A DNA stretch of 64,000 bases from an uncultured virus (IMG/VR IMGVR_UViG_3300027963_000003). Lineage: Duplodnaviria > Heunggongvirae > Uroviricota > Caudoviricetes. Positions 1-64,000 of this stretch are shown here, in pieces. A program made the position numbers and the translations under genes. The stretch lies in the IMG/VR virus record IMGVR_UViG_3300027963_000003. One strand, 5' to 3'. The stretch's first letter is position 1, and every line of letters begins with the position of its first letter. The notes under the pieces were generated by a model. That model saw only the letters and a program-made list of their open reading frames with translations, made no database searches and was not told the origin of the DNA.

Positions 1-911
1 TTAACCGGGATTTTAGCTTGCCCGTCCCTGTATGCGTCACCACGCTCAAGACCAGTTCCCAAACGATTAAGTTGCATAAGAGCCTCGGTGTACTTGTCTT
101 CGTAGTATTTAACCAAATCTTGCTCACCCTTCATAAATAGCATTGCCTCACGCATAGCGCCGTAGAATAAAACTGGGTCGTAGTTATCGCCAAGCCAGCT
201 TGTGCCAGCAGCGTTGTTAACAGAGTTTACCGTTACAGAGAAACCAGAACCTGTGCCACCAATATAGGAAGAAGCCGCAGTAAGACTGTCATTAGCAGCG
301 TAGAACTGACCGCCGTTGTTAATAGTTACAGTAGTAACGGTATTACCAGCAACAGTAACGGTAGCTGTAGCTCCAGAACCTTGACCACCTGTTAGTGGTA
401 TGTTGGGGTATACGCCATTGGTATAAGAAGAACCCCCAGTAGGCGTGTTGTAGCTAGAAATAGCTCCTTGCACAATAGAAATTGGGTAGTAAAAATAGTG
501 CAGTTCTACACTGTAAGCAGAGTCAGGGGTAGGACCAACAATAAAAGACAGCTCGTTAGCATTATTATATTGAGCACCAAATAGTGCGTAATATTTAGGC
601 AGCCCAGTATCTGTTGGGGTTGGGTATGCCTCACGAATAAAGTTAACGTCTTTGTTAAGCAAGTATTTGTACGAAGTGTCGGTATCAATAACTGCCATAG
701 AAAACGTAGACAAATAATCGTTAGGGCACGACAAATACTTATTGCTAGCCGTAAACGTACCTGTTACGTTCTTACGTAACGAAGGGATTTGAACTGAGTT
801 GTATATACGTTCTTCGGCTTCTTGAACAAAAGTTGATATGTTAGATACAAATAGCGACTCTGTATTCTCAGAATAATCCTGTATTGCTTGGTACAGTTGT
901 ACGTAGTTCAT
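1..911 (-). CDS. Putative head-tail adaptor/tail tubular-type virion protein, C-terminus runs off the window
   Basis: Read manually: ATG at 911, MNYVQLYQAIQDYSENTESLFVSNISTFVQEAEERIYN...SWLGDNYDPVLFYGAMREA...; open to position 1; lies in the structural operon. Confidence 0.6.
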   Translation of the reverse strand, partial: MNYVQLYQAIQDYSENTESLFVSNISTFVQEAEERIYNSVQIPSLRKNVTGTFTASNKYLSCPNDYLSTFSMAVIDTDTSYKYLLNKDVNFIREAYPTPTDTGLPKYYALFGAQYNNANELSFIVGPTPDSAYSVELHYFYYPISIVQGAISSYNTPTGGSSYTNGVYPNIPLTGGQGSGATATVTVAGNTVTTVTINNGGQFYAANDSLTAASSYIGGTGSGFSVTVNSVNNAAGTSWLGDNYDPVLFYGAMREAMLFMKGEQDLVKYYEDKYTEALMQLNRLGTGLERGDAYRDGQAKIPV

Positions 912-925
912 TCGGGTTTACCCTA

Positions 926-1207
926 CTAAGCCATTGGCCCACGAGACATTGTGCCTTTAGTGGCGCAACCTGTACCACGCATTTTCATGCCAGAAGTCTT
1001 AATGGGTTCGTTACCAGCAGACTTGCTAATGTGTCCAACAGACATATCAACCGTATCAGCTTTGCTGCGATTAGGCGGGTAGCCGGGGTTTGTACCAAAT
1101 TCTACAGGAGCCTGAGTCATCTTTTTACCTGACATATCGTGTGGCTCGGCATAAACTTCGGCATTACCAACTTCTTTACCCATTATTTTTTGCGAAAATT
1201 TAACCAT
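926..1207 (-). CDS. Small basic virion-operon hypothetical protein
   Basis: 93 aa ORF; C-terminal RGTGCATKG motif resembles neighbouring small proteins. Confidence 0.7.
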   Translation of the reverse strand: MVKFSQKIMGKEVGNAEVYAEPHDMSGKKMTQAPVEFGTNPGYPPNRSKADTVDMSVGHISKSAGNEPIKTSGMKMRGTGCATKGTMSRGPMA

Positions 1208-1209
1208 GA

Positions 1210-1392
1210 TTAACGTCCTCTTTGATTAGCACAACGAGCCATATTACGACCCATAGATTTGTAGTTCTTATTTAAAGAACTTTTGCTGGCTTTTGGGCCT
1301 TTATCAACGACTTTTTTGCCATCATTAGGAAACACTTCAACTTGTGTTTTCCCTTTGCTAGCTACGCCATCTGCATCTTTTTTGTATCCCAT
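1210..1392 (-). CDS. Small Lys-rich hypothetical protein
   Basis: 60 aa; AGGAG RBS upstream; ADGVASKGKT motif. Confidence 0.7.
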   Translation of the reverse strand: MGYKKDADGVASKGKTQVEVFPNDGKKVVDKGPKASKSSLNKNYKSMGRNMARCANQRGR

Positions 1393-1401
1393 GACTTACT
1401 C

Positions 1402-1788
1402 CTAAGTTGATATTGTTACTGTACCTACCTGCCCTAATGCTACTAGGTAGTTAGGCGTTAAAACTGCGTCAAAACTACTTGCCCCACCCACTGGTGCCCA
1501 ACCCCACTGAAACACCCTACTGCCTCCAGATATGTTGCCTAACTCATCCAAGCCCGAAGCATAGTAACTTATGTCAGGTCGTGGCTCCCGTACAGCTTGT
1601 GGGTCACTAACCGGGTACATACCTAACTGCAACTGCGGCTGGTCTGGATCCCAACATGTGGGGCATACCTTAATATTATATATCTTTGTCTTAAGTACTT
1701 GTTTCTGTAACTCTTTTAACTTATAACGTTGTCCGCATCTATCGCACTCGGCGATGGAAAACTTACCCGAAGAATATTTACTAGGCAT
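1402..1788 (-). CDS. Hypothetical protein with CxxC...CxxC zinc-ribbon
   Basis: CDRCG...CPTCWD in 128 aa ORF, tightly packed in operon. Confidence 0.7.
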   Translation of the reverse strand: MPSKYSSGKFSIAECDRCGQRYKLKELQKQVLKTKIYNIKVCPTCWDPDQPQLQLGMYPVSDPQAVREPRPDISYYASGLDELGNISGGSRVFQWGWAPVGGASSFDAVLTPNYLVALGQVGTVTIST

Positions 1789-1796
1789 AGCTTACC

Positions 1797-2714
1797 TTAA
1801 TAAAACAACTGTCTTGGTACGTATCTATCTGAAGCTTTTTCTCTATCCTCTTGTGAAGCCAATAGCCATTGCTGTTCGTATTCAGACTTTAAAAACAACA
1901 CTCTTTCGGGGGCAACTTCTGGTTTTTTAGCCGCAATCATAAACGCCAAACCAGCCACCAAACACGTAATAAAACGGAAAGGAATGTCTTGTACATTTAC
2001 ACCACTACCAGCATCTTGCATACGACGTAGTCGCCAGTAAACAAAAGTATAGGGACCACCGCCATCACCTGTAGGCCATACGTTAATATTAGGCAGGTTC
2101 TGAATGGATACCGCTGCACCAGTTGTATGAGATGCTGCAGTTGTGTACGCTTGACCACGGAAGCAGTTGAGCAGTTGATTTCCAGATACGTTTTGGTAGC
2201 TAATTATCTCAGAGTCAATTTTAATAAACCCTGTTGTCGCTAAACCGACTGTAGAACTAAGAGTAATAGTAGTGTCGGTGGCGGTGATTGTTCCGTTTAG
2301 CGTAACACTAGAGGTATTAGTTTGGCCTGATTGACGGTTAATCCAGACCTGAATAGGACGCCCGTTTGCATTCTTAGTTGGTATAGTAGAGTAAGTTGAT
2401 TCAGAAATACGGGTGATGTTAATATCTATTTGGTTTTGATCGGTGCCAGTACGGATAACGTGGTCTAACAAATCAATAGTATCATTAGGCAAAGCGTAAA
2501 TAGCCTGCCCAGTGTTGATAGTAATTTGGCCTTGTTCAATAGTCCATAAGTTGATGCCACGGTTAGCCCATTCAATTGTTAAAAGATTTAAAGACCTACG
2601 GGCAGTACGCATATCATAACCCGAACGTAATTCTAAACCGGCGCGTTCATACGCTTCCTCAATTAACTCTGAGAGGTCTAGATTAAAAGCAGTTAAGCCC
2701 GAAGTATTTGCCAT
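1797..2714 (-). CDS. Putative head-tail adaptor (tail tubular protein A-like) with inserted beta-rich module
   Basis: ELIEEAYERAG...ARRSLNLL..EWANRGINLW pattern typical of adaptor proteins; internal Thr-rich insert. Confidence 0.6.
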   Translation of the reverse strand: MANTSGLTAFNLDLSELIEEAYERAGLELRSGYDMRTARRSLNLLTIEWANRGINLWTIEQGQITINTGQAIYALPNDTIDLLDHVIRTGTDQNQIDINITRISESTYSTIPTKNANGRPIQVWINRQSGQTNTSSVTLNGTITATDTTITLSSTVGLATTGFIKIDSEIISYQNVSGNQLLNCFRGQAYTTAASHTTGAAVSIQNLPNINVWPTGDGGGPYTFVYWRLRRMQDAGSGVNVQDIPFRFITCLVAGLAFMIAAKKPEVAPERVLFLKSEYEQQWLLASQEDREKASDRYVPRQLFY

Positions 2715-2965
2715 TACTTAATCTTCCGATACGGTTTTACTTTTGCTTTTACCTTTTGCGGCTGCGGCACGAACTGCTGCCCCTGTGCTTTTCCTGCTCG
2801 CTTTGCTTTTGTCGTTGCTGCGTACTCCTGCGGGCTTAACGCTTGTATTGCTTTTTTTGGCAGGTACCGCTCGCCTGTTTCGGACGACTTCTTCCCTGAC
2901 TTGGTCGTCCACTTTTGTTCGCCCCAAGCCTTTAAAGAACGTTGCGACTTTGCCAATCCACTCAT
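2714..2965 (-). CDS. DUF5872-like protein, C-terminal half
   Basis: QRSLKAWGEQKWTTKSGK...ERYLPKKA motif. Confidence 0.55.
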   Translation of the reverse strand: MSGLAKSQRSLKAWGEQKWTTKSGKKSSETGERYLPKKAIQALSPQEYAATTKAKRAGKAQGQQFVPQPQKVKAKVKPYRKIK

Positions 2966-3369
2966 TTATATCCACCGCCAGCCGCCTTATATTTTTTAGC
3001 TACTAGTTGCGCTTTACGAGCCGACCACTGACCTGCGCCAGTACCATGTGTTGCAGCAGATTTAACTTCAGATACGATACGCTTACGAAGGCTAGGTTTT
3101 GTATAGTTACCAGCCTCATTAACTTTACCGCCCTCCGCATACATATCAGCCGCCGTTAACGAACCCGGCTTAGCTAATAGCTTCTTTGCCATAGCGGAAG
3201 CTGTGCCCCCTTTAGTGACAGTTACAGACTTACCAATGCTTTTACCCATACCAGTTACTTTTCCGCCTTTAGCGTACTGGGTAAAATCAGTATTGTCTTT
3301 ACGAGGCTTTTTAACCCCTTTAGGCATTTTAGATGGATTGATATCACCCATTCCACGAGAGGCTTTCAT
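2962..3369 (-). CDS. Basic protein with GG motifs and DUF5872-like N-terminal half
   Basis: YTKPSLRKRI...GQWSARKAQLVAKKYKAAGGGY; YAKGGKV and YAEGGKV motifs. Confidence 0.6.
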   Translation of the reverse strand: MKASRGMGDINPSKMPKGVKKPRKDNTDFTQYAKGGKVTGMGKSIGKSVTVTKGGTASAMAKKLLAKPGSLTAADMYAEGGKVNEAGNYTKPSLRKRIVSEVKSAATHGTGAGQWSARKAQLVAKKYKAAGGGYK

Positions 3370-3647
3370 TAAACCATCCGTCCTTTAGTCTTACCTTTAA
3401 CAGCACAGCCGTCAGCACGAGAAGAAGCAGAAGAAACTTTACCACCAGACTTCATACCAAGCATTTTTAAACCTTTACTTATAATGCCCGTTTGTTTATC
3501 TTTGGTGCTAGATTCTTTATCCTTAGCCTTCATTTCTTCTTGGCGTTTTTTAAGATCGGCTTCATAATTAGCATAACCCTTCTGAGTTTCTGTAGTTACA
3601 GGGTCAGATACAGTGCCGTCGTCGTTTTGCTGAGCTTTAGTAGCCAT
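3369..3647 (-). CDS. Small basic hypothetical protein (GG motif family)
   Basis: MKSGGKVSSASSRADGCAVKGKTKG. Confidence 0.7.
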   Translation of the reverse strand: MATKAQQNDDGTVSDPVTTETQKGYANYEADLKKRQEEMKAKDKESSTKDKQTGIISKGLKMLGMKSGGKVSSASSRADGCAVKGKTKGRMV

Positions 3648-3650
3648 AAT

Positions 3651-4079
3651 TTAGCAAGCTCCGCCAGATCTCATAGAGATCATAGTGCCTTTAGTTTTAC
3701 CTTTAGTAGCGCAGCCATCAGCACGAGAAGAAGCAGAACCACCCCCAGCCATTTTGTGCATACGGCCCTCATGACCTTTAACAGCCTTATCGGCTACTTT
3801 TTTCATCATTGGCATGTCTTTTGCAACATCAGAATGAGCGGTGCCGCCCTTTTTCATAAAACCCATTTTATTGCGTACAGCTGTAGGTAGCTTAGCTACA
3901 CCTGGGTTCTTTTTCATATCTACTGGTTTCATAGTTCCACCTTCTTTAAATGTTTTGCCTTTGTCGGCAGCGTTAAATTCTTTTGCTACGTTTTGTGAAA
4001 TACCCGCCTTCTTAGCAAATGCAGGGTTGTGAGCTGCAGCTGCCATAAAGTTGTGCTGCTTTTTACTTGTTGACGGCAT
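3651..4079 (-). CDS. Small basic hypothetical protein (GG motif family)
   Basis: Four [MF]xxGG motifs; SASSRADGCATKGKTKG shared with the adjacent ORF. Confidence 0.7.
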   Translation of the reverse strand: MPSTSKKQHNFMAAAAHNPAFAKKAGISQNVAKEFNAADKGKTFKEGGTMKPVDMKKNPGVAKLPTAVRNKMGFMKKGGTAHSDVAKDMPMMKKVADKAVKGHEGRMHKMAGGGSASSRADGCATKGKTKGTMISMRSGGAC

Positions 4080-4263
4080 CTTTTTTACCTAACCAGCGCT
4101 GTACAGTCTTAGTTTCATAAATGCGGATAGCCGTCCAGACTATAGTAAAAATAGCGGCAATAGCGGGCAACATATCTGCAAGAGTTCCTAGTACGGTTAC
4201 AACAGAAGCAAAATCAATAATTTGTTTGCTTGCTTCATCCATGTTCATAAATGGGTCTTTCAT
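4063..4263 (-). CDS. Small membrane protein (possible holin-like)
   Basis: 66 aa with hydrophobic segment(s) and basic C-terminus. Confidence 0.5.
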   Translation of the reverse strand: MKDPFMNMDEASKQIIDFASVVTVLGTLADMLPAIAAIFTIVWTAIRIYETKTVQRWLGKKDAVNK

Positions 4264-4264
4264 A

Positions 4265-4519
4265 TTAGCATTTCCAAGCTCTTAAAGATTTGTTAATACG
4301 GCTATCAGGATCTTTGGCTGTTTTGGCACTTGTTAATTTCTTTTTCATACCTTCCATTCTGGCACAAAAAGATTTCTTGCGACTTCCACCTTCGGGCTGT
4401 GGTGCTTTCAACCCCGGTTTCCCGGGATTCGCCTTGTTGTAAGATGCTCGGCCTTTGGCATTCAATCCACCATTCGGATTCTTGCCTTCTTTGCGGGTCC
4501 ATGCGGGAGTCTTTGCCAT
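4265..4519 (-). CDS. Basic hypothetical protein (DUF6321-like)
   Basis: KNPNGGLNAKGRASYN...RKKSFCARM...SLRAWKC pattern. Confidence 0.55.
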   Translation of the reverse strand: MAKTPAWTRKEGKNPNGGLNAKGRASYNKANPGKPGLKAPQPEGGSRKKSFCARMEGMKKKLTSAKTAKDPDSRINKSLRAWKC

Positions 4520-4522
4520 ACA

Positions 4523-7500
4523 TTAAGCCTGTGCTTCTTTCCAAGACAAACGAGCATTCACTGTAACAGCAGTTGCTGTTAAAGGAGTTACGCAAACATA
4601 CAAAATGTCTGGACCGTCTGGGTAAAAACCTGCTTGTGTAATTGGTAGTGTATTAGTTGTACCACCACCTAATATTGAGTTACCTAAGTCACGAACACCA
4701 GATAAGTCTAACGTGGTTTGACCGTTTGTATTAGTAAACGCAGCCGCCACAGATTCGCCATTAACCACAGTTACGGTGTTGGTTATATTTGGTGCAACTT
4801 GACATAGCGAAGATGTAAACGCACCAGTAGCTGTGGTAGTAGGAGAAGTAAAACCACCACTATACGTTCCCGTTGTAATACCATTTAATACCAAGTTAAC
4901 TAACAGTGGTCCTGTTGCATAAATACCTAACTCGACTAACTCTAACTGCATACGGTTGATAGTTTCTTTAACACCAAGCAAGCCTATTAAACCATTATCT
5001 ACAGATGGAGCAACCCGAATAGCAAGTATAGGAGTCAGCTGCGTGATTGATGTAGTGGTTGTTAAAGGTGTTGAACCGTAGTTAAAAATCAATGATTTAT
5101 CATCATTAAATAGTCCATCCATAATTGCAGACGAACCCCAATGGGATAAAGCTGGCACAGTTGCTGGTGCAACAAACTCTACCGCAGTTCTTACGTCACC
5201 GTTTGCAAAAACCTGTGCAGTTGCTTGACCTCCAGTAGCTGCTCTGGTTAATCCCCAAATAATGCCAGAAGAAGTAATGTTGGTGTAATTGATATACTCA
5301 ATGTTACCGTTTGCCTCTGCCACTTCAACAGTTAAAGTTCCAGACGCTTGAGTTGGTGTTGGGAATCCTGCGGTGCTTGCAACAGTCAAAGATGACGGTG
5401 AAATAGATGCACCAGAAGCTTGGTCGTCAGCTCTTGTATTACCAAACCCACGAACACAGTTTAATAAATTACCTGCGCCAGAGGCTGTTGATGTGCTTCC
5501 GTAGAAAATATATTCAGTAGGCGAGCCTATTGATGCAACGCCACCGCTTTGATTAAATCTTGAAGTTTGATTTACTGGAATAGTGGTTTGTACGCCTGTT
5601 ATATCTGCCGTGATAGTAGTTGAAGCAGAACTTAACGGAGCCGTTAAAAAGCTAGTCGGTGGAATACCAGATACTTCATAGTGGGCAGCCATGTTACCAG
5701 AACGCATATAGGCTTCAAACTGTCTATTGTTGTTCTGTATTTGGTGTACATAGGTAATTAAACCGTTTGTTCCACGGACGCCATAACGAATAAATCCAGC
5801 ACCGTACCAAGAGTAGTCGATGTACCACATCTGCATACGGGTTAGGTCAATGTTGTACCCAGAAGGACCTGTGCCATCAATCCTATCAATATTAAATTGA
5901 GACTGTGGAATACGCACATCAATGGTTTGAGAAACTATTGCGTTGCCAATAGTAGTGCCACGATACTCTGGGCTAATAGACAATGACGTATCAGAAACAA
6001 TTTGTACTATACGATACGATTGACCACGAATAACAATAAACTGACCTGGTTGAAACTGAGTTAAAAATGCTGTTCCATTTCCAGATACAGTATCAGAACC
6101 GTTAGTTACAGAAACAGTACCACTAGCTTGATTGATACTATTGCGCAGCACAGCATATAAGGTTGCGCCATCATATTCAAAGAACATACCGTTTTGTTGG
6201 TCAAACATACCAATACGACTATTAGCACCGAACCAAGTTAATGGAACAACACGGAATGCTCCAGTAGCAGTAACAGAAGTGGTTGTGGTAATTGTGTAAC
6301 TAAATACAGTGGGTGAAGCTACTGAAGCAACGCTATACGTGCCGTTAAAAAAACCTTGATTAACTCCTGAAACTTGAATGCTTGCCCCAACAGCTAAATT
6401 GTGGTTAAAACGACAAGTTACTGTAACCGTTCCAGATACGTTAACAATAGATGTAACAAACAATGCTGGCTTTAAACAGGATCCAGTAGAAAACTGCAGA
6501 CCTTTACCAGATTGATAGCGGAAATAACGTCTTGTTTGACGAATTACTTGTTGATTTGGAACAGATGCGCCTGATGAAAATGCTACGCCGCCGTCAAAAG
6601 AACGTGGCTCAACGTAACCAGCAGGGCGAGCAAATATGGTAGTGTTATTTGCCGTATTACCAATTTGTGATGTAAAGGTTAATCCAGTATTGTTGTTTGC
6701 AGCGGCAGTTAAACCACTTAATGCAGTTCCATTAAGTTGCGTTAAAGTAAATGTTGTAGTTCCGTTTGTTACAGAGATACGATAATTACCAGCAACTAAA
6801 CCTGAACCACCAGTATTTGTTCCTGTTACGGCAACTACCTGACCTACAACCATAGTTCCTGAAGTTAAAGCAGTAACGCTAAATGCACCAACTGCACTAA
6901 CCGTTGTAATTGCAGATCCGGCAGGGAATACTGCAAAAACGGGTGTGCCGTTTGCATTTGTATAAGTAAAGGTGTTAAAAGTAGGAACGGTTTCAACAAT
7001 TTGCGCTCCGTTTACTGTTGTTGCATCCGTTGGTCCCACTGTACTAGTAACATAAATGTAACTGCCTTTATTTAGACCATGTGCGCCTGTAGTTGTTACA
7101 GTAACTGTAGACCCAGAATTAGTAAGTGCATTTTGAACTGCTAATGGAATACCACAGTTAGAATAAAAATAACCAATGTATACATATGTTGATGTAGCAG
7201 AAAACTGATTACCAGAAGTTGCCGTTGCTGTTGTAATAGTATAAGAAACACTTACACCAGCATTTATTGCGGATACTAACCACCAACCGTTAATCAATGG
7301 GTCTAAAGAATTTTGAACGTAAATTGGTGTTCCAACTGAGAAAGCAGTTGTATTAGTTAGGCTAACTACAACGGTTTTAGTTGCATTAGTAGTTATTGTG
7401 CTAGTAGTAAGAGCTTGCTGTGGAATGTAATAAACGCTTTGGCGGTTATTTTGAAGAGCAATTGTTTCCCATTTGGTAGGCTGAGTACCATATTCAAAGT

Positions 7501-7663
7501 CAGTATCAATCAGCGACTGAGGCGAAGAAATACGAAATTTACCAACAGGGTCTAGTGAAGAAGGCACGGGAGATACATAAGGCACCCCAGTACCAGAGTT
7601 TGAGCTACCACCAACGGGCAACGATTTATTTGACGCTGTGTCTACTACTGTCCATCCTGACAT
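4523..7663 (-). CDS. Large Thr/Ser-rich beta-structured virion protein (head fibre/decoration or tail-associated)
   Basis: 1046 aa; repeated VTVTT..HGL..G modules; two genes downstream of the capsid gene. Confidence 0.6.
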   Translation of the reverse strand: MSGWTVVDTASNKSLPVGGSSNSGTGVPYVSPVPSSLDPVGKFRISSPQSLIDTDFEYGTQPTKWETIALQNNRQSVYYIPQQALTTSTITTNATKTVVVSLTNTTAFSVGTPIYVQNSLDPLINGWWLVSAINAGVSVSYTITTATATSGNQFSATSTYVYIGYFYSNCGIPLAVQNALTNSGSTVTVTTTGAHGLNKGSYIYVTSTVGPTDATTVNGAQIVETVPTFNTFTYTNANGTPVFAVFPAGSAITTVSAVGAFSVTALTSGTMVVGQVVAVTGTNTGGSGLVAGNYRISVTNGTTTFTLTQLNGTALSGLTAAANNNTGLTFTSQIGNTANNTTIFARPAGYVEPRSFDGGVAFSSGASVPNQQVIRQTRRYFRYQSGKGLQFSTGSCLKPALFVTSIVNVSGTVTVTCRFNHNLAVGASIQVSGVNQGFFNGTYSVASVASPTVFSYTITTTTSVTATGAFRVVPLTWFGANSRIGMFDQQNGMFFEYDGATLYAVLRNSINQASGTVSVTNGSDTVSGNGTAFLTQFQPGQFIVIRGQSYRIVQIVSDTSLSISPEYRGTTIGNAIVSQTIDVRIPQSQFNIDRIDGTGPSGYNIDLTRMQMWYIDYSWYGAGFIRYGVRGTNGLITYVHQIQNNNRQFEAYMRSGNMAAHYEVSGIPPTSFLTAPLSSASTTITADITGVQTTIPVNQTSRFNQSGGVASIGSPTEYIFYGSTSTASGAGNLLNCVRGFGNTRADDQASGASISPSSLTVASTAGFPTPTQASGTLTVEVAEANGNIEYINYTNITSSGIIWGLTRAATGGQATAQVFANGDVRTAVEFVAPATVPALSHWGSSAIMDGLFNDDKSLIFNYGSTPLTTTTSITQLTPILAIRVAPSVDNGLIGLLGVKETINRMQLELVELGIYATGPLLVNLVLNGITTGTYSGGFTSPTTTATGAFTSSLCQVAPNITNTVTVVNGESVAAAFTNTNGQTTLDLSGVRDLGNSILGGGTTNTLPITQAGFYPDGPDILYVCVTPLTATAVTVNARLSWKEAQA

Positions 7664-7682
7664 AATATCTCCTTAAATTTTT

Positions 7683-7705
7683 AAAAAGGGGAGCCGAAAC
7701 TCCCC
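7683..7705 (-). terminator. Rho-independent terminator
   Basis: Minus strand GGGGAG-TTTCGG-CTCCCC-TTTTT. Confidence 0.75.
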
Positions 7706-7714
7706 ATCGGATTA

Positions 7715-8410
7715 TTAGTCAAAGTTACCAAATGGATAGGTAGTTGTAGTACCAATATTACCGTCAGGCTGGATATAACGCAGAGTAAAGTAATAAGTTC
7801 CACCAGTAATAGCTACGTTTGTACCGTTGATTGAGGCAATTGTAAATACAATTTGCGACAAGTTAGCTTGTCCGTTATCTTGAACAATGTCGGTAGAAGT
7901 GGCTTGTTGGTTGGCTAACTGAGTAGCAGTAAACGCATTAAATGACTGACGACCAACAGCTGGAGAAGTTAAAACACCAGTCTGAGCATAGGTACAAGTA
8001 CCAGCAGCGGCAATATAGTTATTACTTACGTTAACTTGAACAGAAGTCAAAGTACCACTGGTAAAAGTAGTAACTACGCCAATATCAACAAAAATATCAA
8101 CAATCTTGCTGCCAGCTGGAATATACATAACAGCGCCACGATATACGGTAGCTGAGTCTGCAGGAACAGTTGTAGCAGTTAATGTTGTTGATGCGGAATT
8201 AGGGGTGTAAACAGTGGCTTGGGCATTAGGAATGCCGTTTGATTTAACAAACACACCAGCAGAAGCGCCGCCATAACCAGCTGTATTTGCGGTTGTGGTA
8301 GCAATGTTCATGCCCACGCTTTGGGCTAAATCTGCGTAGCCTACGTTACGGAAAGGACCAAAACGCTGGTCGCCAGATAAAATTGGTCCTTCAAATGTAC
8401 TTCTTGCCAT
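7715..8410 (-). CDS. Putative capsid decoration/structural protein
   Basis: Start reassigned to MARSTFEGP (AAGGAG RBS upstream); beta-rich; follows the capsid gene. Confidence 0.6.
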   Translation of the reverse strand: MARSTFEGPILSGDQRFGPFRNVGYADLAQSVGMNIATTTANTAGYGGASAGVFVKSNGIPNAQATVYTPNSASTTLTATTVPADSATVYRGAVMYIPAGSKIVDIFVDIGVVTTFTSGTLTSVQVNVSNNYIAAAGTCTYAQTGVLTSPAVGRQSFNAFTATQLANQQATSTDIVQDNGQANLSQIVFTIASINGTNVAITGGTYYFTLRYIQPDGNIGTTTTYPFGNFD

Positions 8411-8419
8411 GATAGGCTC

Positions 8420-8495
8420 CTTATGCAAAAGAACTTATTCCAATCGTTGCATCGTCTGCTGGGGCAGTGGCGGAATAAGCAAATCACCCAGATGT
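8420..8495 (-). ncRNA. Candidate pseudoknotted RNA element downstream of the capsid gene (possibly the Mu-gpT-DE motif)
   Basis: Crossing pairings 8487-8491/8459-8463 and 8472-8479/8434-8441; position downstream of a gpT-like capsid gene. Confidence 0.4.
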
Positions 8496-8499
8496 TGTA

Positions 8500-8528
8500 T
8501 TTATACACCTTTTTTAGATAGTGTGCAA
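8500..8528 (-). promoter_or_regulatory. sigma70-type promoter
   Basis: Minus strand TTGCAC-17bp-TATAAA just past the capsid terminator. Confidence 0.5.
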
Positions 8529-8532
8529 GTAT

Positions 8533-8563
8533 AAAAAGCAAACCCCCGCTTTTTGGGCGGGGG
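8533..8563 (-). terminator. Rho-independent terminator after the major capsid gene
   Basis: CCCCCGC/GCGGGGG stem followed by TTTGCTTTTT on the minus strand. Confidence 0.75.
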
Positions 8564-8600
8564 CTGCGCCAAGTAGTTAAAACCGCTTGGGGGGTGTTAC

Positions 8601-9512
8601 TTAGAATGAACCAGAGGAACCATACATTCCTAGTGGATCAGACCAGCCGAAGCTGTAACGCTCACGGGACTTGTAACGGACGTTGCCGGTATCAAAATCG
8701 CCGTCCATTGAATTGCTCAATGGGGTACGAACAAAGTGCTTCAAACCATTAGGAACATCAGTGGTCAAGAACCATGCGTTTGTATCGGTCAAGAAGTTAT
8801 TAACTGTATAACCTTCAGCGATAGAACCGTTGTTCTTAATTGCATTGATGTCATTGTTGTTTGTACCAACACGCAGTTCTGTTTCGAGCAAACGAGTTGC
8901 AACGAACTGTAGTGCAGGAGGAACAACCAACTTCTTAGGTTTAGCAGCGATTAACAAGCCACGCTCGTCTGTCCAAGCAGCGATTTGAATAACAGCGTTT
9001 TCCAACGAAGTTTCATTCAAGTCAGCTTGAGTAGATGGAGTGTTGCCGTTAGTACCACCACTTACCAATGGGTGAGCAGTGCTAAATAGAGCAACGCCGT
9101 CACCGCCTGTATAGGCAGCAGAGAAGCCGTTATTCAATGTAGCAGCAGCTTTAACCTGTTTGGTATAAGCCATAGCACGAGCTAGACCTTTGGTGTAGCG
9201 AGCAGATAAAGAATCGTAGAGGTTGTCTTCGATTGCTTCTTCAGTCAAGCTAAAGCCAAGGGCGATAGTTTCGTGGTTGTAGCGAGCTGTCCATGCTTCT
9301 TGAGCATTGTCATAAGCGATGGCTGAACCTTCGTTTTTGACAGGTGCTGCGGAGAAACCCGACAGTTTTGTTTCTTCTTCGAACGAACGCTCAGAGGTCT
9401 CAGTATCGTAGATCTCTTTGTGTTGTTCACCGTAGCGAGCATACTCTAATCCGAACAAAGCATTCAGTCCAGGGAGCAACTCTTTCAGTAGTTGTGCGCG
9501 TGAAATAGCCAT
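8601..9512 (-). CDS. Major capsid protein (Mu gpT-like, HK97 fold)
   Basis: MAISRAQLLKELLPGLNALFGLEY...YKSRERYSFGWSDP; strong codon bias; terminator follows. Confidence 0.85.
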   Translation of the reverse strand: MAISRAQLLKELLPGLNALFGLEYARYGEQHKEIYDTETSERSFEEETKLSGFSAAPVKNEGSAIAYDNAQEAWTARYNHETIALGFSLTEEAIEDNLYDSLSARYTKGLARAMAYTKQVKAAATLNNGFSAAYTGGDGVALFSTAHPLVSGGTNGNTPSTQADLNETSLENAVIQIAAWTDERGLLIAAKPKKLVVPPALQFVATRLLETELRVGTNNNDINAIKNNGSIAEGYTVNNFLTDTNAWFLTTDVPNGLKHFVRTPLSNSMDGDFDTGNVRYKSRERYSFGWSDPLGMYGSSGSF

Positions 9513-9523
9513 TATCTAGCTCC

Positions 9524-10423
9524 TTATAATGTAGCTGAGTTAGTAGTATTGCTATAGTAGCTATGAATACCAAAATTCAATTTTACAATTGCTTCTTGAT
9601 AAATCGTAAATACTATAGTTGCGGCTGCTGGAATAGTAACGCCAGTAGAGGCAGTGCCTGTTGGAGCGTTAACTGTTGCAGCTTGAGCATTAATACTAAC
9701 AGTTTGTGAACCTGTGCCTGTTACAGCAGAGGAAACTCTTGAGCCAGTACCGATTAACTGACCATTAGAGGCTAGATAAGCAACATCTGTTCCAACTGGA
9801 AGTGTTCTGGTTAAACCAGTACAAACCAAGCTAGTAGTACCACCACCACTGGATAAAGTCGCTGTAGCAGTAATAGCTGTGTCAGGAACAACGTCAACAA
9901 TACGGAAAGGCAGAGTTGAAGTTGCTGCTGCTGTAGCAGCTACGATAGCGTTAGACGAATTACCAGTGCTAGTGCTACCAGCTAAGTTAGAACCGTTGAC
10001 GTTTTGACCAATGTCCATACGTGCAATAGAACCAATAGTAGTAGAACCATCAGAAATAACTGCTGCAACACGGAACAATGTATCTGGATCATCAGTTACG
10101 ATAGCAACCGCGTCACCAGCCAAAGTACCAGCGGGCCAATACTGAGCAAACTGCTTTTGCTTAGTTAAAGGGTTAGTGTATGTGCAACCTAAAAATACGC
10201 CAACGCCACCACCGCCAGTGCCGCCAGTAGTAGCACCTGCACCTGTAGTAACAACGGAACGTACAGCAAAACCACGAGCAATACCAACAACATCGCCATA
10301 AAAAATATTAGTGTTAAAGCCATACTGAATCGGAATATTACGAGTCGATCCAGCAAATACTTGACCACCAATAAGATTAATAGGCTTCAGCCCGTAAGGG
10401 GCGTCAATGATAGGATAAGCCAT
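9524..10423 (-). CDS. Putative capsid decoration/minor capsid protein
   Basis: DAPYGLKP...IFYGD...GVFLGC.YT pattern; between scaffold region and capsid gene. Confidence 0.6.
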   Translation of the reverse strand: MAYPIIDAPYGLKPINLIGGQVFAGSTRNIPIQYGFNTNIFYGDVVGIARGFAVRSVVTTGAGATTGGTGGGGVGVFLGCTYTNPLTKQKQFAQYWPAGTLAGDAVAIVTDDPDTLFRVAAVISDGSTTIGSIARMDIGQNVNGSNLAGSTSTGNSSNAIVAATAAATSTLPFRIVDVVPDTAITATATLSSGGGTTSLVCTGLTRTLPVGTDVAYLASNGQLIGTGSRVSSAVTGTGSQTVSINAQAATVNAPTGTASTGVTIPAAATIVFTIYQEAIVKLNFGIHSYYSNTTNSATL

Positions 10424-10440
10424 TTAAATCTCCTAATTAA

Positions 10441-10896
10441 TTAATTACCTTTACCAAAACTAGTCGAGGATTTACGCTCATTAAAGAGTGGCATCCTTGG
10501 GTCGCTTTGGCGCATTAAGTTATTATCTACAGCGTCGGTTTGATCTTGTGTCTGTTTGGCGTAATACGCCGCACGTTGTTCCACAAACTCAATTGGAGTT
10601 TTGCAAAGTAATAACCCGCCAATCTCGATATTGTCTTTAAAACGACTACCGGGATCGACTAACAGTTGGAATTTTGGTTGTTCTTCAATCTTTACTGCTT
10701 CCCAACCTTCTCGCAATTTAGCGGATAAGTTGCGTGGATCAGCATTATTTAGGGTTGAGACACGAATCCAACGATAAGCAAAGCCAGCCTCTTTGTCAGG
10801 CTCGGGGAGTAACTCAGCGGGTGCCCACTGTTTAGGGCGCTCTTGGGTTTCACGGCTTTCCAGCTCACGTTTAAGTCTATTTTTTACTTCAGCCAT
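10441..10896 (-). CDS. Conserved head-operon hypothetical protein
   Basis: Start at MAEVKNR; YRWIR...KLREGWE motif. Confidence 0.6.
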   Translation of the reverse strand: MAEVKNRLKRELESRETQERPKQWAPAELLPEPDKEAGFAYRWIRVSTLNNADPRNLSAKLREGWEAVKIEEQPKFQLLVDPGSRFKDNIEIGGLLLCKTPIEFVEQRAAYYAKQTQDQTDAVDNNLMRQSDPRMPLFNERKSSTSFGKGN

Positions 10897-11872
10897 TCTG
10901 GGCCTCCAGTTTTGTAAGTTCACGGGCGTACTGCTCAGGTGTTAGTCCTAGTTTTTTAGATAGGGCAACTTGCGTACTACTCAACCTAATTTTTTTAGGC
11001 GAAGTACTGCGCGATGCTGGCGCTACAACCGTACTTGCTTTAGGTTTTGAAGTTTTCTGTGGTTCTTCTGCCCTAACCTTTTCGGCTCCAGAATCTTGAT
11101 CGTCTTCAAAATTTTCAGGAAACCGACGACGCATTGTTTTATCAATATTGTCATAATACTCATCCGAACCGATTGTTACACCGTTTCGTTTTAACTTTTC
11201 ATGCAATCCTAAGGCAAGTGAGGTCATTTCTTCGTCTTGACCAAACCACTCATTCCTTTGTTGCCAGTCGACAGCTTTGTTGTCGGGACGAGGAATAGAT
11301 TGCTCTTGAGGGATTTGTACCTCATTTTGTTCGTCTTCGACAGGTTTTTTGTAAATTGGATTGTAATTGTCCAATTTGTCAACTTTAATCTTTGCCATTG
11401 TCAAACGTTCTTGCGCTTCAACTAGCTTTTCGGAATCCCCTGCGTCATAAGCGTCACGGTATTCTTTTTTAGCGGCGGATAGCTCTTGAACGGCTGATTG
11501 TTTAGCAACGCCTACATACTCTTCTTCACCGCTAGAAAGCTTAGATTTGAGTTGTTTATTCTCATCAGCTAGCTTTTGAGCGATACGAACAGCTTCTTGG
11601 CGTTCTCTATCGGCAGATTCTTTAGCACGCCGTTCATCGTGCCAAACTTTTTTCATCTTAATAAGCTTGTCTTTAGCCTCAACACTGTACTGATCTAGCT
11701 CATCAGTTTCCAATTTAAGGTTTTTAACTTCTTCTTCAGACACGGGTTGACGGTTACGATCCTTTGGTGGGGTATCGTCCTCAATTTCAATTTCAATTTC
11801 TGGTTCTTTATCGAGTTCTACCGAAATATCGGGTTCCTTCTCGTCTGGGAACTTATATTCTACTTGATCCAT
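10889..11872 (-). CDS. Putative scaffolding protein
   Basis: Acidic coiled-coil protein upstream of the capsid gene; C-terminal KKLGLTPEQYA. Confidence 0.65.
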   Translation of the reverse strand: MDQVEYKFPDEKEPDISVELDKEPEIEIEIEDDTPPKDRNRQPVSEEEVKNLKLETDELDQYSVEAKDKLIKMKKVWHDERRAKESADRERQEAVRIAQKLADENKQLKSKLSSGEEEYVGVAKQSAVQELSAAKKEYRDAYDAGDSEKLVEAQERLTMAKIKVDKLDNYNPIYKKPVEDEQNEVQIPQEQSIPRPDNKAVDWQQRNEWFGQDEEMTSLALGLHEKLKRNGVTIGSDEYYDNIDKTMRRRFPENFEDDQDSGAEKVRAEEPQKTSKPKASTVVAPASRSTSPKKIRLSSTQVALSKKLGLTPEQYARELTKLEAQNG

Positions 11873-11882
11873 AAACTACTCC

Positions 11883-12293
11883 TTAAACAAATTTACGTGA
11901 GATGCCACGAGGATCCTGAACTACGGCCTCTACGGAGTCATCATTGATAATGCGGAATTCACGACCATGAATAACTAGGCGTGTACCTGCATTAGGGCGG
12001 GTTAGGATGAAATCGCCTTGTTTACACCAGGCTCCGGTTGGGAAACGGCTAGTGTCTTTAAAACAATCTGGACCCAGTGCAACCACAAAAAGCACGGTTG
12101 TTAGGAGTTCGTCATGTCGGCGGGTTTCGTCAGATTTTAGAATGCCACTATCAAAAGATTCTTCTGCTTCCGGAATGGCGCATAAAATTCTGTATCCCGT
12201 TGGTTCTGGGAGTTGCTTTGCTTTGTCTTCTGCTGCTTTGTGCATTACTGCACTTAAATCTACTGCTTGTGATAAATCAATAGGGCTATTCAT
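11883..12293 (-). CDS. groES: GroES-like co-chaperonin
   Basis: P.GYRIL...SGIL...VVALGPD...GDFIL...G.EFRIINDDSVEAVV matches the Cpn10 pattern. Confidence 0.8.
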   Translation of the reverse strand: MNSPIDLSQAVDLSAVMHKAAEDKAKQLPEPTGYRILCAIPEAEESFDSGILKSDETRRHDELLTTVLFVVALGPDCFKDTSRFPTGAWCKQGDFILTRPNAGTRLVIHGREFRIINDDSVEAVVQDPRGISRKFV

Positions 12294-12483
12294 CGTCAGA
12301 ATTTTCCAAGTTTTTTCTTAGGTCTAATATATTAAGACGTGCGGTTAGCAGACCTTGTATCTCGCCACACTTCTTTTGGTAATCAGCGTAGTCAGTTGCT
12401 GCGCCTTTTCCTAGAGACTCCTGTAAAATCTCCACCTTTTCATCTATCTGTCGTAATAGATGATTTAGTCCTTTTTCAAGCAT
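12286..12483 (-). CDS. Hypothetical protein
   Basis: 65 aa; DYADYQKKCGEIQGL; translationally coupled between portal and GroES. Confidence 0.65.
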   Translation of the reverse strand: MLEKGLNHLLRQIDEKVEILQESLGKGAATDYADYQKKCGEIQGLLTARLNILDLRKNLENSDDE

Positions 12484-14948
12484 TATTCACCTTTCGTAGG
12501 GGTTTCTTTCATGCTCATTTCTCTAGCAAGTTCCATTCCCATCCTTACGCCTTCCATCTCTTGTTCAGCAGTACGGTTTTTGTCATCCGTCTGAACTTTA
12601 ATAGAAGCATTAAGTCCGGCAATACGTTCTTGCGAAGTAATACGATCTCGCTCAATCTGGAGTCGGTCAGCACTTTCCGCTGTATCCGCCATGAGCTTCT
12701 TCTCTTTTAGTTCAAGCTCTTTAGCCTGTAACTGTAGTTCCTGTTGCTGCATTTGAACCACTGGATCTTGCTGCGCCTGTTGTGCTTGCTGCGCTGCAAT
12801 CTCAGTCTTATTGCGTTGTAACAACTTCATTGAAGCATCAGCAGCCAAACGAGAAAGTTGTAGTTCGATTTCTGGTGGCAACTTAGCGTCATCTTCCTCG
12901 CTGTAGGGAATTGGTGCGCCAATCATTTCTTCAATCTGTTGACGGTATGCGTAGCCTAAATGCTCATTAATATGAGCCAGCATAGCAGCCTGCAGTTGTG
13001 GAGCGGCTGGATTCATTTGTAGAATCTGTTGAATTTTAGGGTCTTGCATAGCGCTCATGTGGACTTTGATATGGGCTTCGTGGTCTTGGTAGATAAACGC
13101 TTTGAGTGGTTTACCTCTTAGGACATTCATGTTCTCCGTGACCGGATCGGTAGGTTTCTGATCGTCTTCCATTGGGACGAGCTTTGCCGCATTCTTAATC
13201 CCCAGTACATCGAGCATCTGCCTATGGAGAAGCGGCAGGTTGTATAATTGGGGTGCTCCTTGCGCCAGTTGTAATACTGCTTGGTATTGGACAATCTTTT
13301 GCGCCATTGTCGCCGCATTGGGATCCGACACTGGAATGACTTCAACATTGTCATAATCGCTTTTCTTAGCCTTGGATGACCCTTCGACTGGCTCATAGCT
13401 ATATTCCTCTGGTGTGTAGTCTGCAATGATTTTCTTTAAGAGTTTAAACTCTTGTTTCATTGAGTAGTGAATACGGGCTTGAATAGCCGACATCACTTTT
13501 AGCGTACGCTCTAGAATTGCCAGAGTTGTCCCAACAGGAGCGTTAGCGCTCATATCAGATACTTTCATATCACTTGCAGACGCAAACGAGCGGCCTTCGG
13601 CAATAATCTTATCAAGCAGTCCGGCAAGGACGAGGCTTGGCTCCTTATAAGGAAGCGTCATAATGTTGTCTTTCATTGTTCCAGACGGTACGTCTACGTC
13701 ACGGAACTCCCCCGGTGCTATCGGCGTGTCGTCGCCTTTGGTACGCAATCCACGGGTCTTAAAGCCACCTGGCAAGTTGCTAAGTGATCCAGCGTCAACG
13801 AGCTGACGGAGAATGGAAGTGCCTGATTTAGCAAATGCACCGATGAGATGAATAAGACCAAAGCAGTAGAAGCCAAAGCCGGGTATATAACCATAATGAA
13901 CAAAGTGTTGACGCTTTTGATGAGTTTCATCTTCGGGGTCCCAATTTCGTCTAATCGAAAGAACGGTCATACTACCTTTTTCGATAGTCACTACGTACGG
14001 CAATGCTACGCCTGTAGGTTCCCCGTCCTCATCCTTATGCTCGTAACCAGGTAAGTCTAAGGTAACGTGCATCTCAAGAACCTTAAAGCGATCATCGCTA
14101 GAGGCCCTAAATCCGAGTTTCTCGGCAATCTTTTTCTCAACTTCATCTAATACGTTGTCTGGTGTACCTAAGTCTACATCACGATAAAAACCCGCTACTT
14201 GCAAACGACGAAGTTCATTCTCTGTCTTTCGCATTATGTGGGTTACACGCTCTGAAGTCTCTAAGCTAGATGCACCATATGGAACTACGATGTCTTCGGC
14301 TGGTACAAACATACTGACTTGACGATCTAACGCTGGGTCAATGTAAACCTTTTTAAACGCATTACCAGCAAGACCCAAGCCCCATAACATACGCTCATGC
14401 TCAGGGCGGTACTCTTGCATACGATCAGTCAACTGATAGTTCATATCATCTTGAACACGTTCAGCAGATTCTTTTTTCTCTGGTGTTTCTTTACCGATAA
14501 TCTGTGTCTTAACTGGACCCGTTGCTGGGAACGTAGCCATCATTGTTTCTGATTGGAACTTAACAAGGGCCTCACTTAAGATAGGGTGGTATACACCACA
14601 AGCGCCGGGCCAAGGTTCCATACGCTCTTCAATCTTCATACCAAGAAGTTCAAGTCCATCTACATACGTCTGTATCCAATCTTTACGAGAGGAGATGTCA
14701 GAATCAAAGTCTTCAATAAGGTCGCCAACCATATTGGCTAGGTCGCCTTCATCCATGTACTCGGCTAAGTTTGCATCAAAGTCTTCGTCACTTGGCTCTT
14801 TATCTTCTTTTTCTAGATTTATTTCTAAACCGTCCATACCAATACTAACTGACTCTGGATCTTCAATTTCGATCTCAATGTCTGGTTCCGCACCTGCTAG
14901 CGCCTCTAATCCCTCTGGGGCTTGATATAAACCTTTTTCCATTGCCAT
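12483..14948 (-). CDS. Portal protein
   Basis: 821 aa directly after the terminase; Gln-rich C-terminal coiled coil (P22-like barrel). Confidence 0.8.
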   Translation of the reverse strand: MAMEKGLYQAPEGLEALAGAEPDIEIEIEDPESVSIGMDGLEINLEKEDKEPSDEDFDANLAEYMDEGDLANMVGDLIEDFDSDISSRKDWIQTYVDGLELLGMKIEERMEPWPGACGVYHPILSEALVKFQSETMMATFPATGPVKTQIIGKETPEKKESAERVQDDMNYQLTDRMQEYRPEHERMLWGLGLAGNAFKKVYIDPALDRQVSMFVPAEDIVVPYGASSLETSERVTHIMRKTENELRRLQVAGFYRDVDLGTPDNVLDEVEKKIAEKLGFRASSDDRFKVLEMHVTLDLPGYEHKDEDGEPTGVALPYVVTIEKGSMTVLSIRRNWDPEDETHQKRQHFVHYGYIPGFGFYCFGLIHLIGAFAKSGTSILRQLVDAGSLSNLPGGFKTRGLRTKGDDTPIAPGEFRDVDVPSGTMKDNIMTLPYKEPSLVLAGLLDKIIAEGRSFASASDMKVSDMSANAPVGTTLAILERTLKVMSAIQARIHYSMKQEFKLLKKIIADYTPEEYSYEPVEGSSKAKKSDYDNVEVIPVSDPNAATMAQKIVQYQAVLQLAQGAPQLYNLPLLHRQMLDVLGIKNAAKLVPMEDDQKPTDPVTENMNVLRGKPLKAFIYQDHEAHIKVHMSAMQDPKIQQILQMNPAAPQLQAAMLAHINEHLGYAYRQQIEEMIGAPIPYSEEDDAKLPPEIELQLSRLAADASMKLLQRNKTEIAAQQAQQAQQDPVVQMQQQELQLQAKELELKEKKLMADTAESADRLQIERDRITSQERIAGLNASIKVQTDDKNRTAEQEMEGVRMGMELAREMSMKETPTKGE

Positions 14949-14956
14949 ATTAATCC

Positions 14957-16483
14957 TTAAACATTGTAGTAGCCCCGATTACGGCTGCTCTTAAACTCTT
15001 TAATATCATCTGGCTCGTCAGACGCCAAACGAATAAACCCACCTTTACGGTAACGAAGCAACGCTTGACTCATGGAGTCAACTAAGTCGTCATGCTCTCC
15101 CGAAGGAAACGAAGCTACTTCTTCTACAAGTTCTTCCGCCCAATGAGTATTAGGAACCCAGACGTGTCCACTTGCAAATATATCAGCAACAGCGTTAAGT
15201 CGCGCTATTTTATCATTTCCTCTGCTAGGAGTATACTCTTGTACCGGAATTCCCATAGCTCTTAGCTCAAATACGAGTGGAGCACCCGAAGCTTTAGCCT
15301 CTACGATGAGTGCATCTGGCTCCCATTCCTTATATTCTTGAAATGCACGTTGCTTTAACTCAGGAAACTCCATACGTTGTTTAAAACAGTTGAGAAGTAT
15401 GATATTTGCTTGTTCCCGCCCCGTAGAATCTGGTCTATAGAACACTCCCCATGTAGTACAGGCTGAGTAATCGCTGCGTTCTGTCTTTAAAAACGCTGTA
15501 TCCCAGCTTTGAATCATAAATTCACAGTACGGTGGGTCTTCTTGCTCCCAAACCTTCCACCATTCACGTTTTATGATGGCATTAACGTCCGATGTAGGCT
15601 GCTGCATGTACTGAGCCATCCATTTACCTGACGGAAGTTCAGCATGTAACGCTTCTAGCTCAAGTTTAGACCAAAATTCGGGCCATAAGGGTTTACCCGA
15701 AGGTAAAAGTGCAGGAAATTCAATGACTTCCCACTCTTCTCCGCTTCTTTGGGCTGCAGATTTGATAACTTGACCCGTTAAATCACGTTTTGACCACCGT
15801 GTCATAACAATTACGATTGCTCCACCCGGTTGTAGACGCTGCCTAGGACCTGATGTGTACCATTCGTGAGTTTTATCGTAGACTTCTGGGTTAGTTTCAG
15901 CTATTGTGGCTTCTTGTTCTGAGTGTGGGTCGTCGATAATAAGCAAATCAGCACCTTTACCCGTGACCGCACCGCCAACACCAATAGCGAAATAGTCTCC
16001 ACCCTTGTTAGTCGCCCATCGGCCCGCAGCTTTAGAATCCGACTGAAGAGCCACATCGGGGAAAATATCTTTATACACGTCCGAATCCACCAAATTTCGA
16101 ACTTTACGACCAAAACCCACTGCAAGCTCAGCTGTATGAGAGGTCTGAATAACCTTTTTACCTGGGAATTTACCCAAGAACCAAGCTGGAAGCAGATACG
16201 ACGCAAACTCGGACTTAGTGTGGCGAGGAGGCATATTAATAATAAGCCGTTTACATGTTCCATTAGCTACCCTTTCAAACGCTCGTGCCATTTTAACGTG
16301 ATGTCGCCCGTGAATAAAGTTAGGCCATACGTAATTAACGTAGGTCATGAAGTCGTCTTTAGCTTCTTCCTGTGCCGCAATGTCGCTACGCTCTTCCAAT
16401 AGCTTACCTATCTTAGCCCGTACTTCTGGGGGGAGCTTGTCTTTGTTTGCGTTTAGAAGTTTTAATTTATCAGGGTTTATCAA
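14957..16483 (-). CDS. terL: Terminase large subunit
   Basis: MPPRHTKS Walker A variant, LLIIDDP Walker B, SWDTA and HDDLVDSMSQAL RNase H-like nuclease motifs. Confidence 0.92.
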   Translation of the reverse strand: MINPDKLKLLNANKDKLPPEVRAKIGKLLEERSDIAAQEEAKDDFMTYVNYVWPNFIHGRHHVKMARAFERVANGTCKRLIINMPPRHTKSEFASYLLPAWFLGKFPGKKVIQTSHTAELAVGFGRKVRNLVDSDVYKDIFPDVALQSDSKAAGRWATNKGGDYFAIGVGGAVTGKGADLLIIDDPHSEQEATIAETNPEVYDKTHEWYTSGPRQRLQPGGAIVIVMTRWSKRDLTGQVIKSAAQRSGEEWEVIEFPALLPSGKPLWPEFWSKLELEALHAELPSGKWMAQYMQQPTSDVNAIIKREWWKVWEQEDPPYCEFMIQSWDTAFLKTERSDYSACTTWGVFYRPDSTGREQANIILLNCFKQRMEFPELKQRAFQEYKEWEPDALIVEAKASGAPLVFELRAMGIPVQEYTPSRGNDKIARLNAVADIFASGHVWVPNTHWAEELVEEVASFPSGEHDDLVDSMSQALLRYRKGGFIRLASDEPDDIKEFKSSRNRGYYNV

Positions 16484-17096
16484 AGTCTTCTACTTTCTCA
16501 ACCACTTTTTCTGGCTCTGGAATCCCTAGGTCTTCGTCAGACATTTCAAGGAGGCTTCTTTCCTTTATTACTTCGTCAAGCTCGTTGTCTTCTTCTACTG
16601 GAACTACGTCCCCAAGATACTTTTCTAGGATGGTTGCTAGCTCTGCGTCTACGTCTTCGATGTTTCTATGTTTTATATCAAGTTCTATACGTTCCGTAAA
16701 CAACCCAACTGATCCAACTTTGCCTAGCATCTCTAAAGCTTTTAAACGAATACGGGCATCTTCATCAATGGTTTCAAGCAAGAGTTTATTAGTGACATAG
16801 GAGCGGAGGCGACTAGAGACGTTTAACAAGTCCCTATCATATTCGGAGAGTATCGCTTCTAAATGTACTAGCGCTCCCGCATTTTTTTCCGTGACTTTAA
16901 GGGGAGCGTTGCTCGCTGCCGCACCTCGGGCCTTTACCCTGGAGTCTTCGGTAATTTCTATCTCGCCGCCTAAGGCAACGATTTCTTTAATTGTCTCTAC
17001 TGCAGCTTTGGCTCTATCTCTGAACTGCTCTATCTCTTCCGGTGTTGTATTGAAAGGGAAAGGTATTCCAGATTCTGGCTCAATCACTATAGGCAT
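16470..17096 (-). CDS. Putative terminase small subunit
   Basis: Immediately upstream of terL; RLKALEMLGKVGSVGLFTER motif. Confidence 0.6.
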   Translation of the reverse strand: MPIVIEPESGIPFPFNTTPEEIEQFRDRAKAAVETIKEIVALGGEIEITEDSRVKARGAAASNAPLKVTEKNAGALVHLEAILSEYDRDLLNVSSRLRSYVTNKLLLETIDEDARIRLKALEMLGKVGSVGLFTERIELDIKHRNIEDVDAELATILEKYLGDVVPVEEDNELDEVIKERSLLEMSDEDLGIPEPEKVVEKVEDFDKP

Positions 17097-17116
17097 TCGT
17101 TAGCCCCGTATAGTTT

Positions 17117-17473
17117 TCATTGAACGGAGTTTAGCATCTTTTCTTCGTAATGATGTATTCGGTGGCAGTTTGCGCAAAGGACTATGCACTTTTTTAATTC
17201 TTCTTGTAGCTTAGCGTATTGCCCGTTTGATAGTAAGCGGTGGATGTTTGCTTCTTTTTTACTTGGGTCTTCGTGGTGAAAGTCAAGAGCTGCTGAGTGA
17301 GCAAACCCGCATTTGGTACAGGCTAGGGTAGCTTTATATTCTTTCCACTCTGCCTTAAAAGCTTTCTTCTTGTCAATTGTTTTTTGTATTACCGCTTCTC
17401 TATTGGCTTCATAGTGTTTGCGGCTTTGCTCTTTGTGGTACGCTTTGCGTTTTTCTGGGTCTTTATATGGCAT
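17117..17473 (-). CDS. HNH endonuclease
   Basis: C..CG...LDFHH...C.VLCANCHRIHH. Confidence 0.85.
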   Translation of the reverse strand: MPYKDPEKRKAYHKEQSRKHYEANREAVIQKTIDKKKAFKAEWKEYKATLACTKCGFAHSAALDFHHEDPSKKEANIHRLLSNGQYAKLQEELKKCIVLCANCHRIHHYEEKMLNSVQ

Positions 17474-17894
17474 CTTCTAACTTATAAGTTTTGATTGGTC
17501 CACTACTGTTTGCATCTACGTTACATGCCCATTCTACTCCTTCTTCGGCAGTTAAACCCATACGTAGGCAAACCTCTGCTGCCATGCTTCCGGATCCAAT
17601 AGCCATAAAGGTTCGAACCCTTTCCCACTCAAGGTCATCCCCGCAGGAAAACAAACCCTCTTTAGTCATCTTTAAAAACGAACTGTCAGATTTTAGTTTT
17701 GGCTTAACTTTAGTTTTCTTGTTTACGTACTCAATTACTTTTTCCGCATCGCAATAATTCCCTGCAACTCCAATAAAACCGCCGTCTACAGGGAAAATCT
17801 TATCTTCAAAATACTTTATACCTGTATCAGAATCAGTGAACTGACTATCCGCAACTAGCACTTTCCTTCTCCAGTCGCCAATAATTGTTGTCAT
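17463..17894 (-). CDS. HslV/proteasome-beta-like Ntn-hydrolase (putative peptidase)
   Basis: N-terminal M-T-T-I, ADSQ, K.F, GVAG, AIGSGS..A, D..SSG motifs. Confidence 0.65.
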   Translation of the reverse strand: MTTIIGDWRRKVLVADSQFTDSDTGIKYFEDKIFPVDGGFIGVAGNYCDAEKVIEYVNKKTKVKPKLKSDSSFLKMTKEGLFSCGDDLEWERVRTFMAIGSGSMAAEVCLRMGLTAEEGVEWACNVDANSSGPIKTYKLEDAI

Positions 17895-18037
17895 TTTGTA
17901 GCCATCATATACAAACCAACGTTGCCAAGGGCATACCCAATATAGCAGACCGCCATACCCATGTTTCCTTTATAGCCTTGCTCTGCAGCTATGTAGGTGT
18001 AGATTGCACCTGTAACAATAATAAGCCATGCACTCAT
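17891..18037 (-). CDS. Small membrane protein (48 aa)
   Basis: Read manually: MSAWLIIVTGAIYTYIAAEQGYKGNMGMAVCYIGYALGNVGLYMMATK; ATGA overlap with the next gene. Confidence 0.6.
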   Translation of the reverse strand: MSAWLIIVTGAIYTYIAAEQGYKGNMGMAVCYIGYALGNVGLYMMATK

Positions 18038-18130
18038 TCGAATCCCTTGTTTTGCGTATTATATTACACATTTTTGGGTTACGTTTTATTAAAGTTTCAT
18101 GCACTTGGGGGCCGTAGCCCCCTGATTTTA

Positions 18131-18268
18131 TTACTTTTTCTTGCTATACAAGTCTTTCCAAGTATCCATTACGCAGTTGTACCAAAACTCGTACGCTTGC
18201 TTGCTCTGCTTGGTTACAGTCTCAAACTTCTCTAGTGCATCTTTGTATTGCTTTTCAAAATCAAACAT
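18131..18268 (-). CDS. Small amphipathic helical protein (45 aa), possibly phasin-like
   Basis: Read manually: MFDFEKQYKDALEKFETVTKQSKQAYEFWYNCVMDTWKDLYSKKK; AAGGA RBS. Confidence 0.5.
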   Translation of the reverse strand: MFDFEKQYKDALEKFETVTKQSKQAYEFWYNCVMDTWKDLYSKKK

Positions 18269-18340
18269 GGTTTTTCCTTTAAGTTTTTGTGTTACATGTA
18301 ACACATTTGTTGCGGTGCACCAATTATAGCATAAATATAG

Positions 18341-18420
18341 ATGTGTACAGATTTTGCGGTTTTGTATACATGTTTTTTGGATATGTACATTTTTTGGAGT
18401 TTTGTAGACACGTTTTTTTG
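18341..18420. repeat. Degenerate 2 x 40-bp tandem repeat with phased TGTA(N2)CA and T-tracts
   Basis: 18341-18380 versus 18381-18420 match at 32/40 by eye. Confidence 0.6.
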
Positions 18421-18757
18421 TACATTATAAGAAACACTTTAATTTATAAAGATGTTGTAGAACATACCTACCGTTGTTTTTACGTACGAAACAAACTCAA
18501 AAAATATATACCCCCCGGGGGTGTTTGCACGAAAACATAAGGGGGTGCTGTTCTAGGGGTTAACCCTATATATGACAGTTTAGAAAAATATACCCCCCCC
18601 CCCCCCTCTTTTATTAAATTTTAAAAAATCATAATCGTTTGAGCACAATACAGCACAAGGTGCGCGCCAAGTAACATCTAGCCAAAATGGGGTCATGGGG
18701 GTCAAGAATCGGGCGGATATAAAAAAGCGATACTGTCGGACATTATTCAAATATCTA

Positions 18758-18786
18758 TTGACATAGCGCTATGGTACAGGCACAAT
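18758..18786 (+). promoter_or_regulatory. sigma70-type early promoter
   Basis: TTGACA-17bp-CACAAT upstream of the 18833 ORF. Confidence 0.6.
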
Positions 18787-18832
18787 AGAGTTATCGGTTC
18801 GGGACATACTGTTTACGACGATATTTATAGGA

Positions 18833-19324
18833 GTGTCTAAAATGACAATCAAATTAACACCTTCAGAAGTTCGTGCCGTAAACATTGGCAATGCTTTAGT
18901 AGCTGGTAAGAATGCAACGGCTACTATTGATAAAGAATGCCAAGCGGAGCGTAAAGCCCGCAGGGGTAAAGATGTAGGCTTACTCTCTAGTGGTGACGGC
19001 TTTATGGTTCGCATTAACGAGATATTGCAAAAAGCGGGCTGGAAAGAGCAAACCATTAAGAATGCCCTTACCACAGTACGAAAAGCGGTAAACAAAGGCG
19101 ATAAGTTTAGTCTTAACCCTTATCGTGATGCTAGCAAAAAAGGTTCACAAGCGGGTAAGACTGTTGCAACTACAGGAGTGAAGTTCAAAGGCGACGCAAG
19201 CCTCGACGATATTGTGAAGGGTTTGCGTACCATGTTTAATAAGTTCAAAGAAAACGATAAGACAATAAGTTTAGCGTCTTACCTAATTGATGCGCTTAAT
19301 GATTATGAAGGTGATAGCAAGTAA
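18833..19324 (+). CDS. Basic hypothetical protein, first early gene, monocistronic
   Basis: 163 aa with its own promoter, AGGAG RBS (start may be ATG 18842) and terminator. Confidence 0.7.
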   Translation: MSKMTIKLTPSEVRAVNIGNALVAGKNATATIDKECQAERKARRGKDVGLLSSGDGFMVRINEILQKAGWKEQTIKNALTTVRKAVNKGDKFSLNPYRDASKKGSQAGKTVATTGVKFKGDASLDDIVKGLRTMFNKFKENDKTISLASYLIDALNDYEGDSK

Positions 19325-19338
19325 TCACCTAGCGGTTC

Positions 19339-19368
19339 AAAACCTCCGAGAAATCGGGGGTTTTTTTT
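19339..19368 (+). terminator. Rho-independent terminator
   Basis: CCTCCGA-GAAA-TCGGGGG followed by T8. Confidence 0.85.
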
Positions 19369-19538
19369 GCCCTTTTTTTTGAGGAACTGGTGTCATCTAG
19401 GTCGGCGAAGCCGACAGGTTTTAAATTCTTTTTGCTGTTACTTTTTCTTTTATAAGGGGCGCAATGATGAGGGTCAGCGAGGCACAAGTATGGTTGGCGA
19501 AGCCAATGAAATACTGTCAGACAGTACGGGAATAGCCA

Positions 19539-19953
19539 TGTTCACTCTGTTCACTCATGTTCACTCAGTAGTGAACAAACTTTTGGTGCGTTGCACACCT
19601 CGCAAACCCTTGTTTTATATACCTTTTCTTTCTTTCTTTCTTAATAATAATATACCATGTTCACTTGTTCACTCTATTTTAAAATGTATGACGGGGTAAA
19701 TTTTCCTAGCTTTACATTGTCAAGTTCTAATACTGTCAGACAGTACGACGACGAGCCTTTTCTTAGGTGTCATACTTTTGTTCACGAGTGAACATGGTAT
19801 ATTATATTCTCGTAACCTATTGAATCCATTAAAGAATACCTCGTTCCCTGCCCAATGAACATTGCTGAACTTAGTGAACATTTGAGTGAACAACTTGACA
19901 GAGTAAAGGTAAATGGGTAATAAAAAAAGATGTTGTGAGAATGTGAGTGAACA
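19539..19953. repeat. TGTTCAC/GTGAACA heptamer (iteron-like) field, putative origin or terminus
   Basis: TGTTCAC at 19539, 19548, 19558, 19658, 19666, 19779; GTGAACA at 19571, 19788, 19874, 19886, 19947. Confidence 0.8.
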
Positions 19954-20104
19954 AACCAAATACTGTCCGACAGTATTTAACCCCCAAATATGAAACCAGT
20001 TTTTGCTAAAGAGGGCGAGGGAAACTAAAAAACATCTTGCATAACTCAAACACGCAACCCTACTTACTGCGCACTCGTCAAAACCCAAATCGAGAACTAC
20101 CCTA

Positions 20105-20133
20105 TTGACATAGAGTTATAATAGGAGTATAAT
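20105..20133 (+). promoter_or_regulatory. Perfect-consensus sigma70 promoter
   Basis: TTGACA-17bp-TATAAT. Confidence 0.85.
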
Positions 20134-20199
20134 AGATGTATAGAGTCGAGGAACAGCCGTGTTCGAGCCAATCCAAAACCAAATACTGTCAGACAGTAT

Positions 20200-20213
20200 C
20201 GTTCTTTAAAAAT
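20200..20213 (+). promoter_or_regulatory. boxA-like antitermination element
   Basis: CGTTCTTTAAAAAT resembles rrn boxA (TGCTCTTTAACA), ~60 nt after the promoter. Confidence 0.5.
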
Positions 20214-20219
20214 ATGTAA

Positions 20220-20700
20220 AATGCCACGCTTATGCGTGGTGCAGAGTAGGCGTAGGGTGCAGTTGTTTCTAAGCTAAGGTTGTAGGAAACAGACTACTAT
20301 AAGTAAGAAGTATGCGAAAGGCAGAAGGTCGTATTTTGACTGATGAAGCCGATAGCGTGAAGTGATTGAATGTGCAAGGCGAAGTGCCGACAAATCATGA
20401 TGAACCATAAAACAGCAAGCATATTAGAACCAACAAACTAAAACAGCGAATCCCGAGCAGTATCTCTGCGGTAGTAGATTGATGTGGAATAGGTTAGGGT
20501 TTATTAACTTAATTGGGCGAAATACTGTCAGACAGTATCAGAGCCTTCAAAACCCCAAGCCGTTCGACCACACGCACCAATCCCTACCCATGCCCGAACC
20601 CCCCACAGGAACTGCAACAAACTAGCAGAGGGCAAACAAACAAAGAGAAGATTCATAGGTCAGGTTGATCTCGGTCAGCCTGCCCGCTTGAGTTTTTTTA
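20220..20700 (+). ncRNA. Candidate large structured RNA or leader
   Basis: No ORF of 60 aa or more; many hairpins and long-range pairings; ends in a hairpin plus T-run. Confidence 0.45.
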
Positions 20701-20715
20701 CAAAGGAGGTGTTAC

Positions 20716-20820
20716 ATGAAGGACTTAATGGAAGTAGTAGCTTGGGCAGTCGTAGGTGTTTTCACCTATGTACTTTTTGTATGGACTTGGAATTTAATTG
20801 ATTTTATATGGAGGTTTTAA
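20716..20820 (+). CDS. Small membrane peptide (34 aa)
   Basis: AAGGAGG RBS; MKDLMEVVAWAVVGVFTYVLFVWTWNLIDFIWRF. Confidence 0.6.
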   Translation: MKDLMEVVAWAVVGVFTYVLFVWTWNLIDFIWRF

Positions 20821-20970
20821 ATGAACTTATTTTTAGTGTTTATCAACGGGCTTATATTCCTGACTTGCTTTTATGGTCAGTTCAACCAATACGAGGTTAA
20901 TTGGTTCTTTGTGTTTGGTATGGTGTTTAGTGCCATAGTTTTAACTTTATTTATGGGAGATGAGAAATGA
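20821..20970 (+). CDS. Small membrane protein (49 aa)
   Basis: GGAGG RBS; two hydrophobic stretches; ATGA overlap with the next gene. Confidence 0.55.
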   Translation: MNLFLVFINGLIFLTCFYGQFNQYEVNWFFVFGMVFSAIVLTLFMGDEK

Positions 20971-21155
20971 ATAACTTAGTGGGAAAGACAGTAGCAAGCG
21001 TGGTCTATCAAGACCCTTGGAATAACGGAATAACCCTGACATTTACTGACGGCACAGAGGTAAGGGTGAGGGACACCACTCAAACAGGGGACATGGAAGT
21101 TTTAGTTGATGGTGTGGAAATGGAATCTAATTGGCATAAAGGAGAGGAAGAATGA
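20967..21155 (+). CDS. Hypothetical protein
   Basis: 62 aa, coupled in the early operon. Confidence 0.6.
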   Translation: MNNLVGKTVASVVYQDPWNNGITLTFTDGTEVRVRDTTQTGDMEVLVDGVEMESNWHKGEEE

Positions 21156-21271
21156 GTGAAAAACAATGGAAAAGGTTGTTGTGGCATGAGTTGTTTCATT
21201 ATGGGTTTAGACCCGACCCTGCTACACAAAAAAGAATAAGAAAACTACTACTGACAAGGAGTATAAAATGA
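21152..21271 (+). CDS. Small hypothetical protein (39 aa)
   Basis: MSEKQWKRLLWHELFHYGFRPDPATQKRIRKLLLTRSIK; ATGA overlaps at both ends. Confidence 0.5.
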   Translation: MSEKQWKRLLWHELFHYGFRPDPATQKRIRKLLLTRSIK

Positions 21272-21477
21272 AAGCAATATGTAGATGTTGTGGAGACGAA
21301 TACCCACTAGAACGCCTAGTAAAGCTAGGTTACAAAACCTGTTTAGAGTGTGGTATAGACGAAGCCCAAGCCGTAAGCGACGGGTTTACAGTAGCCATTC
21401 CGTTTAATAAGGGTGCGTATCAGTACATCCATAACCCAAAAGAACTCGCACAAACTAACCCAAAGAGGACAACATGA
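21268..21477 (+). CDS. C4 zinc-finger protein (DksA/TraR-like finger)
   Basis: CRCCGDEYPLERL..LGYKTCLEC. Confidence 0.55.
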   Translation: MKAICRCCGDEYPLERLVKLGYKTCLECGIDEAQAVSDGFTVAIPFNKGAYQYIHNPKELAQTNPKRTT

Positions 21478-21749
21478 GCAGAGCATACCAACAAAGGGTA
21501 GAGGTAAAAGACCCTTACATGACCTTACAGGAGATTGCCGACATGATGGGCATGAGTCGGGAGAGGGTCAGGCAGATAGAATTGCGTGCCTTGGGTAAGG
21601 TTAAAAAGGAACTATATAAGCGAGGCATAACGGCTGAGGACTTTCTAACTACCCTTAAGTACATGAAACCCATTAAGCCTAGCCCTGACGAAATACTGTC
21701 AGACAGTATGTACGAACTAATTGAACCCGAAAGGAACGAAGATGATTAA
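21474..21749 (+). CDS. Stand-alone sigma70 region 4 HTH protein
   Basis: MTLQEIADMMGMSRERVRQIELRALGKVK. Confidence 0.8.
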   Translation: MSRAYQQRVEVKDPYMTLQEIADMMGMSRERVRQIELRALGKVKKELYKRGITAEDFLTTLKYMKPIKPSPDEILSDSMYELIEPERNEDD

Positions 21750-21990
21750 GTGTACGGAATACCGCATGGGCAAACCCCGAACCATTACGGACAAGCCGTT
21801 AAAGATGCCACGAGCCAATGACCCTGTATATCTAGGGGCTAAGTTAGTTAAGGCTGATTCTACGCAAGCAAGACGGGAACTGGTCTCGGATGTGAACCCA
21901 TTTTTCTACATCTTTGGGGAAAACCTAACCCCATACAAAGACTATTTAACCTACGAGGAGAACATGAATGAGAAAGAAAGCAATAGCTAA
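21742..21990 (+). CDS. Hypothetical protein
   Basis: Start at MIKC; operon packing. Confidence 0.5.
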   Translation: MIKCTEYRMGKPRTITDKPLKMPRANDPVYLGAKLVKADSTQARRELVSDVNPFFYIFGENLTPYKDYLTYEENMNEKESNS

Positions 21991-22258
21991 GAAAGTAATG
22001 GCTAAGTTTAAACCCGACCCAGACTCACACCTATATCTAGGGGAAACAGACCCTGCACAGTTTATCCACAGTAACAAGACACACCGCACAGTTAGCGAGG
22101 CATTTCGTGACGCTGATTATGCAACTGCGTTTTGGCGTAGCAAGAGTGATTGGGAAGAGGCAGTAGATTTTGTAGAGCAGGCACTACTCGGGTTTATATG
22201 GGTAGGTGTAGTTGCAGGGCTAGTAGGAGCAGTAGCGTATTGGTTCATTTGGGGCTAA
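21968..22258 (+). CDS. Hypothetical protein with C-terminal TM helix
   Basis: RTVSEAFRDADYA motif and hydrophobic tail. Confidence 0.6.
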   Translation: MRKKAIAKKVMAKFKPDPDSHLYLGETDPAQFIHSNKTHRTVSEAFRDADYATAFWRSKSDWEEAVDFVEQALLGFIWVGVVAGLVGAVAYWFIWG

Positions 22259-22305
22259 TACTGTCAGACAGTATTTTTATTTCACAACATCTTAGGAGAA
22301 TCAAA

Positions 22306-23259
22306 ATGAGTTTAGAAAAGTTCGAGCATTTCAAGCAACGCTTCATCAACACCGCACCAATCAGAGGTAGAGCAGTAGAGTGCAGACCAATCGGCAAGCG
22401 TAGTAGGGATTGGGAACAGATAGTCAAGCGTTACATTGTGGAGGAGGGCGCACTTGATGTGGAGGGTGGAGAGGCATACGGCGCACACCTACATAGTACC
22501 GACTGTGTTATGTATATGGCAGATGGGTCTATCCATATTAAAACCGATGGGTGGGAAACACCAATAACGGCAGAGTTTATCAATCGTTATGTACCACGAG
22601 ATATGCGTTGCTACAAGAAATACACCAAGATATGGATTGAATATAAAAGTCAGAATTATGTATTGCATAGCACCAAACCTACTGTATTTCGCTATGTTAA
22701 ATCAGACGACGCCTACTATATCGAGAACCCTATCAAGCTAGAGCAAAAGGTAATTGACAGAACCAAGATGAAAACGGCTAGGGATAAGCTAACACCATTC
22801 CGTAACTATGCCAAGATCATGCTCAAACTAGCTGATGGGTGGTTGAGTAACGAGTTAGTAGATCAACACGCAACAGGCGACACCGATTACTATGGTCGTA
22901 GGTCTTATGAGTTTAATGGCAAGAAATATGATCGTTGGGCATTGACAGGTTCAATTAGTTCAAATATTGCAGGTGAGTTATACGAGGCTATGTGTAATGC
23001 AACGGAAGAACAATTCCCAAAACTTCTTTGTGTAATCTGTGCAACTAGCAACTACAAAGAGAGCCGTACCTGTAAGACTATTCAAGTAGAACGCACCGAC
23101 TATCAAGGCAACAAGCATATGGAGAATCAAGATATTCGTGAGCATCAGTACGACTACAAGACTGTGGACAATCGCATTAACTACCTCATTAAGCAAGTAG
23201 CTGATGTGCATACAACAAAAGAAGTAGCGTTAGGTGTGGTTGCTACAAACTGCTTATGA
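22306..23259 (+). CDS. Hypothetical protein
   Basis: Start reassigned to MSLEKF after the AGGAG RBS. Confidence 0.7.
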   Translation: MSLEKFEHFKQRFINTAPIRGRAVECRPIGKRSRDWEQIVKRYIVEEGALDVEGGEAYGAHLHSTDCVMYMADGSIHIKTDGWETPITAEFINRYVPRDMRCYKKYTKIWIEYKSQNYVLHSTKPTVFRYVKSDDAYYIENPIKLEQKVIDRTKMKTARDKLTPFRNYAKIMLKLADGWLSNELVDQHATGDTDYYGRRSYEFNGKKYDRWALTGSISSNIAGELYEAMCNATEEQFPKLLCVICATSNYKESRTCKTIQVERTDYQGNKHMENQDIREHQYDYKTVDNRINYLIKQVADVHTTKEVALGVVATNCL

Positions 23260-23270
23260 GGTTTGTGCTA

Positions 23271-23299
23271 TTGACACAGAGGTAGTATAGAGTTATAAT
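23271..23299 (+). promoter_or_regulatory. Perfect-consensus sigma70 promoter
   Basis: TTGACA-17bp-TATAAT; flanks (cta..., ...agatgtata) identical to the 20105 promoter. Confidence 0.85.
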
Positions 23300-23385
23300 A
23301 GATGTATAAGTAGATGTTGTGGGGTCGTAGCCTAATACTGTCAGACAGTATTGGGTTTTTTTAATTTTAAATCAAGGAGAAGTAT

Positions 23386-24504
23386 ATGAGTATCAAGTTC
23401 GGTAGTTCCTTAACTCTCAACGAGTTTGCTAATGCAATATCAACAGTAGGTTCTGATGTAACTATCATTGGTCAGGGTGAGCCTGGAATTGGTAAGAGTT
23501 CTATGCTCAAGGCAGTAGCCAAGCGTTACCCCGACTATGAGGTAGCCTACATTGATTGCACCCTGTTAGACCTAGGTGACTTTGCGCTTCCGTATACGGA
23601 GGAGGTGGTTCTAGAAAAACTGGCATCAACTCTCAAAGTAACTAAGTTCGCACCAAACGCTAGGTTTAAATTCCAATCGGGTAAGCCTGTAATCGTTATG
23701 CTTGACGAGATAGGCAAGGCTATGAAGGCGGTCAAGAATGTATTGCTCACGCTGATGTTAGAAAAGCGTATTGGTGATATGTCTTTGCCCGAGGGTTCGA
23801 TTGTCTTTGGTACAACTAATCTAGCAACTGATGGGGTAGGTGATAGCCTAGAGGCTCATGCTCGTAATCGGGTTTGTTTTGTGACTGTACGCAAACCACA
23901 CGCAGGCTTCCAAGCTGATGGCTCTATTGACTCTGACTCTTGGGGTGCGTGGGCTGTGGAGAATGATATTGCTCCTGAGGTATTGGCATGGGTTAAGCAA
24001 TTCCCTCATGCCTTGGAGTCTTATACTGACCCTGCCCAAAAAGATAATCTGTACATCTTTAACCCAACTAAGGCAGGACAGTCGGCGTTCGTGACCCCTC
24101 GTAGTTTAGAGAAGGCTAGTCATATAGCTAAGAAGCGTGCTGACCTAGGTGATGGCGTAACTATCTCGGCATTGGCAGGCACAATCGGTGAGAGTGCGGC
24201 TCGTGATATGCAAGCGTTCTTTACTGTGGTGGACAAGCTACCTACATGGGAGTCTATCTGTAATTCACCTACAACGGCTAAAGTTCCTGATGATGCGGTG
24301 GCTAAATGTATCTTGACCTTCTCTGCTATTACTCGGGTTGATAAAGATACGCTACCTAAGTGGCTCAAGTATGCAGACCGATTGGATAAAGAATTACAGG
24401 CGTTGTTTGCCCGTTCAATCGTGAAGTCTACTACCAAGCAAGCTATGGCGGTGTCCAATAAAGACTTTGTGAAGTGGGCTACCGATAACCAATGGTTGTT
24501 TTAA
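23386..24504 (+). CDS. MoxR-like AAA+ ATPase
   Basis: GEPGIGKS Walker A, VMLDE Walker B, TTN sensor, NR finger, TPRS. Confidence 0.85.
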   Translation: MSIKFGSSLTLNEFANAISTVGSDVTIIGQGEPGIGKSSMLKAVAKRYPDYEVAYIDCTLLDLGDFALPYTEEVVLEKLASTLKVTKFAPNARFKFQSGKPVIVMLDEIGKAMKAVKNVLLTLMLEKRIGDMSLPEGSIVFGTTNLATDGVGDSLEAHARNRVCFVTVRKPHAGFQADGSIDSDSWGAWAVENDIAPEVLAWVKQFPHALESYTDPAQKDNLYIFNPTKAGQSAFVTPRSLEKASHIAKKRADLGDGVTISALAGTIGESAARDMQAFFTVVDKLPTWESICNSPTTAKVPDDAVAKCILTFSAITRVDKDTLPKWLKYADRLDKELQALFARSIVKSTTKQAMAVSNKDFVKWATDNQWLF

Positions 24505-24541
24505 TCAATACTGTCAGACAGTATTAGAAAAGGAGAAACAA

Positions 24542-25723
24542 ATGACTAGACTAACTGCTGAACAACGAGTTCAAAAGTCCCATGTAGCATTGATGAACGA
24601 CCCTAAGTATTGTTTGTATTCGGGTATCTTCATGCTAGGTAAGACTGAGGTAGATGATGACTTGGCTACTGCTTGCACCGATGGTAAGAATACCTACTAT
24701 GGGCGTAAGTTCGTGGACAAGCTAAAGGATTCTGAATTGAAGGGCTTGATACTTCACGAGAATCTACACAAGGCTTTCCGCCATACAACTGTATGGAAAC
24801 ATCTTTACAAACAGAACCCACAACTAGCGAACATGGCTTGTGACTTTGTTATTAACTTAATGATTCACGACTCAGACCCACAAGGTGCAATGGTAACTCT
24901 ACCTGAAGGTGGTTTGTTAGACGAGAAGTATCGGGGCATGGATGCAGGCGAAGTATTTCGTTTACTTAAACAACAAGGAGGTAAGGGTGGAAAAGGCAAT
25001 GGTGATGGCGAAGATGAACAAGAAGGTGGGCAGGGCTTTGACGAGCATGATTGGGAAGGTGCAGACGCCTTATCAGAAGATGAGAAACAAGCATTGGCTC
25101 GTGAAGTCGATCAAGCATTAAGACAGGGCGCACTACTAGCAGGCAAACTCAACGGCAATGTACCTCGTGAGATTACTGAGGCAATGACGGCTAAGGTTAA
25201 TTGGAAAGAAGTATTAGCCGACTTTGTGAACTCTATCTGCAACGATAAGGATAACTCTACATGGCGCAGACCAAATCGTAGGTGGGTAGATCAGGGTGTC
25301 TATATGCCTAGCGCAATAGGTGAGGCAGTAGGTCGCATTGTTGTAGCCATTGATATGTCAGGCTCTATTGGTCCGAATGAGATAGGTCAATTCTTAGGTG
25401 AACTCTTATCCATATGTAACCATGTGCAACCCGAGGGTATCGACTTAATGTATTGGGACACCGAGGTATGCGCTCATGAGAAGTATGAACGAGGTGACTA
25501 CGAAGCAATCATGTCATCTACTAAACCTGCAGGGGGTGGTGGTACAAGTGCGGAATGTATTCCTAAATACATTGAGCAACACAAGCTAAACCCTGAGTGT
25601 GTAATCGTGCTGACTGACGGCTACATTGGTGGGTGGGGTGATTGGAAACACCCTGTGTTTTGGGGTATGACAACTGACATGGTTGCCCCTATGGGTATAT
25701 CTGTAAAAATCGAGGAGAACTAA
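24542..25723 (+). CDS. Metallopeptidase-like plus vWA domain protein (DUF2201-like)
   Basis: TACTDG, HENLH (HExxH), DMSGS MIDAS, GGGT, VLTDG. Confidence 0.8.
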   Translation: MTRLTAEQRVQKSHVALMNDPKYCLYSGIFMLGKTEVDDDLATACTDGKNTYYGRKFVDKLKDSELKGLILHENLHKAFRHTTVWKHLYKQNPQLANMACDFVINLMIHDSDPQGAMVTLPEGGLLDEKYRGMDAGEVFRLLKQQGGKGGKGNGDGEDEQEGGQGFDEHDWEGADALSEDEKQALAREVDQALRQGALLAGKLNGNVPREITEAMTAKVNWKEVLADFVNSICNDKDNSTWRRPNRRWVDQGVYMPSAIGEAVGRIVVAIDMSGSIGPNEIGQFLGELLSICNHVQPEGIDLMYWDTEVCAHEKYERGDYEAIMSSTKPAGGGGTSAECIPKYIEQHKLNPECVIVLTDGYIGGWGDWKHPVFWGMTTDMVAPMGISVKIEEN

Positions 25724-25724
25724 G

Positions 25725-25925
25725 ATGGCAATAGCTAGAGGATTTGAAACGTTGATGTTAAAGACAGAAGCTAAGAAGAAGTTTTTAGAAGCAAAGAAGA
25801 AGATGGAGTCGCAGTTAGGTGTAACTCTTACGCACTCAAATGCTATGGAGGTTATGGCTGACCAAATACTGTCAGACAGTACGAAGTTACGATTAAGGAT
25901 TGTCCCACTAACACAAGGAGAATGA
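25725..25925 (+). CDS. Small basic hypothetical protein
   Basis: 66 aa with GAGGAG RBS; contains a palindrome copy. Confidence 0.55.
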   Translation: MAIARGFETLMLKTEAKKKFLEAKKKMESQLGVTLTHSNAMEVMADQILSDSTKLRLRIVPLTQGE

Positions 25926-26767
25926 AAATGATTGGAAGCAACGCTATGCTAGTAGACCTAAACATTTCTATGTGGACAGGTCGTAAGATGGATAAGAAAG
26001 TATCCGAGGAGATTGATGTAAGCAAGAGTACCAAGGCTCGGGCAGGTAACTACAACAAGAAGTTATTGGCAGGCTCGGACAAGCTAGAGAAGGTGCAGAA
26101 GATTGCTACTGCTGTGCGTACTTGGAACTATCAACATACCTTACCTTGGTCTGATGGTGGCTCACGCTTGTTACCTATGAAGTCTTTCTTTGATTACAAG
26201 GCTACGCTAGGCAACTATGAGCAACAATACAACGATGCGGTGGATGACTTTCTTGTGGAATATCCGCAACTGGTTTCATCTTCTGCGTTTACGCTTGGTG
26301 CTTTGTTTGACCGAAACGAGTATCCCGATGTTGAGGACTTGCGTTCTAAGTTTCGCTTTAAGTATGTGTTCTGTCCTGTACCTGATGCAGGGGATTTCAG
26401 AATAGATGTTGAGGAACAGGCTAAGAACGAACTGCAACAACAATACAAAGAGTATTACGACGGCAAGTTAGCTGACGCTATGAAAGACGCATGGGATAGG
26501 TTGCATGAAACCCTGACTCATTTGAGTGATCGTATGGATTACACAGACGAGAATAAAAAGAAGTTTTGGGATTCTACTATTACCAATGCCTCTGACCTGT
26601 GTGGGTTGCTGACAAGCCTCAATGTGACTGACGACCCTAAGTTAGAAGCTATGCGTCAGAAGTTAGAGAAAGCATTAAATGGTGTAGATGCCTCAGACAT
26701 TCGTGAAAGCGAAGCAATTCGTACTAGCGTTAAGTCTAAGGTTGATGATATTTTATCTATGTTCTAA
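25922..26767 (+). CDS. DUF3150-like protein
   Basis: LVDLNISMWTGRK.D...TLPW...YP..EDLRSKF.F pattern; follows the AAA/vWA pair. Confidence 0.55.
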   Translation: MKMIGSNAMLVDLNISMWTGRKMDKKVSEEIDVSKSTKARAGNYNKKLLAGSDKLEKVQKIATAVRTWNYQHTLPWSDGGSRLLPMKSFFDYKATLGNYEQQYNDAVDDFLVEYPQLVSSSAFTLGALFDRNEYPDVEDLRSKFRFKYVFCPVPDAGDFRIDVEEQAKNELQQQYKEYYDGKLADAMKDAWDRLHETLTHLSDRMDYTDENKKKFWDSTITNASDLCGLLTSLNVTDDPKLEAMRQKLEKALNGVDASDIRESEAIRTSVKSKVDDILSMF

Positions 26768-26776
26768 GGAGGGTGT

Positions 26777-26938
26777 ATGAAGAAATGGAAAGGTTGGGTA
26801 ATTAGAAAAGAGTATTTTCTAGTCCATGTTGAAGCAGATACATGGGAAGAAGCTAAAGAAAAAATGTGGGATATAGAAGTAGAGGACGAGCCAGTAGATA
26901 TTGACTGGGAAATCTATGACATACAGGAGGATGAGTAA
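26777..26938 (+). CDS. Small acidic hypothetical protein (53 aa)
   Basis: AGGAGG RBS; MKKWKGW...VEADTWEEAKEK. Confidence 0.6.
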   Translation: MKKWKGWVIRKEYFLVHVEADTWEEAKEKMWDIEVEDEPVDIDWEIYDIQEDE

Positions 26939-27357
26939 TGGGATACAGAAGCGAGGTAGGGTTTTATATCGAATTTACAAAAGACCCCGAGGAGTTTGTT
27001 GCCCTGATGAAAGTAGATGGGCGAGATATATTCAAAGACTTCTTGCGGTTTATGTATATCGAAAACTATAAAGACAGACCAATGGAAGATGATGACCCGA
27101 AAGGTGGTGTTCACTTTTACCATGAACATTGGAAGTGGTATGACGATTCTAAAAACGGCTTTATGGATTTGCTTAACATGGCTGGAGATTTTGACAACAA
27201 CTTTAAAGCTAAGTTTGCAAGAACAGGAGAGGAGTCAGATGACACAGAAGAAGAATGGTTCAATGATGACGACTATGAACTGGAATACCCCTATATGGTA
27301 CGCAGAGTAGAAACGGCAATGGATTTAACTAAACTAAAAAAAGTGGAGGATGTATGA
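26938..27357 (+). CDS. Acidic hypothetical protein
   Basis: MGYRSEV...WKWY...RTGEESDD. Confidence 0.7.
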   Translation: MGYRSEVGFYIEFTKDPEEFVALMKVDGRDIFKDFLRFMYIENYKDRPMEDDDPKGGVHFYHEHWKWYDDSKNGFMDLLNMAGDFDNNFKAKFARTGEESDDTEEEWFNDDDYELEYPYMVRRVETAMDLTKLKKVEDV

Positions 27358-27575
27358 AAACCATAATTCATGTAAACCAACATGAGATAAAAGCCAACGC
27401 TAAGAATGGGACTACTAACCCTGTGCTAACTGTTAAAACATACAAAGATAACATCTATGCACATGAAGTAGTAATCAAGGGGGATAGTAGGATAGTTTAT
27501 TCCCCCGACAAACCCCTATCTTGCGGTGCTAAGGTATGGATAGAAACCCAAGCAGAAGTAGAAGTAATTAACTAA
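27354..27575 (+). CDS. Conserved phage hypothetical protein
   Basis: IHVNQH...YSPDKPLSCGAKVWIET. Confidence 0.7.
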   Translation: MKTIIHVNQHEIKANAKNGTTNPVLTVKTYKDNIYAHEVVIKGDSRIVYSPDKPLSCGAKVWIETQAEVEVIN

Positions 27576-27589
27576 CAAGGAGAATAAAA

Positions 27590-28399
27590 ATGCTACAACT
27601 AGACAACATAGACAAAACACAACTAAGCCCACCTGTATTAGAAATACTGGAAGCGATGGAACTAAAGCACGCCAAGTTAGGATACTGTCTGACAGTATCG
27701 GCGGTACAAAACACAGGTAGAGATCAGTATTGGCAGTTACGTTTTAACGATGCCCGCTTTTCTGATGATGCTTTAATAGATTTTGTGGGTGTAGTGGAAT
27801 GGACATACGGCAAGCGTAGTGACCACGAGTACAAGATTACCTCACGCAAGATTCAGAATGATAGGTTCGGGCATTGGGGTAACGAACACTCAGCACAACG
27901 CACTAAAGATGTTAAGAAAGCATTGAAGATTGCGATGACCAACATAGTACCATTTGAGTGGCATGAGGTTTCTGCTAATGGTAGGCGTAGGGCAGAGCAA
28001 GCACATGAGCAATGGAGTAGTGCAGACAATAGGGCTATTTACCCATTTAAAATTGGGTACGAAGAAATGTATGAAGAGATTAAATACCTGATATCCACAG
28101 GAGTTCAGTTCAAAACCGAGCAATTTAAAAAGGCGGCAGCAGGAATTGAGGCATATGAAGAGATGCGACGCAAGATAAGCATTAAACCTAAATTCGATAC
28201 GGTTATCGTGCGCCCTGACAAAGCCGTTTTTATACCCAATGGTTATGCCCTGCAACCCAAAGAGTTCGGCGCAGTTGACGACCTACCTGAACAAACCAGA
28301 ACTAATATCGCTCTTTTAAAACTTGTTGAGAAAGACACACTACTACCCGAGGTAGGTTATCGGGGTGGGGAAAACACCTACTTTATTTTGGTTCAATAG
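27590..28399 (+). CDS. Hypothetical protein
   Basis: 269 aa with AAGGAG RBS; contains a palindrome copy. Confidence 0.7.
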   Translation: MLQLDNIDKTQLSPPVLEILEAMELKHAKLGYCLTVSAVQNTGRDQYWQLRFNDARFSDDALIDFVGVVEWTYGKRSDHEYKITSRKIQNDRFGHWGNEHSAQRTKDVKKALKIAMTNIVPFEWHEVSANGRRRAEQAHEQWSSADNRAIYPFKIGYEEMYEEIKYLISTGVQFKTEQFKKAAAGIEAYEEMRRKISIKPKFDTVIVRPDKAVFIPNGYALQPKEFGAVDDLPEQTRTNIALLKLVEKDTLLPEVGYRGGENTYFILVQ

Positions 28400-28401
28400 T
28401 A

Positions 28402-28430
28402 TTGACTATGTGGTAGGTAATCTTTACAAT
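28402..28430 (+). promoter_or_regulatory. sigma70-type promoter
   Basis: TTGACT-17bp-TACAAT. Confidence 0.6.
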
Positions 28431-28448
28431 AGAAACATAAGGAAGAAT

Positions 28449-28772
28449 ATGAAAGATGGTTTTGTGGAAGCTATGGATGCAATATTTGATAAGTTTAAGG
28501 AACAGTTAGCCCCTGTGCGTGTTGAGTTTGCGGACAATAAGATACATATATCTACGCAGATAGAGATACAAGCAGGCAAGCTATTCGAACCCAAGTATTA
28601 CCACTGCGAGTACGGTGAACTACCTAGCTTTATTGCCGACAAGGTTGCCATGCTTAGAACGGCAGGGCAGGGTGTAGATGTTGATGGTATAGGTAAGTGG
28701 CGAGGTAACAAACTCTACTATGTGCAAGTATCCCCTAAACAATGGAATCAATACCACGAGGTTAAAGTATGA
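28449..28772 (+). CDS. Hypothetical protein
   Basis: Start at MKDGF; C-terminal LP....K.A.L......V.G.G motif resembles the end of the previous ORF. Confidence 0.6.
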   Translation: MKDGFVEAMDAIFDKFKEQLAPVRVEFADNKIHISTQIEIQAGKLFEPKYYHCEYGELPSFIADKVAMLRTAGQGVDVDGIGKWRGNKLYYVQVSPKQWNQYHEVKV

Positions 28773-28975
28773 ACGAACAGGACTTGAGGGATTGCTTTGC
28801 TATGTTTGCGATGAACGGCATTATTGCAAGGGGTGGTTTACATCCCGAACTGATGCCCGAAGATTGTATTGCAAGACGTTCTTATGAATTAGCAGATGCA
28901 ATGCTAGAGAGACGAAATAAAACTGAAGCAGAAGAAGGAATCGTAGCCGTTAAACCTAAGAGGAGAACGAAGTGA
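28769..28975 (+). CDS. Conserved phage hypothetical protein
   Basis: LRDCFAMFAM...ARRSYELADAML.RR motif. Confidence 0.7.
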   Translation: MNEQDLRDCFAMFAMNGIIARGGLHPELMPEDCIARRSYELADAMLERRNKTEAEEGIVAVKPKRRTK

Positions 28976-29145
28976 TACCGATACCATTTTTTGGTTGGTT
29001 AGCAGATGATGAAGAAGATACTCAGCAGATGTTGAGAGATCAAATACATATACAACAACACCGAATCAAAGAGTTAGAAAACGAAGTAATGATGTTGCAG
29101 ACCGAGTGTACTGCCTTGATAAAACAAGTTGGAGAAATCCAATGA
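28972..29145 (+). CDS. Small coiled-coil hypothetical protein (57 aa)
   Basis: GTG start after AGGAG; fills the gap with overlaps at both ends. Confidence 0.5.
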   Translation: MIPIPFFGWLADDEEDTQQMLRDQIHIQQHRIKELENEVMMLQTECTALIKQVGEIQ

Positions 29146-29369
29146 GTGAACCAGTAGCGTGGATGTATGAAAAGCCTAACGGGGCATCAAAGTTATCTTT
29201 TGTTAAAGAAAAAATGATTTGGGAAGATATGACTGAGACTCCACTCTACACCCATCCAGCAAAGACACTAACAGATGAGGAAATATGGCAGTTGTCTGAC
29301 ATGGTTTTAAATAATAGTGATGTTATTGGTTTTGCTAGAGCAATACTAAAGAAAGCGAGTGAGAAATGA
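29142..29369 (+). CDS. Hypothetical protein (EPVAW...PLY...LTDEEI...FARAIL family)
   Basis: Common phage accessory motif. Confidence 0.65.
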   Translation: MSEPVAWMYEKPNGASKLSFVKEKMIWEDMTETPLYTHPAKTLTDEEIWQLSDMVLNNSDVIGFARAILKKASEK

Positions 29370-29698
29370 CAACACCTGAGAAGAAAGTCAAGGACAAAGT
29401 CAAAAAGATATTGGCAGAGTTCGGTGCTTATTACTTTATGCCTGCTACTGGGGGGTATGGTAAGTCAGGTGTACCTGACATTGTGGCTTGTATTAAAGGG
29501 CGGTTTATTGGTATTGAGTGCAAAGCAAATGGGGGTAAGCCGACTGCCTTACAAGAAAAGAATCTAATCGACATTATGAATGTAGGTGGTATTTCAATCA
29601 TAGTAAATGAGACAGGGTTAGATAATTTTAAAGTATTGTTGGGTGTAGGATTCCCCAAAGCTGGAATTATTTACGATATGCTTAAAGGAGAAGAATGA
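29366..29698 (+). CDS. VRR-NUC domain nuclease/resolvase
   Basis: GVPDI...FIGIECK...KPTALQ. Confidence 0.85.
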   Translation: MTTPEKKVKDKVKKILAEFGAYYFMPATGGYGKSGVPDIVACIKGRFIGIECKANGGKPTALQEKNLIDIMNVGGISIIVNETGLDNFKVLLGVGFPKAGIIYDMLKGEE

Positions 29699-29913
29699 TG
29701 GACTTGGGATTGACAGTAGTTAAAGAACACAAGGATGGTTCAGCCGATGCAATAGTTCGGTTCGATAAAGAAATGCTAGAAGTTTTAGTACAAGAAGGTG
29801 TGTTACGTATTCTAGAAAAGTATATTGAGCAAGAGAAGAACGCTAAAGAAGGTGTAAAGCTACGCAAGAAGTTAGCAAAAAAAGAAGAACTTGATACAGA
29901 TGGGAGATGTTAA
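29695..29913 (+). CDS. Hypothetical protein
   Basis: 72 aa; EHKDGSA motif. Confidence 0.6.
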   Translation: MMDLGLTVVKEHKDGSADAIVRFDKEMLEVLVQEGVLRILEKYIEQEKNAKEGVKLRKKLAKKEELDTDGRC

Positions 29914-30062
29914 TGTTTGAATCTTTAATTAAACCACAACCACTAGACAATGATGTTGCGGTGATGAAAATTATTCATCTTTTGGGGCAGTTAACCCCGA
30001 ACGATATTAAATATGTTTTGGAAATAGTAACTCAAGTAAACAAGGCGGTAGAACATGAGTGA
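29913..30062 (+). CDS. Small hypothetical protein (49 aa)
   Basis: Read manually: MFESLIKPQPLDNDVAVMKII...; coupled to neighbours. Confidence 0.5.
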   Translation: MFESLIKPQPLDNDVAVMKIIHLLGQLTPNDIKYVLEIVTQVNKAVEHE

Positions 30063-30360
30063 AATGAACGTACTAAAAGAAGCTAATGCCATCATCTACG
30101 GCGATAGAGAAAAGACTTACGGACATCCTAGTAAGAACCTAAAGACTATTGCGGTCATGTGGAACGCTTATATAGATGCGTCTTCTGCGGTGGGTGTAAT
30201 AGATGGAGCAGTAAAGGCAGAGATTAACGCTAAAGATGTTGCCGCTTTGATGATGTTGGTTAAGGTAGCTAGGTTTGCGAACGACCCAAGCCATAGAGAT
30301 AACCTAGTAGATATTTGTGGGTATGCGGCGCTAGTAGAACGGTGCGATGAAACGGAATAG
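30055..30360 (+). CDS. DUF6378-like protein
   Basis: GDREKTYGHP..N...IA.MW...DVA.LM.LVKVAR...DNLVDICGYAAL. Confidence 0.7.
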   Translation: MSEMNVLKEANAIIYGDREKTYGHPSKNLKTIAVMWNAYIDASSAVGVIDGAVKAEINAKDVAALMMLVKVARFANDPSHRDNLVDICGYAALVERCDETE

Positions 30361-30547
30361 AGAGTATCGTTGGGCGCAGGTAATGCACCACCTGCAAGGC
30401 AATCCAAGAACTATAAGAGAAATTGCTAAGTATATGGATGTAGAGTATCAGATGGTTAGAAAGTATTTATACGAACTACTTGACCAAGACAAAGTAGAAG
30501 TGCATGAGGCATATGTAAAGCCGATAAGATATAGGAGGAAGAAATGA
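30347..30547 (+). CDS. Winged-helix DNA-binding protein
   Basis: PRTIREIAKYMDV...VRKYLYEL...KVE. Confidence 0.55.
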   Translation: MKRNREYRWAQVMHHLQGNPRTIREIAKYMDVEYQMVRKYLYELLDQDKVEVHEAYVKPIRYRRKK

Positions 30548-30975
30548 ACGAAGGCGTAAAGATATTGTTAGAGAGGATGAAGACTAATCCTGATGAGTTT
30601 TATGACAAGACTAATGGACTGCACGTAACTACAAGGTGGGGAAGGATTCTTACAGACTATCAATCTTTTCTTGAACCCGAAGATATAAACGCATTAAAAG
30701 AAGCTATGAGTAAACTGCACCAAGAACAATTTACCAAATTAGTCATGAAAGAACTACTTGCTCCCGAGGAGGATGACGATATGGGAAAGTGGTTTACAAA
30801 GCGAGGGAGCGCTACAGTTTCGGCTACTCCGATTCCCGCAATATCTTCAATAATGATTGAACAAAACGAGCAGTTAAGAGCGCAAGTAAACGCAATGAAA
30901 GTAGAGGTGCGTAAAAAGCCTGTCCTAAAAAAGCCACACCAAACCCTATTTGGAAAACTATTTAACTATTCATGA
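30544..30975 (+). CDS. Hypothetical protein
   Basis: 143 aa, coupled. Confidence 0.65.
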   Translation: MNEGVKILLERMKTNPDEFYDKTNGLHVTTRWGRILTDYQSFLEPEDINALKEAMSKLHQEQFTKLVMKELLAPEEDDDMGKWFTKRGSATVSATPIPAISSIMIEQNEQLRAQVNAMKVEVRKKPVLKKPHQTLFGKLFNYS

Positions 30976-32798
30976 ACATAATTACATTGGACTTTGAGAC
31001 ATACTATGCTAAAGACTTCTCGCTCACGAAACTCACTACCGAAGAATATATCCGTGATGATAGGTTTGAGGTCATTGGGGTCGCCGTTAAAGAAAACAAT
31101 AAAGAAACGAAATGGTTTACGGGTACGCATGGAGAAGTTAGCGATTTTCTGCATACATATGACTGGAGTAATAGCGCTTTGCTCGCTCACAATGCCTCTT
31201 TTGATGGCGCTATTCTTAGCTGGAATTTTGGCATACATCCTAAAGCTTTGTTCGATACCCTTTGTATGGCTAGGGCGCTTCATGGAGTGGATGCAGGTGG
31301 CAGTCTTTCAGCTTTGGTTGAACGGTATCAACTGGGTCGCAAGGGTACAGAAATATTGGATGCCCTAGGTAAAAAACGTTTAGACTTTACCTCTGAAGAC
31401 CTAGAGCAGTACGGAAGTTACTGTCGCAACGACGTAGAGTTAACGTGGAAGTTGTTTAATGTTTTACAGCCTGAGTTCCCTGCTAAAGAACTAAAGGTTA
31501 TTGACATAACTCTAAGGATGTTTACAGACCCCGTACTGGAGTTAAATCTACCCCTACTAGAACAACACTTAGAAGATACTAAGGAACGTAAAGAAGCTTT
31601 GCTTGAAGCCTGCCTAGCTGACAAAGATACGCTTATGTCTAATGATAAGTTCGCTGAGATACTTAAATCTCTAAAGGTTGTCCCTCCTACTAAAACATCT
31701 TTGAAAACAGGTAAGGAAGCATGGGCGTTTGCTAAGACCGATGAGGGCTTCAAAGAACTGGCATCACATCCTGACGTTCGGGTTCAAGCATTGGTGTCGG
31801 CTCGGTTGGGAAACAAGTCTACGCTTGAGGAAACACGCACACAACGGTTCATTGACATAGCTAAGCGAGGAAAGTTACCCGTACCAATCAAATACTATGC
31901 GGCTCATACTGGTAGGTGGGGTGGTGACGATAAGATCAACTTACAAAACTTACCTAGTCGTGGGCAACACGGAGGCAAGCTAAAGAAAGCTATTGTTCCC
32001 CCTAGTAAGTATGTAATGATTGACTGCGATTCGTCGCAAATTGAGGCACGGATTGTTGCATGGTTATCAGGACAGACAGATTTAGTGGAGGCGTTTGCAA
32101 ATGGAGAAGATGTATACAAAATCATGGCTTCGGCTATCTATCAAAAGGCAGTTGATGAGGTGTCGGCACACGAACGTTTCGTTGGCAAAACGACAATCTT
32201 GGGGGCGGGGTACGGGATGGGTAGTAAGAAATTCCAAGCCCAGCTCAAGACGTTTGGCGTGGACGTTGAAGAGGGGGAAGCCAATCGTATTATCAGGGTA
32301 TATCGGGAAACTTATGCTCAAATCCCTAAGCTTTGGCAAGAGGCAGGTAGGTGCTTGGAAGCAATCTACACCAATAAACCTGCGCCATTCGGCTTGGAAG
32401 GAGTCGTGTCATTCGATCACATAAAGAAAGGCTTTCTATTACCTAGTGGGTTATGGCAACGCTATGAGACGCTTTACCAAGTAACTGATTCTCAAGGAAA
32501 AACTCAGTTTGAATACAAGACTAGACGTGGCGCAGTCAAGTTGTATGGTGGAAAAGTGGTGGAGAATCTATGCCAAGCTATTGCACGCTGTGTGATTGCC
32601 GAACAAATGGTTAAAATATCTAAACGCTATAAAGTAGTTCTAACGGTACATGATGCGGTAGCCTGCATAGCACCTAAAGTAGAAGCTGAAGAAGCGCAAC
32701 AGTATGTAGAAGAGTGCATGAAATGGCGACCTGATTGGGCGTACGACCTACCACTTAACTGCGAATCGGGAATTGGAAACAGTTATGGGGAATGCTAG
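30972..32798 (+). CDS. polA: Family A DNA polymerase with 3'-5' exonuclease
   Basis: DFET and HNASFD exo motifs; DSSQIEAR motif A; R..GKTTILGAGYG motif B; VHD motif C. Confidence 0.92.
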   Translation: MNIITLDFETYYAKDFSLTKLTTEEYIRDDRFEVIGVAVKENNKETKWFTGTHGEVSDFLHTYDWSNSALLAHNASFDGAILSWNFGIHPKALFDTLCMARALHGVDAGGSLSALVERYQLGRKGTEILDALGKKRLDFTSEDLEQYGSYCRNDVELTWKLFNVLQPEFPAKELKVIDITLRMFTDPVLELNLPLLEQHLEDTKERKEALLEACLADKDTLMSNDKFAEILKSLKVVPPTKTSLKTGKEAWAFAKTDEGFKELASHPDVRVQALVSARLGNKSTLEETRTQRFIDIAKRGKLPVPIKYYAAHTGRWGGDDKINLQNLPSRGQHGGKLKKAIVPPSKYVMIDCDSSQIEARIVAWLSGQTDLVEAFANGEDVYKIMASAIYQKAVDEVSAHERFVGKTTILGAGYGMGSKKFQAQLKTFGVDVEEGEANRIIRVYRETYAQIPKLWQEAGRCLEAIYTNKPAPFGLEGVVSFDHIKKGFLLPSGLWQRYETLYQVTDSQGKTQFEYKTRRGAVKLYGGKVVENLCQAIARCVIAEQMVKISKRYKVVLTVHDAVACIAPKVEAEEAQQYVEECMKWRPDWAYDLPLNCESGIGNSYGEC

Positions 32799-32805
32799 CA
32801 GGGGG

Positions 32806-32922
32806 ATGGGTTTTAAAGTCTACGACAAAGACGGATGGCATAGGGCTTGGTTTAACGACATAGATCACTTAATTAGATCAATGCTGGCAAACCCCACAAA
32901 CATATATCACAGGGTAAATTAG
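32806..32922 (+). CDS. Small hypothetical protein (38 aa)
   Basis: MGFKVYDKDGWHRAWF...; fills the gap. Confidence 0.35.
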   Translation: MGFKVYDKDGWHRAWFNDIDHLIRSMLANPTNIYHRVN

Positions 32923-33096
32923 ATGATGGACTACGCAGGGTTTTTATTAGAAGCAAGAAAGCACTTGAAGTTATACGAGGATTCTGTTATAACAAGAGAC
33001 TTCGACGGAGCATACGAACACGCATTAAATACGTTTGCTGAAGTTAGACTATTAATGCAAATTGCGAAAGATTTAAAGGATGCAAAAAAGGGATAG
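32923..33096 (+). CDS. Small hypothetical protein (57 aa)
   Basis: MMDYAGFLLEARKHLK... Confidence 0.5.
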   Translation: MMDYAGFLLEARKHLKLYEDSVITRDFDGAYEHALNTFAEVRLLMQIAKDLKDAKKG

Positions 33097-33274
33097 ACCT
33101 ATACAAGCCGACATGACCCAGCAAGAAGTTGCAGATGCTTTGGGTACTACAAGAGCGGCGGTAGCAGACATTGAGAAACGGGCATTACGGAAGCTACGAA
33201 ACGAATTAACAAAACGTGGCTATACGATGGAAGATTTTTTTACGTGGAAAAAGAAAAGGAACCCAACAATATGA
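33080..33274 (+). CDS. Second stand-alone sigma70 region 4-like HTH protein
   Basis: MTQQEVADALGTTRAAVADIEKRALRKLR. Confidence 0.75.
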   Translation: MQKRDRPIQADMTQQEVADALGTTRAAVADIEKRALRKLRNELTKRGYTMEDFFTWKKKRNPTI

Positions 33275-33585
33275 TTACATTATCAAATGACCAACGCAAT
33301 CGTTTAATGAATGCGGCAAGTAGAATAAAAACAGGCGAAAGATATGCGCTAACATTAAATGAAAGTCAAGCAATAGCAGACCGAATTAATGTAGTGTTAT
33401 ACGAACTGCATATAGAAAACCCTATGGCGTTTACAACTAATGCCGTACCTTCTTTAGGGGGTATGGAGTTTACACACAATCGTTATGCAATAAAGAAACG
33501 CAAATTTTACGATGAACCTAGAAGTCCTGCGGTAAAGTCATCTGACTATGCAAGCTATGTAAAACCTGCTAAGGAAATACTATGA
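33271..33585 (+). CDS. Hypothetical protein
   Basis: Start at MITL with ATGA overlap. Confidence 0.55.
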   Translation: MITLSNDQRNRLMNAASRIKTGERYALTLNESQAIADRINVVLYELHIENPMAFTTNAVPSLGGMEFTHNRYAIKKRKFYDEPRSPAVKSSDYASYVKPAKEIL

Positions 33586-33893
33586 ATGTTAAATGGGCAG
33601 AACCTCACCAAATAGAAGATGGTATTGCTTTAGTATGGGGGGTTAAAGAAATTGTCGACACGCTTATGTGGCGGTATCTAGACCATCCAAGGGAAATGAC
33701 TGAAGATGAAATGTACAACCACTTGCACGCTATCTCAGTATTAATAGATATGCACTGCGAAAAGCTAATGGATACATACTGCAAGGTATATAACCTTAAC
33801 GAATACGCATCCGATGAAGTTAAAGCTAAAAGGGCAGAGCTACTTAACTCTTTAACTACTCCAACACCCAAGAAAAAAGCCAAGAAAAAATGA
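33582..33893 (+). CDS. Hypothetical protein
   Basis: 103 aa, coupled. Confidence 0.6.
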   Translation: MNVKWAEPHQIEDGIALVWGVKEIVDTLMWRYLDHPREMTEDEMYNHLHAISVLIDMHCEKLMDTYCKVYNLNEYASDEVKAKRAELLNSLTTPTPKKKAKKK

Positions 33894-34561
33894 CGGTTAA
33901 ATACACTTGGTCGTACTCTTCAATAAATCTTTTTAAACAATGTCCACATAAGTATTATCGCCTTCGGGTGGTAAAGGACATTGTTGAACCTCCAGCAGAG
34001 CATTTAAATTATGGGTTGGAAGTGCATAAAGCGGCGGAAGATTACATTGGGAAAGGCATTCCAATCCCTCAGAAATACATCTTTATTAAAGAACACTTGG
34101 ATAAGCTAAATCTTATCAAAGGCGAAAAGCTTTGCGAATATAGGATGGGGCTTACAAGTAATCTAGAGCCTTGTGGGTTCTTTGATAAAGATGTATGGTG
34201 GAGGGGTGTTGCAGATTTGATTATTATCAACGGCGATAAAGCGTATGTCATTGATTATAAAACAGGAAAATCCGCTAAGTATGCGGATACTAAGCAATTA
34301 GAACTTTTATCCTGTGCGCTATTTAAACACTTTCCTCACGTCAAAAAGGTCAAAGGTGGGTTATTATTTGTAGTATCCAATGACCTTATCAAAGACAGTT
34401 ATGAATCGGATAGTGAAGGGGTTTACTGGACTAAATGGTTAGAAGATACCCAACGATTAGAAGCGGCAATCCAAAACAATGTTTGGAATAAGAAACCTAA
34501 CTTCTCATGTCGTGCATGGTGTTCTATAACCGACTGTGAACACAACGGAAAAAGCCACTGA
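33890..34561 (+). CDS. PD-(D/E)XK (Cas4/RecB-like) exonuclease
   Basis: WSYS...CP, G.EVH, RGVADL...IDYKTG, C-terminal C..C...C cluster. Confidence 0.85.
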   Translation: MTVKYTWSYSSINLFKQCPHKYYRLRVVKDIVEPPAEHLNYGLEVHKAAEDYIGKGIPIPQKYIFIKEHLDKLNLIKGEKLCEYRMGLTSNLEPCGFFDKDVWWRGVADLIIINGDKAYVIDYKTGKSAKYADTKQLELLSCALFKHFPHVKKVKGGLLFVVSNDLIKDSYESDSEGVYWTKWLEDTQRLEAAIQNNVWNKKPNFSCRAWCSITDCEHNGKSH

Positions 34562-34562
34562 T

Positions 34563-34874
34563 ATGCCATATACCAAAACACCTAGACCTTATGCCCATGA
34601 ATACGATATGGAAAAGAAACGTGGGGAACACCCTCGCCGAATGGAGCGTCAACGTGCTAGGCGTGAGATAGATAAACGTGACACAGGAACAGTATTAAAG
34701 AAATCTCCTAAGCGTAATGGTAAAGATGTATCTCACATAAAAGCTTTAGATAAAGGTGGTAGCAATAAAGATGGAGTAGTACTACAATCAGCATCTAAGA
34801 ATCGTAGTTTTAAAAGAGATTCAAAAGGTAATTTAGTTTCTGAAGTAAGCGTCAAAGAACGCAAGAAAAAGTAA
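34563..34874 (+). CDS. HNH-like small nuclease
   Basis: GKDVSHIKALDKGGSN...SKNRS. Confidence 0.6.
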   Translation: MPYTKTPRPYAHEYDMEKKRGEHPRRMERQRARREIDKRDTGTVLKKSPKRNGKDVSHIKALDKGGSNKDGVVLQSASKNRSFKRDSKGNLVSEVSVKERKKK

Positions 34875-35087
34875 TTGTTGGTGTTGTATGGTCATGAAGT
34901 AAGATACGAGTGCTATTGACAGGTTAACTCATTTCCTACATAACCGTATCAGTTGGGGTTGCTAGTTAGATATTTTTCCCTTCACGGGGTATCTTCCCTC
35001 CTTGGCAATGACCCAACCGATTAACTCCCGTAAGGAGTTGTTTCAATCAAAACGTGTGTTTTGGTCGTATTCCTATTGGAGAAGAGA

Positions 35088-36638
35088 TTGCAGATCATAG
35101 AAAACAAGGCGTTACTACTTAAAGTACGTGACCCAAACCGCATTACTACAGTAATACCAAAGAGTAAAATTTTGGACGATGGTAGGGTGCTAGTCAAGTG
35201 GGGGCTAGATGAAGCGCAAGTATTAAAAAACCTTAAATACAAAGACGTGCCATCTCCAATACGCGCTAACTATAAGTGGCCTGGGTTATATAAACCGTTT
35301 GACCACCAGCGTACTACTGCTGAATTCCTAACTTTACACCGCCGAGCGTTTTGTTTTAACGAGCAAGGCACAGGCAAGACAGGTTCAGTTATATGGGCGG
35401 CAGACTACCTAATGAACATAGGAGTTATCAAACGTGTTTTAGTTTTGTGTCCGTTATCTATCATGCAATCAGCTTGGCAGAACGACCTATTTAGATTTGC
35501 TATGCACAGGACGACAGCGATAGCTCATAGCTATTCAAGAGAGAAAAGAATCCAAGCAGTTCAAAGCGACGCTGAGTTTGTTATTTGTAATTACGACGGG
35601 CTTGGAATTATTAGGGATACCGTAATAGAAGAAGACTTTGATCTAGTAGTTATTGATGAAGCTAACGCATACAAGACGGTATCTACAACACGTTGGAAAA
35701 CCCTTAACTCTATCATCAAACCTAAGACTTGGTTATGGATGTTAACAGGCACACCAGCTTCGCAGTCCCCCACCGATGCGTATGGTTTAGCACGGTTAAT
35801 TAACCCCCAAGGAGTACCAAGATTCTATGGTTCTTTCCGAGACATGGTTATGTACAAGTTAACCCAATTCAAATGGGTTCCAAAACCTAATTCAGAAAAA
35901 ACAGTCCACACAGTATTGCAACCTGCAATACGTTTCACAAAAGACGAATGCCTAGACCTACCTGACATGACTTACACCACTAGAGATGTACCACTAACTG
36001 CACAGCAGGAAAAATACTACGAAATCATCCGTAAAAATATGTTAGCTGTTGCCGCAGGGGAAGAAATAACAACAGTAAATGCCGCCGCAAACTTGAATAA
36101 ATTACTCCAGCTTTCATGTGGCGCAGTCTATTCGGATAGTGGAGAGGTAGTTGAGTTTGATGCCTCTAATAGAATCAATGAGTTAAAGGAAGTGATTGAC
36201 GAGGCTAGTCATAAGGTGTTAATATTTGTCCCCTACCGCCACGCCATTGAGATTATTACAGAAGAATTGAAGAGAGCAGGATACACCGCAGAAATTATAA
36301 ATGGCTCAGTCTCAGCAAGTAATCGCACAGATATATTTGCTCGTTTTCAAAACGACACTAACCCTAAGGTTCTTGTAATACAACCGCAAGCCGCCGCACA
36401 TGGAGTAACACTAACTGCGGCTAACGTAGTGGTATGGTTTTCCCCTATTACTTCAGTTGAAACTTATCTGCAAGCTAATGCTCGTGTACATAGAGCAGGA
36501 CAACACAACCCTTGCACAGTAGTTCACTTACAGGGGTCCCCAGTAGAAAAGAAGATGTACAAGATGTTGCAAGGAAAGGTAGATATACATACAAAAATGA
36601 TTGACCTTTATAAAAATATAATTGAAGATGACTCTTGA
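35088..36638 (+). CDS. SNF2-family (SF2) helicase
   Basis: EQGTGKT, VIDEA, LTGTP, QANARVHRAGQ; probable TTG start at 35088 after GGAGAAG. Confidence 0.88.
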   Translation: MQIIENKALLLKVRDPNRITTVIPKSKILDDGRVLVKWGLDEAQVLKNLKYKDVPSPIRANYKWPGLYKPFDHQRTTAEFLTLHRRAFCFNEQGTGKTGSVIWAADYLMNIGVIKRVLVLCPLSIMQSAWQNDLFRFAMHRTTAIAHSYSREKRIQAVQSDAEFVICNYDGLGIIRDTVIEEDFDLVVIDEANAYKTVSTTRWKTLNSIIKPKTWLWMLTGTPASQSPTDAYGLARLINPQGVPRFYGSFRDMVMYKLTQFKWVPKPNSEKTVHTVLQPAIRFTKDECLDLPDMTYTTRDVPLTAQQEKYYEIIRKNMLAVAAGEEITTVNAAANLNKLLQLSCGAVYSDSGEVVEFDASNRINELKEVIDEASHKVLIFVPYRHAIEIITEELKRAGYTAEIINGSVSASNRTDIFARFQNDTNPKVLVIQPQAAAHGVTLTAANVVVWFSPITSVETYLQANARVHRAGQHNPCTVVHLQGSPVEKKMYKMLQGKVDIHTKMIDLYKNIIEDDS

Positions 36639-36663
36639 CAATGTCAATGTTTGGTACTACATT
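36635..36663 (+). promoter_or_regulatory. sigma70-type promoter whose -35 lies in a dyad
   Basis: TTGACA-17bp-TACATT; TTGACA-A-TGTCAA is palindromic. Confidence 0.5.
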
Positions 36664-36688
36664 ATAGGTATACCGAAAAGGAGAAGAG

Positions 36689-37078
36689 ATGAATAAAGAA
36701 GCATCAGCAGACAAGCTAGTAAAAATCTATGTAAAGATTCGTGATGAACGTTATGCCCTTGAGAAACAAGTCAGAGAACTTGAAGAACAAGAGGAAATAA
36801 TTAAAAGCGAATTAGCAAACATCTGCAAAGAAGTAGGTACTGATGGGTTAAAGACTTCATTTGGTACAGTTAGCAGAACATTAAAGAAACGTTATTGGAC
36901 AAGTGATTGGCAATCTTTTTATAATTTTATTAAAGAGCATGATGCCTTTCACTTTCTACATCAAAGAATTTCGGACACTAATGTGCAAACATTTTTAGAA
37001 GAGAACCCCGATTTGCACCCGCCGGGGCTTCAAGCGGATGCGGCTTACACAGTACGAGTAACACGATCTAGAAAATAG
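36689..37078 (+). CDS. Replication-module hypothetical protein
   Basis: Coiled coil plus KT.FGTV...DW..FY.FI...PPGL motif. Confidence 0.65.
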   Translation: MNKEASADKLVKIYVKIRDERYALEKQVRELEEQEEIIKSELANICKEVGTDGLKTSFGTVSRTLKKRYWTSDWQSFYNFIKEHDAFHFLHQRISDTNVQTFLEENPDLHPPGLQADAAYTVRVTRSRK

Positions 37079-37084
37079 GAGAAG

Positions 37085-37984
37085 ATGATGAGCAAAGAAC
37101 TTGCTATGTTGGACATGAGTTTACCAGCGCACTTACAGTCGCTGGAGTTGGACGATACTACTAAAGCCCTTATGGGTAGTGGTGGTGGCGGTAGTAAACG
37201 TATTTCTATTGAGGGCGGTGTATGGCGCTTGTTAGTAAACGGAAAAGAAATTGCGCAGAAAGAAGAACGCAATCTTAATGTGGTGGTTGTTGCGGCTTCC
37301 TCAAAGGTCGCTCGTACTTACTACGCTGGTACATACAAGAAGGGTGTATCCGCACCTCCTGATTGCTGGTCTGCTAACGGCGACTATCCTGATAAATCTG
37401 TTGAAGCACCACAGTCTACTGGATGCGCTAATTGCCCACAGAACATTAAAGGTTCAGGGCAAGGTGAAGGTCGTGCTTGTCGCTTTAGCCAACGTATTGC
37501 AGTAGTTTTGGATAATGATATTGGTGGAGATGTATTCCAATTAGTTCTTCCTTCTACTTCGATCTTTGGTGAGGGTGAAGCTGGTAAATGGCCTTTGCAG
37601 ATGTACGCTAAGATGATCGGTGCTAAGGGTGTTCCTATTACTGCGGTTGTAACTGAGATGCGTTTTGATACTGCAAGTTCTACACCTAAGATTACATTCA
37701 AGCCAGTACGCTTCTTAGAAACTAATGAAATTTCTACGGCTATTGACCAAGGTAAGAGTACTGAAGCTATCAAAGCAATTACTATGACGGTTGCTAAACC
37801 TAAGGATGATACCCCTGCATTAGAAGCTCCAGCTAAGTCTAAATCTGCTGACCCTGAAGAAGTAACCAAGGTAGAAAAAGAAGCTGAAGCTTTAGAGCCG
37901 ACTAAACGTACTACCAAGAAAGAAGAACCTGCCGCTAAGAAAGATTTAAGTAAGATTCTTTCTGACTGGGATGATGAGGAGTAA
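37085..37984 (+). CDS. Putative single-stranded DNA-binding protein
   Basis: PDCWS.NG...C..CP.N..GS...ACR motif, acidic C-terminal tail (WDDEE), strong codon bias, replication context. Confidence 0.55.
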   Translation: MMSKELAMLDMSLPAHLQSLELDDTTKALMGSGGGGSKRISIEGGVWRLLVNGKEIAQKEERNLNVVVVAASSKVARTYYAGTYKKGVSAPPDCWSANGDYPDKSVEAPQSTGCANCPQNIKGSGQGEGRACRFSQRIAVVLDNDIGGDVFQLVLPSTSIFGEGEAGKWPLQMYAKMIGAKGVPITAVVTEMRFDTASSTPKITFKPVRFLETNEISTAIDQGKSTEAIKAITMTVAKPKDDTPALEAPAKSKSADPEEVTKVEKEAEALEPTKRTTKKEEPAAKKDLSKILSDWDDEE

Positions 37985-37986
37985 TC

Positions 37987-38217
37987 ATGTCTAAAGGATA
38001 TGCGAGTAGCTTTATCAATGAGGTAAATGCTTCGGACAAATCCAAGATAGGGGTACAGCTAGGACTTGCTTGCACTAAACGGGATATTCCTGTAACTGAT
38101 GTGTCTGAATTTTTTAGCGTATCCCGCATGACGGTGTACTCTTGGTTTCGTGGCAAAACTAATGTCCCTGAGAAGCATTGGGACAAGATGCAAAAACTTG
38201 TTGGTAAATTGAAATAG
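37987..38217 (+). CDS. XRE/Cro-like HTH protein
   Basis: IPVTDVSEFFSVSRMTVYSWFRG. Confidence 0.7.
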   Translation: MSKGYASSFINEVNASDKSKIGVQLGLACTKRDIPVTDVSEFFSVSRMTVYSWFRGKTNVPEKHWDKMQKLVGKLK

Positions 38218-38306
38218 TTGTGTGGGGGGCTAGGTTAGCTACCGAAAAGGATATACCGCCGTCTATCCCTGCCCATCCCTTTTTATAATGACGGCTAAAG
38301 GCGGCT

Positions 38307-41168
38307 ATGTTAAATACAAATGATTTTCTATCCGTATTACTTCCTGATACAGGGTCGTATTGCGTGGTGGGATTAAAGAAAGATGAAAGCCCAAGACAAA
38401 AGTTTGTGGGAAGTATCGCAGAAGTATGTAGACTATCGGAACAATTAGTTAACGATGGGTATAACTCCTATTTTGCTTTAGCTTCATTCACCGATCCCAA
38501 AGAAGGCAGGACTGCCAAGAATGCACAAGCATTAAAGTCTTTCTTTATTGATATTGATTGTGGTGTGGGTAAACCCTATGCTGACCAAGCTGAGGGCATG
38601 AATGCGCTTAAAGAGTTTATCAAAAATACAAAGCTACCTAAACCTACAGTAGTTAATTCAGGCAACGGTATCCACGCATATTGGGGGCTACAGGCGGCTT
38701 TGCCAAGCGAGGAATGGAAACCCCTAGCTGAGAAATTAAAAGCGCTTTGCGCTATGCACAAGCTTGCGGCAGACGCATCCGTTACTGCGGATACAGCACG
38801 GGTACTGCGTATTCCAAATACTCTTAACTTTAAAGACCCACAAAACCCAGTCCCAGTAGAAATGTTACTTACCGGTCCCCTGGTGGATAAGAGTGTTATA
38901 GAAGATGTTTTAAATATACCTTTTGATGGCGAAGATATTTTTGCTGGTATGACTGGCAAGCCTTTTGTACCTCGTCAGATGGACACAATGACCCTAGCTT
39001 TAATGGGTAACAACATTTCCCGTTTTAAAACAATTATGATTAAGAGCGCTAAGGGTACAGGTTGCCCACAACTTTTACACATATACGAAAATCAAGAGAC
39101 AATAGATGAGCCTCTTTGGAGAGGAGGGCTAAGTATTGCCAACGCCTGTGTGGATAGAGATAAAGCCATCCATACCCTATCTAATAAGCACCCCGATTAT
39201 TCTGCTCAAGCTACTGAAAAGAAAGCAAGTCAGACAACAGGTCCTTATACCTGCTCTACATTTAAAAAGCTAAATCCAACACCGTGTCAAGGATGTCCTC
39301 ACAACATTACTTCTCCTATCCAATTAGGTAAAGAGTTTGCTGAAGCTAAAAAAGAAGATAACGTAGTAGAAATTCCAGCCGAAGAAGGCGAAGCGCCTAC
39401 CATATATCAAATTCCTAAATTCCCATTCCCATACACACGGGGTGCGGCAGGTGGTATATACACCAAGTTGAAGAACGAAGATGGCGACGAAGAGATGACG
39501 TTGGTTTACCCGTATGACTTTTATGCAGTTAAGCGTATGCACGACCCCGACAGAGGAGAAAGCGTTTTGCTACGCTTGCATTTACCAAAGGACGGAGTTA
39601 AAGAATTCATTATGCCTTTGACTGACGTACTGGCTATGGAAAGATTTAGAGACACCGTTGGCAAACACGGAGTAGCAATACTAGGTAAGAAAGTAAACAT
39701 ACTTATGGCATACATAACTAGATGGGTGGAAGAACTACAAGCCTCTACAGAAGCAGAACTAGCACGCAAGCAATTTGGTTGGCTACCTGACGACTCGGGT
39801 TTTATTATTGGCGACAAAGAAATTACGTCTACTGAAATTAAATACAGCCCCCCTACCGCTACAACTATTGAACTTGTACCAATGTTCAGGGAGAAAGGTG
39901 ACTTCCACGTTTGGAAAGATGTTATCAATGCGTATGCTAGAGAGGAGATGGAGGCTAAAGCTTTTGCTTTCTTTATGGGTTTTGGCAACGTGTTATTAAA
40001 GTTTACTAACCTAAAGGGTTATTTACTTAGCCTTAAATCGCAGGGGTCAGGATCAGGAAAGACTACAGTACTGCACACCATTGGTAGTATTTACGGGCAT
40101 CCCGAAGATAGTTTTATGCGGGTTAAAGATACGTACAATCAGAAGCTACAACGCATTGGTACATTTCAAAACATCCCTATTTTGTTTGACGAGATGACAA
40201 ACATGGATCCCCAGCAGAAGTCTAACTTGGCTTACGATATTACTGAGGGACGTGCTAAGAACCGTATGCAGTCTCAGAACAATGCAGAGCGCCTTAACCA
40301 TACCAAGTGGGCAACAGGATTAATTACAACATCTAATCGCTCCTTGCGTGATGACTTACTTTCTATCAAGGCTTTTCCTGAAGGCGAGCTAATGCGTATG
40401 ATGGAGTTACATATCTTTAACGACGTCAATGATGATCCTGTATGGGCAAGGCAACACTTTAGTCGGCTACATACTAACTACGGACACGCTATCTTTCCAT
40501 TTATGCAATACGTAGTTTCACATCTACCCGAGGTTATTAAGTTCTTAGGCGACGTGCAGATAAAAATTGAAAAAGCCGCCGATATTAAATCACAAGAACG
40601 GTATTGGTCAGCTATGTCGGCAATCGCTATCACAGGCGGAATTATTGCTAAGAATCTAGGACTGCACAATATCGACCACAAACCTGTAATGGCTTATATT
40701 ATTAAACATATTAAAGAATCTAGGGCGCAAAACAAACAGATGGTATCTGAAAATAGCGACTTCCTTAGCGGCTTTATACAGCGTAAGTTCCACGAGGTGT
40801 TGGTTATTAACGGCAAGAAAGACCACAAAACAGGCTTGGAGACAGGTCCGATTAGAGAACCAAGGGGCGCATTAACCGCACGCTACGAACCCGATACAAA
40901 GCTTTTATACGTGGTTGCCAAGGAGTACCGTGCTGAGTGTAATAAATCCCAGTTAAACTTTGACGAATCGTTGGCTATGCACAAGAAGAGTGGTGCTTTT
41001 TTAGGTCAGAAACGCAAGCGTATGACTTCAGGTACTATTGTAGATACCAATCTAAATGCACCAGCCTTAGTGTTTGATGCTACCAAGCTGGAGTTCTTTA
41101 GGGAAGAAGCTTTACTAAATGTTGAAAATATTAAATCAGATATTCTTGATCCCTTGGAAGAGGCTTGA
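38307..41168 (+). CDS. Primase (RepB/AEP-like N-terminus) fused to DUF927/helicase-like domain
   Basis: IDID, SGNGIHAYW, D.ARVLRIP primase motifs; GSGKTT Walker A and LFDE Walker B. Confidence 0.8.
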   Translation: MLNTNDFLSVLLPDTGSYCVVGLKKDESPRQKFVGSIAEVCRLSEQLVNDGYNSYFALASFTDPKEGRTAKNAQALKSFFIDIDCGVGKPYADQAEGMNALKEFIKNTKLPKPTVVNSGNGIHAYWGLQAALPSEEWKPLAEKLKALCAMHKLAADASVTADTARVLRIPNTLNFKDPQNPVPVEMLLTGPLVDKSVIEDVLNIPFDGEDIFAGMTGKPFVPRQMDTMTLALMGNNISRFKTIMIKSAKGTGCPQLLHIYENQETIDEPLWRGGLSIANACVDRDKAIHTLSNKHPDYSAQATEKKASQTTGPYTCSTFKKLNPTPCQGCPHNITSPIQLGKEFAEAKKEDNVVEIPAEEGEAPTIYQIPKFPFPYTRGAAGGIYTKLKNEDGDEEMTLVYPYDFYAVKRMHDPDRGESVLLRLHLPKDGVKEFIMPLTDVLAMERFRDTVGKHGVAILGKKVNILMAYITRWVEELQASTEAELARKQFGWLPDDSGFIIGDKEITSTEIKYSPPTATTIELVPMFREKGDFHVWKDVINAYAREEMEAKAFAFFMGFGNVLLKFTNLKGYLLSLKSQGSGSGKTTVLHTIGSIYGHPEDSFMRVKDTYNQKLQRIGTFQNIPILFDEMTNMDPQQKSNLAYDITEGRAKNRMQSQNNAERLNHTKWATGLITTSNRSLRDDLLSIKAFPEGELMRMMELHIFNDVNDDPVWARQHFSRLHTNYGHAIFPFMQYVVSHLPEVIKFLGDVQIKIEKAADIKSQERYWSAMSAIAITGGIIAKNLGLHNIDHKPVMAYIIKHIKESRAQNKQMVSENSDFLSGFIQRKFHEVLVINGKKDHKTGLETGPIREPRGALTARYEPDTKLLYVVAKEYRAECNKSQLNFDESLAMHKKSGAFLGQKRKRMTSGTIVDTNLNAPALVFDATKLEFFREEALLNVENIKSDILDPLEEA

Positions 41169-41319
41169 ACCTGAGCAGTCTGTATTCATCCCTTGTTTAG
41201 ACCGTAAGGCGCATGAAAAAGACCTACTGGAGGAAGCAGAAAGGCTGGGGATTGAGGTTAAATGCAAACAAGTTGTAGAAAATGGGAAATATGGCTTGCG
41301 CTTATGGAGAGTTAAGTGA
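41119..41319 (+). CDS. Hypothetical protein
   Basis: W..LE..QSVFIPC...GLRLWR motif. Confidence 0.6.
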   Translation: MLKILNQIFLIPWKRLEPEQSVFIPCLDRKAHEKDLLEEAERLGIEVKCKQVVENGKYGLRLWRVK

Positions 41320-41363
41320 TATAGTTACATCACTCTTCTCCTCGATCCCACATTGAGGACTTA

Positions 41364-41388
41364 ATCCCGCTTCGGCGGGATCCTTTTT
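41364..41388 (+). terminator. Terminator at the convergence of early and late transcription
   Basis: ATCCCGC-TTCG-GCGGGAT-CC-TTTTT. Confidence 0.8.
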
Positions 41389-44300
41389 AGTAGCCAGCCA
41401 TCCGTCGTAACTGATTTACGTTACCAAGCATTTTCTTTTCCATCTGACGGATACGCTCAATCTCTTGACCTTTTTTCTCTGCGTCCATCCTAGACTCAGG
41501 GGCTTCAATAACGTCTCTTTCGTACGCACGTAACTCAGATAGTTGCCTATTGATATTGTTTACTTGGTCTTTAGTTTTGAGAAGGTCTACTCGTTTACTC
41601 TCAAATTCTCGGTACTCTTCCACCGTGCCGTGTTTCTCAATATCCCTTAAAGTATTAACCGCCTTAGAAACTTCATCACGAAGCTCATAGTAATCATTTT
41701 TATCGGCATTGCCATACTCTTTAGCAACAAACGCACTTAAACCAGGGGTACTAGCAATCGCATCTTGCCAACTCTTTTCAGGTCTAGGTTGGTCACTAAC
41801 ACCATTTACCAATCCGTTTGTCAAATGTAAAAGTAAACCGCCAGTAGTGCCTGTAACCCCTTTAATTATATGGTCTACGTTTACGGGGGCAATTAATCCC
41901 GAACTACCAATAAATTTACCTAATTCAGAAGTGCTAGTTGTATATTGTTTTTCAGTTTCTAAACCTGCCAAGTGTTGACCAATAATAGAACGACCTGTAA
42001 AGAAGTTGTAGTTTGTGCCTACTTCTAAGAAAGGTTTAAATACTTGTGGTACAACAGTAGGGCTAAGTACTGCTTCGGCTAATGCACTGCTCATAGCACG
42101 GCGAATCTTTTTATCATCAGTAAATGAGTTATCAGTCATACCCAAGTAGGTATATTCAGCAATAAGTTTAGGCATTAAAGTTAAGTCACTACGCAATGGC
42201 AACATGAAGGCTGTACCTGGAATCAACAAGTGACGATCACGGATACTTGGATCCATCTTTTGGTAATCTTCATCATCTGCACTTAATGCGGCATACATAA
42301 ATGCCAAAGCACCAATCTTTAATGCGTTAGAAGCAAGGATACGATGCGCTTCTTTCTTTTGTTGCGGCGCAATACCTTTACCTGATAGGGTCTTGTAGAT
42401 CACGTTTTGAGCTTGTAAATACGCACCAAAGAACGGTACTACCTGACGTAACATTTGAATGTTGCCTGACGCACCAGCACGTTTAAAGTTAATAATTTCA
42501 AACGCACGCTCAACCGCTAATGCTTTATCCCCTGTTTCTTTTAGGGTCATGTTGTAAACCGCCTGACGTACCGCATTATCAGAAGCCATAGCAAAGTTTT
42601 CAAGCGCCCGCATAAACGCACCTGACTTAGTATCTTTCTTTAAGCCAGCCAAAATCTCAGCGTTTTCCCTAATAAACGTAGCCGAGTAATCACGCACCCC
42701 AACCGCACCATACTTAGTCAATTCAGTAGCAGCCGCACTTTTACCTCGTAGGGTTTTAGTAAACTCTTTAGCTACTTCTAAAGGTAACAACCAAGGATGC
42801 TTTAGTCCTGATGTAAGCATTGCACCAAACGAGTCTTGGGAAAGCTGGCTAATAGAGAACAAAGGCATCAACACGATATTTTTACGTAAAATATTTGAGG
42901 CAGCAGAAGCAACACCAAAATGAGGAATAGCGGCAGACTCTATACCCGTAAAGGCATAAACAAACAATGGGTCTTTAAACTCTACTTTTTGGCGTTGACC
43001 ATCTACCCATAAGTCAATAGTATTTTGTTCACGATGCACAGTCTCGTCTTGACGTAAATCTTTAACTTCGTCAGGAAATAGTTTTTTAGCTGTATCGTAC
43101 AGGTTTAATGCACTACGGTTCTTTACCGCACGAGCTACGGTATAACTAGTCCAACGTTCCATGTTATCAAAAATGTTGGCAACTTCTTGTTCACTACCTT
43201 TAATTTTAAAACCTTTAGCAAAATCAATCAAACCACGACCATACTCTTTAGGACCTGCTCTTTGTGCTAATTGCTCAACACGGTAGAACGGCACGTAGTC
43301 CATAATATCTAATAGTTCTTTTGCTTGGTCTTTGTTGTATAACCCGCTTTGAACTGCTATGTCCATTGTATTTTTACGAACGGCGTTCCAACTCTTTTGC
43401 ACGTCACGTAATTCAGGAAGCATTTCAAAGAACTTAAGCCCAGCTTCAATTTGCTCAGGAGTCATGTGGCTATATATTTCACGATCTGATTTTGCTAACC
43501 CTTTTAAACGCTCTGCAACAAATGCTTGTTGTGCATAGTTAGTAACTTTTTCTGTAGATAACCCGTTATTTTTAGCGATGTCTGCTAGCTTACTAACAAT
43601 CCCTGCCCAGCTATCATCAGCTTTTTCTGCTCTCCACTTATAGGCTTTAGGGTCATACTTAAGAGAACCATGCTGTAAAAACTGCATTGCAACTGCATCT
43701 GCGTGGGTAGCTTGGGAAGTGCTTACCTCAAACATCATTTGTTTAACGGTTTCCCAATTAGTTTTGTTGCTTTCTAATTCTTTACGTATAGCGTTATTCA
43801 ACGCAGAATCTGCGGAGAATAGCATTGTCTCTGCGGTGTTTAGGAACTTATTAACTGCAGACTTAGCGGCTTGCCTACTCTTTGTAGAGTCTTTAATAGT
43901 TTGAAAAGCCCCTGTTTCTTCAGTAGGCTTGGCACGTCTATTGGCTCCAGTAGCTTCATAAAGCGCATCTAGTGACGCTGCTTGAAGTAAAAAAGCTGGC
44001 TTGCCCGTACGGGTTGTAGATTGCCCTTGTTCTGCCGCTGTTGTAGTTAGGTTTAGAAGTTCTGTTAGTGCGTTATCAGGTTTAAGTCCAAGAATTTTAG
44101 CAATGCTTTGAACAAACTTATTCCATGCAGTTGTATTCTCATACTTAATATTAGATAGTTCTTTTTGAAACAATGGGTTAGACAAACCTTCAGAAACAAA
44201 CTCATCTAAACTAGATAACCCATAGGCGTCTTTATCACTAAACTTACCAAGTACATGTTGGTATAGCTTGTCCAGTGCTTTATACGTAGGGGTATTTTTT

Positions 44301-47300
44301 GCTCTAGGGCTAGATACAAAGTCGTGGGAAATAGCATGAGTTAATTCATGTGCAAGCACATCTTCATACTTACCAAAATACTCGTCAATATAAATAGTGT
44401 TTGTTTCAGGGTCATACAGTCCAGGAATAGCTTCTACTTCAACTGGAGTACCAGCCGCATATCTATTTGATTCTTCATACCCTTCAAGCATTGCTTCTTG
44501 TTCAGCAACATACTTGTAAAACGCATCTTTTTCAAACAAGGCATTATTAGAAAACAACGTGTTTGAAAGTGATTGGTCAGACTTTACGTCAGGAGTTAAT
44601 CCTTTAGGGAATTGAATAATACCTTCAACCGCTTTGCTTACAGTCATACCCGAATCTACTCTACGTTTAGCTTCACGCAGTGCATCAATATTGGCAATGG
44701 TAATCTTAGCGGAATCAACACCTTCTTTAAACTTACTAAACTTCTTTTCAATTTTGGTGCTATCTACGGCTACCTTTAAACCTTTTACGTTTCTAGCTAT
44801 GCTAGCAATTTGACGGTAGATTGGGCTTTTACTTTTACCCAACGCATCTAACACACCTTTAATATCGCCAGCTTTAGCAGCAGTCATCATCTTATTATTG
44901 ACCGCACCTTTTAGACGATGTCCTCCTACGCTAGCAACATACCCCATACGGCGGGCAAATTCTTTATTTTGTTGTAGAGGAGTACCGCTAATAGGACCAA
45001 CTTTAGTAGTTTTTTCTTTAGGTTTTTTAGCAGGTTTTACGGCAGGTGCGCCTTCCTCCTCTTCAAGAGTACCTTCAAAGGCTTTACGTCTTGCCACTTC
45101 TTCATTTTGCTTTTTAGCATAAGCACTACCACGACGGGTATACTTTTCTAATTCTTTAGTGCGCTCAGCTACATAAGCTTTTTGTTCTTCAGATAACCCA
45201 CGATACGCACGGTTAGCATCTTTACTATTTTCTTTAGCGTGCATATCCCCAGCAAGGGCATCAAGGGCTTTAGCCCCTATGTAGTTTGCTTTTTCTAGGT
45301 AGTTGCCAATTGCTTCTCTATACTCTTTAGCTTGACGAGGGTTAAGTTTTACAGACGGTTCTTGAATGTCGGGGTTGTATGCTTTTACAGGAGCATTTCT
45401 TTGGGCAACTGTTTGAGCCGCTTTTTCTTCTAGTGTTAAAGGTTGTTGTCCTAATGCACGCTGGACTGGTGCCGCTCCTCCAATAGGTTGTCCAACATCA
45501 TTCCCAACAGGAACCATTCCTCGTCGTTTAGATTGGTCAATTCCGGGGGTGGTTCCAAATCCGTCGCTAGGCACTCGAACGCTTGACTCACTTGGTCCGC
45601 TGACAGCTGTAGGAGTCTCCCTAGCACTTTGCTGGTTGAAAGCTGATTGTTCATCTTGTAACTCCTGTCGAATTAAATCTTGCTCTTCCTGAGATAATAC
45701 CTCTTCCGCCGTAGGTTTTAAAGGTTTCATGCGGCGCTTAGGCTTAACTACTTCTTGCGCTACCGCTTCTGGTGCTACTTGTTGTTCTACAACAGCTTTT
45801 GGTTTTCTTTCACGTTTCTTAGGTTCAGGGATACTAAACTCAGGACGCTCTAAAAAGCCAGTAACGCCTTCAATAATTTTAACGCCACGATCCCCACCAG
45901 CATAATCTTCTAGAATAGTTTTAACTTCTTTTGCTACTTTAGGGTCACTTAAATCTTTGCCTAGTAACTGGTTTCTTAATTTTTTATTGGTAGCCCCAAT
46001 GTTCATAGCTTTAAAATCAGCTTCTGTAATTGGACGACCAGCTTCCATAACACCTTGTGCATTAGGTTCAGCGTATGTAAATGCAGATTCTCTAGCTTTT
46101 AATTCGTCTTGGCGGGTAATAGCTGCTTCTCGTTTTGCTGCGGCATTCTGTGCAGATTGTTCTGCTTTAGCTTTTGAAGCTTCAACGTCAGCTAATAGTT
46201 CGTTGTATGCGTCAGACTGAGTAAACCTATCTCCAAGTCTTTCACGCATAATGCGCATCTCTGTATCTTTTTGTTCAGTTTCATAGGCATCACGGCGTGC
46301 TTGGTCTATTGCTGCTACCGCATCTTCCTGTGCTTTAATTGTGTCTTGCTTAAACTGCTCAATGTCGGCTATAGCTTGTAGTCTTTGGTCTTCTCTACCA
46401 CCTGTAACCATGCCGGATACACCACCAAATAGACCACCACCCAATGCACCCATACCTGCTGCTGCACCAACACCTTTAGTTAAACTAAGTTCAGGGTTAA
46501 TTTCTTGTAAGCCTACGTTAGATATAAACTTACCGCCACCTTCTTCTAGTCCTTCAGATGCTGCTTCACCTACAAAACCTCTAGTAAACCCACCAACGCC
46601 AGGCATACCTTTACCAGCAAGGGCACGTTCAATAGTTGCACCGCCAGGAAGTCTAGCTGCTCCTAAAGATAGAAACGATGCTTCAATAGCGGCAACACGT
46701 CCTTTAGCTAAGGCAATACCCGTAGCTTCCTCATCGGGCATATCAGGGTTTTGTTTTTTAAGTTCTTTAAATGCGGCTACATAAGTATCTGAACCAACAT
46801 CGGCACCTTGCATTGCAGCACCTGTACCAATAGCGCCACGAACACCAGCTTTACCAAGAGCTTCTTCAGTAGCACCAACCATCAATGCTTTAGTAGTACC
46901 ACGAGCAATTAGACCACCGCCCCATGAGCCAAGTAAGTTAGGTACTTGTTCTGCAAAAAACGATGTCAACAAAGCTGGGTCTTTAACCGTTTCTTTAATG
47001 GCTGTACCAAACTCAGCCAACATACCATCAGCCTTTTCAATCTTTTGCGCCCGTACAAATTCTTTACCTCTAAGAATAGGCGATTTAGATTCTTGTCCAA
47101 ACTGTTCTAGTTGTTTACCTAAACCTTGTAGTCCAGTATCAGAGTCTTCAGCTTTAGTTATTCCAGCTAGTTGAGAAATCTGTCCGGGTATCTGTGCAAG
47201 TTGCCCAACACCACTAACTAAACTTGCTCCAACGTCAGTAATAGCTTCGCCAAAACCACGTTTTTGTTTAGCGGCTAAATCAGGGAAAGCTTCTAGGATT

Positions 47301-47383
47301 CTTTTTTTCGCATCTAATTGAGATACGTCGTCTGGAATACCTTCAACAATTCTTCCGTCAGGAAGTTGAACGTTATACGGCAT
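41387..47383 (-). CDS. Large polyvalent/internal virion (ejection) protein with HExxH peptidase-like motif and LPD38-like C-terminus
   Basis: 1998 aa; GLYDPETNTIYI...VLAHELTHA; DYVPFYR; C-terminal P...P.LE..TNYNFFTGRSI...TSEL...IAP..VDHII.G.TG. Confidence 0.7.
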   Translation of the reverse strand: MPYNVQLPDGRIVEGIPDDVSQLDAKKRILEAFPDLAAKQKRGFGEAITDVGASLVSGVGQLAQIPGQISQLAGITKAEDSDTGLQGLGKQLEQFGQESKSPILRGKEFVRAQKIEKADGMLAEFGTAIKETVKDPALLTSFFAEQVPNLLGSWGGGLIARGTTKALMVGATEEALGKAGVRGAIGTGAAMQGADVGSDTYVAAFKELKKQNPDMPDEEATGIALAKGRVAAIEASFLSLGAARLPGGATIERALAGKGMPGVGGFTRGFVGEAASEGLEEGGGKFISNVGLQEINPELSLTKGVGAAAGMGALGGGLFGGVSGMVTGGREDQRLQAIADIEQFKQDTIKAQEDAVAAIDQARRDAYETEQKDTEMRIMRERLGDRFTQSDAYNELLADVEASKAKAEQSAQNAAAKREAAITRQDELKARESAFTYAEPNAQGVMEAGRPITEADFKAMNIGATNKKLRNQLLGKDLSDPKVAKEVKTILEDYAGGDRGVKIIEGVTGFLERPEFSIPEPKKRERKPKAVVEQQVAPEAVAQEVVKPKRRMKPLKPTAEEVLSQEEQDLIRQELQDEQSAFNQQSARETPTAVSGPSESSVRVPSDGFGTTPGIDQSKRRGMVPVGNDVGQPIGGAAPVQRALGQQPLTLEEKAAQTVAQRNAPVKAYNPDIQEPSVKLNPRQAKEYREAIGNYLEKANYIGAKALDALAGDMHAKENSKDANRAYRGLSEEQKAYVAERTKELEKYTRRGSAYAKKQNEEVARRKAFEGTLEEEEGAPAVKPAKKPKEKTTKVGPISGTPLQQNKEFARRMGYVASVGGHRLKGAVNNKMMTAAKAGDIKGVLDALGKSKSPIYRQIASIARNVKGLKVAVDSTKIEKKFSKFKEGVDSAKITIANIDALREAKRRVDSGMTVSKAVEGIIQFPKGLTPDVKSDQSLSNTLFSNNALFEKDAFYKYVAEQEAMLEGYEESNRYAAGTPVEVEAIPGLYDPETNTIYIDEYFGKYEDVLAHELTHAISHDFVSSPRAKNTPTYKALDKLYQHVLGKFSDKDAYGLSSLDEFVSEGLSNPLFQKELSNIKYENTTAWNKFVQSIAKILGLKPDNALTELLNLTTTAAEQGQSTTRTGKPAFLLQAASLDALYEATGANRRAKPTEETGAFQTIKDSTKSRQAAKSAVNKFLNTAETMLFSADSALNNAIRKELESNKTNWETVKQMMFEVSTSQATHADAVAMQFLQHGSLKYDPKAYKWRAEKADDSWAGIVSKLADIAKNNGLSTEKVTNYAQQAFVAERLKGLAKSDREIYSHMTPEQIEAGLKFFEMLPELRDVQKSWNAVRKNTMDIAVQSGLYNKDQAKELLDIMDYVPFYRVEQLAQRAGPKEYGRGLIDFAKGFKIKGSEQEVANIFDNMERWTSYTVARAVKNRSALNLYDTAKKLFPDEVKDLRQDETVHREQNTIDLWVDGQRQKVEFKDPLFVYAFTGIESAAIPHFGVASAASNILRKNIVLMPLFSISQLSQDSFGAMLTSGLKHPWLLPLEVAKEFTKTLRGKSAAATELTKYGAVGVRDYSATFIRENAEILAGLKKDTKSGAFMRALENFAMASDNAVRQAVYNMTLKETGDKALAVERAFEIINFKRAGASGNIQMLRQVVPFFGAYLQAQNVIYKTLSGKGIAPQQKKEAHRILASNALKIGALAFMYAALSADDEDYQKMDPSIRDRHLLIPGTAFMLPLRSDLTLMPKLIAEYTYLGMTDNSFTDDKKIRRAMSSALAEAVLSPTVVPQVFKPFLEVGTNYNFFTGRSIIGQHLAGLETEKQYTTSTSELGKFIGSSGLIAPVNVDHIIKGVTGTTGGLLLHLTNGLVNGVSDQPRPEKSWQDAIASTPGLSAFVAKEYGNADKNDYYELRDEVSKAVNTLRDIEKHGTVEEYREFESKRVDLLKTKDQVNNINRQLSELRAYERDVIEAPESRMDAEKKGQEIERIRQMEKKMLGNVNQLRRMAGY

Positions 47384-47392
47384 TACAATTCC

Positions 47393-48958
47393 TTATGATT
47401 TTGGAGGTGCGCCTAAAGCATTAAACTGATAAACAGTAGGTGCAGGAGGGCCACCGCCACCACCTAAAACTAAACCTTGCGCTAACTGCCATAGTTCCTC
47501 TGCAGATTTTCCGTAGTATGGGCTACCCATTTTAGCGGATTCTTTTAATAACCCTGAGTGCATTTTTCCAATAGCGGCTAGATTTGCTTTGTCCATAGCA
47601 GTCTCACTAGCATTGCCAAGATTAGCGCCTTTTGATTTAAGGAATTCTCCGTAAGCTCCGTAGTAACCGCCTTTGTCTTCGGCTTCTTTTCTCATGATTG
47701 CAAGCTTTTCAGTTTCACGAGCAGCGTCTTCTTTCTTCATACCAAGAGCCATGAGTTCTTTGATGTTGTCACGGTCTTCTTTTCTGTATCCAGCTTTATC
47801 TTGTGCATAACCTTTAGCCGCTGCCATAGCACCTTGACCAATATTAGTAAGTGCGTGCTGTGAAGTACCACCCATAATGCCAAGACCTGCTTCAAGTAAA
47901 CGCATATACTTATCTTGCTGACGGTCTACTTTACCTTGAGCCGCATTTTCTAAAAGCATTTTTTCGTACTCAGCATACTTGTCTTGTTTAGGTTCTTTTG
48001 TCTTACCTTCAGAATCAAGATCCGCTTTAGTTGTAGCAGCCATTCTTCCTTTTTCACCAACAGTAGGCAAAGTCCTATTACCTGTTTCTGCACCTATCTT
48101 CTTAGCAAGTGCTTCCGCTTTAAAGAGTTTTTCTTCATCAGTGCCACTAGTTCCTTCAGCAGGCATCATCTTTCTAACTTGTTCGGAAGTAGTAGGAATT
48201 GCAGCTTTACGTTTTGCTTCTTCTACAGCTGCAACGTCACGGGCAGTATCTTCAGGACGGTTAACAAACATCGGACGTTGCCCTGTACGGGCTTCTTTAC
48301 CCATGTTGTAAGTTACAGCTTGCTCTCCAGGAGATTGTTTCATAAACCTGCTCCAAGGATCCATAATGCCTTGCTTAACTGCACGATAACTGCTTTGTAC
48401 TGGATCCCAATTTCTAAGTTTTGCTAATTCACCTAAACCAAAATCACCAGACACGGCTTCTTGGTTACGTAAAACACGTTGCATATATTCATTGTTAGCA
48501 TATGGGTCTTCTACGTCACTACGTTTATCACCAGAAAACGCAACAATACCACCACCAGCATAGTCATCTACATAGCCGCCATCATCAAACGCAACAATAC
48601 CACCACCAGCCATGCTTTCTCCATCCATACCGCTAGGCAAAGCGGCTAGACCTTGAGTACGCTGCATAGTAGGTAAACCAGCCATTTGTTGTGGCATAGG
48701 TTGAGGCATTTGTTGCATGAGTTGAGGCGTCATCGCCCCTACTAAATCTTCTTTAACCGTTTGTACAGGACCAGCTATGCCAGAAGGCGTTACCGCACTT
48801 TGACGTTTTTTAATTTCTGCTAAAGCTAAAAACTCTGGAACTCTAGGATTTGTGCCCTGTGCATATTGCGCTAATTTGTCAATTTTAACTGCAGGATCTG
48901 CTAAGTATTTTGCAATTTGAGCATACTCGTGCATAGGATTATTAATTATGCTTCTCAT
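47393..48958 (-). CDS. Putative DNA ejection/internal virion protein
   Basis: Low-complexity helical protein with tandem AGGGIVAF motifs. Confidence 0.55.
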   Translation of the reverse strand: MRSIINNPMHEYAQIAKYLADPAVKIDKLAQYAQGTNPRVPEFLALAEIKKRQSAVTPSGIAGPVQTVKEDLVGAMTPQLMQQMPQPMPQQMAGLPTMQRTQGLAALPSGMDGESMAGGGIVAFDDGGYVDDYAGGGIVAFSGDKRSDVEDPYANNEYMQRVLRNQEAVSGDFGLGELAKLRNWDPVQSSYRAVKQGIMDPWSRFMKQSPGEQAVTYNMGKEARTGQRPMFVNRPEDTARDVAAVEEAKRKAAIPTTSEQVRKMMPAEGTSGTDEEKLFKAEALAKKIGAETGNRTLPTVGEKGRMAATTKADLDSEGKTKEPKQDKYAEYEKMLLENAAQGKVDRQQDKYMRLLEAGLGIMGGTSQHALTNIGQGAMAAAKGYAQDKAGYRKEDRDNIKELMALGMKKEDAARETEKLAIMRKEAEDKGGYYGAYGEFLKSKGANLGNASETAMDKANLAAIGKMHSGLLKESAKMGSPYYGKSAEELWQLAQGLVLGGGGGPPAPTVYQFNALGAPPKS

Positions 48959-50070
48959 GATTTTTTACCCATTAATCTGTTTAACTCAAGTGCAGCTAAA
49001 CCACTACCTTTTTTCTCTTTAATCTGACCGCCTTCTTTCTTAGCCATACCGTACATTGCTGCACCAGTTAAACCAAGACCAGACAACTGAGATAATTGAT
49101 TAGGGGCTGCTTGATACTGTTGAGTAGTAGCCTGTTGTAATGGAAGACCACGCAACATAGCATTCATCATACCCAATTGCATAAACGGATACTGTTGAGC
49201 CGTAGCGTAATCTTGAATAGACTGGTTAATTTTCTGCTGCTCTTGTTGTTGCATTGCAGCGCCAATTTGAGATTGAGTACCAATAATACCCTGTTGAGCA
49301 TTTTGTTGGGCAGTACCTAACTGACCTAATGTAGCTCCAGCTTGACCAGCTTGACCGTAACCTTGAAGCGCTGCTTGCTGCCCTTGTAACCCAAGTTGAG
49401 CGCCAAACTGTTGTTGCTGTTGGGCATTTTGAAATGCGTTTTGTGTACCAGTAGCTTGGATACCTTGTAACTGTGTATTTAAATTACGTTGTGCTTCAGC
49501 GTTTTCAATAGCTTGACGGCTACCACCAAATGCACCTTTAGCTGTAGCTTGTGCTTGTCTCATTGGTTGAGCAATTTGATAATCACGTAACGCAGATTGT
49601 TTTTGGTAGTCAACCACGTTCTGCATGTAAGGCGACATGTAATTTTGCATTGCCGTTGGATCTTGTGCTTGTTGTGCATATTGTTGTCCTGCACCAGCAG
49701 CTTGTCCTGCAACTCCTAATGAACCTATACCTGCCATACCAGCTAAACCGGAACCAGCATTAAACTGACCTGGCATTTGCATGTTATACGCTTGGTTTTG
49801 AGCAGACGTTTGCAGTGGTGAAAACCCTGCTACATAATCATCTGGATTGGAACTATACGCTTTGTATGGGCGAAACGAAGTCATGTCGTCGTTATAAATC
49901 TGCGTTTGTGCAGACTGCAACATGTTTTCTACATAGGGGCGTGCGTATTCAGGAACGTTAGAGGTTTGTGAATAAGTTTGTGTGGGGGGAGATTGCCCAC
50001 CACCACCCATAAAAGGAGTACGTGTACCCTCGTGGGTCCAACCGCTGTGTTTGCTTCTTAATATGCTCAT
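48955..50070 (-). CDS. Putative DNA transfer/pilot protein
   Basis: Gln/Ala/Gly-rich; YMSPYMQNVV...GAFGGSRQAI motif. Confidence 0.6.
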   Translation of the reverse strand: MSILRSKHSGWTHEGTRTPFMGGGGQSPPTQTYSQTSNVPEYARPYVENMLQSAQTQIYNDDMTSFRPYKAYSSNPDDYVAGFSPLQTSAQNQAYNMQMPGQFNAGSGLAGMAGIGSLGVAGQAAGAGQQYAQQAQDPTAMQNYMSPYMQNVVDYQKQSALRDYQIAQPMRQAQATAKGAFGGSRQAIENAEAQRNLNTQLQGIQATGTQNAFQNAQQQQQFGAQLGLQGQQAALQGYGQAGQAGATLGQLGTAQQNAQQGIIGTQSQIGAAMQQQEQQKINQSIQDYATAQQYPFMQLGMMNAMLRGLPLQQATTQQYQAAPNQLSQLSGLGLTGAAMYGMAKKEGGQIKEKKGSGLAALELNRLMGKKS

Positions 50071-50480
50071 ATCTTAGCCTCTACAATCCTGTAGCGTTCT
50101 TTAAACCCATATCTAGTCCACAAACGTGCAATAGATTCTCTAGCGGCACCTTGAATCTTAGTAGCGCCATAACTCTTTAGTAGAACAGTTAACTGCTCAT
50201 ATGTATCTTTACTACTAATTAACTTACCACCAATAGCAGTAACAAACCCAATTCTATCGTTAGGCATATTAATAAAACTAACTGCTGCTGCCCCGTGTAC
50301 ACTGTTTTCTTCATCTACCGCCACCAAAAGTAACCATTCGCCTTTAGATAACAAACCTTTTATTTGGTCTAAGGTATAGTCATCACCACCCCATTTTAAC
50401 GCATCAACAAAAAAATGCTCAACTAAAGGCCAAGTTTGGTGGAAAAAGTTAATTGAAACAGATTTAACCGTTAAGTTCAT
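50067..50480 (-). CDS. GNAT-fold-like protein in the ejection module
   Basis: 137 aa; FVTAIGG...GATKIQGAAR...LW..YGF pattern. Confidence 0.5.
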   Translation of the reverse strand: MNLTVKSVSINFFHQTWPLVEHFFVDALKWGGDDYTLDQIKGLLSKGEWLLLVAVDEENSVHGAAAVSFINMPNDRIGFVTAIGGKLISSKDTYEQLTVLLKSYGATKIQGAARESIARLWTRYGFKERYRIVEAKI

Positions 50481-50950
50481 TCGCCACCATAAGTAGGTTG
50501 TGGATTTGCTGCTGCTTGCCTCGCCGTTTCTTCCGCTGCTTGACTTTGTTGTAACGATACGCTTGGGGCTACTCTATTTAAATTAGCACCAATTCCCGAC
50601 ATATCTGGTCTATAAGAATTTCCGTATGAAGGCATTTGCTGCATTGGTTGCTGGTAAAACTGATCCATACTATTAAACTGTTGTGAAATAGGGGCGTATT
50701 GACTAGCCATGCTTTGATAAAGCGCTTCTAAACCCATATCCTGTACCGTTTGTTTTGGAGCTTGTTCTAATGGGGTTTGTTGTGAATTCTGCTGCATTGG
50801 GCTATAGGTAGGCGTGTAACGATTTGCCGTTGGGCTATTTGTTTTAGACCCATAAGCCGGCATAGACGCATCTCTACCAGCTCCTGTTTGGTTAGCCATT
50901 TGCCCCATTGCTTGGCTTAATACTCCGCCGCTCCCGCTCATCCCGCTCAT
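50477..50950 (-). CDS. Gln/Met-rich hypothetical virion protein
   Basis: 157 aa, coupled. Confidence 0.55.
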   Translation of the reverse strand: MSGMSGSGGVLSQAMGQMANQTGAGRDASMPAYGSKTNSPTANRYTPTYSPMQQNSQQTPLEQAPKQTVQDMGLEALYQSMASQYAPISQQFNSMDQFYQQPMQQMPSYGNSYRPDMSGIGANLNRVAPSVSLQQSQAAEETARQAAANPQPTYGGE

Positions 50951-52341
50951 ACTGGTAACGCCTTAGCTGCTTTAGAATTAACTGCAAATTTACCTTTACC
51001 CATAGACTTTTTACGTTTGGCTTGCACTCGATCCATCATTGCATAAAGACGTTTAGCACCTGCATCTGTAGAACCATTACCTAGTTCAGACACAATACGA
51101 GCTGGAATTACAAATTCACCATCCGCAAGACGGGCAGGTTGATGACTCCCTATAGTAGCAGGAATGTTATCTGATACGCCATCTCCAGGACCTCTAAGTA
51201 AACGACCACCATCTGAATAACTACCTAAGTTAGCAATGCCTCCCCCTGCCATCATAATTCCACCTTCAGCCGCATAGGTTGGGTATTTTGCTTTGTAGTA
51301 AGGATTTGGTTGTATTGGTTCTTGCGCACGGAAATTAGGAGATATACGCTTAAGGTAGTTGCCATCGTCAGACGTATCTTCTACCGGCATTGTTTTTTGT
51401 TGTGGGTTCATAGCAGCTAAAATACCAGCCCCAGCTGTTGTATATCCAGCTTTTTCCATTGGTGTTTGTTTAGACCACCAGCTTGAATTAGGGTCTGCTT
51501 TTGCTGCAGCTACTGCATCTGCTTGCTGTTTAAGAATTCTATCCCCAGCGTTCATTGGGGTATTAGGTTGGGCGGGAGCGGATGCAAGGTTTTCTCCTGG
51601 TACTTTAGCGAACGGATCAAATGTGTTTGTTTGCCCTGATAGTTCTGGACGTCCAGAACCTGCAATCATTTGGTCAACTGTTAATCCACTACCTTGCGGA
51701 GGTACAGACGCATTTGGGGTTAAAGCATTTATTCCGGGTTGTGTAGGAGCACCGGGAAGTTGAGGAGCTTGTCCAACAGGAACATTGCCAGAACCAGGTC
51801 CAACACCACCAAACGGTACATTTGCTGCTCCAGTTAGCGGGTCAATTGGAGCGCCTGTAGATGGAGCTACGGTAAGGGCGTTAGTACCTACTTCGGTGCT
51901 TGCAGTTAAAGCGGCATTAGGGTCAGCACCAGCACCTAACCCACTAAGGCCACCACCAATAGCGCCTGTTATACCACCAGTAAGAGCTGCTTTACCTACG
52001 TCACCACCTTGTATAGCTGCACTACCACCCGAAATAAGGGCACCAGCACCAGCACCAGCAAGGATACCAGCAGAAGTAGCACCCATACCAGCACTCATTA
52101 ACATAGGTGCCGCAGCCCCAGCCGTAAAGTAAGTAGCTGCAGCCATAGCCACAATAGGCAAGACCTGTTCTAAAAAGCCAGCTTCATACAGTCCTGTTTC
52201 AGGGTTACGAGTTAAACTACCACCATGTGCCTTAGCTAAAGCTTCAAGACCACCAACCTCATGGGGGGTCATATGCACTAGGACGGAGTCTTTGCCTCGA
52301 CCCCTATTTTCTAGGTTTTTTGCTATGTGGTGTAGGCTCAT
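50947..52341 (-). CDS. Putative internal virion protein
   Basis: GRGKDSVLVHMTP.E...NPETGLYEA N-terminus; GPGDGVSDNIPA...LADGEFVIPA C-terminus; start reassigned to MSLHH. Confidence 0.6.
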   Translation of the reverse strand: MSLHHIAKNLENRGRGKDSVLVHMTPHEVGGLEALAKAHGGSLTRNPETGLYEAGFLEQVLPIVAMAAATYFTAGAAAPMLMSAGMGATSAGILAGAGAGALISGGSAAIQGGDVGKAALTGGITGAIGGGLSGLGAGADPNAALTASTEVGTNALTVAPSTGAPIDPLTGAANVPFGGVGPGSGNVPVGQAPQLPGAPTQPGINALTPNASVPPQGSGLTVDQMIAGSGRPELSGQTNTFDPFAKVPGENLASAPAQPNTPMNAGDRILKQQADAVAAAKADPNSSWWSKQTPMEKAGYTTAGAGILAAMNPQQKTMPVEDTSDDGNYLKRISPNFRAQEPIQPNPYYKAKYPTYAAEGGIMMAGGGIANLGSYSDGGRLLRGPGDGVSDNIPATIGSHQPARLADGEFVIPARIVSELGNGSTDAGAKRLYAMMDRVQAKRKKSMGKGKFAVNSKAAKALPV

Positions 52342-52378
52342 ACTTGCCCCTTGGGAATAGATTTGGTTGATTTTAACA

Positions 52379-53053
52379 TTAATATTGCGCCGATACAAAG
52401 GTCATTGTTGCGATTACCGATGGTGTAGCAGGTTTAGTAGGGCTACCGCTGGCGGGAAGATAGGGGACAGTAACATCTGTGCCGTTTGAAGTTGACCACA
52501 TTACTTGCACATAATCGCCAACTGCCAAAGAAACATAAAAATTCCAACCAAAAACACCATGATTTGGGTCTCCAGGACCTTTTCTTGCTAATAAACCAAT
52601 AAGACTATTTGATACTGGGATATCGGCTAAAGTAGCTGTTGCTGCTGTATATTGTCTAAACCATACATATACGTCTTCTGTAGCACTAGAAAGGCTTTTA
52701 ACTTGAATACTAAACTGAAGGTTATAAAGGGCCGCATAGTCAGGAGTTATTCTAGAATTGCTGACAATAGAAAACCCATTGGCAAAATCAGTAGTATTAA
52801 AAGTAAATGCGGTAGCCGTATTTGATGCCGCTGTTTGGGTTTGAGTGCTAGAAAATGCACCATAAGGGAAAGTAAGCGAACCACCACCAGAACCGTTTAA
52901 AAGACTTGCCCCAAAGTTATCTATCTGGTTAAAGTACAAACGTAGTACGTTGGAGTATTGGTCAAAGTAGTTAGCGTTATACCCTTGTATTGGAGCGTTG
53001 GGTAAGTTGGGTGCCTTTGAAGGGCGAATTGGTGCGGATCTATTAAGTGCCAT
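52379..53053 (-). CDS. Virion structural protein
   Basis: APNLP...LRLYFNQID N-terminus plus C1q/TNF-like beta C-terminus. Confidence 0.55.
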   Translation of the reverse strand: MALNRSAPIRPSKAPNLPNAPIQGYNANYFDQYSNVLRLYFNQIDNFGASLLNGSGGGSLTFPYGAFSSTQTQTAASNTATAFTFNTTDFANGFSIVSNSRITPDYAALYNLQFSIQVKSLSSATEDVYVWFRQYTAATATLADIPVSNSLIGLLARKGPGDPNHGVFGWNFYVSLAVGDYVQVMWSTSNGTDVTVPYLPASGSPTKPATPSVIATMTFVSAQY

Positions 53054-55287
53054 TATCTGCGTCCGTCTGGTCTTATATCAATACGTGGATAACCCATTTG
53101 CCAAGCAACACCTAACCCAGTAGATTCAATTCTAAATGCCATCTGCCTACCTCTAATCCGAGTATAGACCTGCCCAGTAAATTGTTGCACCGCATAAGTT
53201 TTTTGAGCTGTGTAGTTTTGTGTGCTTGCTACTCCAGGAGCATTAGGCGTTCCATAAGCTGTTCCTGCGTTAACACGAGGCAATACCACCATAGTAACTT
53301 CTGGTAAATTTGCACTAGAACCGTTAAAAGTCAAGTCTGGTAATATGCGCCAGACAAACCCAAAGTTATATCCATCACCAATATCAAAATCAGAGGACTG
53401 TATATACGACACAATAGGCTCAGGGGTTAATCCTGATACATCATCAACACCATTTTCATGATAAAGAATTCGGTAATTAACAGTATCAGCGCCCATTGGA
53501 AATGTACGTAAACCTGAGTCTAACCACGCAGTGCGGCTCATAGTGCCATAAGCCCAGACATCATCTAGATAATCGTAAATAATGTAGCGATCAATAGTGT
53601 TGCTGTCAGCAGAACAATAAAACCACCAAATTTCGTTATACCCTTCAATAGAGCCAGCAAATACTTGGAAGTTTTGATTTTGATTAATATCTTGATAGAC
53701 GTATTGACGCAGTGCACATGGTAAAGTTTCTACACGTCCGTTATAACGATAAAATTTATCCGTACCCATCCAGTAAGTTACGTTATTAACCGTGATAGAC
53801 GCATTTGGTCCCATGATAGATATGTTGTCTTGTAATAATTGAAAACCCCAAATATAAGGAGGTCCAAGGTATTGCATGGAGTAAAGTGCAGCATCAGACC
53901 AAACCAATATCTCTTGACGGGTTGAACGTGCGCATACAATAAAAGAACCAATATTAAGGCGGTATTCACCAGACTGGTTTGTTATTGCTGGTACCCACTC
54001 ATACGGGTTTTCTTGATCTGACCAACGAACTAATAGCGGATCAAAAGCATTATTAGCATTTGCAGGGTCGTACGGATTAGCGCCAAAAGCTACAACAAAA
54101 CGTTGAATTGCTGAACCAATAATTTGGTTGGTGCTATTAGGTACAAACTGTCCTGAGTACCCCGCTGCGGTTGATTCTACTGATAACTGCTGTGCTCTAG
54201 TACCAAGCCCTCCAACAGCGCCACTTGGATATGTTTGACCTGTTGGTACCCAGTAATAAATTTCACCCCCACGAGGAGCAAGAACCAAGTCCTGACCAAA
54301 GTTGTCGTTAGTCCATAAGCGTAATTGCTGTGCAATACCAACGCTAGCTACCGCACCCCACCCACGAACTGGAGCTACAGGAGTATTAATAACCACAGTG
54401 CCACCAGAAGCTGCTGTAGAAGATGTTGTGTAAGTGTTAGAACCTATGACTGTAGATATAGTAAAAGTATTAGCCCCAGTATTAGTTATTGGAAATGCCT
54501 TTTGAAGTACAAGTCGGTTTATACCGCAAGCATTTGCAGAAATACTAGAAAAATACACATAATCACCAGTAGTTAAACCGTGCGCTGTTTTAGTAACCGT
54601 AAGAACAGAAACCCCTGCACTAGCGGCTGTAAACGGGTTAGTAAGGGTTGTATCAACGTAAGAAGGCCAAGTACCTGCACCCCATCCAGTACCCGAAATC
54701 TCAACATCCAAACCAGTATTAATTTGAAACGCAGCGGTAATAGCAGTGCCACCACCAGCAGCCACGGTAGAGGTAGCGGCGGTTGTTGTAGTAAACGTAA
54801 ATTGACTGGTAGATACGTATGTTATCTGTTGCTCAATATTTAATTCTGCGGCAGGAATACCACCAACCGCAGTAGAACCAGAAATAGTAACAAAATCGTT
54901 ATTTTCCCCACCATAACCAGAAAGCGTTACAGTAACAACATTAGAGCCATTTGTTGTAGAGAACATGTTGTTAGTACTAGGGCTTGTACTAGTTGTGTAA
55001 GTAGCTCTAAGAGGCGTTACGTCGTTATATTCACCGCCTTGCTCAATGTAATACTTAAGGTGAGTACCAACACCTAGTAAGTTAGCCCCAGCCAAAGTAC
55101 CCCAGTTCCAAAGAGCACGAGCTGTGCCTTGATATGTATCATTAGATAGACGAGTCCACCCACCGATTTTTTCTGCATTACCAGAACGAAACCGTACTTT
55201 ATCGCAGTCAAACCAACCACCTTCGTTAGTGTAGTTTGTACCCTCTTTGTTTATACCGGGTTTAAAGACTAGTTTTTGTAATGGCAT
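53053..55287 (-). CDS. Tail nozzle/stabilisation protein (tubular protein B / P22 gp10-like)
   Basis: 744 aa beta-propeller-like; VRWSDQEN, EIWWFY, C-terminal RIRGRQ...RIDIRPDGRR. Confidence 0.65.
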   Translation of the reverse strand: MPLQKLVFKPGINKEGTNYTNEGGWFDCDKVRFRSGNAEKIGGWTRLSNDTYQGTARALWNWGTLAGANLLGVGTHLKYYIEQGGEYNDVTPLRATYTTSTSPSTNNMFSTTNGSNVVTVTLSGYGGENNDFVTISGSTAVGGIPAAELNIEQQITYVSTSQFTFTTTTAATSTVAAGGGTAITAAFQINTGLDVEISGTGWGAGTWPSYVDTTLTNPFTAASAGVSVLTVTKTAHGLTTGDYVYFSSISANACGINRLVLQKAFPITNTGANTFTISTVIGSNTYTTSSTAASGGTVVINTPVAPVRGWGAVASVGIAQQLRLWTNDNFGQDLVLAPRGGEIYYWVPTGQTYPSGAVGGLGTRAQQLSVESTAAGYSGQFVPNSTNQIIGSAIQRFVVAFGANPYDPANANNAFDPLLVRWSDQENPYEWVPAITNQSGEYRLNIGSFIVCARSTRQEILVWSDAALYSMQYLGPPYIWGFQLLQDNISIMGPNASITVNNVTYWMGTDKFYRYNGRVETLPCALRQYVYQDINQNQNFQVFAGSIEGYNEIWWFYCSADSNTIDRYIIYDYLDDVWAYGTMSRTAWLDSGLRTFPMGADTVNYRILYHENGVDDVSGLTPEPIVSYIQSSDFDIGDGYNFGFVWRILPDLTFNGSSANLPEVTMVVLPRVNAGTAYGTPNAPGVASTQNYTAQKTYAVQQFTGQVYTRIRGRQMAFRIESTGLGVAWQMGYPRIDIRPDGRR

Positions 55288-55293
55288 ACTGGT

Positions 55294-55884
55294 TTACCCT
55301 AATGCTTGCGCTGCTTTGGTTGTTTTAGCAATTCTATCATCTAGCCCCAAGGTGCCGCCATTAATACGTTTTGTAATCATGCCGTGCTCTTGTTGGTCAG
55401 CCAATTCGTTTAGTCCTTTTTTGTTCCAGAACCATCCTGCCGACATAGCTGCATATCGTGGATCTAACAGTAAAGTAGGGTCAGATAAAAGGTCAACGCC
55501 AATAGCCACTCCGCATCGTTCATAGTTTTCTTTGCCTGTTAACTGGATAAGCCCCCTGCCCAAATACTTAGCAGCCTCTTCCTCGCTAGTATTGCCTAAG
55601 CGTCCGTTATATACTTTACCAGCAATCTTAGCTGGCTGCCGTGCGTATTGATTGGCATATTCTAAAGTTGGGAACCTAGAAGGCCAGGTTTTCATAAGCC
55701 CCTCGGCGCTGTAGTTAAGGTTTTCCTGCAGAGTTTTAAAGTTACCAGACTCGTGAGCACACTGCCCCAAAAACGCAGCTTGACGTCTAGGGCTATTAAT
55801 ATCGTACTTATCAAAGGTAGCCTGTAAAGGTTCTTTCCATTTGAGGTCAATACCAAGGACGGTTAGGGCATTACTTAGACTCAT
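55294..55884 (-). CDS. Glycoside hydrolase family 19 endolysin
   Basis: AAFLGQCAHES, ENLNYS, GRGLIQLTG..NY, SAGWFW, TKRINGG..GL.DR. Confidence 0.9.
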   Translation of the reverse strand: MSLSNALTVLGIDLKWKEPLQATFDKYDINSPRRQAAFLGQCAHESGNFKTLQENLNYSAEGLMKTWPSRFPTLEYANQYARQPAKIAGKVYNGRLGNTSEEEAAKYLGRGLIQLTGKENYERCGVAIGVDLLSDPTLLLDPRYAAMSAGWFWNKKGLNELADQQEHGMITKRINGGTLGLDDRIAKTTKAAQALG

Positions 55885-56281
55885 CTTTACCCCTCTTCAT
55901 ATCCATAATTTTCTCAAGGGTACGCCCGCCAAAATAAAATGACATAATCAGCATACCCCACTGCCCAAGCAACTCTACATAGTTGTTGTTTACCTCTATA
56001 TCCCACGCCGACATCATTGCAAAAGTGGAATAGACAACCAATATAAATACAAGGGTAGCTGGGCGGATGTTCTTAGATAGCGTAGAGTCGGAAGCCATAT
56101 CTGCTTCTTGACGCTTAGTAAGTTCTTGGGCCTCTACGCTATCTGCTTGCAACTCAGCCATCCTGCCTTGTTGTTGTATTTCTAGCAACTTAGCTTGTGC
56201 TTCAGCTTTAGCGGCTGGATCAGGTATAACTTTGTCTAGGATTTTCATCCCTACACTAATGATGTCATCTACTCCAAACAT
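55871..56281 (-). CDS. Putative holin (3TM/GTA holin-like)
   Basis: LSKNIRP + TM helices + FYFGGRTLEK; adjacent to the endolysin. Confidence 0.7.
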   Translation of the reverse strand: MFGVDDIISVGMKILDKVIPDPAAKAEAQAKLLEIQQQGRMAELQADSVEAQELTKRQEADMASDSTLSKNIRPATLVFILVVYSTFAMMSAWDIEVNNNYVELLGQWGMLIMSFYFGGRTLEKIMDMKRGKDESK

Positions 56282-56282
56282 A

Positions 56283-56729
56283 TTATCTCCATATACCCCA
56301 AGTTAATTCATACGAAATCCAACCAGCAAATATATAACAAAGCAACATTACGCTTTTCATAACCCGCCTGTCATGCTGTTCTAAATACCTATCTTGTTTA
56401 TCTTCCCATTGCTTTCTAGCTTTAATACCTTGTATTTCTTCCCAAGCGTGACTGCCATACTTCTTGGTTATTTGTTCTTGAATCTTTGCTTCTGACTGCC
56501 GTGCTATTAAAAGTCTTTGCCACTCATCAACCGCTTCAATAATTGTCGTAGTATCAGGATTAACCTGTCTAGCTTTTTTTCTTGCTGCTGTTCTGTCTTT
56601 TGCTGCTTTGTCTGCTACTTCTAATACCCCGTCAATTGCTTTAGATAGTTCTTGACTAGCCTTTACCGATTCATTAATTGAACTAGTAACGGATTTAACA
56701 CCATCGGTTATTCCAAACGGGTCTGACAT
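56283..56729 (-). CDS. Hypothetical protein with C-terminal TM helix
   Basis: 148 aa next to the lysis genes. Confidence 0.6.
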   Translation of the reverse strand: MSDPFGITDGVKSVTSSINESVKASQELSKAIDGVLEVADKAAKDRTAARKKARQVNPDTTTIIEAVDEWQRLLIARQSEAKIQEQITKKYGSHAWEEIQGIKARKQWEDKQDRYLEQHDRRVMKSVMLLCYIFAGWISYELTWGIWR

Positions 56730-56749
56730 ATCTCACTGTTTGCACCTTA

Positions 56750-57841
56750 TTAAGTCTTAATAATGAAATTAATACCAAGGTATGGTGAAATTGTAGTTGC
56801 TGCAGTGCCAGAACCAGCTGACGCATTAGTAATAGTAACGCCAGTAGTAGCTGTGCTTGTTACGCTATTTACAAGAACGGCGGCACCGCCTGTGCCAACC
56901 CAGTTAATATTTGCTCCAGTTGTACTGGTGGCATTGTGGAAGTGTCCGGGGTCTGTAATAGTGTTATTGTGGGTATGGGCTGGCAAGTTAGCCGTAATTA
57001 GTGTTGTAGTTGCAGAACCGCCCGTAGATCCAACAGTTGTTCCGTATGGCATACGATTTGTGTAGTCAGGCAAATTAAACGTAGTAGAGCCATCACCAAC
57101 CCCAAAGGTCGTACCAATCACCGCAAAAAGTGCGGCGTATGTAGTTCTATTCACCGCAGCGCCAGCACAAAGTAGCCATCCAGAAGGAGCAGTTCCTGTA
57201 CCCCACATAATCAAACCGCCTGTAGGAGCGCCGTTAGATAACACAAAAGCTGTAGTTGCTATTTGAGTTGTATTAGTCCCTGCAGTAGCTGTCGGCGCTA
57301 GTGGGGTTCCTGTAAACGTTGGAGATACCGAAGAGATTGCACCTGAAAAAGCTGCCGTAGTAGCCGTTAAAGCGCCTGTTAAAGCGGTTGTGCCTGTTAC
57401 CGATAAATTGCCGTTAACTGCAAAGTTGCCTACAGAACCGCTAATAGCGTTGTAGAAGTTAATGCCGTCACAATATACGTACGCTGCAATGCCATTAGGG
57501 ATTGTTACACCCAGTCCACTAGAACCAATAATCTGTATAGCATAGCCACCTGTAGTGTTGTTTTGAACAACATATGTTTTTTCAACCAACGGGGCAATTA
57601 AATTGCGCACTGCAGTATTTGTGCCGTTAACCATCAAAACTTGATTTCTAGCCTCATCAACCACACCGTTGAAGTTAGACATGGTGTAGGTAGCGTCAAG
57701 CATGGTAATGGTAACAACCCCAGAAACCGCCTGTTCTATTAATCCGCCTAGGTTATTGTTGGTAGTTTGGCCCCAAATACCAGATTGGTCTCCGTCCCCA
57801 ATAAGTTCAAGCCGTAGCGATGGTGAGTAAGTAGATGCCAT
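56750..57841 (-). CDS. Tail fibre protein with tail collar domain
   Basis: G.QSGIWGQTTN.N N-terminus; APSGWLLC.G.AVNRTTYAALFAVIGTTFG.GDGSTTFNLPD. Confidence 0.8.
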   Translation of the reverse strand: MASTYSPSLRLELIGDGDQSGIWGQTTNNNLGGLIEQAVSGVVTITMLDATYTMSNFNGVVDEARNQVLMVNGTNTAVRNLIAPLVEKTYVVQNNTTGGYAIQIIGSSGLGVTIPNGIAAYVYCDGINFYNAISGSVGNFAVNGNLSVTGTTALTGALTATTAAFSGAISSVSPTFTGTPLAPTATAGTNTTQIATTAFVLSNGAPTGGLIMWGTGTAPSGWLLCAGAAVNRTTYAALFAVIGTTFGVGDGSTTFNLPDYTNRMPYGTTVGSTGGSATTTLITANLPAHTHNNTITDPGHFHNATSTTGANINWVGTGGAAVLVNSVTSTATTGVTITNASAGSGTAATTISPYLGINFIIKT

Positions 57842-57849
57842 AATTTTCC

Positions 57850-58332
57850 TTATTGAATATTATTAATTTGAGTCCAAACAACCGTTGCAGAATTGTCTAT
57901 TTGAGTCCATCCGCTGCCTTGAACGTTGTTAACAGCAACCCACGTTACTATTTGACTATCATCAATTTTAAACCATCCAGTAGTAATTTGGGCGTTTGCA
58001 ACAGTAATTGACTCGGAAACATCCCCATAAGCCGTTCTTAAAGCGCTTATAGAATCCGCCAAAGTAATGGATTCAGAGATTGAACTAACAAAACTTGCTA
58101 TTGCAGAAGAACTATCAGCTACAGTAATGACTTCTGTAATTGAAGAACTAAAAGCAGCAATAACTGATTCAATATCAGATATTGCAATAATTGCTTCTGA
58201 TATAGCGGCATTTTGAACACGAATTCCTTCTTGATTGTCAGCTAAAGTTAAAGCCTCTAAAATATTAACAGCGTAATAGCTCCCGCCTAATCCAGCAAAA
58301 GTAGGTTGAGCAAAAGCTGCATAGCCAAACAT
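57850..58332 (-). CDS. Virion protein with ISE.IT.AD repeats
   Basis: MFGYAAFAQPTFA N-terminus; W..I C-terminal repeats. Confidence 0.6.
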   Translation of the reverse strand: MFGYAAFAQPTFAGLGGSYYAVNILEALTLADNQEGIRVQNAAISEAIIAISDIESVIAAFSSSITEVITVADSSSAIASFVSSISESITLADSISALRTAYGDVSESITVANAQITTGWFKIDDSQIVTWVAVNNVQGSGWTQIDNSATVVWTQINNIQ

Positions 58333-58601
58333 TATCTAATTCCTACCAACGCTTTTACTTCATCTTGGGTTAAACCAAGCGCAGTTAGTTTAGCTATTGC
58401 AGAAGCCTTTGCGTTTATTTGTGCTTGATTTTCTGAATCAGCAATAGACTGTAATCTAGTTATTTCAGCTTCCACTTGTTCTTTGCTTGGTTTTGCATTA
58501 ACGTTATCTTGCCAATCAATATTTTCATATAGCTCGGCCCCAACACATACCCAAGAAGCATTTAGGCTTAGATTTCTAATTGCATTAACAAATATACTCA
58601 T
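58332..58601 (-). CDS. Tail fibre-associated small protein
   Basis: KPSKEQVEAEI..LQ...SAIAKLTALGLT.DEV.AL. Confidence 0.6.
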   Translation of the reverse strand: MSIFVNAIRNLSLNASWVCVGAELYENIDWQDNVNAKPSKEQVEAEITRLQSIADSENQAQINAKASAIAKLTALGLTQDEVKALVGIR

Positions 58602-59179
58602 GCTGCAATCTCCAAAAATTGAATTGTAGTTGTACCATAGCCCGATGATGCGCCTACTGCAGGTTGATTTACATAGTATGCAGTTGTTCCGTTTGCTTTT
58701 ATTCCATAAGTAATAGCGCTTGTTGTACCTGGGCTATCTAAATAAATAACTGTAAACGGATACAGTGCGTATGAGCCAGCAGAAGCTATAAATTCATCTG
58801 AAGAATAGTAACCGGCCCCACCACCATAAGTGCCACCGGCATCTTGAACTGATGTTCCATTTCTTATGATTTGAATACCGCCATTTGGATTCCAAGCCCC
58901 CATTGCAATAGAGACAATTAATAACACCTTACTTGTTGCGCTGGTTGGAGTAAATGTGGTTGAAAAAATTGTTGCAGTTCCACTACCAGAATATTGAGTT
59001 GTATTTACGTATTGAGTTACTTGCAATACACTACCTGCTGGTAATCTAGCGGCTGGAACTGTTCCGCTAGTTAAATTTGTAGCATTTAAAGAACTAGAAG
59101 AAGTTAACCCAGCAGTAGATTGAGTGGTTGAGTCGCTAAATGTTATAGATGGGCTTGAGCCGTTAATGACTGTGGTCAT
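58598..59179 (-). CDS. Short tail fibre/receptor-binding-like protein
   Basis: LPAGSVLQV...TPTSATSKVL...LDSPGTTSAITY...LEIAA. Confidence 0.65.
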   Translation of the reverse strand: MTTVINGSSPSITFSDSTTQSTAGLTSSSSLNATNLTSGTVPAARLPAGSVLQVTQYVNTTQYSGSGTATIFSTTFTPTSATSKVLLIVSIAMGAWNPNGGIQIIRNGTSVQDAGGTYGGGAGYYSSDEFIASAGSYALYPFTVIYLDSPGTTSAITYGIKANGTTAYYVNQPAVGASSGYGTTTIQFLEIAA

Positions 59180-59682
59180 GCTTGTTCTCCTTCTTGTGCT
59201 ACGGGTTCTACATAATTAGGGTCCCTAGCCCATTGCACAGATGGTAGCGCAGCTAGTTGGTCAATTGTTGTGCAAGCATTAACAGAGGCAACATAGTTTT
59301 GAGCTTGAGTACGAATGGTTTGCCGCCAAGTATTCCACGCATCCGGTACTGTTGTATTTGTTTCAGTGGCTTTAACTACCATCCAATCAGTAGGTAAAAG
59401 AATGGAATAAGCCGCTGCATTAGTTTGATTTACTACATTAGCTTTGCATGGATCAAGGTCTTTTGGGGTATTGGTATAGGTTAAAGAAGCGCCATTTAAT
59501 GTTTGACTAACCCAATAATAAGTGTCGTTTGCTGGTTGATTAGTCGCAATAACTTCCTCTAACCCAATAGCTGCCTTTTCTTCTGGAGTGGATAAATTTA
59601 ACCAGTTAGCAGGGTATTGATTGCCATTAATTTCAAAAGCATTGCCTTCTTGAATGTATTGGTTCGGTGCTTTATAAAACAT
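59176..59682 (-). CDS. Tail fibre assembly chaperone-like protein
   Basis: YPANWL...L.PTDWMVV...WRQTIRT motif. Confidence 0.6.
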   Translation of the reverse strand: MFYKAPNQYIQEGNAFEINGNQYPANWLNLSTPEEKAAIGLEEVIATNQPANDTYYWVSQTLNGASLTYTNTPKDLDPCKANVVNQTNAAAYSILLPTDWMVVKATETNTTVPDAWNTWRQTIRTQAQNYVASVNACTTIDQLAALPSVQWARDPNYVEPVAQEGEQA

Positions 59683-59684
59683 AA

Positions 59685-62600
59685 TTACCTCGCTAAAGCG
59701 TTCTTAAAAGGGTTTTCGGCAAATGCCATATAAATGTATGTGTTACCACTTCCGTTTGTGCCAGCACTACTCCTACGAATTTTGTATCCATTGGAAAGAA
59801 TATCAATCATAGGGCTTAATACTGCTTCAGCATCAGAAACATCAGGTTCTAATACATTAACTGCCATATTATAGGTATCTCTTGATGTATCTAAAAGAAC
59901 CCAATTACCTGTTGTTCCGCTTGATGCTTTAAACATTACAAATTTAGGTCTAAATCCTGTATAAATAAATGGACCATCTGTAGAACCATTACCTGTATAG
60001 CTACCAAAAGCAGAGTAGCCAGCAATAGGTGTCCAGCAGTAGGCTACATAAGTACCAGCACTAGCATTTAAATCACTATCAGTTCCAATACTAAATACAG
60101 TTGATGTCGGTAAAGTAGTGGTAAATCTAGCTGCTGAATTTGCTTGTGCGGCAGTTGATTGCAAAGCCAATATATAGCCAGCAGCTAAAGTTATGAAATA
60201 TACAGACCATCCTGAACTGCCAGCATCTCTGCGTTTTACAATAATCATACTAGGCGCAACCCCCAACCCGTGTCCTACAGTAGCATTGCTTCCTGTGCCT
60301 GTATAAGTAACAACACTAAACCCAGCGGGTTTGCTAACACTTACTGTTGATGTAATAGAACCGTCTGTATTAGATGATGACGAACCTTGACCAGCTTGCC
60401 ATTGCCATCCTACATAATTGTTGCCAGTTGCATTTGATAAATTCCAGTTGCTATTAGAAGAAGCAAGCGTAAATCCATTGCTATTTATTGCTGATACCAT
60501 TCCATAGTTGCCTGGGGAATAATAATTTTCAGCAACAGTTCCATTTGAAATTAACTCATAATAATATGAGCCATTACTTCCTCTATTTGAATCAAAAAGA
60601 ATATTGTCATTAGCACCAGTTCTATTTTTAACCCAAATAAAATCAGGCTTAAATCCAGCAGTATTTGTTACAGATTGAGTTGCACTTGTTCCAGCATAAG
60701 TAGTAGCATCCATTACTGTATTGCCTTTAACAACTGTGCTGTTAGGTAAGTTGTAAGTATTGAGCGCTACAAAGCCTGTTGGTGGAGTGTAAGCAAATCC
60801 TTGCTGACCAAAGTTAATATCACCACCACTAGCATTTACTGAACCGCACATTGGGAAGAATGTTAATGAAGTTGAAATGCTTGAAGCGGCTGGACTTGTT
60901 TGGGTAGCTGGGTTGCTAGAGTTAAACCAAGTTCCGTTTTTACCAAAATAAATAGCACTATTGTCCCTATCAAAAGCAACCATTAACACATCACCTGACG
61001 AAAGCGAACTTCCATAACTTGATGATGTATTGTTGGCATATAAAGTGCCATTACCCATAAATTGATAAATATTAGCCCAAGAGCTAGGAGCATAGTCTAA
61101 ACTGAGGGATGTTCCTGAGTTTCCAATTCCATTAGTGGAAAATGAATTTGTGCCAGTATTAAATACAAATTCCCAATACCATTTTCCTGTTGTTGGGAAA
61201 GCAACAGTACTGCGTACCTGACCCCAACTACCGCTACTATCAGCTTGCACATGAAGATTGGCATTGCTTAAAGCAATCAAAGACCTTTGGTCTAAAGGAT
61301 TCAATACGCAATAGTTAGCCGTAGTTGGATTTGTCAATGTAGGTACATCAGTCATTGAATCGTAAGTTACGCTTGAACCATAACCAACAATAATTACACC
61401 TGAACCGCCTGCACCGCCAATAGCACTTAAAGGAGAGCCACCGCCACCGCCACCAGTATTTGGAGTTCCAGCAGTACCATTTCCTGTAGAACCACCTCCA
61501 CCGCCACCGCCAGAACCACCAGCACCAGCAGGGTTTGATGGGCTAAATGTACCACCACCACCGCCACCGCCATAAGTAGAACCGTTAATCCATGTTAAAC
61601 CTGCACCACCAGCACCAGATGTTGTAGAGTTTGCCGCATTGTTACCAACGGCACTTGCACCGCCACCGCCACCTGAAGGGTATGGACTAGCAATAAATCC
61701 AGCATTACCACCACCAGCAAAACCTTGCCCTGATGTTCCAGCACCGCCTGCTGTAGTTCCGCTTCCTGAACCTGCACCACCACTTCCCGAACCACCAGTA
61801 TTACCGTTATTTCCAGCAGAAGTTCCAGCACCACCACCTATTGCGGTTAAAGCACCAAATGTTGTATCTGTTCCATTAGTGGCGTTAATACTACTTCCAT
61901 AGTTACCGCCAGTACCACCAGCACCTACAGAGTAGGCAATAGTTTGACCAGGTGTTACAGCCATAGTTCCAAATAACAAACCACCAGCACCGCCACCGCC
62001 TGAATAACCGCCACCACCGCCAGCTACTACAAGGTAGCTAAGTGATGTAACTCCAGCAGGTACTGTGTAATTGCCTGAACCTGAAGTTAATGATGAATAT
62101 GTACCAGTAGCTAAAGAAATGTTATTGGTAGTCCAATAGTTACCATTTCCGCTAAAGTCTCTACCAATACCTGTATTACCAGTTATTGAACTAGTAGTAG
62201 TTGAATTGTCTATAAATGGCAAATAAAAACCATTAGCGCCATAAGTACCTGTGTATTTAGCTGGTTGCCATACACCAGTTGCAGCGTTTGTAGAACCAAA
62301 TGAAGATGGGGTAAGGGCTAGACCATCAATGAAGTTTAATTCAGCTTGATACATATCAATGTATGCTTGACCACTACTATTACCTGAACGACCTATATAA
62401 CTAACATTTCCAGAAGCATTCCATCTAGCAACTGAATTTTGAGTACCCGGAGTTTGAGTAGAAAACGATGTTACTTGAACCCCATTAATGTATAGTTTTT
62501 GTCTGTTTGTAGATGTAGTTTGTGTTGTGTCAAAAACATAAACAATATTATACCAAGCCGCTGGATCACGGAATACTTGAGTTGTAGTAAGCCAGTTTGT

Positions 62601-62870
62601 TCCACCGCCTGAAGGTCTGTCAAAAATTTGTAATACATCAGTTGCATCAAAGCCAAAATAAAAATAATCTGTGGCTGAATTAAATACTCCAAATAATACT
62701 TGTTCAGTTCCTAACTGACCACGCTTTACCCAAGTTGAAATTGTCCATGTAGTTGCACTTGTTGGGGTTCCAAAAGTCCTATTTAAATAAGCAGAAGCAC
62801 TACTTCTAAACCTTAAAGATTTAGTTAAGTTATAGCCACTAGTAGCACTTCCAGCCATTGCTAAGGACAT
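59685..62870 (-). CDS. Large fibre/adhesin: ConA/LamG-like, glycine-rich, SPRY-like and C-terminal repeat domains
   Basis: WTISTWVKRG (LamG); AGGGGG tracts; GKWYWEF (SPRY); FKPDFIWVKNR, HGLGVAPSMIIVKRR, GFRPKFVM. Confidence 0.75.
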   Translation of the reverse strand: MSLAMAGSATSGYNLTKSLRFRSSASAYLNRTFGTPTSATTWTISTWVKRGQLGTEQVLFGVFNSATDYFYFGFDATDVLQIFDRPSGGGTNWLTTTQVFRDPAAWYNIVYVFDTTQTTSTNRQKLYINGVQVTSFSTQTPGTQNSVARWNASGNVSYIGRSGNSSGQAYIDMYQAELNFIDGLALTPSSFGSTNAATGVWQPAKYTGTYGANGFYLPFIDNSTTTSSITGNTGIGRDFSGNGNYWTTNNISLATGTYSSLTSGSGNYTVPAGVTSLSYLVVAGGGGGYSGGGGAGGLLFGTMAVTPGQTIAYSVGAGGTGGNYGSSINATNGTDTTFGALTAIGGGAGTSAGNNGNTGGSGSGGAGSGSGTTAGGAGTSGQGFAGGGNAGFIASPYPSGGGGGASAVGNNAANSTTSGAGGAGLTWINGSTYGGGGGGGTFSPSNPAGAGGSGGGGGGGSTGNGTAGTPNTGGGGGGSPLSAIGGAGGSGVIIVGYGSSVTYDSMTDVPTLTNPTTANYCVLNPLDQRSLIALSNANLHVQADSSGSWGQVRSTVAFPTTGKWYWEFVFNTGTNSFSTNGIGNSGTSLSLDYAPSSWANIYQFMGNGTLYANNTSSSYGSSLSSGDVLMVAFDRDNSAIYFGKNGTWFNSSNPATQTSPAASSISTSLTFFPMCGSVNASGGDINFGQQGFAYTPPTGFVALNTYNLPNSTVVKGNTVMDATTYAGTSATQSVTNTAGFKPDFIWVKNRTGANDNILFDSNRGSNGSYYYELISNGTVAENYYSPGNYGMVSAINSNGFTLASSNSNWNLSNATGNNYVGWQWQAGQGSSSSNTDGSITSTVSVSKPAGFSVVTYTGTGSNATVGHGLGVAPSMIIVKRRDAGSSGWSVYFITLAAGYILALQSTAAQANSAARFTTTLPTSTVFSIGTDSDLNASAGTYVAYCWTPIAGYSAFGSYTGNGSTDGPFIYTGFRPKFVMFKASSGTTGNWVLLDTSRDTYNMAVNVLEPDVSDAEAVLSPMIDILSNGYKIRRSSAGTNGSGNTYIYMAFAENPFKNALAR

Positions 62871-63304
62871 TAAGCATCTCCTAAAGCACGACCTTGTTCA
62901 TACAAATTAGTACCATCACTACGGAATACAAAGAAGTCTTTTGCACTAGCTGCAGTAGATAAAACGGGAGCTGCTCCGTTTGCCCACTTAAATATGCTAT
63001 TCCAAGTCAATGTATTAGATCCAGCATTCTGAATAACGCATAAAGAATAAAACCCTCCGTTAACCAAACCTGTAGGAGCGCCCATAGTGCGGTTAGATGA
63101 TACAAAAGTAAATGTAGCTACTTGACCAGTAGTTGTAGACCATGCAATTGTTGCTGCATCAGTTAATGTAATTGTAGGAGAATACCCCGTGCCAGTAAAT
63201 GAAGTTAAACCATTAGCTGGTACAAAAGAAAAAAGCCCACTAGTATCCCCACTCATATTAAGTGCGGTTGCGCTTGTAGTTCCAGCAGATATAGTAGATG
63301 CCAT
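62870..63304 (-). CDS. Tail fibre-like protein
   Basis: LTDAATIAW...W...FKWANG.APVLST.A...D.FVF.SDGTNLY. Confidence 0.6.
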   Translation of the reverse strand: MASTISAGTTSATALNMSGDTSGLFSFVPANGLTSFTGTGYSPTITLTDAATIAWSTTTGQVATFTFVSSNRTMGAPTGLVNGGFYSLCVIQNAGSNTLTWNSIFKWANGAAPVLSTAASAKDFFVFRSDGTNLYEQGRALGDA

Positions 63305-63465
63305 TATGTGTTTTCTTTAGGGTACTTGTTTTTGACAGCTTGAATCTTGGCAGTCATTTCAGCCGAGAATGCACCTTGCTTAAATAGGTCATCAAGCTGG
63401 TCACCAATAGATGGGTATTCTTGAGTTCTTAAAATTGAATAAGTGGGCTGTTGCTTGTTTTCCAT
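63304..63465 (-). CDS. Small fibre-chaperone-like protein (53 aa)
   Basis: Read manually: ...R..EYPSIGDQLDDLF...I.AVKNKYPK. Confidence 0.6.
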   Translation of the reverse strand: MENKQQPTYSILRTQEYPSIGDQLDDLFKQGAFSAEMTAKIQAVKNKYPKENT

Positions 63466-63474
63466 AATTATTCC

Positions 63475-64000
63475 TTAAGCAATTTCATAAACAACATTCA
63501 TGGTTGGAGTATACCCAGCACCAATAGTAAATCCGTTGCTGTAAGTTGTCCATTGTAATTGAGTTGACGATGTTGGAATATAGCCTTTTAGCATATTTCC
63601 TGTAGAAGATGTTTCCATGCCCCACCCACCTATTTGTATTCTTGCCGCTGATGTAAATGGAAGCGTTGCGTAAATAAGACCGGATGCACTGCCTACTGTT
63701 GTGATTGTTATATTAATAGACACAAAACAAGTTTTACCAATAACTTGATATGCGCCAGTTGCACTTACAGTTGTGAATGACCCTGTTGAAGCGGTTATGA
63801 CTGGTGTATAAGAAGTCCAAGCAGTTGCTGCAATTCCTGATGTTGGTAATCCTGTGCAATTAGTTAAAGTACCAGATGTGGGTGTTCCTAAAATAGGGCT
63901 TGTTAACGTTTTATTAGTAAGTGTTTGTGTAGCAACGTCCACCACCACGTTGCCTGTGCTTGTAGGTAATGTTAATGTATTAGTACCAGCTATGGCTGGG
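63475..64000 (-). CDS. Tail fibre-like protein, 5' end outside the window
   Basis: QTLTNKTLTSP, WTSYTP...GAYQVIGKTCFV...TLPFT; frame open to the window edge. Confidence 0.65.
   Translation of the reverse strand, partial: PAIAGTNTLTLPTSTGNVVVDVATQTLTNKTLTSPILGTPTSGTLTNCTGLPTSGIAATAWTSYTPVITASTGSFTTVSATGAYQVIGKTCFVSINITITTVGSASGLIYATLPFTSAARIQIGGWGMETSSTGNMLKGYIPTSSTQLQWTTYSNGFTIGAGYTPTMNVVYEIA

What the first reader, a model, noticed from the sequence alone, without database searches (positions are those of the whole stretch)
18730..27699. Twelve copies of a 17-bp dyad (ATACTGTC-N-GACAGTAY) forming a density gradient over the early region
Seen: copies start at 18730 (variant ATACTGTCGGACATTAT), 19511, 19730, 19960, 20183, 20522, 21693, 22258, 23335, 24508, 25866 and 27682. 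The arms are nearly invariant while the central base is A, C, G or T, which suggests a dimeric protein reading a DNA dyad. Gaps are 781, 219, 230, 223, 339, 1171, 565, 1077, 1173, 1358 and 1816 bp: regular at ~220 bp near 19.5-20.2 kb, then mostly widening. By eye I found no copy in the other ~55 kb. Copies lie beside promoters (18758, 20105, 23271), on a stop codon (22258), between genes (24508) and inside three ORFs. Inference: this is not a simple operator pair but a site-array system. Options are roadblock 'stoperators' silencing the early region (cf. mycobacteriophage L5), parS-like loading sites, or sites that mark or protect the first-injected DNA.
Basis: partly seen in the sequence, partly recalled or inferred. 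Interest (0 to 1): 0.9.

Follow-up and report, generated by a model that had tools for sequence, protein, structure and literature searches.

The report
Phage early-gene operator array with partner protein
Twelve identical 17-base palindromes mark the gene boundaries of the early region of an uncultured freshwater phage, and comparison with relatives points to the phage's first early protein as the factor that reads them.

Summary
There are 12 copies of ATACTGTC-N-GACAGTAY at the stated coordinates and none elsewhere in 64 kb, even allowing 3 mismatches.

The window is almost a whole ~64-kb phage genome. It looks lytic and podovirus-like, and comes from freshwater metagenomes.

Relatives keep such arrays at the same gene-boundary positions of the early region, but each lineage uses a different palindrome. 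I found at least 8 odd-spaced types and several even-spaced types.

The "density gradient" is a side effect. Sites sit at gene starts, and the genes get longer to the right.

Two pairs of close relatives changed all their sites. In both pairs the only coding block that was replaced is the N-terminal ~100 aa of the first early gene, window 18833-19324. This protein matches no known family or fold. It is predicted to form a symmetric homodimer (score 0.79, best control 0.00).

Best reading: these are DNA operators for this fast-evolving early protein, which probably blocks host-polymerase transcription. Binding and its effect are inferred, not shown.

The scan had already noted the same phenomenon on a related genome (e1-5926717) without naming a regulator.

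The parts
18730..18746 (.). Dyad 1, variant ATACTGTCGGACATTAT. It lies 11 bp upstream of the -35 of the promoter of the first early gene.
   Evidence: The same hybrid half-site recurs at this position in relatives G002 and G005.
18758..18786 (+). Sigma-70-like promoter (TTGACA-17-CACAAT) of the first early gene.
   Evidence: A promoter sits between the dyad and the gene in relatives of 7 motif classes.
18833..19324 (+). First early gene (called fam70 here; 163 aa from the GTG start, probable ATG start at 18842). It is the candidate dyad-binding protein. It has a variable N-terminal four-helix domain, a lysine-rich linker and a conserved C-terminal helical hairpin with an acidic tail.
   Evidence: (no family hit).
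19356..19374 (+). Terminator-like hairpin with T runs after the first early gene.
19511..19527 (.). Dyad 2 (ATACTGTCAGACAGTAC).
19730..19746 (.). Dyad 3 (ATACTGTCAGACAGTAC).
19960..19976 (.). Dyad 4 (central base C).
20105..20133 (+). Perfect consensus sigma-70 promoter (12 of 12).
20183..20199 (.). Dyad 5. It starts 50 bp after the -10 of promoter 20105.
20522..20538 (.). Dyad 6.
21693..21709 (.). Dyad 7. It lies in the last codons of ORF 21474-21749, 32 nt before an ATG with a ribosome-binding site.
22258..22274 (.). Dyad 8. It begins on the last base of the stop codon of ORF 21968-22258 and lies 32 nt before the ATG of the 369-aa gene family (fam10).
23271..23299 (+). Perfect consensus sigma-70 promoter (12 of 12) upstream of the AAA ATPase gene.
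   Evidence: A conserved -10 region is seen in relatives.
23335..23351 (.). Dyad 9. It starts 36 bp after the -10 of promoter 23271. Here the flanks extend it to a 13-pair hairpin (23329-23357) followed by a T run. The ATPase start codon is 34 nt downstream.
24508..24524 (.). Dyad 10. It lies between the ATPase stop (24504) and the DUF2201 gene start (24542).
   Evidence: The position is syntenic in nearly all relatives.
25866..25882 (.). Dyad 11. It lies 39 nt before the DUF3150 gene start (25922).
27682..27698 (.). Dyad 12 (central base T). It lies near the 5' end of ORF 27590-28399 (fam18). In relatives the site lies just upstream of this gene.

Best explanation
The 12 dyads are double-stranded DNA operators for a phage-encoded dimeric protein. 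The best candidate is the product of the first early gene (18833/18842-19324, 'fam70').

Proposed sequence of events:
1. Host RNA polymerase starts at sigma-70-type early promoters (18758, 20105, 23271).
2. The first protein made accumulates.
3. It binds as a symmetric dimer, through its variable N-terminal domain, to sites placed 17-80 bp downstream of early transcription starts and at almost every gene boundary of the early operon.
4. Binding modulates transcription across the 9-kb early region. The most likely effect is a block (roadblock or shut-off, including control around its own gene).

Protein and sites co-evolve as a cognate pair. Each lineage has its own palindrome, and a switch of palindrome goes with a swap of the protein's N-terminal domain.

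Shown here: the sites, their confinement to the early region, their placement, the lineage-specific switching and the domain swap.

Inferred, with my odds:
- The dyads are protein-read DNA sites of a phage factor: about 0.8.
- The factor is fam70: about 0.65-0.7.
- The effect is repression or roadblock rather than activation or antitermination: about 0.45.
For: (1) All-or-none sites.
- 12 sites against 0.04 expected.
- No degenerate copies at up to 3 mismatches.

(2) Confinement to the early region.
- Five near-complete relatives carry 13, 14, 11, 11 and 10 sites each.
- In each relative all sites lie in one block of about 7-18 kb, with none elsewhere.

(3) Placement.
- Of 248 non-redundant sites from the window plus 35 loci, 151 (61%) are not inside a called + gene, against 19% for random positions.
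- 111 sites (45%) have a + start codon within 50 nt, against 12% for random positions.
- 47 of 266 sites (18%, against 3% random) lie 24-86 bp after the -10 of a strong sigma-70-like promoter. None lies closer than 24 bp.

(4) Lineage switching at syntenic positions inside conserved flanks.
- 46 of 81 loci have a perfect dyad family with at least 3 copies.

(5) Two natural experiments.
- L070 (TTACTGTC) and L069 (TTCACAC) are collinear, with 95% ATPase amino-acid identity. The only shared protein with a block replacement is fam70 residues ~13-112. All 14 other shared protein families compared differ evenly along their length, including two winged-helix proteins.
- L222 (TCAAGTC) and L215 (TATAGTC) are 82-95% identical in DNA. 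The unaligned coding block is again the fam70 N-terminus.
- That block in L222 aligns with the more distant L101, which shares L222's motif.

(6) Domain-level identities.
- Pairs of phages with different motifs reach 92% identity in the fam70 C-domain but at most 62% in the N-domain (199 pairs).
- Pairs with the same motif have a median N-domain identity of 60% (54 pairs).

(7) Phages with even-spaced dyads (ATTAACA-NN, ATAAACA-NN) carry an unrelated first early gene, fam49 (hhalign probability 0.3%).

(8) Predicted homodimer.
- Score 0.79, best of 3 controls 0.00.
- The three runs share at least 84% of contacts, and the partner's pLDDT is at least 76.
- The mark was reached by 20 of 30 proteins solved as pairs of one chain and by 1 of 23 solved as single chains. 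These counts hold only roughly, because my own alignment was used.

(9) Flanks are symmetric across all motif classes: A-rich upstream and T-rich downstream.
Against: - fam70 has no recognisable DNA-binding fold or family. There is no Pfam or PHROG hit. There is no PDB sequence hit. The best Foldseek E-value is 1.4, and the best VIA Z is 7.5, to a generic four-helix bundle.
- The mapping from N-domain to motif is not one to one. L098 and L074 share TTAAGTA but their N-domains are 25% identical. L070 and the window share the TACTGTC core with dissimilar N-domains. L034 and L068 have fairly similar N-domains (47%) but different motifs.
- The compared contigs are short: L070 is 18 kb, L069 17.5 kb, and L222's contig is 10.8 kb, of which 9.3 kb (locus L222) was compared. 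A binder encoded elsewhere in the ~64-kb genome could have switched too.
- Sites never overlap core promoters, so classical operator occlusion is not the mechanism.
- The site before the fam70 promoter sits at a variable distance from it, about 3-33 bp before the -35.
- No binding or expression data exist. No RNA run is listed for this stretch.
Confidence: 0.6

Rival explanations
1. The element works in RNA. Each dyad forms a small hairpin in the early mRNAs and is recognised by a phage protein, possibly the same first early protein. The role would be antitermination (as with lambda N and boxB), processing or stabilisation at gene boundaries.
For: - All sites lie in or next to the + strand early transcription units, often between a promoter and the ribosome-binding site.
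- Site 23335 extends to a 13-pair hairpin using G-U pairs and is followed by a T run.
- The candidate protein is the first early gene and has a basic disordered stretch, as lambda N does (the N comparison is recalled).
- The A-rich and T-rich flanks would lengthen a stem.
Against: - The core hairpin is weak, -4.1 to -4.6 kcal/mol. Only 1 of 12 sites extends clearly.
- Among imperfect pairs on the + strand, A.C or C.A (39) outnumber G.U-compatible G.T or T.G (13). This is the opposite of what a + strand RNA stem would favour.
- The first site lies upstream of the mapped promoter of the first gene.
- The protein is predicted to be a symmetric dimer, which suits a DNA dyad.
- There is no Rfam match.
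Confidence: 0.15
2. The dyads are bound by a host factor, and their sequence differs between phage lineages because the hosts differ.
For: - The arms TACTGT/ACAGTA resemble the arms of the gamma-proteobacterial LexA box (recalled), but the spacing differs.
- The phage relies on host-type sigma-70 promoters.
Against: - Very close relatives carry wholly different palindromes (ATPase 95% identical in L070 and L069; 82-95% DNA identity in L222 and L215).
- The exact 17-mer occurs in only 83 scattered places in 596 billion bases of 185,579 species genomes, mostly once per genome, with no clustered regulon. I estimate about 100 such hits by chance; this is my own calculation, not a tool output.
- The switch coincides with a swap in a phage protein.
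Confidence: 0.05
3. The repeats are protein-independent cassette-boundary elements. They are kept identical by gene conversion and promote shuffling of small early genes, in the way T4-type promoter-stem-loop cassettes do, or they are targets of a phage nuclease or resolvase acting on cruciforms.
For: - The densest part of the array (19.5-20.5 kb) lies in the most variable region, which holds tiny, poorly conserved ORFs.
- Gene order around the sites differs between clades while each gene keeps its site.
- An Hjc-like nuclease gene is conserved at 29366-29698.
Against: - Exact conservation of 15-17 bp with a free central base, symmetric flanks and strictly dyad form in every lineage fits recognition by a symmetric protein better than recombination alone.
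- Sites are equally kept before large conserved genes that are not shuffled, such as the ATPase, DUF2201 and DUF3150 genes.
- The switch tracks the fam70 N-domain.
Confidence: 0.07

Closest known systems
Stoperators and immunity repressor of Cluster A mycobacteriophages (L5, Bxb1). PMC6550527: passages read. PMC9283540: abstract seen in the search listing.
   Same: - Many copies of one short site per genome.
- Most sites are not in promoters but in short gaps between genes.
- The site sequence differs between related phages and co-varies with the phage's own regulator.
- The proposed action is a block to elongating polymerase.
   Different: - Stoperators are 13-bp asymmetric sites. There are 20-30 of them, spread over the whole genome and oriented with transcription.
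- They are read by a monomeric HTH repressor of temperate phages.
- Here the sites are symmetric 17-bp dyads, only 10-14 per genome, and confined to the early region of a phage with no integrase.
- The candidate protein is a predicted dimer with no HTH match.
17-bp dyad repeat of Cluster O mycobacteriophages (5'-TGTTCGGNNNCCGAACA). PMC4351075: passages read.
   Same: - A 17-bp element with invariant 7-bp arms and a variable centre.
- Dozens of copies lie between genes or near 5' ends of genes.
- No binding protein has been identified.
   Different: - There are more than 30 copies throughout the genome, with a 3-bp centre.
- In the passages I read there is no report of lineage-specific switching or of a co-varying gene.
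SPbeta repeated element (SPBRE) and the MrpR master repressor. PMC10516654: passages read.
   Same: - About 10 copies of one conserved element within a phage genome.
- The element was predicted from sequence decades before its binding protein was found by ChAP-seq.
   Different: - SPbeta is temperate and its sites lie in promoter regions.
- The binder is a catalytically dead tyrosine-recombinase fold.
- No PF00589 match was found in 0 of 5 relatives here.
Lambdoid Cro/CI 17-bp operators, and phiC31 conserved inverted repeats
   Same: - A 17-bp dyad with an odd central base, read by a dimer.
- As recalled, phiC31 has a 17-bp inverted repeat at many early-region loci.
   Different: - Lambdoid operators overlap core promoters and number six.
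- Here no site lies closer than 24 bp to a -10 element.
- No HTH repressor co-varies with the motif.

Membership tests
Cluster A stoperator system | Temperate phage with an immunity repressor and integration or partition functions. | tested here: not met
   No integrase or resolvase match (PF00589, PF00239) in 0 of 5 near-complete relatives. No such hit among window ORFs.
Cluster A stoperator system | Asymmetric 13-bp site oriented with transcription, spread over the whole genome. | tested here: not met
   The sites are symmetric 17-bp dyads. All 12 lie within 18730-27698. In relatives all sites lie in one block.
Cluster A stoperator system | Most sites lie outside promoters, in intergenic gaps. 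| tested here: met
   61% of sites are not inside a called gene, against 19% for random positions. No site overlaps a core promoter.
Cluster A stoperator system | Site sequence co-varies with the phage's own regulator. | tested here: met
   The fam70 N-domain swaps together with the motif in two pairs of close relatives. Actual binding could not be tested.
Cluster A stoperator system | The bound repressor stops elongating RNA polymerase. | not testable with these tools
   This needs in vitro transcription or RNA-seq.
Lambdoid Cro/CI-type operators | An HTH dimer reads a 17-bp dyad that overlaps the -35 or -10 element. | tested here: not met
   The nearest site begins 24 bp after a -10. The universal wHTH proteins (fam20, fam27) keep their recognition helix across a motif switch.
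Lambda N / boxB-type antitermination | An RNA hairpin downstream of early promoters is read by the first early gene product. | tested here: inconclusive
   The position after promoters and the first-gene candidate fit. The hairpin is weak, the mismatch types do not favour + strand pairing, and there are 12 sites rather than 2.
SPBRE / MrpR | A tyrosine-recombinase-fold repressor binds a repeated element in promoter regions. | tested here: not met
   No PF00589 match. The fam70 model is a helical bundle with no recombinase hit.
parS / ParB loading sites | A ParB-family protein is encoded with clustered palindromic sites. | tested here: inconclusive
   No ParB-like Pfam or PHROG hit among 88 window ORFs scanned. 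An absent hit does not exclude a divergent protein.

The most novel reading that the evidence does not exclude
A large group of lytic freshwater phages runs a 'self-recognition' circuit. An unclassified all-helical dimer, made first after infection, reads an array of private palindromes at every early gene boundary. The pair diversifies rapidly by swapping the N-terminal domain and converting all sites. This lets a phage silence or exclude co-infecting kin of its own type while leaving other types untouched. It would be an immunity-group system in phages that have no lysogeny, built on a new DNA-binding fold.
Probability: 0.22. Interest if true: 0.85.

Novelty: new variant of a known kind. Interest (0 to 1): 0.68.

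Why it matters
Multi-operator arrays with a co-evolving regulator are known mainly from temperate phages, where they define immunity groups. Here the same logic appears in a widespread group of uncultured, apparently lytic freshwater phages. More than 200 related contigs were matched.

The array has at least ten specificities. The candidate reader belongs to no known family or fold: 77 homologues were listed, none carries a Pfam domain, and the only name any source gives is 'hypothetical protein'.

If the protein binds as predicted, three things follow:
- It gives a new sequence-specific DNA-binding scaffold with a natural library of cognate protein-site pairs. This would be useful for studying how specificity evolves and for building orthogonal regulators.
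- It raises the question of why a virulent phage needs private operators.
- It shows a way to assign regulators to orphan phage repeats from metagenomes alone, by looking for domain swaps between near-identical genomes whose repeats differ.

Tried and rejected
- SPbeta identity. My first guess was SPBRE. There is no DNA match to any phage record in near or distant mode.
- The window's own assembly is not held.
- Other candidate binders were rejected.
  - fam20 (30347-30547, wHTH) and the MarR-like fam27 have the same recognition helix in L069 and L070 despite different motifs. fam27 has no member in the window.
  - 21474, 33080 and 25725 are present in only 16, 17 and 23 of 80 loci.
  - fam102 (26777-26938) scored highest in a crude regression. 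It is a 53-aa acidic protein that is absent from several array-bearing loci.
  - ORFs in the other replaced blocks of L070 and L069 have no Pfam hit.
- A virion RNA polymerase with hairpin promoters (N4-like) was considered. The 1998-aa protein shows only an LPD38 domain, and the flanks of the sites are not conserved asymmetrically.
- Fold searches of fam70 and fam49 gave no match at E <= 0.001.
- The ESM Atlas gave only unnamed viral clusters.
- The PDB sequence profile search gave 0 hits.
- Rfam gave 0 matches in 18000-29000.
- There are no tRNA genes in the window.
- No RNA holder is listed for the stretch.
- The leader hairpin of the first gene is not better than shuffles.
- KPP25 (1-50000) and phiA008 (1-30000) show no perfect dyad family of 3 or more copies.
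- In clade B, TAATGTC and TACTGTC genomes are too diverged in the early region for a clean contrast.

Full report
**Observation**

One search finds 12 palindromic sites matching ATACTGTCNGACAGTAY (24 strand-wise matches, 0.04 expected from shuffles).
- Eleven sites have perfect arms. Site 18730 has one changed arm.
- The central base is A at 9 sites and C, G and T at one site each.
- Allowing 3 mismatches in the 15-nt core adds nothing: 12 sites against 2.87 expected.
- Isolated half-sites are not enriched.
The sites are therefore all-or-none and confined to 18730-27698.

**Context**

PHROG and Pfam scans show a phage genome with two divergent arms.
- The minus-strand arm carries late genes. 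It runs from 17894 down to 1 and from 64000 down to 41387, and includes terminase 14957-16483, portal, head genes, endolysin 55294-55884, tail fibres and a 1998-aa LPD38 protein.
- The plus-strand arm is an early and replication block from 18833 to 41168. It includes:
  - AAA ATPase 23386-24504
  - DUF2201 24542-25723
  - DUF3150 25922-26767
  - family A DNA polymerase 30972-32798
  - SNF2 helicase
  - DUF927 primase
- Related IMG/VR contigs are 58.8-65.5 kb long, so the window is nearly a whole genome.
- There is no DNA match to any deposited phage.
- The nearest cultured phages by DNA polymerase are Rhizobium phage RHph_TM3_14A (36%) and Pseudomonas phage KPP25 (34%).
- No integrase or resolvase is found in 0 of 5 near-complete relatives.
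- Runs that hold the DNA are freshwater metagenomes.

**Where the sites sit**
- Two perfect sigma-70 consensus promoters (20105-20133 and 23271-23299) are each followed by a dyad that starts 50 and 36 bp after the -10.
- A third promoter (18758) lies 11 bp downstream of the variant dyad and drives the first early gene.
- Other dyads lie 17-45 nt before start codons (21693, 22258, 23335, 24508, 25866).
- I collected 248 non-redundant sites from the window and 35 related loci. L002 was dropped because it is identical to the window.
  - 61% are not inside a called plus-strand gene, against 19% for random positions in the same blocks.
  - 45% have a start codon within 50 nt, against 12% for random positions.
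- In a set of 266 sites, 18% follow a strong sigma-70-like promoter by 24-86 bp (3% random), and none lies closer than 24 bp. A further 6% precede a -35 by 1-40 bp (1% random).
Genes are tiny near 19.5-21 kb and large further right.

**Relatives**
- Using the ATPase as an anchor, 80 related loci were fetched out of 230 confirmed matches.
- A strict scan of 81 loci (7-nt arms, perfect, at least 3 copies) found a dyad family in 46:

| Dyad family | Loci |
|---|---|
| TACTGTC-N | 20 |
| TAATGTC-N | 6 |
| TATAGTC-N | 1 |
| TTCACAC-N | 2 |
| TTAAGTA-N | 4 |
| TTAAGTC-N | 2 |
| ATTAACA-NN | 9 |
| GTTATCA-NN | 1 |
| ATTAAAC-NN | 1 |

- Later scans added TCAAGTC-N, ATAAACA-NN and TAAAAAC-0, and loci that mix TATAGTC with 0 and 1 central bases.
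- Many of the 35 loci without a strict family (one of them, L072, showed only an AT low-complexity repeat) carry a looser TTAACA-NN-TGTTAA motif at the same places.
- The sites are syntenic: before the first early gene, before and directly after the ATPase gene, and before the DUF2201, DUF3150, fam10 and fam18 genes. This holds even where gene order differs.
- Alignments show the palindrome replaced inside conserved flanks.
- In five near-complete genomes all 10-14 sites lie in one block.
- In the ATPase tree the TAATGTC group is nested within the TACTGTC clade. Hybrid sites (TACTGTC-N-GACATTA) occur before the first gene in the window and in two relatives.

**DNA or RNA?**
- As RNA the core hairpin is weak, -4.1 to -4.6 kcal/mol. 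Only site 23335 extends, to 13 pairs plus a T run.
- Imperfect pairs on the transcribed strand are A.C or C.A 39 times and G.T or T.G 13 times. That is not what selection for a plus-strand RNA stem would give.
- Flanks are symmetric in all motif classes, A-rich upstream and T-rich downstream.
- There is no Rfam match.
I read the element as duplex DNA recognised symmetrically, and I keep an RNA role as the main rival.

**Host factor?**

The exact 17-mer occurs in 83 scattered places in the 596-Gb species collection, almost always once per genome. By my own arithmetic that is about the chance level. Near-identical phages also carry unrelated palindromes, which argues against a host factor.

**Who reads it?**

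The first early gene (window 18833-19324, 'fam70') is present in every odd-spaced class.
- It has no Pfam, PHROG or PDB-sequence match.
- Its 77 listed homologues carry no Pfam domain, and the only name any source gives is 'hypothetical protein'.

Structure prediction (mean pLDDT 80.2, pTM 0.53) gives three parts:

| Part | Residues |
|---|---|
| N-terminal four-helix domain | about 5-90 |
| Disordered lysine-rich linker | 97-110 |
| C-terminal helical hairpin ending in a conserved acidic tail | 120-163 |

Fold searches give only generic helical bundles.

Two natural experiments single this gene out.
- First pair: L070 (TTACTGTC) and L069 (TTCACAC).
  - They are collinear, with ATPase 95% and DUF3150 97% identical.
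  - At the DNA level the unaligned blocks are fam70 codons ~13-112 and two stretches of small unshared ORFs.
  - Among the 15 shared protein families compared, only fam70 has a block of low identity. The winged-helix proteins fam20 and fam27 keep their recognition helices.
- Second pair: L222 (TCAAGTC) and L215 (TATAGTC).
  - They are 82-95% identical over 9.3 kb, except for the fam70 N-terminus and indels of at most 250 bp.
  - L222's N-terminal block aligns instead with the more distant L101 (74% identity), which shares L222's motif. L215's block does not align with L101.

Identities over all fam70 pairs:

| Pairs | Number | N-domain identity | C-domain identity |
|---|---|---|---|
| Different motif | 199 | at most 62% | up to 92% |
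| Same motif | 54 | median 60% | median 60% |

Phages with even-spaced dyads have a different, unrelated first gene, fam49 (hhalign probability 0.3%). It is also all-helical with no fold match.

A two-copy fold of fam70 supports a symmetric homodimer.
- The score is 0.79, and the best of 3 controls is 0.00.
- The runs share at least 84% of contacts, and the partner's pLDDT is at least 76.
- The mark was reached by 20 of 30 proteins solved as pairs of one chain and by 1 of 23 solved as single chains. These counts hold only roughly, because my own alignment was used.
- This is the model's own confidence, not a measurement.

**Against this reading**
- There is no known DNA-binding fold in fam70.
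- The N-domain-to-motif mapping is not one to one. L098 and L074 share a motif at 25% N-domain identity. L070 and the window share a core motif with dissimilar N-domains. L034 and L068 are 47% identical with different motifs.
- The contrasted contigs cover only 9-18 kb of ~64-kb genomes.
- A crude regression across families did not rank fam70 first.

**Mechanism**

The sites avoid core promoters and sit in initial transcribed regions and at cistron boundaries. The most economical model is a protein roadblock or shut-off of host-polymerase early transcription by the first early product. The weaker hybrid site lies next to its own promoter. Activation or antitermination cannot be excluded. The rapid diversification into private protein-site pairs resembles immunity groups of temperate phages. 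In a phage without lysogeny functions it suggests competition between co-infecting kin, which is speculative.

**Comparison with known systems**
- Cluster A stoperators (PMC6550527, passages read) are closest in logic. The membership features of asymmetry, genome-wide spread, temperate lifestyle and an HTH monomer are not met.
- The Cluster O 17-bp dyads (PMC4351075, passages read) are closest in form. They have no known reader and no reported lineage switching.
- SPBRE/MrpR (PMC10516654, passages read) is a precedent for an orphan repeat later matched to an unusual repressor.
- I found no description of this phage group's repeats in print in my two searches on this (KPP25, listings only, six terms, no paper).
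The present work confirms it independently and proposes the regulator.

Noticed in passing
window 19539-19953: A second repeat, TGTTCAC / GTGAACA. Eleven of its 16 window copies fall in this 415-bp ORF-poor stretch (8.9 copies are expected over the whole window). They are direct and inverted, interleaved with dyads 2-4, and sit next to an AT-rich run (19620-19660). This could be a replication origin with iterons or the site set of a second regulator.
   Followed up: partly
window 20200-20520: About 320 nt without a credible ORF lie between dyads 5 and 6, directly downstream of the perfect promoter 20105. The stretch includes a GC hairpin at 20224-20239. It could be a non-coding RNA. There is no Rfam match.
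   Followed up: partly
window 20105-20148 and 23271-23314: The two consensus promoters share an extended block after the -10 (TATAATAGATGTATA), as if one promoter cassette had been duplicated.
   Followed up: no
window 18593-18606 and 18510-18522: A run of 14 C and a C6G6 palindrome lie in the divergent intergenic region between the late and early arms. This could be length-variable or an assembly-sensitive tract.
   Followed up: no
L253 (Rhizobium phage RHph_TM3_14A, record 8000-36000): This cultured distant relative carries 23 copies of GTTACC-N6-GGTAAC at up to 1 mismatch (0.04 expected) across its early region and part of its late region. It is a different dyad architecture and a possible experimental system. 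KPP25 and phiA008 show no such array.
   Followed up: partly
L215 5105, 5922, 10529; L034 6921, 12738: In the TATAGTC lineage the same arms occur both with one central base and with none (TATAGTCGACTATA).
   Followed up: no
window 22150-23259 and 27590-28399: Two genes are present in nearly all relatives (71 and 56 of 80 loci) but are only ~30% identical, while their neighbours are 60-70% identical. They are fast-evolving early proteins of unknown function.
   Followed up: no
window 17117-17894: An HNH endonuclease and an HslV-like peptidase gene sit just beyond the small terminase subunit gene, at the head of the late arm. They are found in only 5 and 3 of 80 related loci.
   Followed up: no
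window 19275-19324 (C-terminus of the first early protein): The acidic tail (consensus FLIDALDE) is nearly invariant across all motif classes, while the N-domain is swapped. It could be a docking motif for a host protein such as RNA polymerase.
   Followed up: no

What the first reader, a model, noticed from the sequence alone, without database searches (positions are those of the whole stretch)
20134..20700. Candidate ~500-nt structured ncRNA behind a perfect promoter, with a dyad copy at the tip of a long hairpin
Seen: after TTGACA-17-TATAAT there is no ORF of 60 aa or more until 20716. Pairings by eye: GCCACGC/GCGTGGT (20223-20240); TGTTTC/GAAACA; long-range TGCAGTT(~20258)/AACTGCA(~20610). 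A long interrupted stem runs GGTAG..GATTG..TGTGG..GGTTAGGGTTT (20470-20502) against AAACCCCAAGCC..CCACA..CAATC.CTACC (~20550-20588) and encloses the 20522 dyad. A final CAGGTTGATC/GGTCAGCCTG hairpin precedes a T-run. Several stems need G-U pairs on the + strand, which points to RNA-level structure. Inference: an undescribed large phage RNA or an antiterminator/leader RNA.
Basis: partly seen in the sequence, partly recalled or inferred. Interest (0 to 1): 0.75.

Follow-up and report, generated by a model that had tools for sequence, protein, structure and literature searches.

The report
Phage boxA leader carrying new RNA
Right behind its perfect-consensus early promoter this phage carries a ribosomal-RNA-type boxA signal followed by a conserved, intricately base-paired 430-letter RNA that matches no Rfam family; the signal likely lets host polymerase get through and fold this RNA, which is likely cut free to act as a separate molecule early in infection.

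Summary
The structured RNA is real. The window is a 65.6-kb phage. Protein and motif searches gave 43 distinct full copies at the same place, between the terminase side and the first early genes. Across 26 representatives the + strand folds better than the - strand in 25, and helix P3 is paired in all 26 with double-sided changes at 5 of 6 pairs. Three arms vary in length by up to 220 nt.

Its linker resembles that of the T7 early leader. Among relatives, boxA and a long leader RNA occur together (21 of 21) or are both absent (24 of 24).

The dyad is a lineage-specific DNA palindrome sitting in variable arms, not part of the core. The last hairpin looks more like a T7-type RNase III stem than a conserved terminator.

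Best model: a T7/rrn-type boxA leader with an inserted cargo RNA of a new class. Function and expression are untested. No Rfam match. This scan noted the family before on two other genomes.

The parts
20105..20133 (+). Consensus sigma-70 promoter; start predicted near 20140
   Evidence: 12/12; near-consensus promoter upstream of boxA in 26 of 26 representatives
20140..20199 (+). Variable 5' segment (16-156 nt from the -10 hexamer to boxA in homologs) with a weak hairpin and one dyad copy (20183-20199)
20201..20211 (+). boxA, perfect match to the GYTCTTTAANA consensus; unpaired in the predicted fold
   Evidence: the only + strand match in the window
20212..20222 (+). Single-stranded linker ending in an A-rich run, like the T7 post-boxA linker
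20223..20240 (+). P2 hairpin, closed by an invariant G-U pair; arm segment 28-116 nt in homologs
   Evidence: G-U in 26 of 26; 5' register chosen by best fit
20241..20246 (+). P3 5' strand (pairs with 20464-20469)
   Evidence: paired in 26 of 26, double-sided changes at 5 of 6 pairs
20247..20254 (+). 5' strand of a nearly invariant internal loop (predicted loop-E-like; comparison recalled)
   Evidence: one form in 25 of 26, a C-to-U variant in 1
20255..20454 (+). P4 arm: covarying base helix plus a variable insertion (15-235 nt in homologs)
20455..20463 (+). 3' strand of the conserved internal loop
20464..20469 (+). P3 3' strand
20470..20588 (+). P5 long interrupted rod (33-133 nt in the 26 representatives), dyad copy 20522-20538 at its tip
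20591..20634 (+). Conserved three-way junction: P6 (20591-20595/20630-20634), small P7 with an ACA-type loop (about 20602-20610), invariant P8 (20612-20615/20625-20628)
   Evidence: model R1 finds a homolog outside its training set at 40.5 bits
20645..20699 (+). 22-bp irregular 3' stem ending in a U7 run; predicted RNase III-type processing stem and/or leaky terminator
   Evidence: z -4.5; a stem of 18 bp or more before the ribosome site in 23 of 26
20704..20820 (+). Shine-Dalgarno (20704-20709) and first early ORF (20716-20820, 34 aa, no PHROG or Pfam hit)

Best explanation
The stretch is the untranslated start of the phage's early operon and holds a boxA signal followed by a conserved 430-nt folded RNA; boxA likely loads the host's rRNA-type Nus antitermination complex, and the folded RNA is likely released at the 3' stem to act as a separate protein-binding scaffold or decoy. 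Shown: promoter, boxA, covarying helices, fixed genomic position, joint presence or absence of boxA and long RNA among relatives. Inferred: transcription; Nus binding; protection from Rho and help with folding, as on rRNA; release by RNase III at the long 3' stem, as on T7 early RNA, or by leaky termination at the U-run; action in trans. Read-through past 20700 would be needed for genes 20716-23259.
For: boxA matches the published consensus (passages) and rRNA-operon spacers of two betaproteobacteria. T7 has boxA at 813-823 between promoter A3 and gene 0.3, with a similar linker and a 26-bp irregular stem before the ribosome site. Of 64 distinct AAA-ATPase rows, 18 of 18 with the core and 3 of 3 with an unrelated structured RNA have boxA, 0 of 24 with the slot covered and no RNA have it, and 19 were not covered. 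Sister phages L384 and L398 share a similar promoter and first gene but differ by the whole cassette. The RNA was swapped for another behind the same boxA in L353/L355/L356. The first downstream gene differs among lineages. Arms vary widely around a small invariant core. Nus complexes act as RNA chaperones on rRNA (passages).
Against: No expression, processing or binding data. The presence/absence pattern rests on about two independent contrasts on a quick tree, and RNA-less phages may infect hosts with another boxA. The core always starts about 9-13 nt after boxA, which fits a cis partner of the Nus complex equally well. 3 of 26 (L384, L488, L532) lack the long 3' stem and have a U-rich tract instead. 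No target protein was identified. Single-sequence folding is only moderate (z -2.25; mean -1.87 over 26) and near zero in some homologs.
Confidence: 0.45

Rival explanations
1. The core is a cis-acting antitermination module (put- or EAR-like) that works with boxA to make polymerase processive over the early operon; it is never a separate RNA.
For: Fixed position and orientation about 9-13 nt after boxA at the head of the early operon. Downstream genes appear to depend on this promoter. put and EAR are RNA antiterminators (passages).
Against: put is about 65 nt, while this core spans 250-487 nt with freely varying arms. T7 has boxA with no such core. 24 relatives run the same gene order with neither element, and 5 of them checked have a start codon 51-99 nt after an early promoter.
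Confidence: 0.3
2. The core is a ribozyme that cleaves or joins RNA. The invariant loop strand could pair with the P8 5' strand to give a P3-P7-P8-like pseudoknot, as in group I introns.
For: Small invariant core with large variable arms. P8 is invariant although it is a local hairpin. The only substitution within the loop 3' strand's complementary stretch is C to U, which keeps a G-U pair.
Against: No Rfam ribozyme or intron hit. No P4-P6 domain or group I consensus motifs seen by eye (motifs recalled). The same C-to-U change fits a pyrimidine mismatch in a symmetric loop. The pseudoknot pairs never covary.
Confidence: 0.12
3. The RNA is a riboswitch or attenuator that senses a ligand or protein and controls the first early genes through the 3' hairpins.
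For: In the L011, L017/L033 and L093 groups a short hairpin after P6 and the long 3' stem are mutually exclusive, and both change sequence together. A U-run follows the stem in 10 of 26.
Against: The short hairpin is absent from the window's group. The downstream gene is not conserved. The ribosome site lies outside the stem in the window and most homologs. No Rfam riboswitch hit over the element.
Confidence: 0.09
4. The region acts at DNA level (cruciforms, operator array, origin or genome end), or encodes small peptides.
For: Twelve dyad copies lie in 18731-27697, two inside the element.
Against: + strand folds better in 25 of 26. G-U outnumbers A-C 41 to 2 in P2 and P3, of which 26 are one invariant pair. 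Arm lengths fall in all three reading frames and the longest ORFs lie at different places. Dyads differ by lineage and avoid the core.
Confidence: 0.04

Closest known systems
Phage T7 early leader (host promoters A1-A3, boxA, RNase III stem, gene 0.3)
   Same: Host promoter, perfect boxA, very similar linker, long irregular stem just before the first early gene. RNase III cutting of T7 early RNA comes from a reference title; the exact site is recalled.
   Different: T7 has about 100 nt between boxA and gene 0.3 and no match to the core model. Here about 410 nt of conserved folded RNA are inserted.
rrn operon leader and spacer (boxB-boxA-boxC, NusA/B/E/G, SuhB, S4)
   Same: Same boxA letters as betaproteobacterial rRNA spacers. 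boxA precedes a long untranslated structured RNA. An upstream hairpin is optional.
   Different: No rRNA or tRNA follows. No boxC was identified. The cargo is phage-specific: not found in 151 genomes of the family of G001 (which had no positive control genome).
Lambdoid nut sites and HK022 put; B. subtilis EAR
   Same: RNA signals at the head of early operons that modify polymerase (passages).
   Different: No fixed boxB-size hairpin after boxA and no N-like gene identified. The element is several times larger than put. No Rfam hit.
Large ornate phage/bacterial ncRNAs (GOLLD, ROOL, OLE)
   Same: Hundreds of nucleotides, multi-helix, and a function not known from sequence.
   Different: No Rfam match even for the shortest homologs. 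It sits in a read-through leader behind boxA.

Membership tests
rrn/T7-type boxA leader | boxA consensus GYTCTTTAANA on the transcribed strand | tested here: met
   20201-20211; 18 of 26 representatives are exact, 8 differ at one position
rrn/T7-type boxA leader | Shortly downstream of a host promoter, unpaired, upstream of the first genes | tested here: met
rrn/T7-type boxA leader | NusB/NusE binding and Rho read-through | not testable with these tools
   needs ChIP, binding or reporter assay
rrn/T7-type boxA leader | RNase III processing stem before the first gene | tested here: inconclusive
   stem of 18 bp or more in 23 of 26; cleavage determinants not scored, cleavage not shown
Lambdoid nut/N system | Small fixed boxB hairpin right after boxA | tested here: not met
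   P2 segment ranges 28-116 nt with no conserved loop
Lambdoid nut/N system | Phage N-like RNA-binding protein | tested here: inconclusive
   30 window proteins scanned, no such hit; upstream 163-aa gene has no PHROG or Pfam hit; other small ORFs not scanned
HK022 put RNA | About 65-nt double hairpin | tested here: not met
   core 250-487 nt; size of put
Group I intron / known ribozymes | Match to Rfam models; P4-P6 domain and consensus motifs | tested here: not met
   motifs compared by eye from recall
Group I intron / known ribozymes | Catalytic activity | not testable with these tools
   needs in vitro assay
6S RNA, tmRNA, RNase P, SRP, 5S rRNA, GOLLD, ROOL, OLE | Match to the family's covariance model, or a tmRNA/tRNA call | tested here: not met
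   no hit over the element at E up to 10, none in short homologs at E up to 5, ARAGORN none
5S rRNA mimic (loop E-like module) | Symmetric non-canonical loop bound by bL25 | tested here: inconclusive
   the internal loop is symmetric and nearly invariant; likeness to loop E is recalled, the register is by eye, and it is one pair longer
Riboswitch / attenuator | Conserved regulated gene and conserved expression platform | tested here: not met
   first gene and 3' structures differ among lineages

The most novel reading that the evidence does not exclude
Phages keep an exchangeable RNA-gene slot built like a miniature rRNA operon: a strong promoter and boxA borrow the host's ribosome-building transcription machine to fold a new class of about 430-nt RNA, which is cut free as one of the first phage products and disarms or redirects a host protein complex, or is itself catalytic.
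Probability: 0.4. Interest if true: 0.85.

Novelty: new variant of a known kind. Interest (0 to 1): 0.68.

Why it matters
It gives a new large structured RNA family from uncultured phages, with a covariation-supported core that can be made and probed directly; the shortest natural cores are 250-280 nt. It also suggests that boxA can serve as a search tag for hidden phage RNA genes: a second, unrelated RNA turned up behind boxA in the same slot. If the model holds, phages use the host's rRNA antitermination and folding machine to make their own ncRNA.

Tried and rejected
Rfam: whole window, element, short and divergent homologs: no hit over the element. ARAGORN: none. blastn of the element against 50,697 annotated phages: three chance 30-nt hits.

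Bacterial genomes: a motif scan of genome contigs (120 loci returned of about 310 estimated) gave no locus with two of the three companion motifs. The AAA-anchored scan found no relative. Model R1 matched 0 of 151 genomes in the family of G001, without a positive control. R1 did not match T7 1-1500 or the terminase flanks of DSL-LC04 and HTVC023P (partial genomes only).

Sequencing runs: no RNA holder listed. Run X1 is contigs of relatives and says nothing on expression.

A 16-codon GTG ORF ending in boxA is in frame in a few close relatives but not in others (read by eye): rejected as a leader peptide. Likeness to hammerhead, tmRNA tag, SRP helix 8, 5S loop C and group II domain 5 was considered by eye from recall and not supported. 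One betaproteobacterial boxA match (G002 contig 25, 23-34) lies in a promoter spacer and was not counted as support. A covariance model of the P3 domain could not be calibrated.

Literature: seven answered searches bear on prior description or comparators, plus one on RNase III; none listed a description of this RNA. In PMC10690425 six motifs were absent from seven supplement files, but files 1 and 2 were not searchable. The CRISPR-array boxA paper was not available, so that parallel is recalled.

Full report
Setting. The window is the first 64 kb of a 65,656-base virus record with direct terminal repeats. Portal, terminases, HNH and HslV genes run leftwards from about 18,300. A 163-aa gene, small early genes, an AAA ATPase, DUF2201, DUF3150, DNA polymerase A and helicases run rightwards. 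The closest annotated phages by terminase are 023Pt_psg01, DSL-LC04 and Pelagibacter phages HTVC027P/023P at 53-58%. The host is unknown; the boxA form suggests Beta- or Gammaproteobacteria (inference).

Observation. The promoter is a 12 of 12 match at 20105-20133. The next gene with a Shine-Dalgarno starts at 20716. The 541 nt from 20160 fold with z -2.25 on + and -0.56 on -. Rfam and ARAGORN give nothing over the element.

Homologs. Neighbour proteins and three motif patterns in four scans (two of these scans stopped at 120 loci) gave 43 distinct full copies, reduced to 26 representatives by shared words. Where flanks were checked they lie at the same place, between the 163-aa gene and the first early gene. 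The parser required a boxA-like motif and at least 5 of 6 pairs in P3, so those two counts are partly circular. The divergent copies L350, L351 and L384 were reached through the AAA protein, and their compensatory P3 changes were seen before that filter. A more distant copy (L583), not in the training set, is found by the junction model at 40.5 bits, E 4e-9.

Structure. The order is promoter, variable 5' segment, boxA, linker, P2, P3 enclosing a nearly invariant internal loop and the P4 arm, the P5 rod, a three-way junction (P6, P7, P8), a long 3' stem, and the ribosome site. On a fixed-column alignment P3 is paired in 26 of 26, with double-sided changes at 5 of 6 pairs; the P4 base has them at 3 of 3; 0 of 500 shuffles reach four of the five measures, while the fifth is reached by 101 (shuffles ignore relatedness). 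The outer P6 pairs show three and five pair types, and the long form of P7 two or three per pair (registers of P2, P5 and P6 were chosen by best fit, which inflates pairing). P8 is invariant, so it has no covariation support. Arm lengths run 28-116, 15-235 and 33-133 nt in all frames. The + strand folds better in 25 of 26 (mean z -1.87 versus -0.36, 15 shuffles each). This is RNA-level, non-coding conservation.

The dyad. Twelve copies lie in 18731-27697. Other lineages have other palindromes. In the 26 representatives copies fall in the 5' segment, the P2 or P5 arms or the 3' stem, never in core positions. It is best read as a DNA site tolerated in variable arms; its function was not studied.

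boxA. 20201-20211 matches the consensus given in PMC5725501 (passages seen). It is the only + strand match in the window; there are 3 matches on both strands against 0.65 expected. The same letters stand in rRNA-operon spacers of G001 and G002, after the tRNAs. T7 has a perfect boxA at 813-823, between A3 (750) and gene 0.3 (925), followed by a linker close to that of several homologs and a 26-bp irregular stem. The phage leader therefore reads as a T7-type leader with about 410 nt inserted between linker and stem. PMC8632103 (passages seen) describes boxA-nucleated Nus complexes as antiterminators and RNA chaperones on rRNA, and put and EAR as RNA antiterminators.

Distribution. From the best 80 of 265 AAA relatives, 64 distinct rows of 300 aa or more were kept: 18 with the core, 3 with another RNA, 24 with the slot covered and no RNA, 19 not covered. 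All 21 RNA-bearing rows have boxA; none of the 24 has it, even with a relaxed pattern. On the quick tree most RNA-less phages form one side, so this is about two independent contrasts. The clearest is L384 versus L398, with nearly identical AAA, a similar promoter and a homologous first gene, but leaders of about 600 and 76 nt. L353, L355 and L356 nest among core-bearing phages but carry an unrelated folded RNA behind boxA.

The 3' end. The scanner does not call the last hairpin a terminator. A U-run follows the stem in 10 of 26; 10 have none before the ribosome site; 3 have a U-rich tract directly after P6 and no long stem; the other 3 are a 4-U run, an internal run and one row cut short by the parser. 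No + promoter match lies between 20133 and 23271, so read-through would be needed. A stem of 18 bp or more precedes the ribosome site in 23 of 26, as in T7. RNase III release is an inference; I did not score cleavage determinants (PMC6212723, passages only).

Mechanism. Shown: a conserved folded RNA directly behind boxA in an early leader. Inferred at about 0.75: boxA loads the host Nus complex. For the core I favour a released cargo RNA (0.45) over a cis antiterminator (0.30), a ribozyme (0.12) or a riboswitch (0.09). The reasons are that boxA appears only where a long RNA must be transcribed, the cargo is exchangeable, T7 has boxA without such a core, and neither the downstream gene nor the 3' structure is conserved. 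Against this stand the fixed boxA-to-core spacing, the few independent contrasts, and the lack of any expression or binding data.

Novelty. The boxA leader is a known kind; the RNA matches no Rfam family and was not found in the bacterial genomes searched. Paper searches (listings only) showed no description. For PMC10690425 I saw the abstract, the supplement list and motif searches of seven files; two large files were not searchable, so parts of this RNA may be among its 10,006 candidates. PMC13753749 was searched for five terms with one hit, in its reference list. Two earlier notes of this scan describe the family on other genomes; I had boxA and the core before reading them and took the T7 comparison from one, then tested it.

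Noticed in passing
L353:800-1260, L355:6680-7160, L356:4551-5040: A second, unrelated structured RNA of about 450 nt behind boxA in the same slot; 11 of 102 predicted pairs have double-sided changes in 3 sequences; no Rfam hit.
   Followed up: partly
window 18731-27697: Twelve copies of a 15-17-bp palindrome confined to the early region. Related phages carry lineage-specific palindromes, many with the same central GTC-N-GAC; possibly sites for an early phage DNA-binding protein.
   Followed up: partly
window 18833-19324: Lys/Ala-rich 163-aa gene with its own promoter match, a dyad just upstream and a hairpin plus U-run behind it; no PHROG or Pfam hit; ORFs of similar size sit at this place in RNA-less relatives.
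   Followed up: partly
window 19530-19960: Cluster of short TGTTCAC/GTGAACA repeats in direct and inverted orientation, conserved in L009 and L010; possible origin, packaging or genome-end signal.
   Followed up: no
L017:2620-2730, L011:2320-2430 (-), L093:1815-1960: A short hairpin right after P6 and the long 3' stem are mutually exclusive, and both change sequence together across three groups: a possible co-transcriptional switch, absent from the window's group.
   Followed up: partly
window 23271-23357: Second perfect sigma-70 promoter, with a dyad-containing hairpin and U-run about 30 nt downstream, before the AAA ATPase.
   Followed up: no
window 21474-21749: Stand-alone sigma-70 region 4 protein with a dyad inside its coding sequence.
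   Followed up: no
window 20159-20209: 16-codon GTG ORF whose stop codon lies inside boxA; in frame in a few close relatives only.
   Followed up: yes
L399, L402, L403 (about 350-370 nt upstream of the leader boxA): A second boxA-like match upstream of the promoter in some relatives.
   Followed up: no
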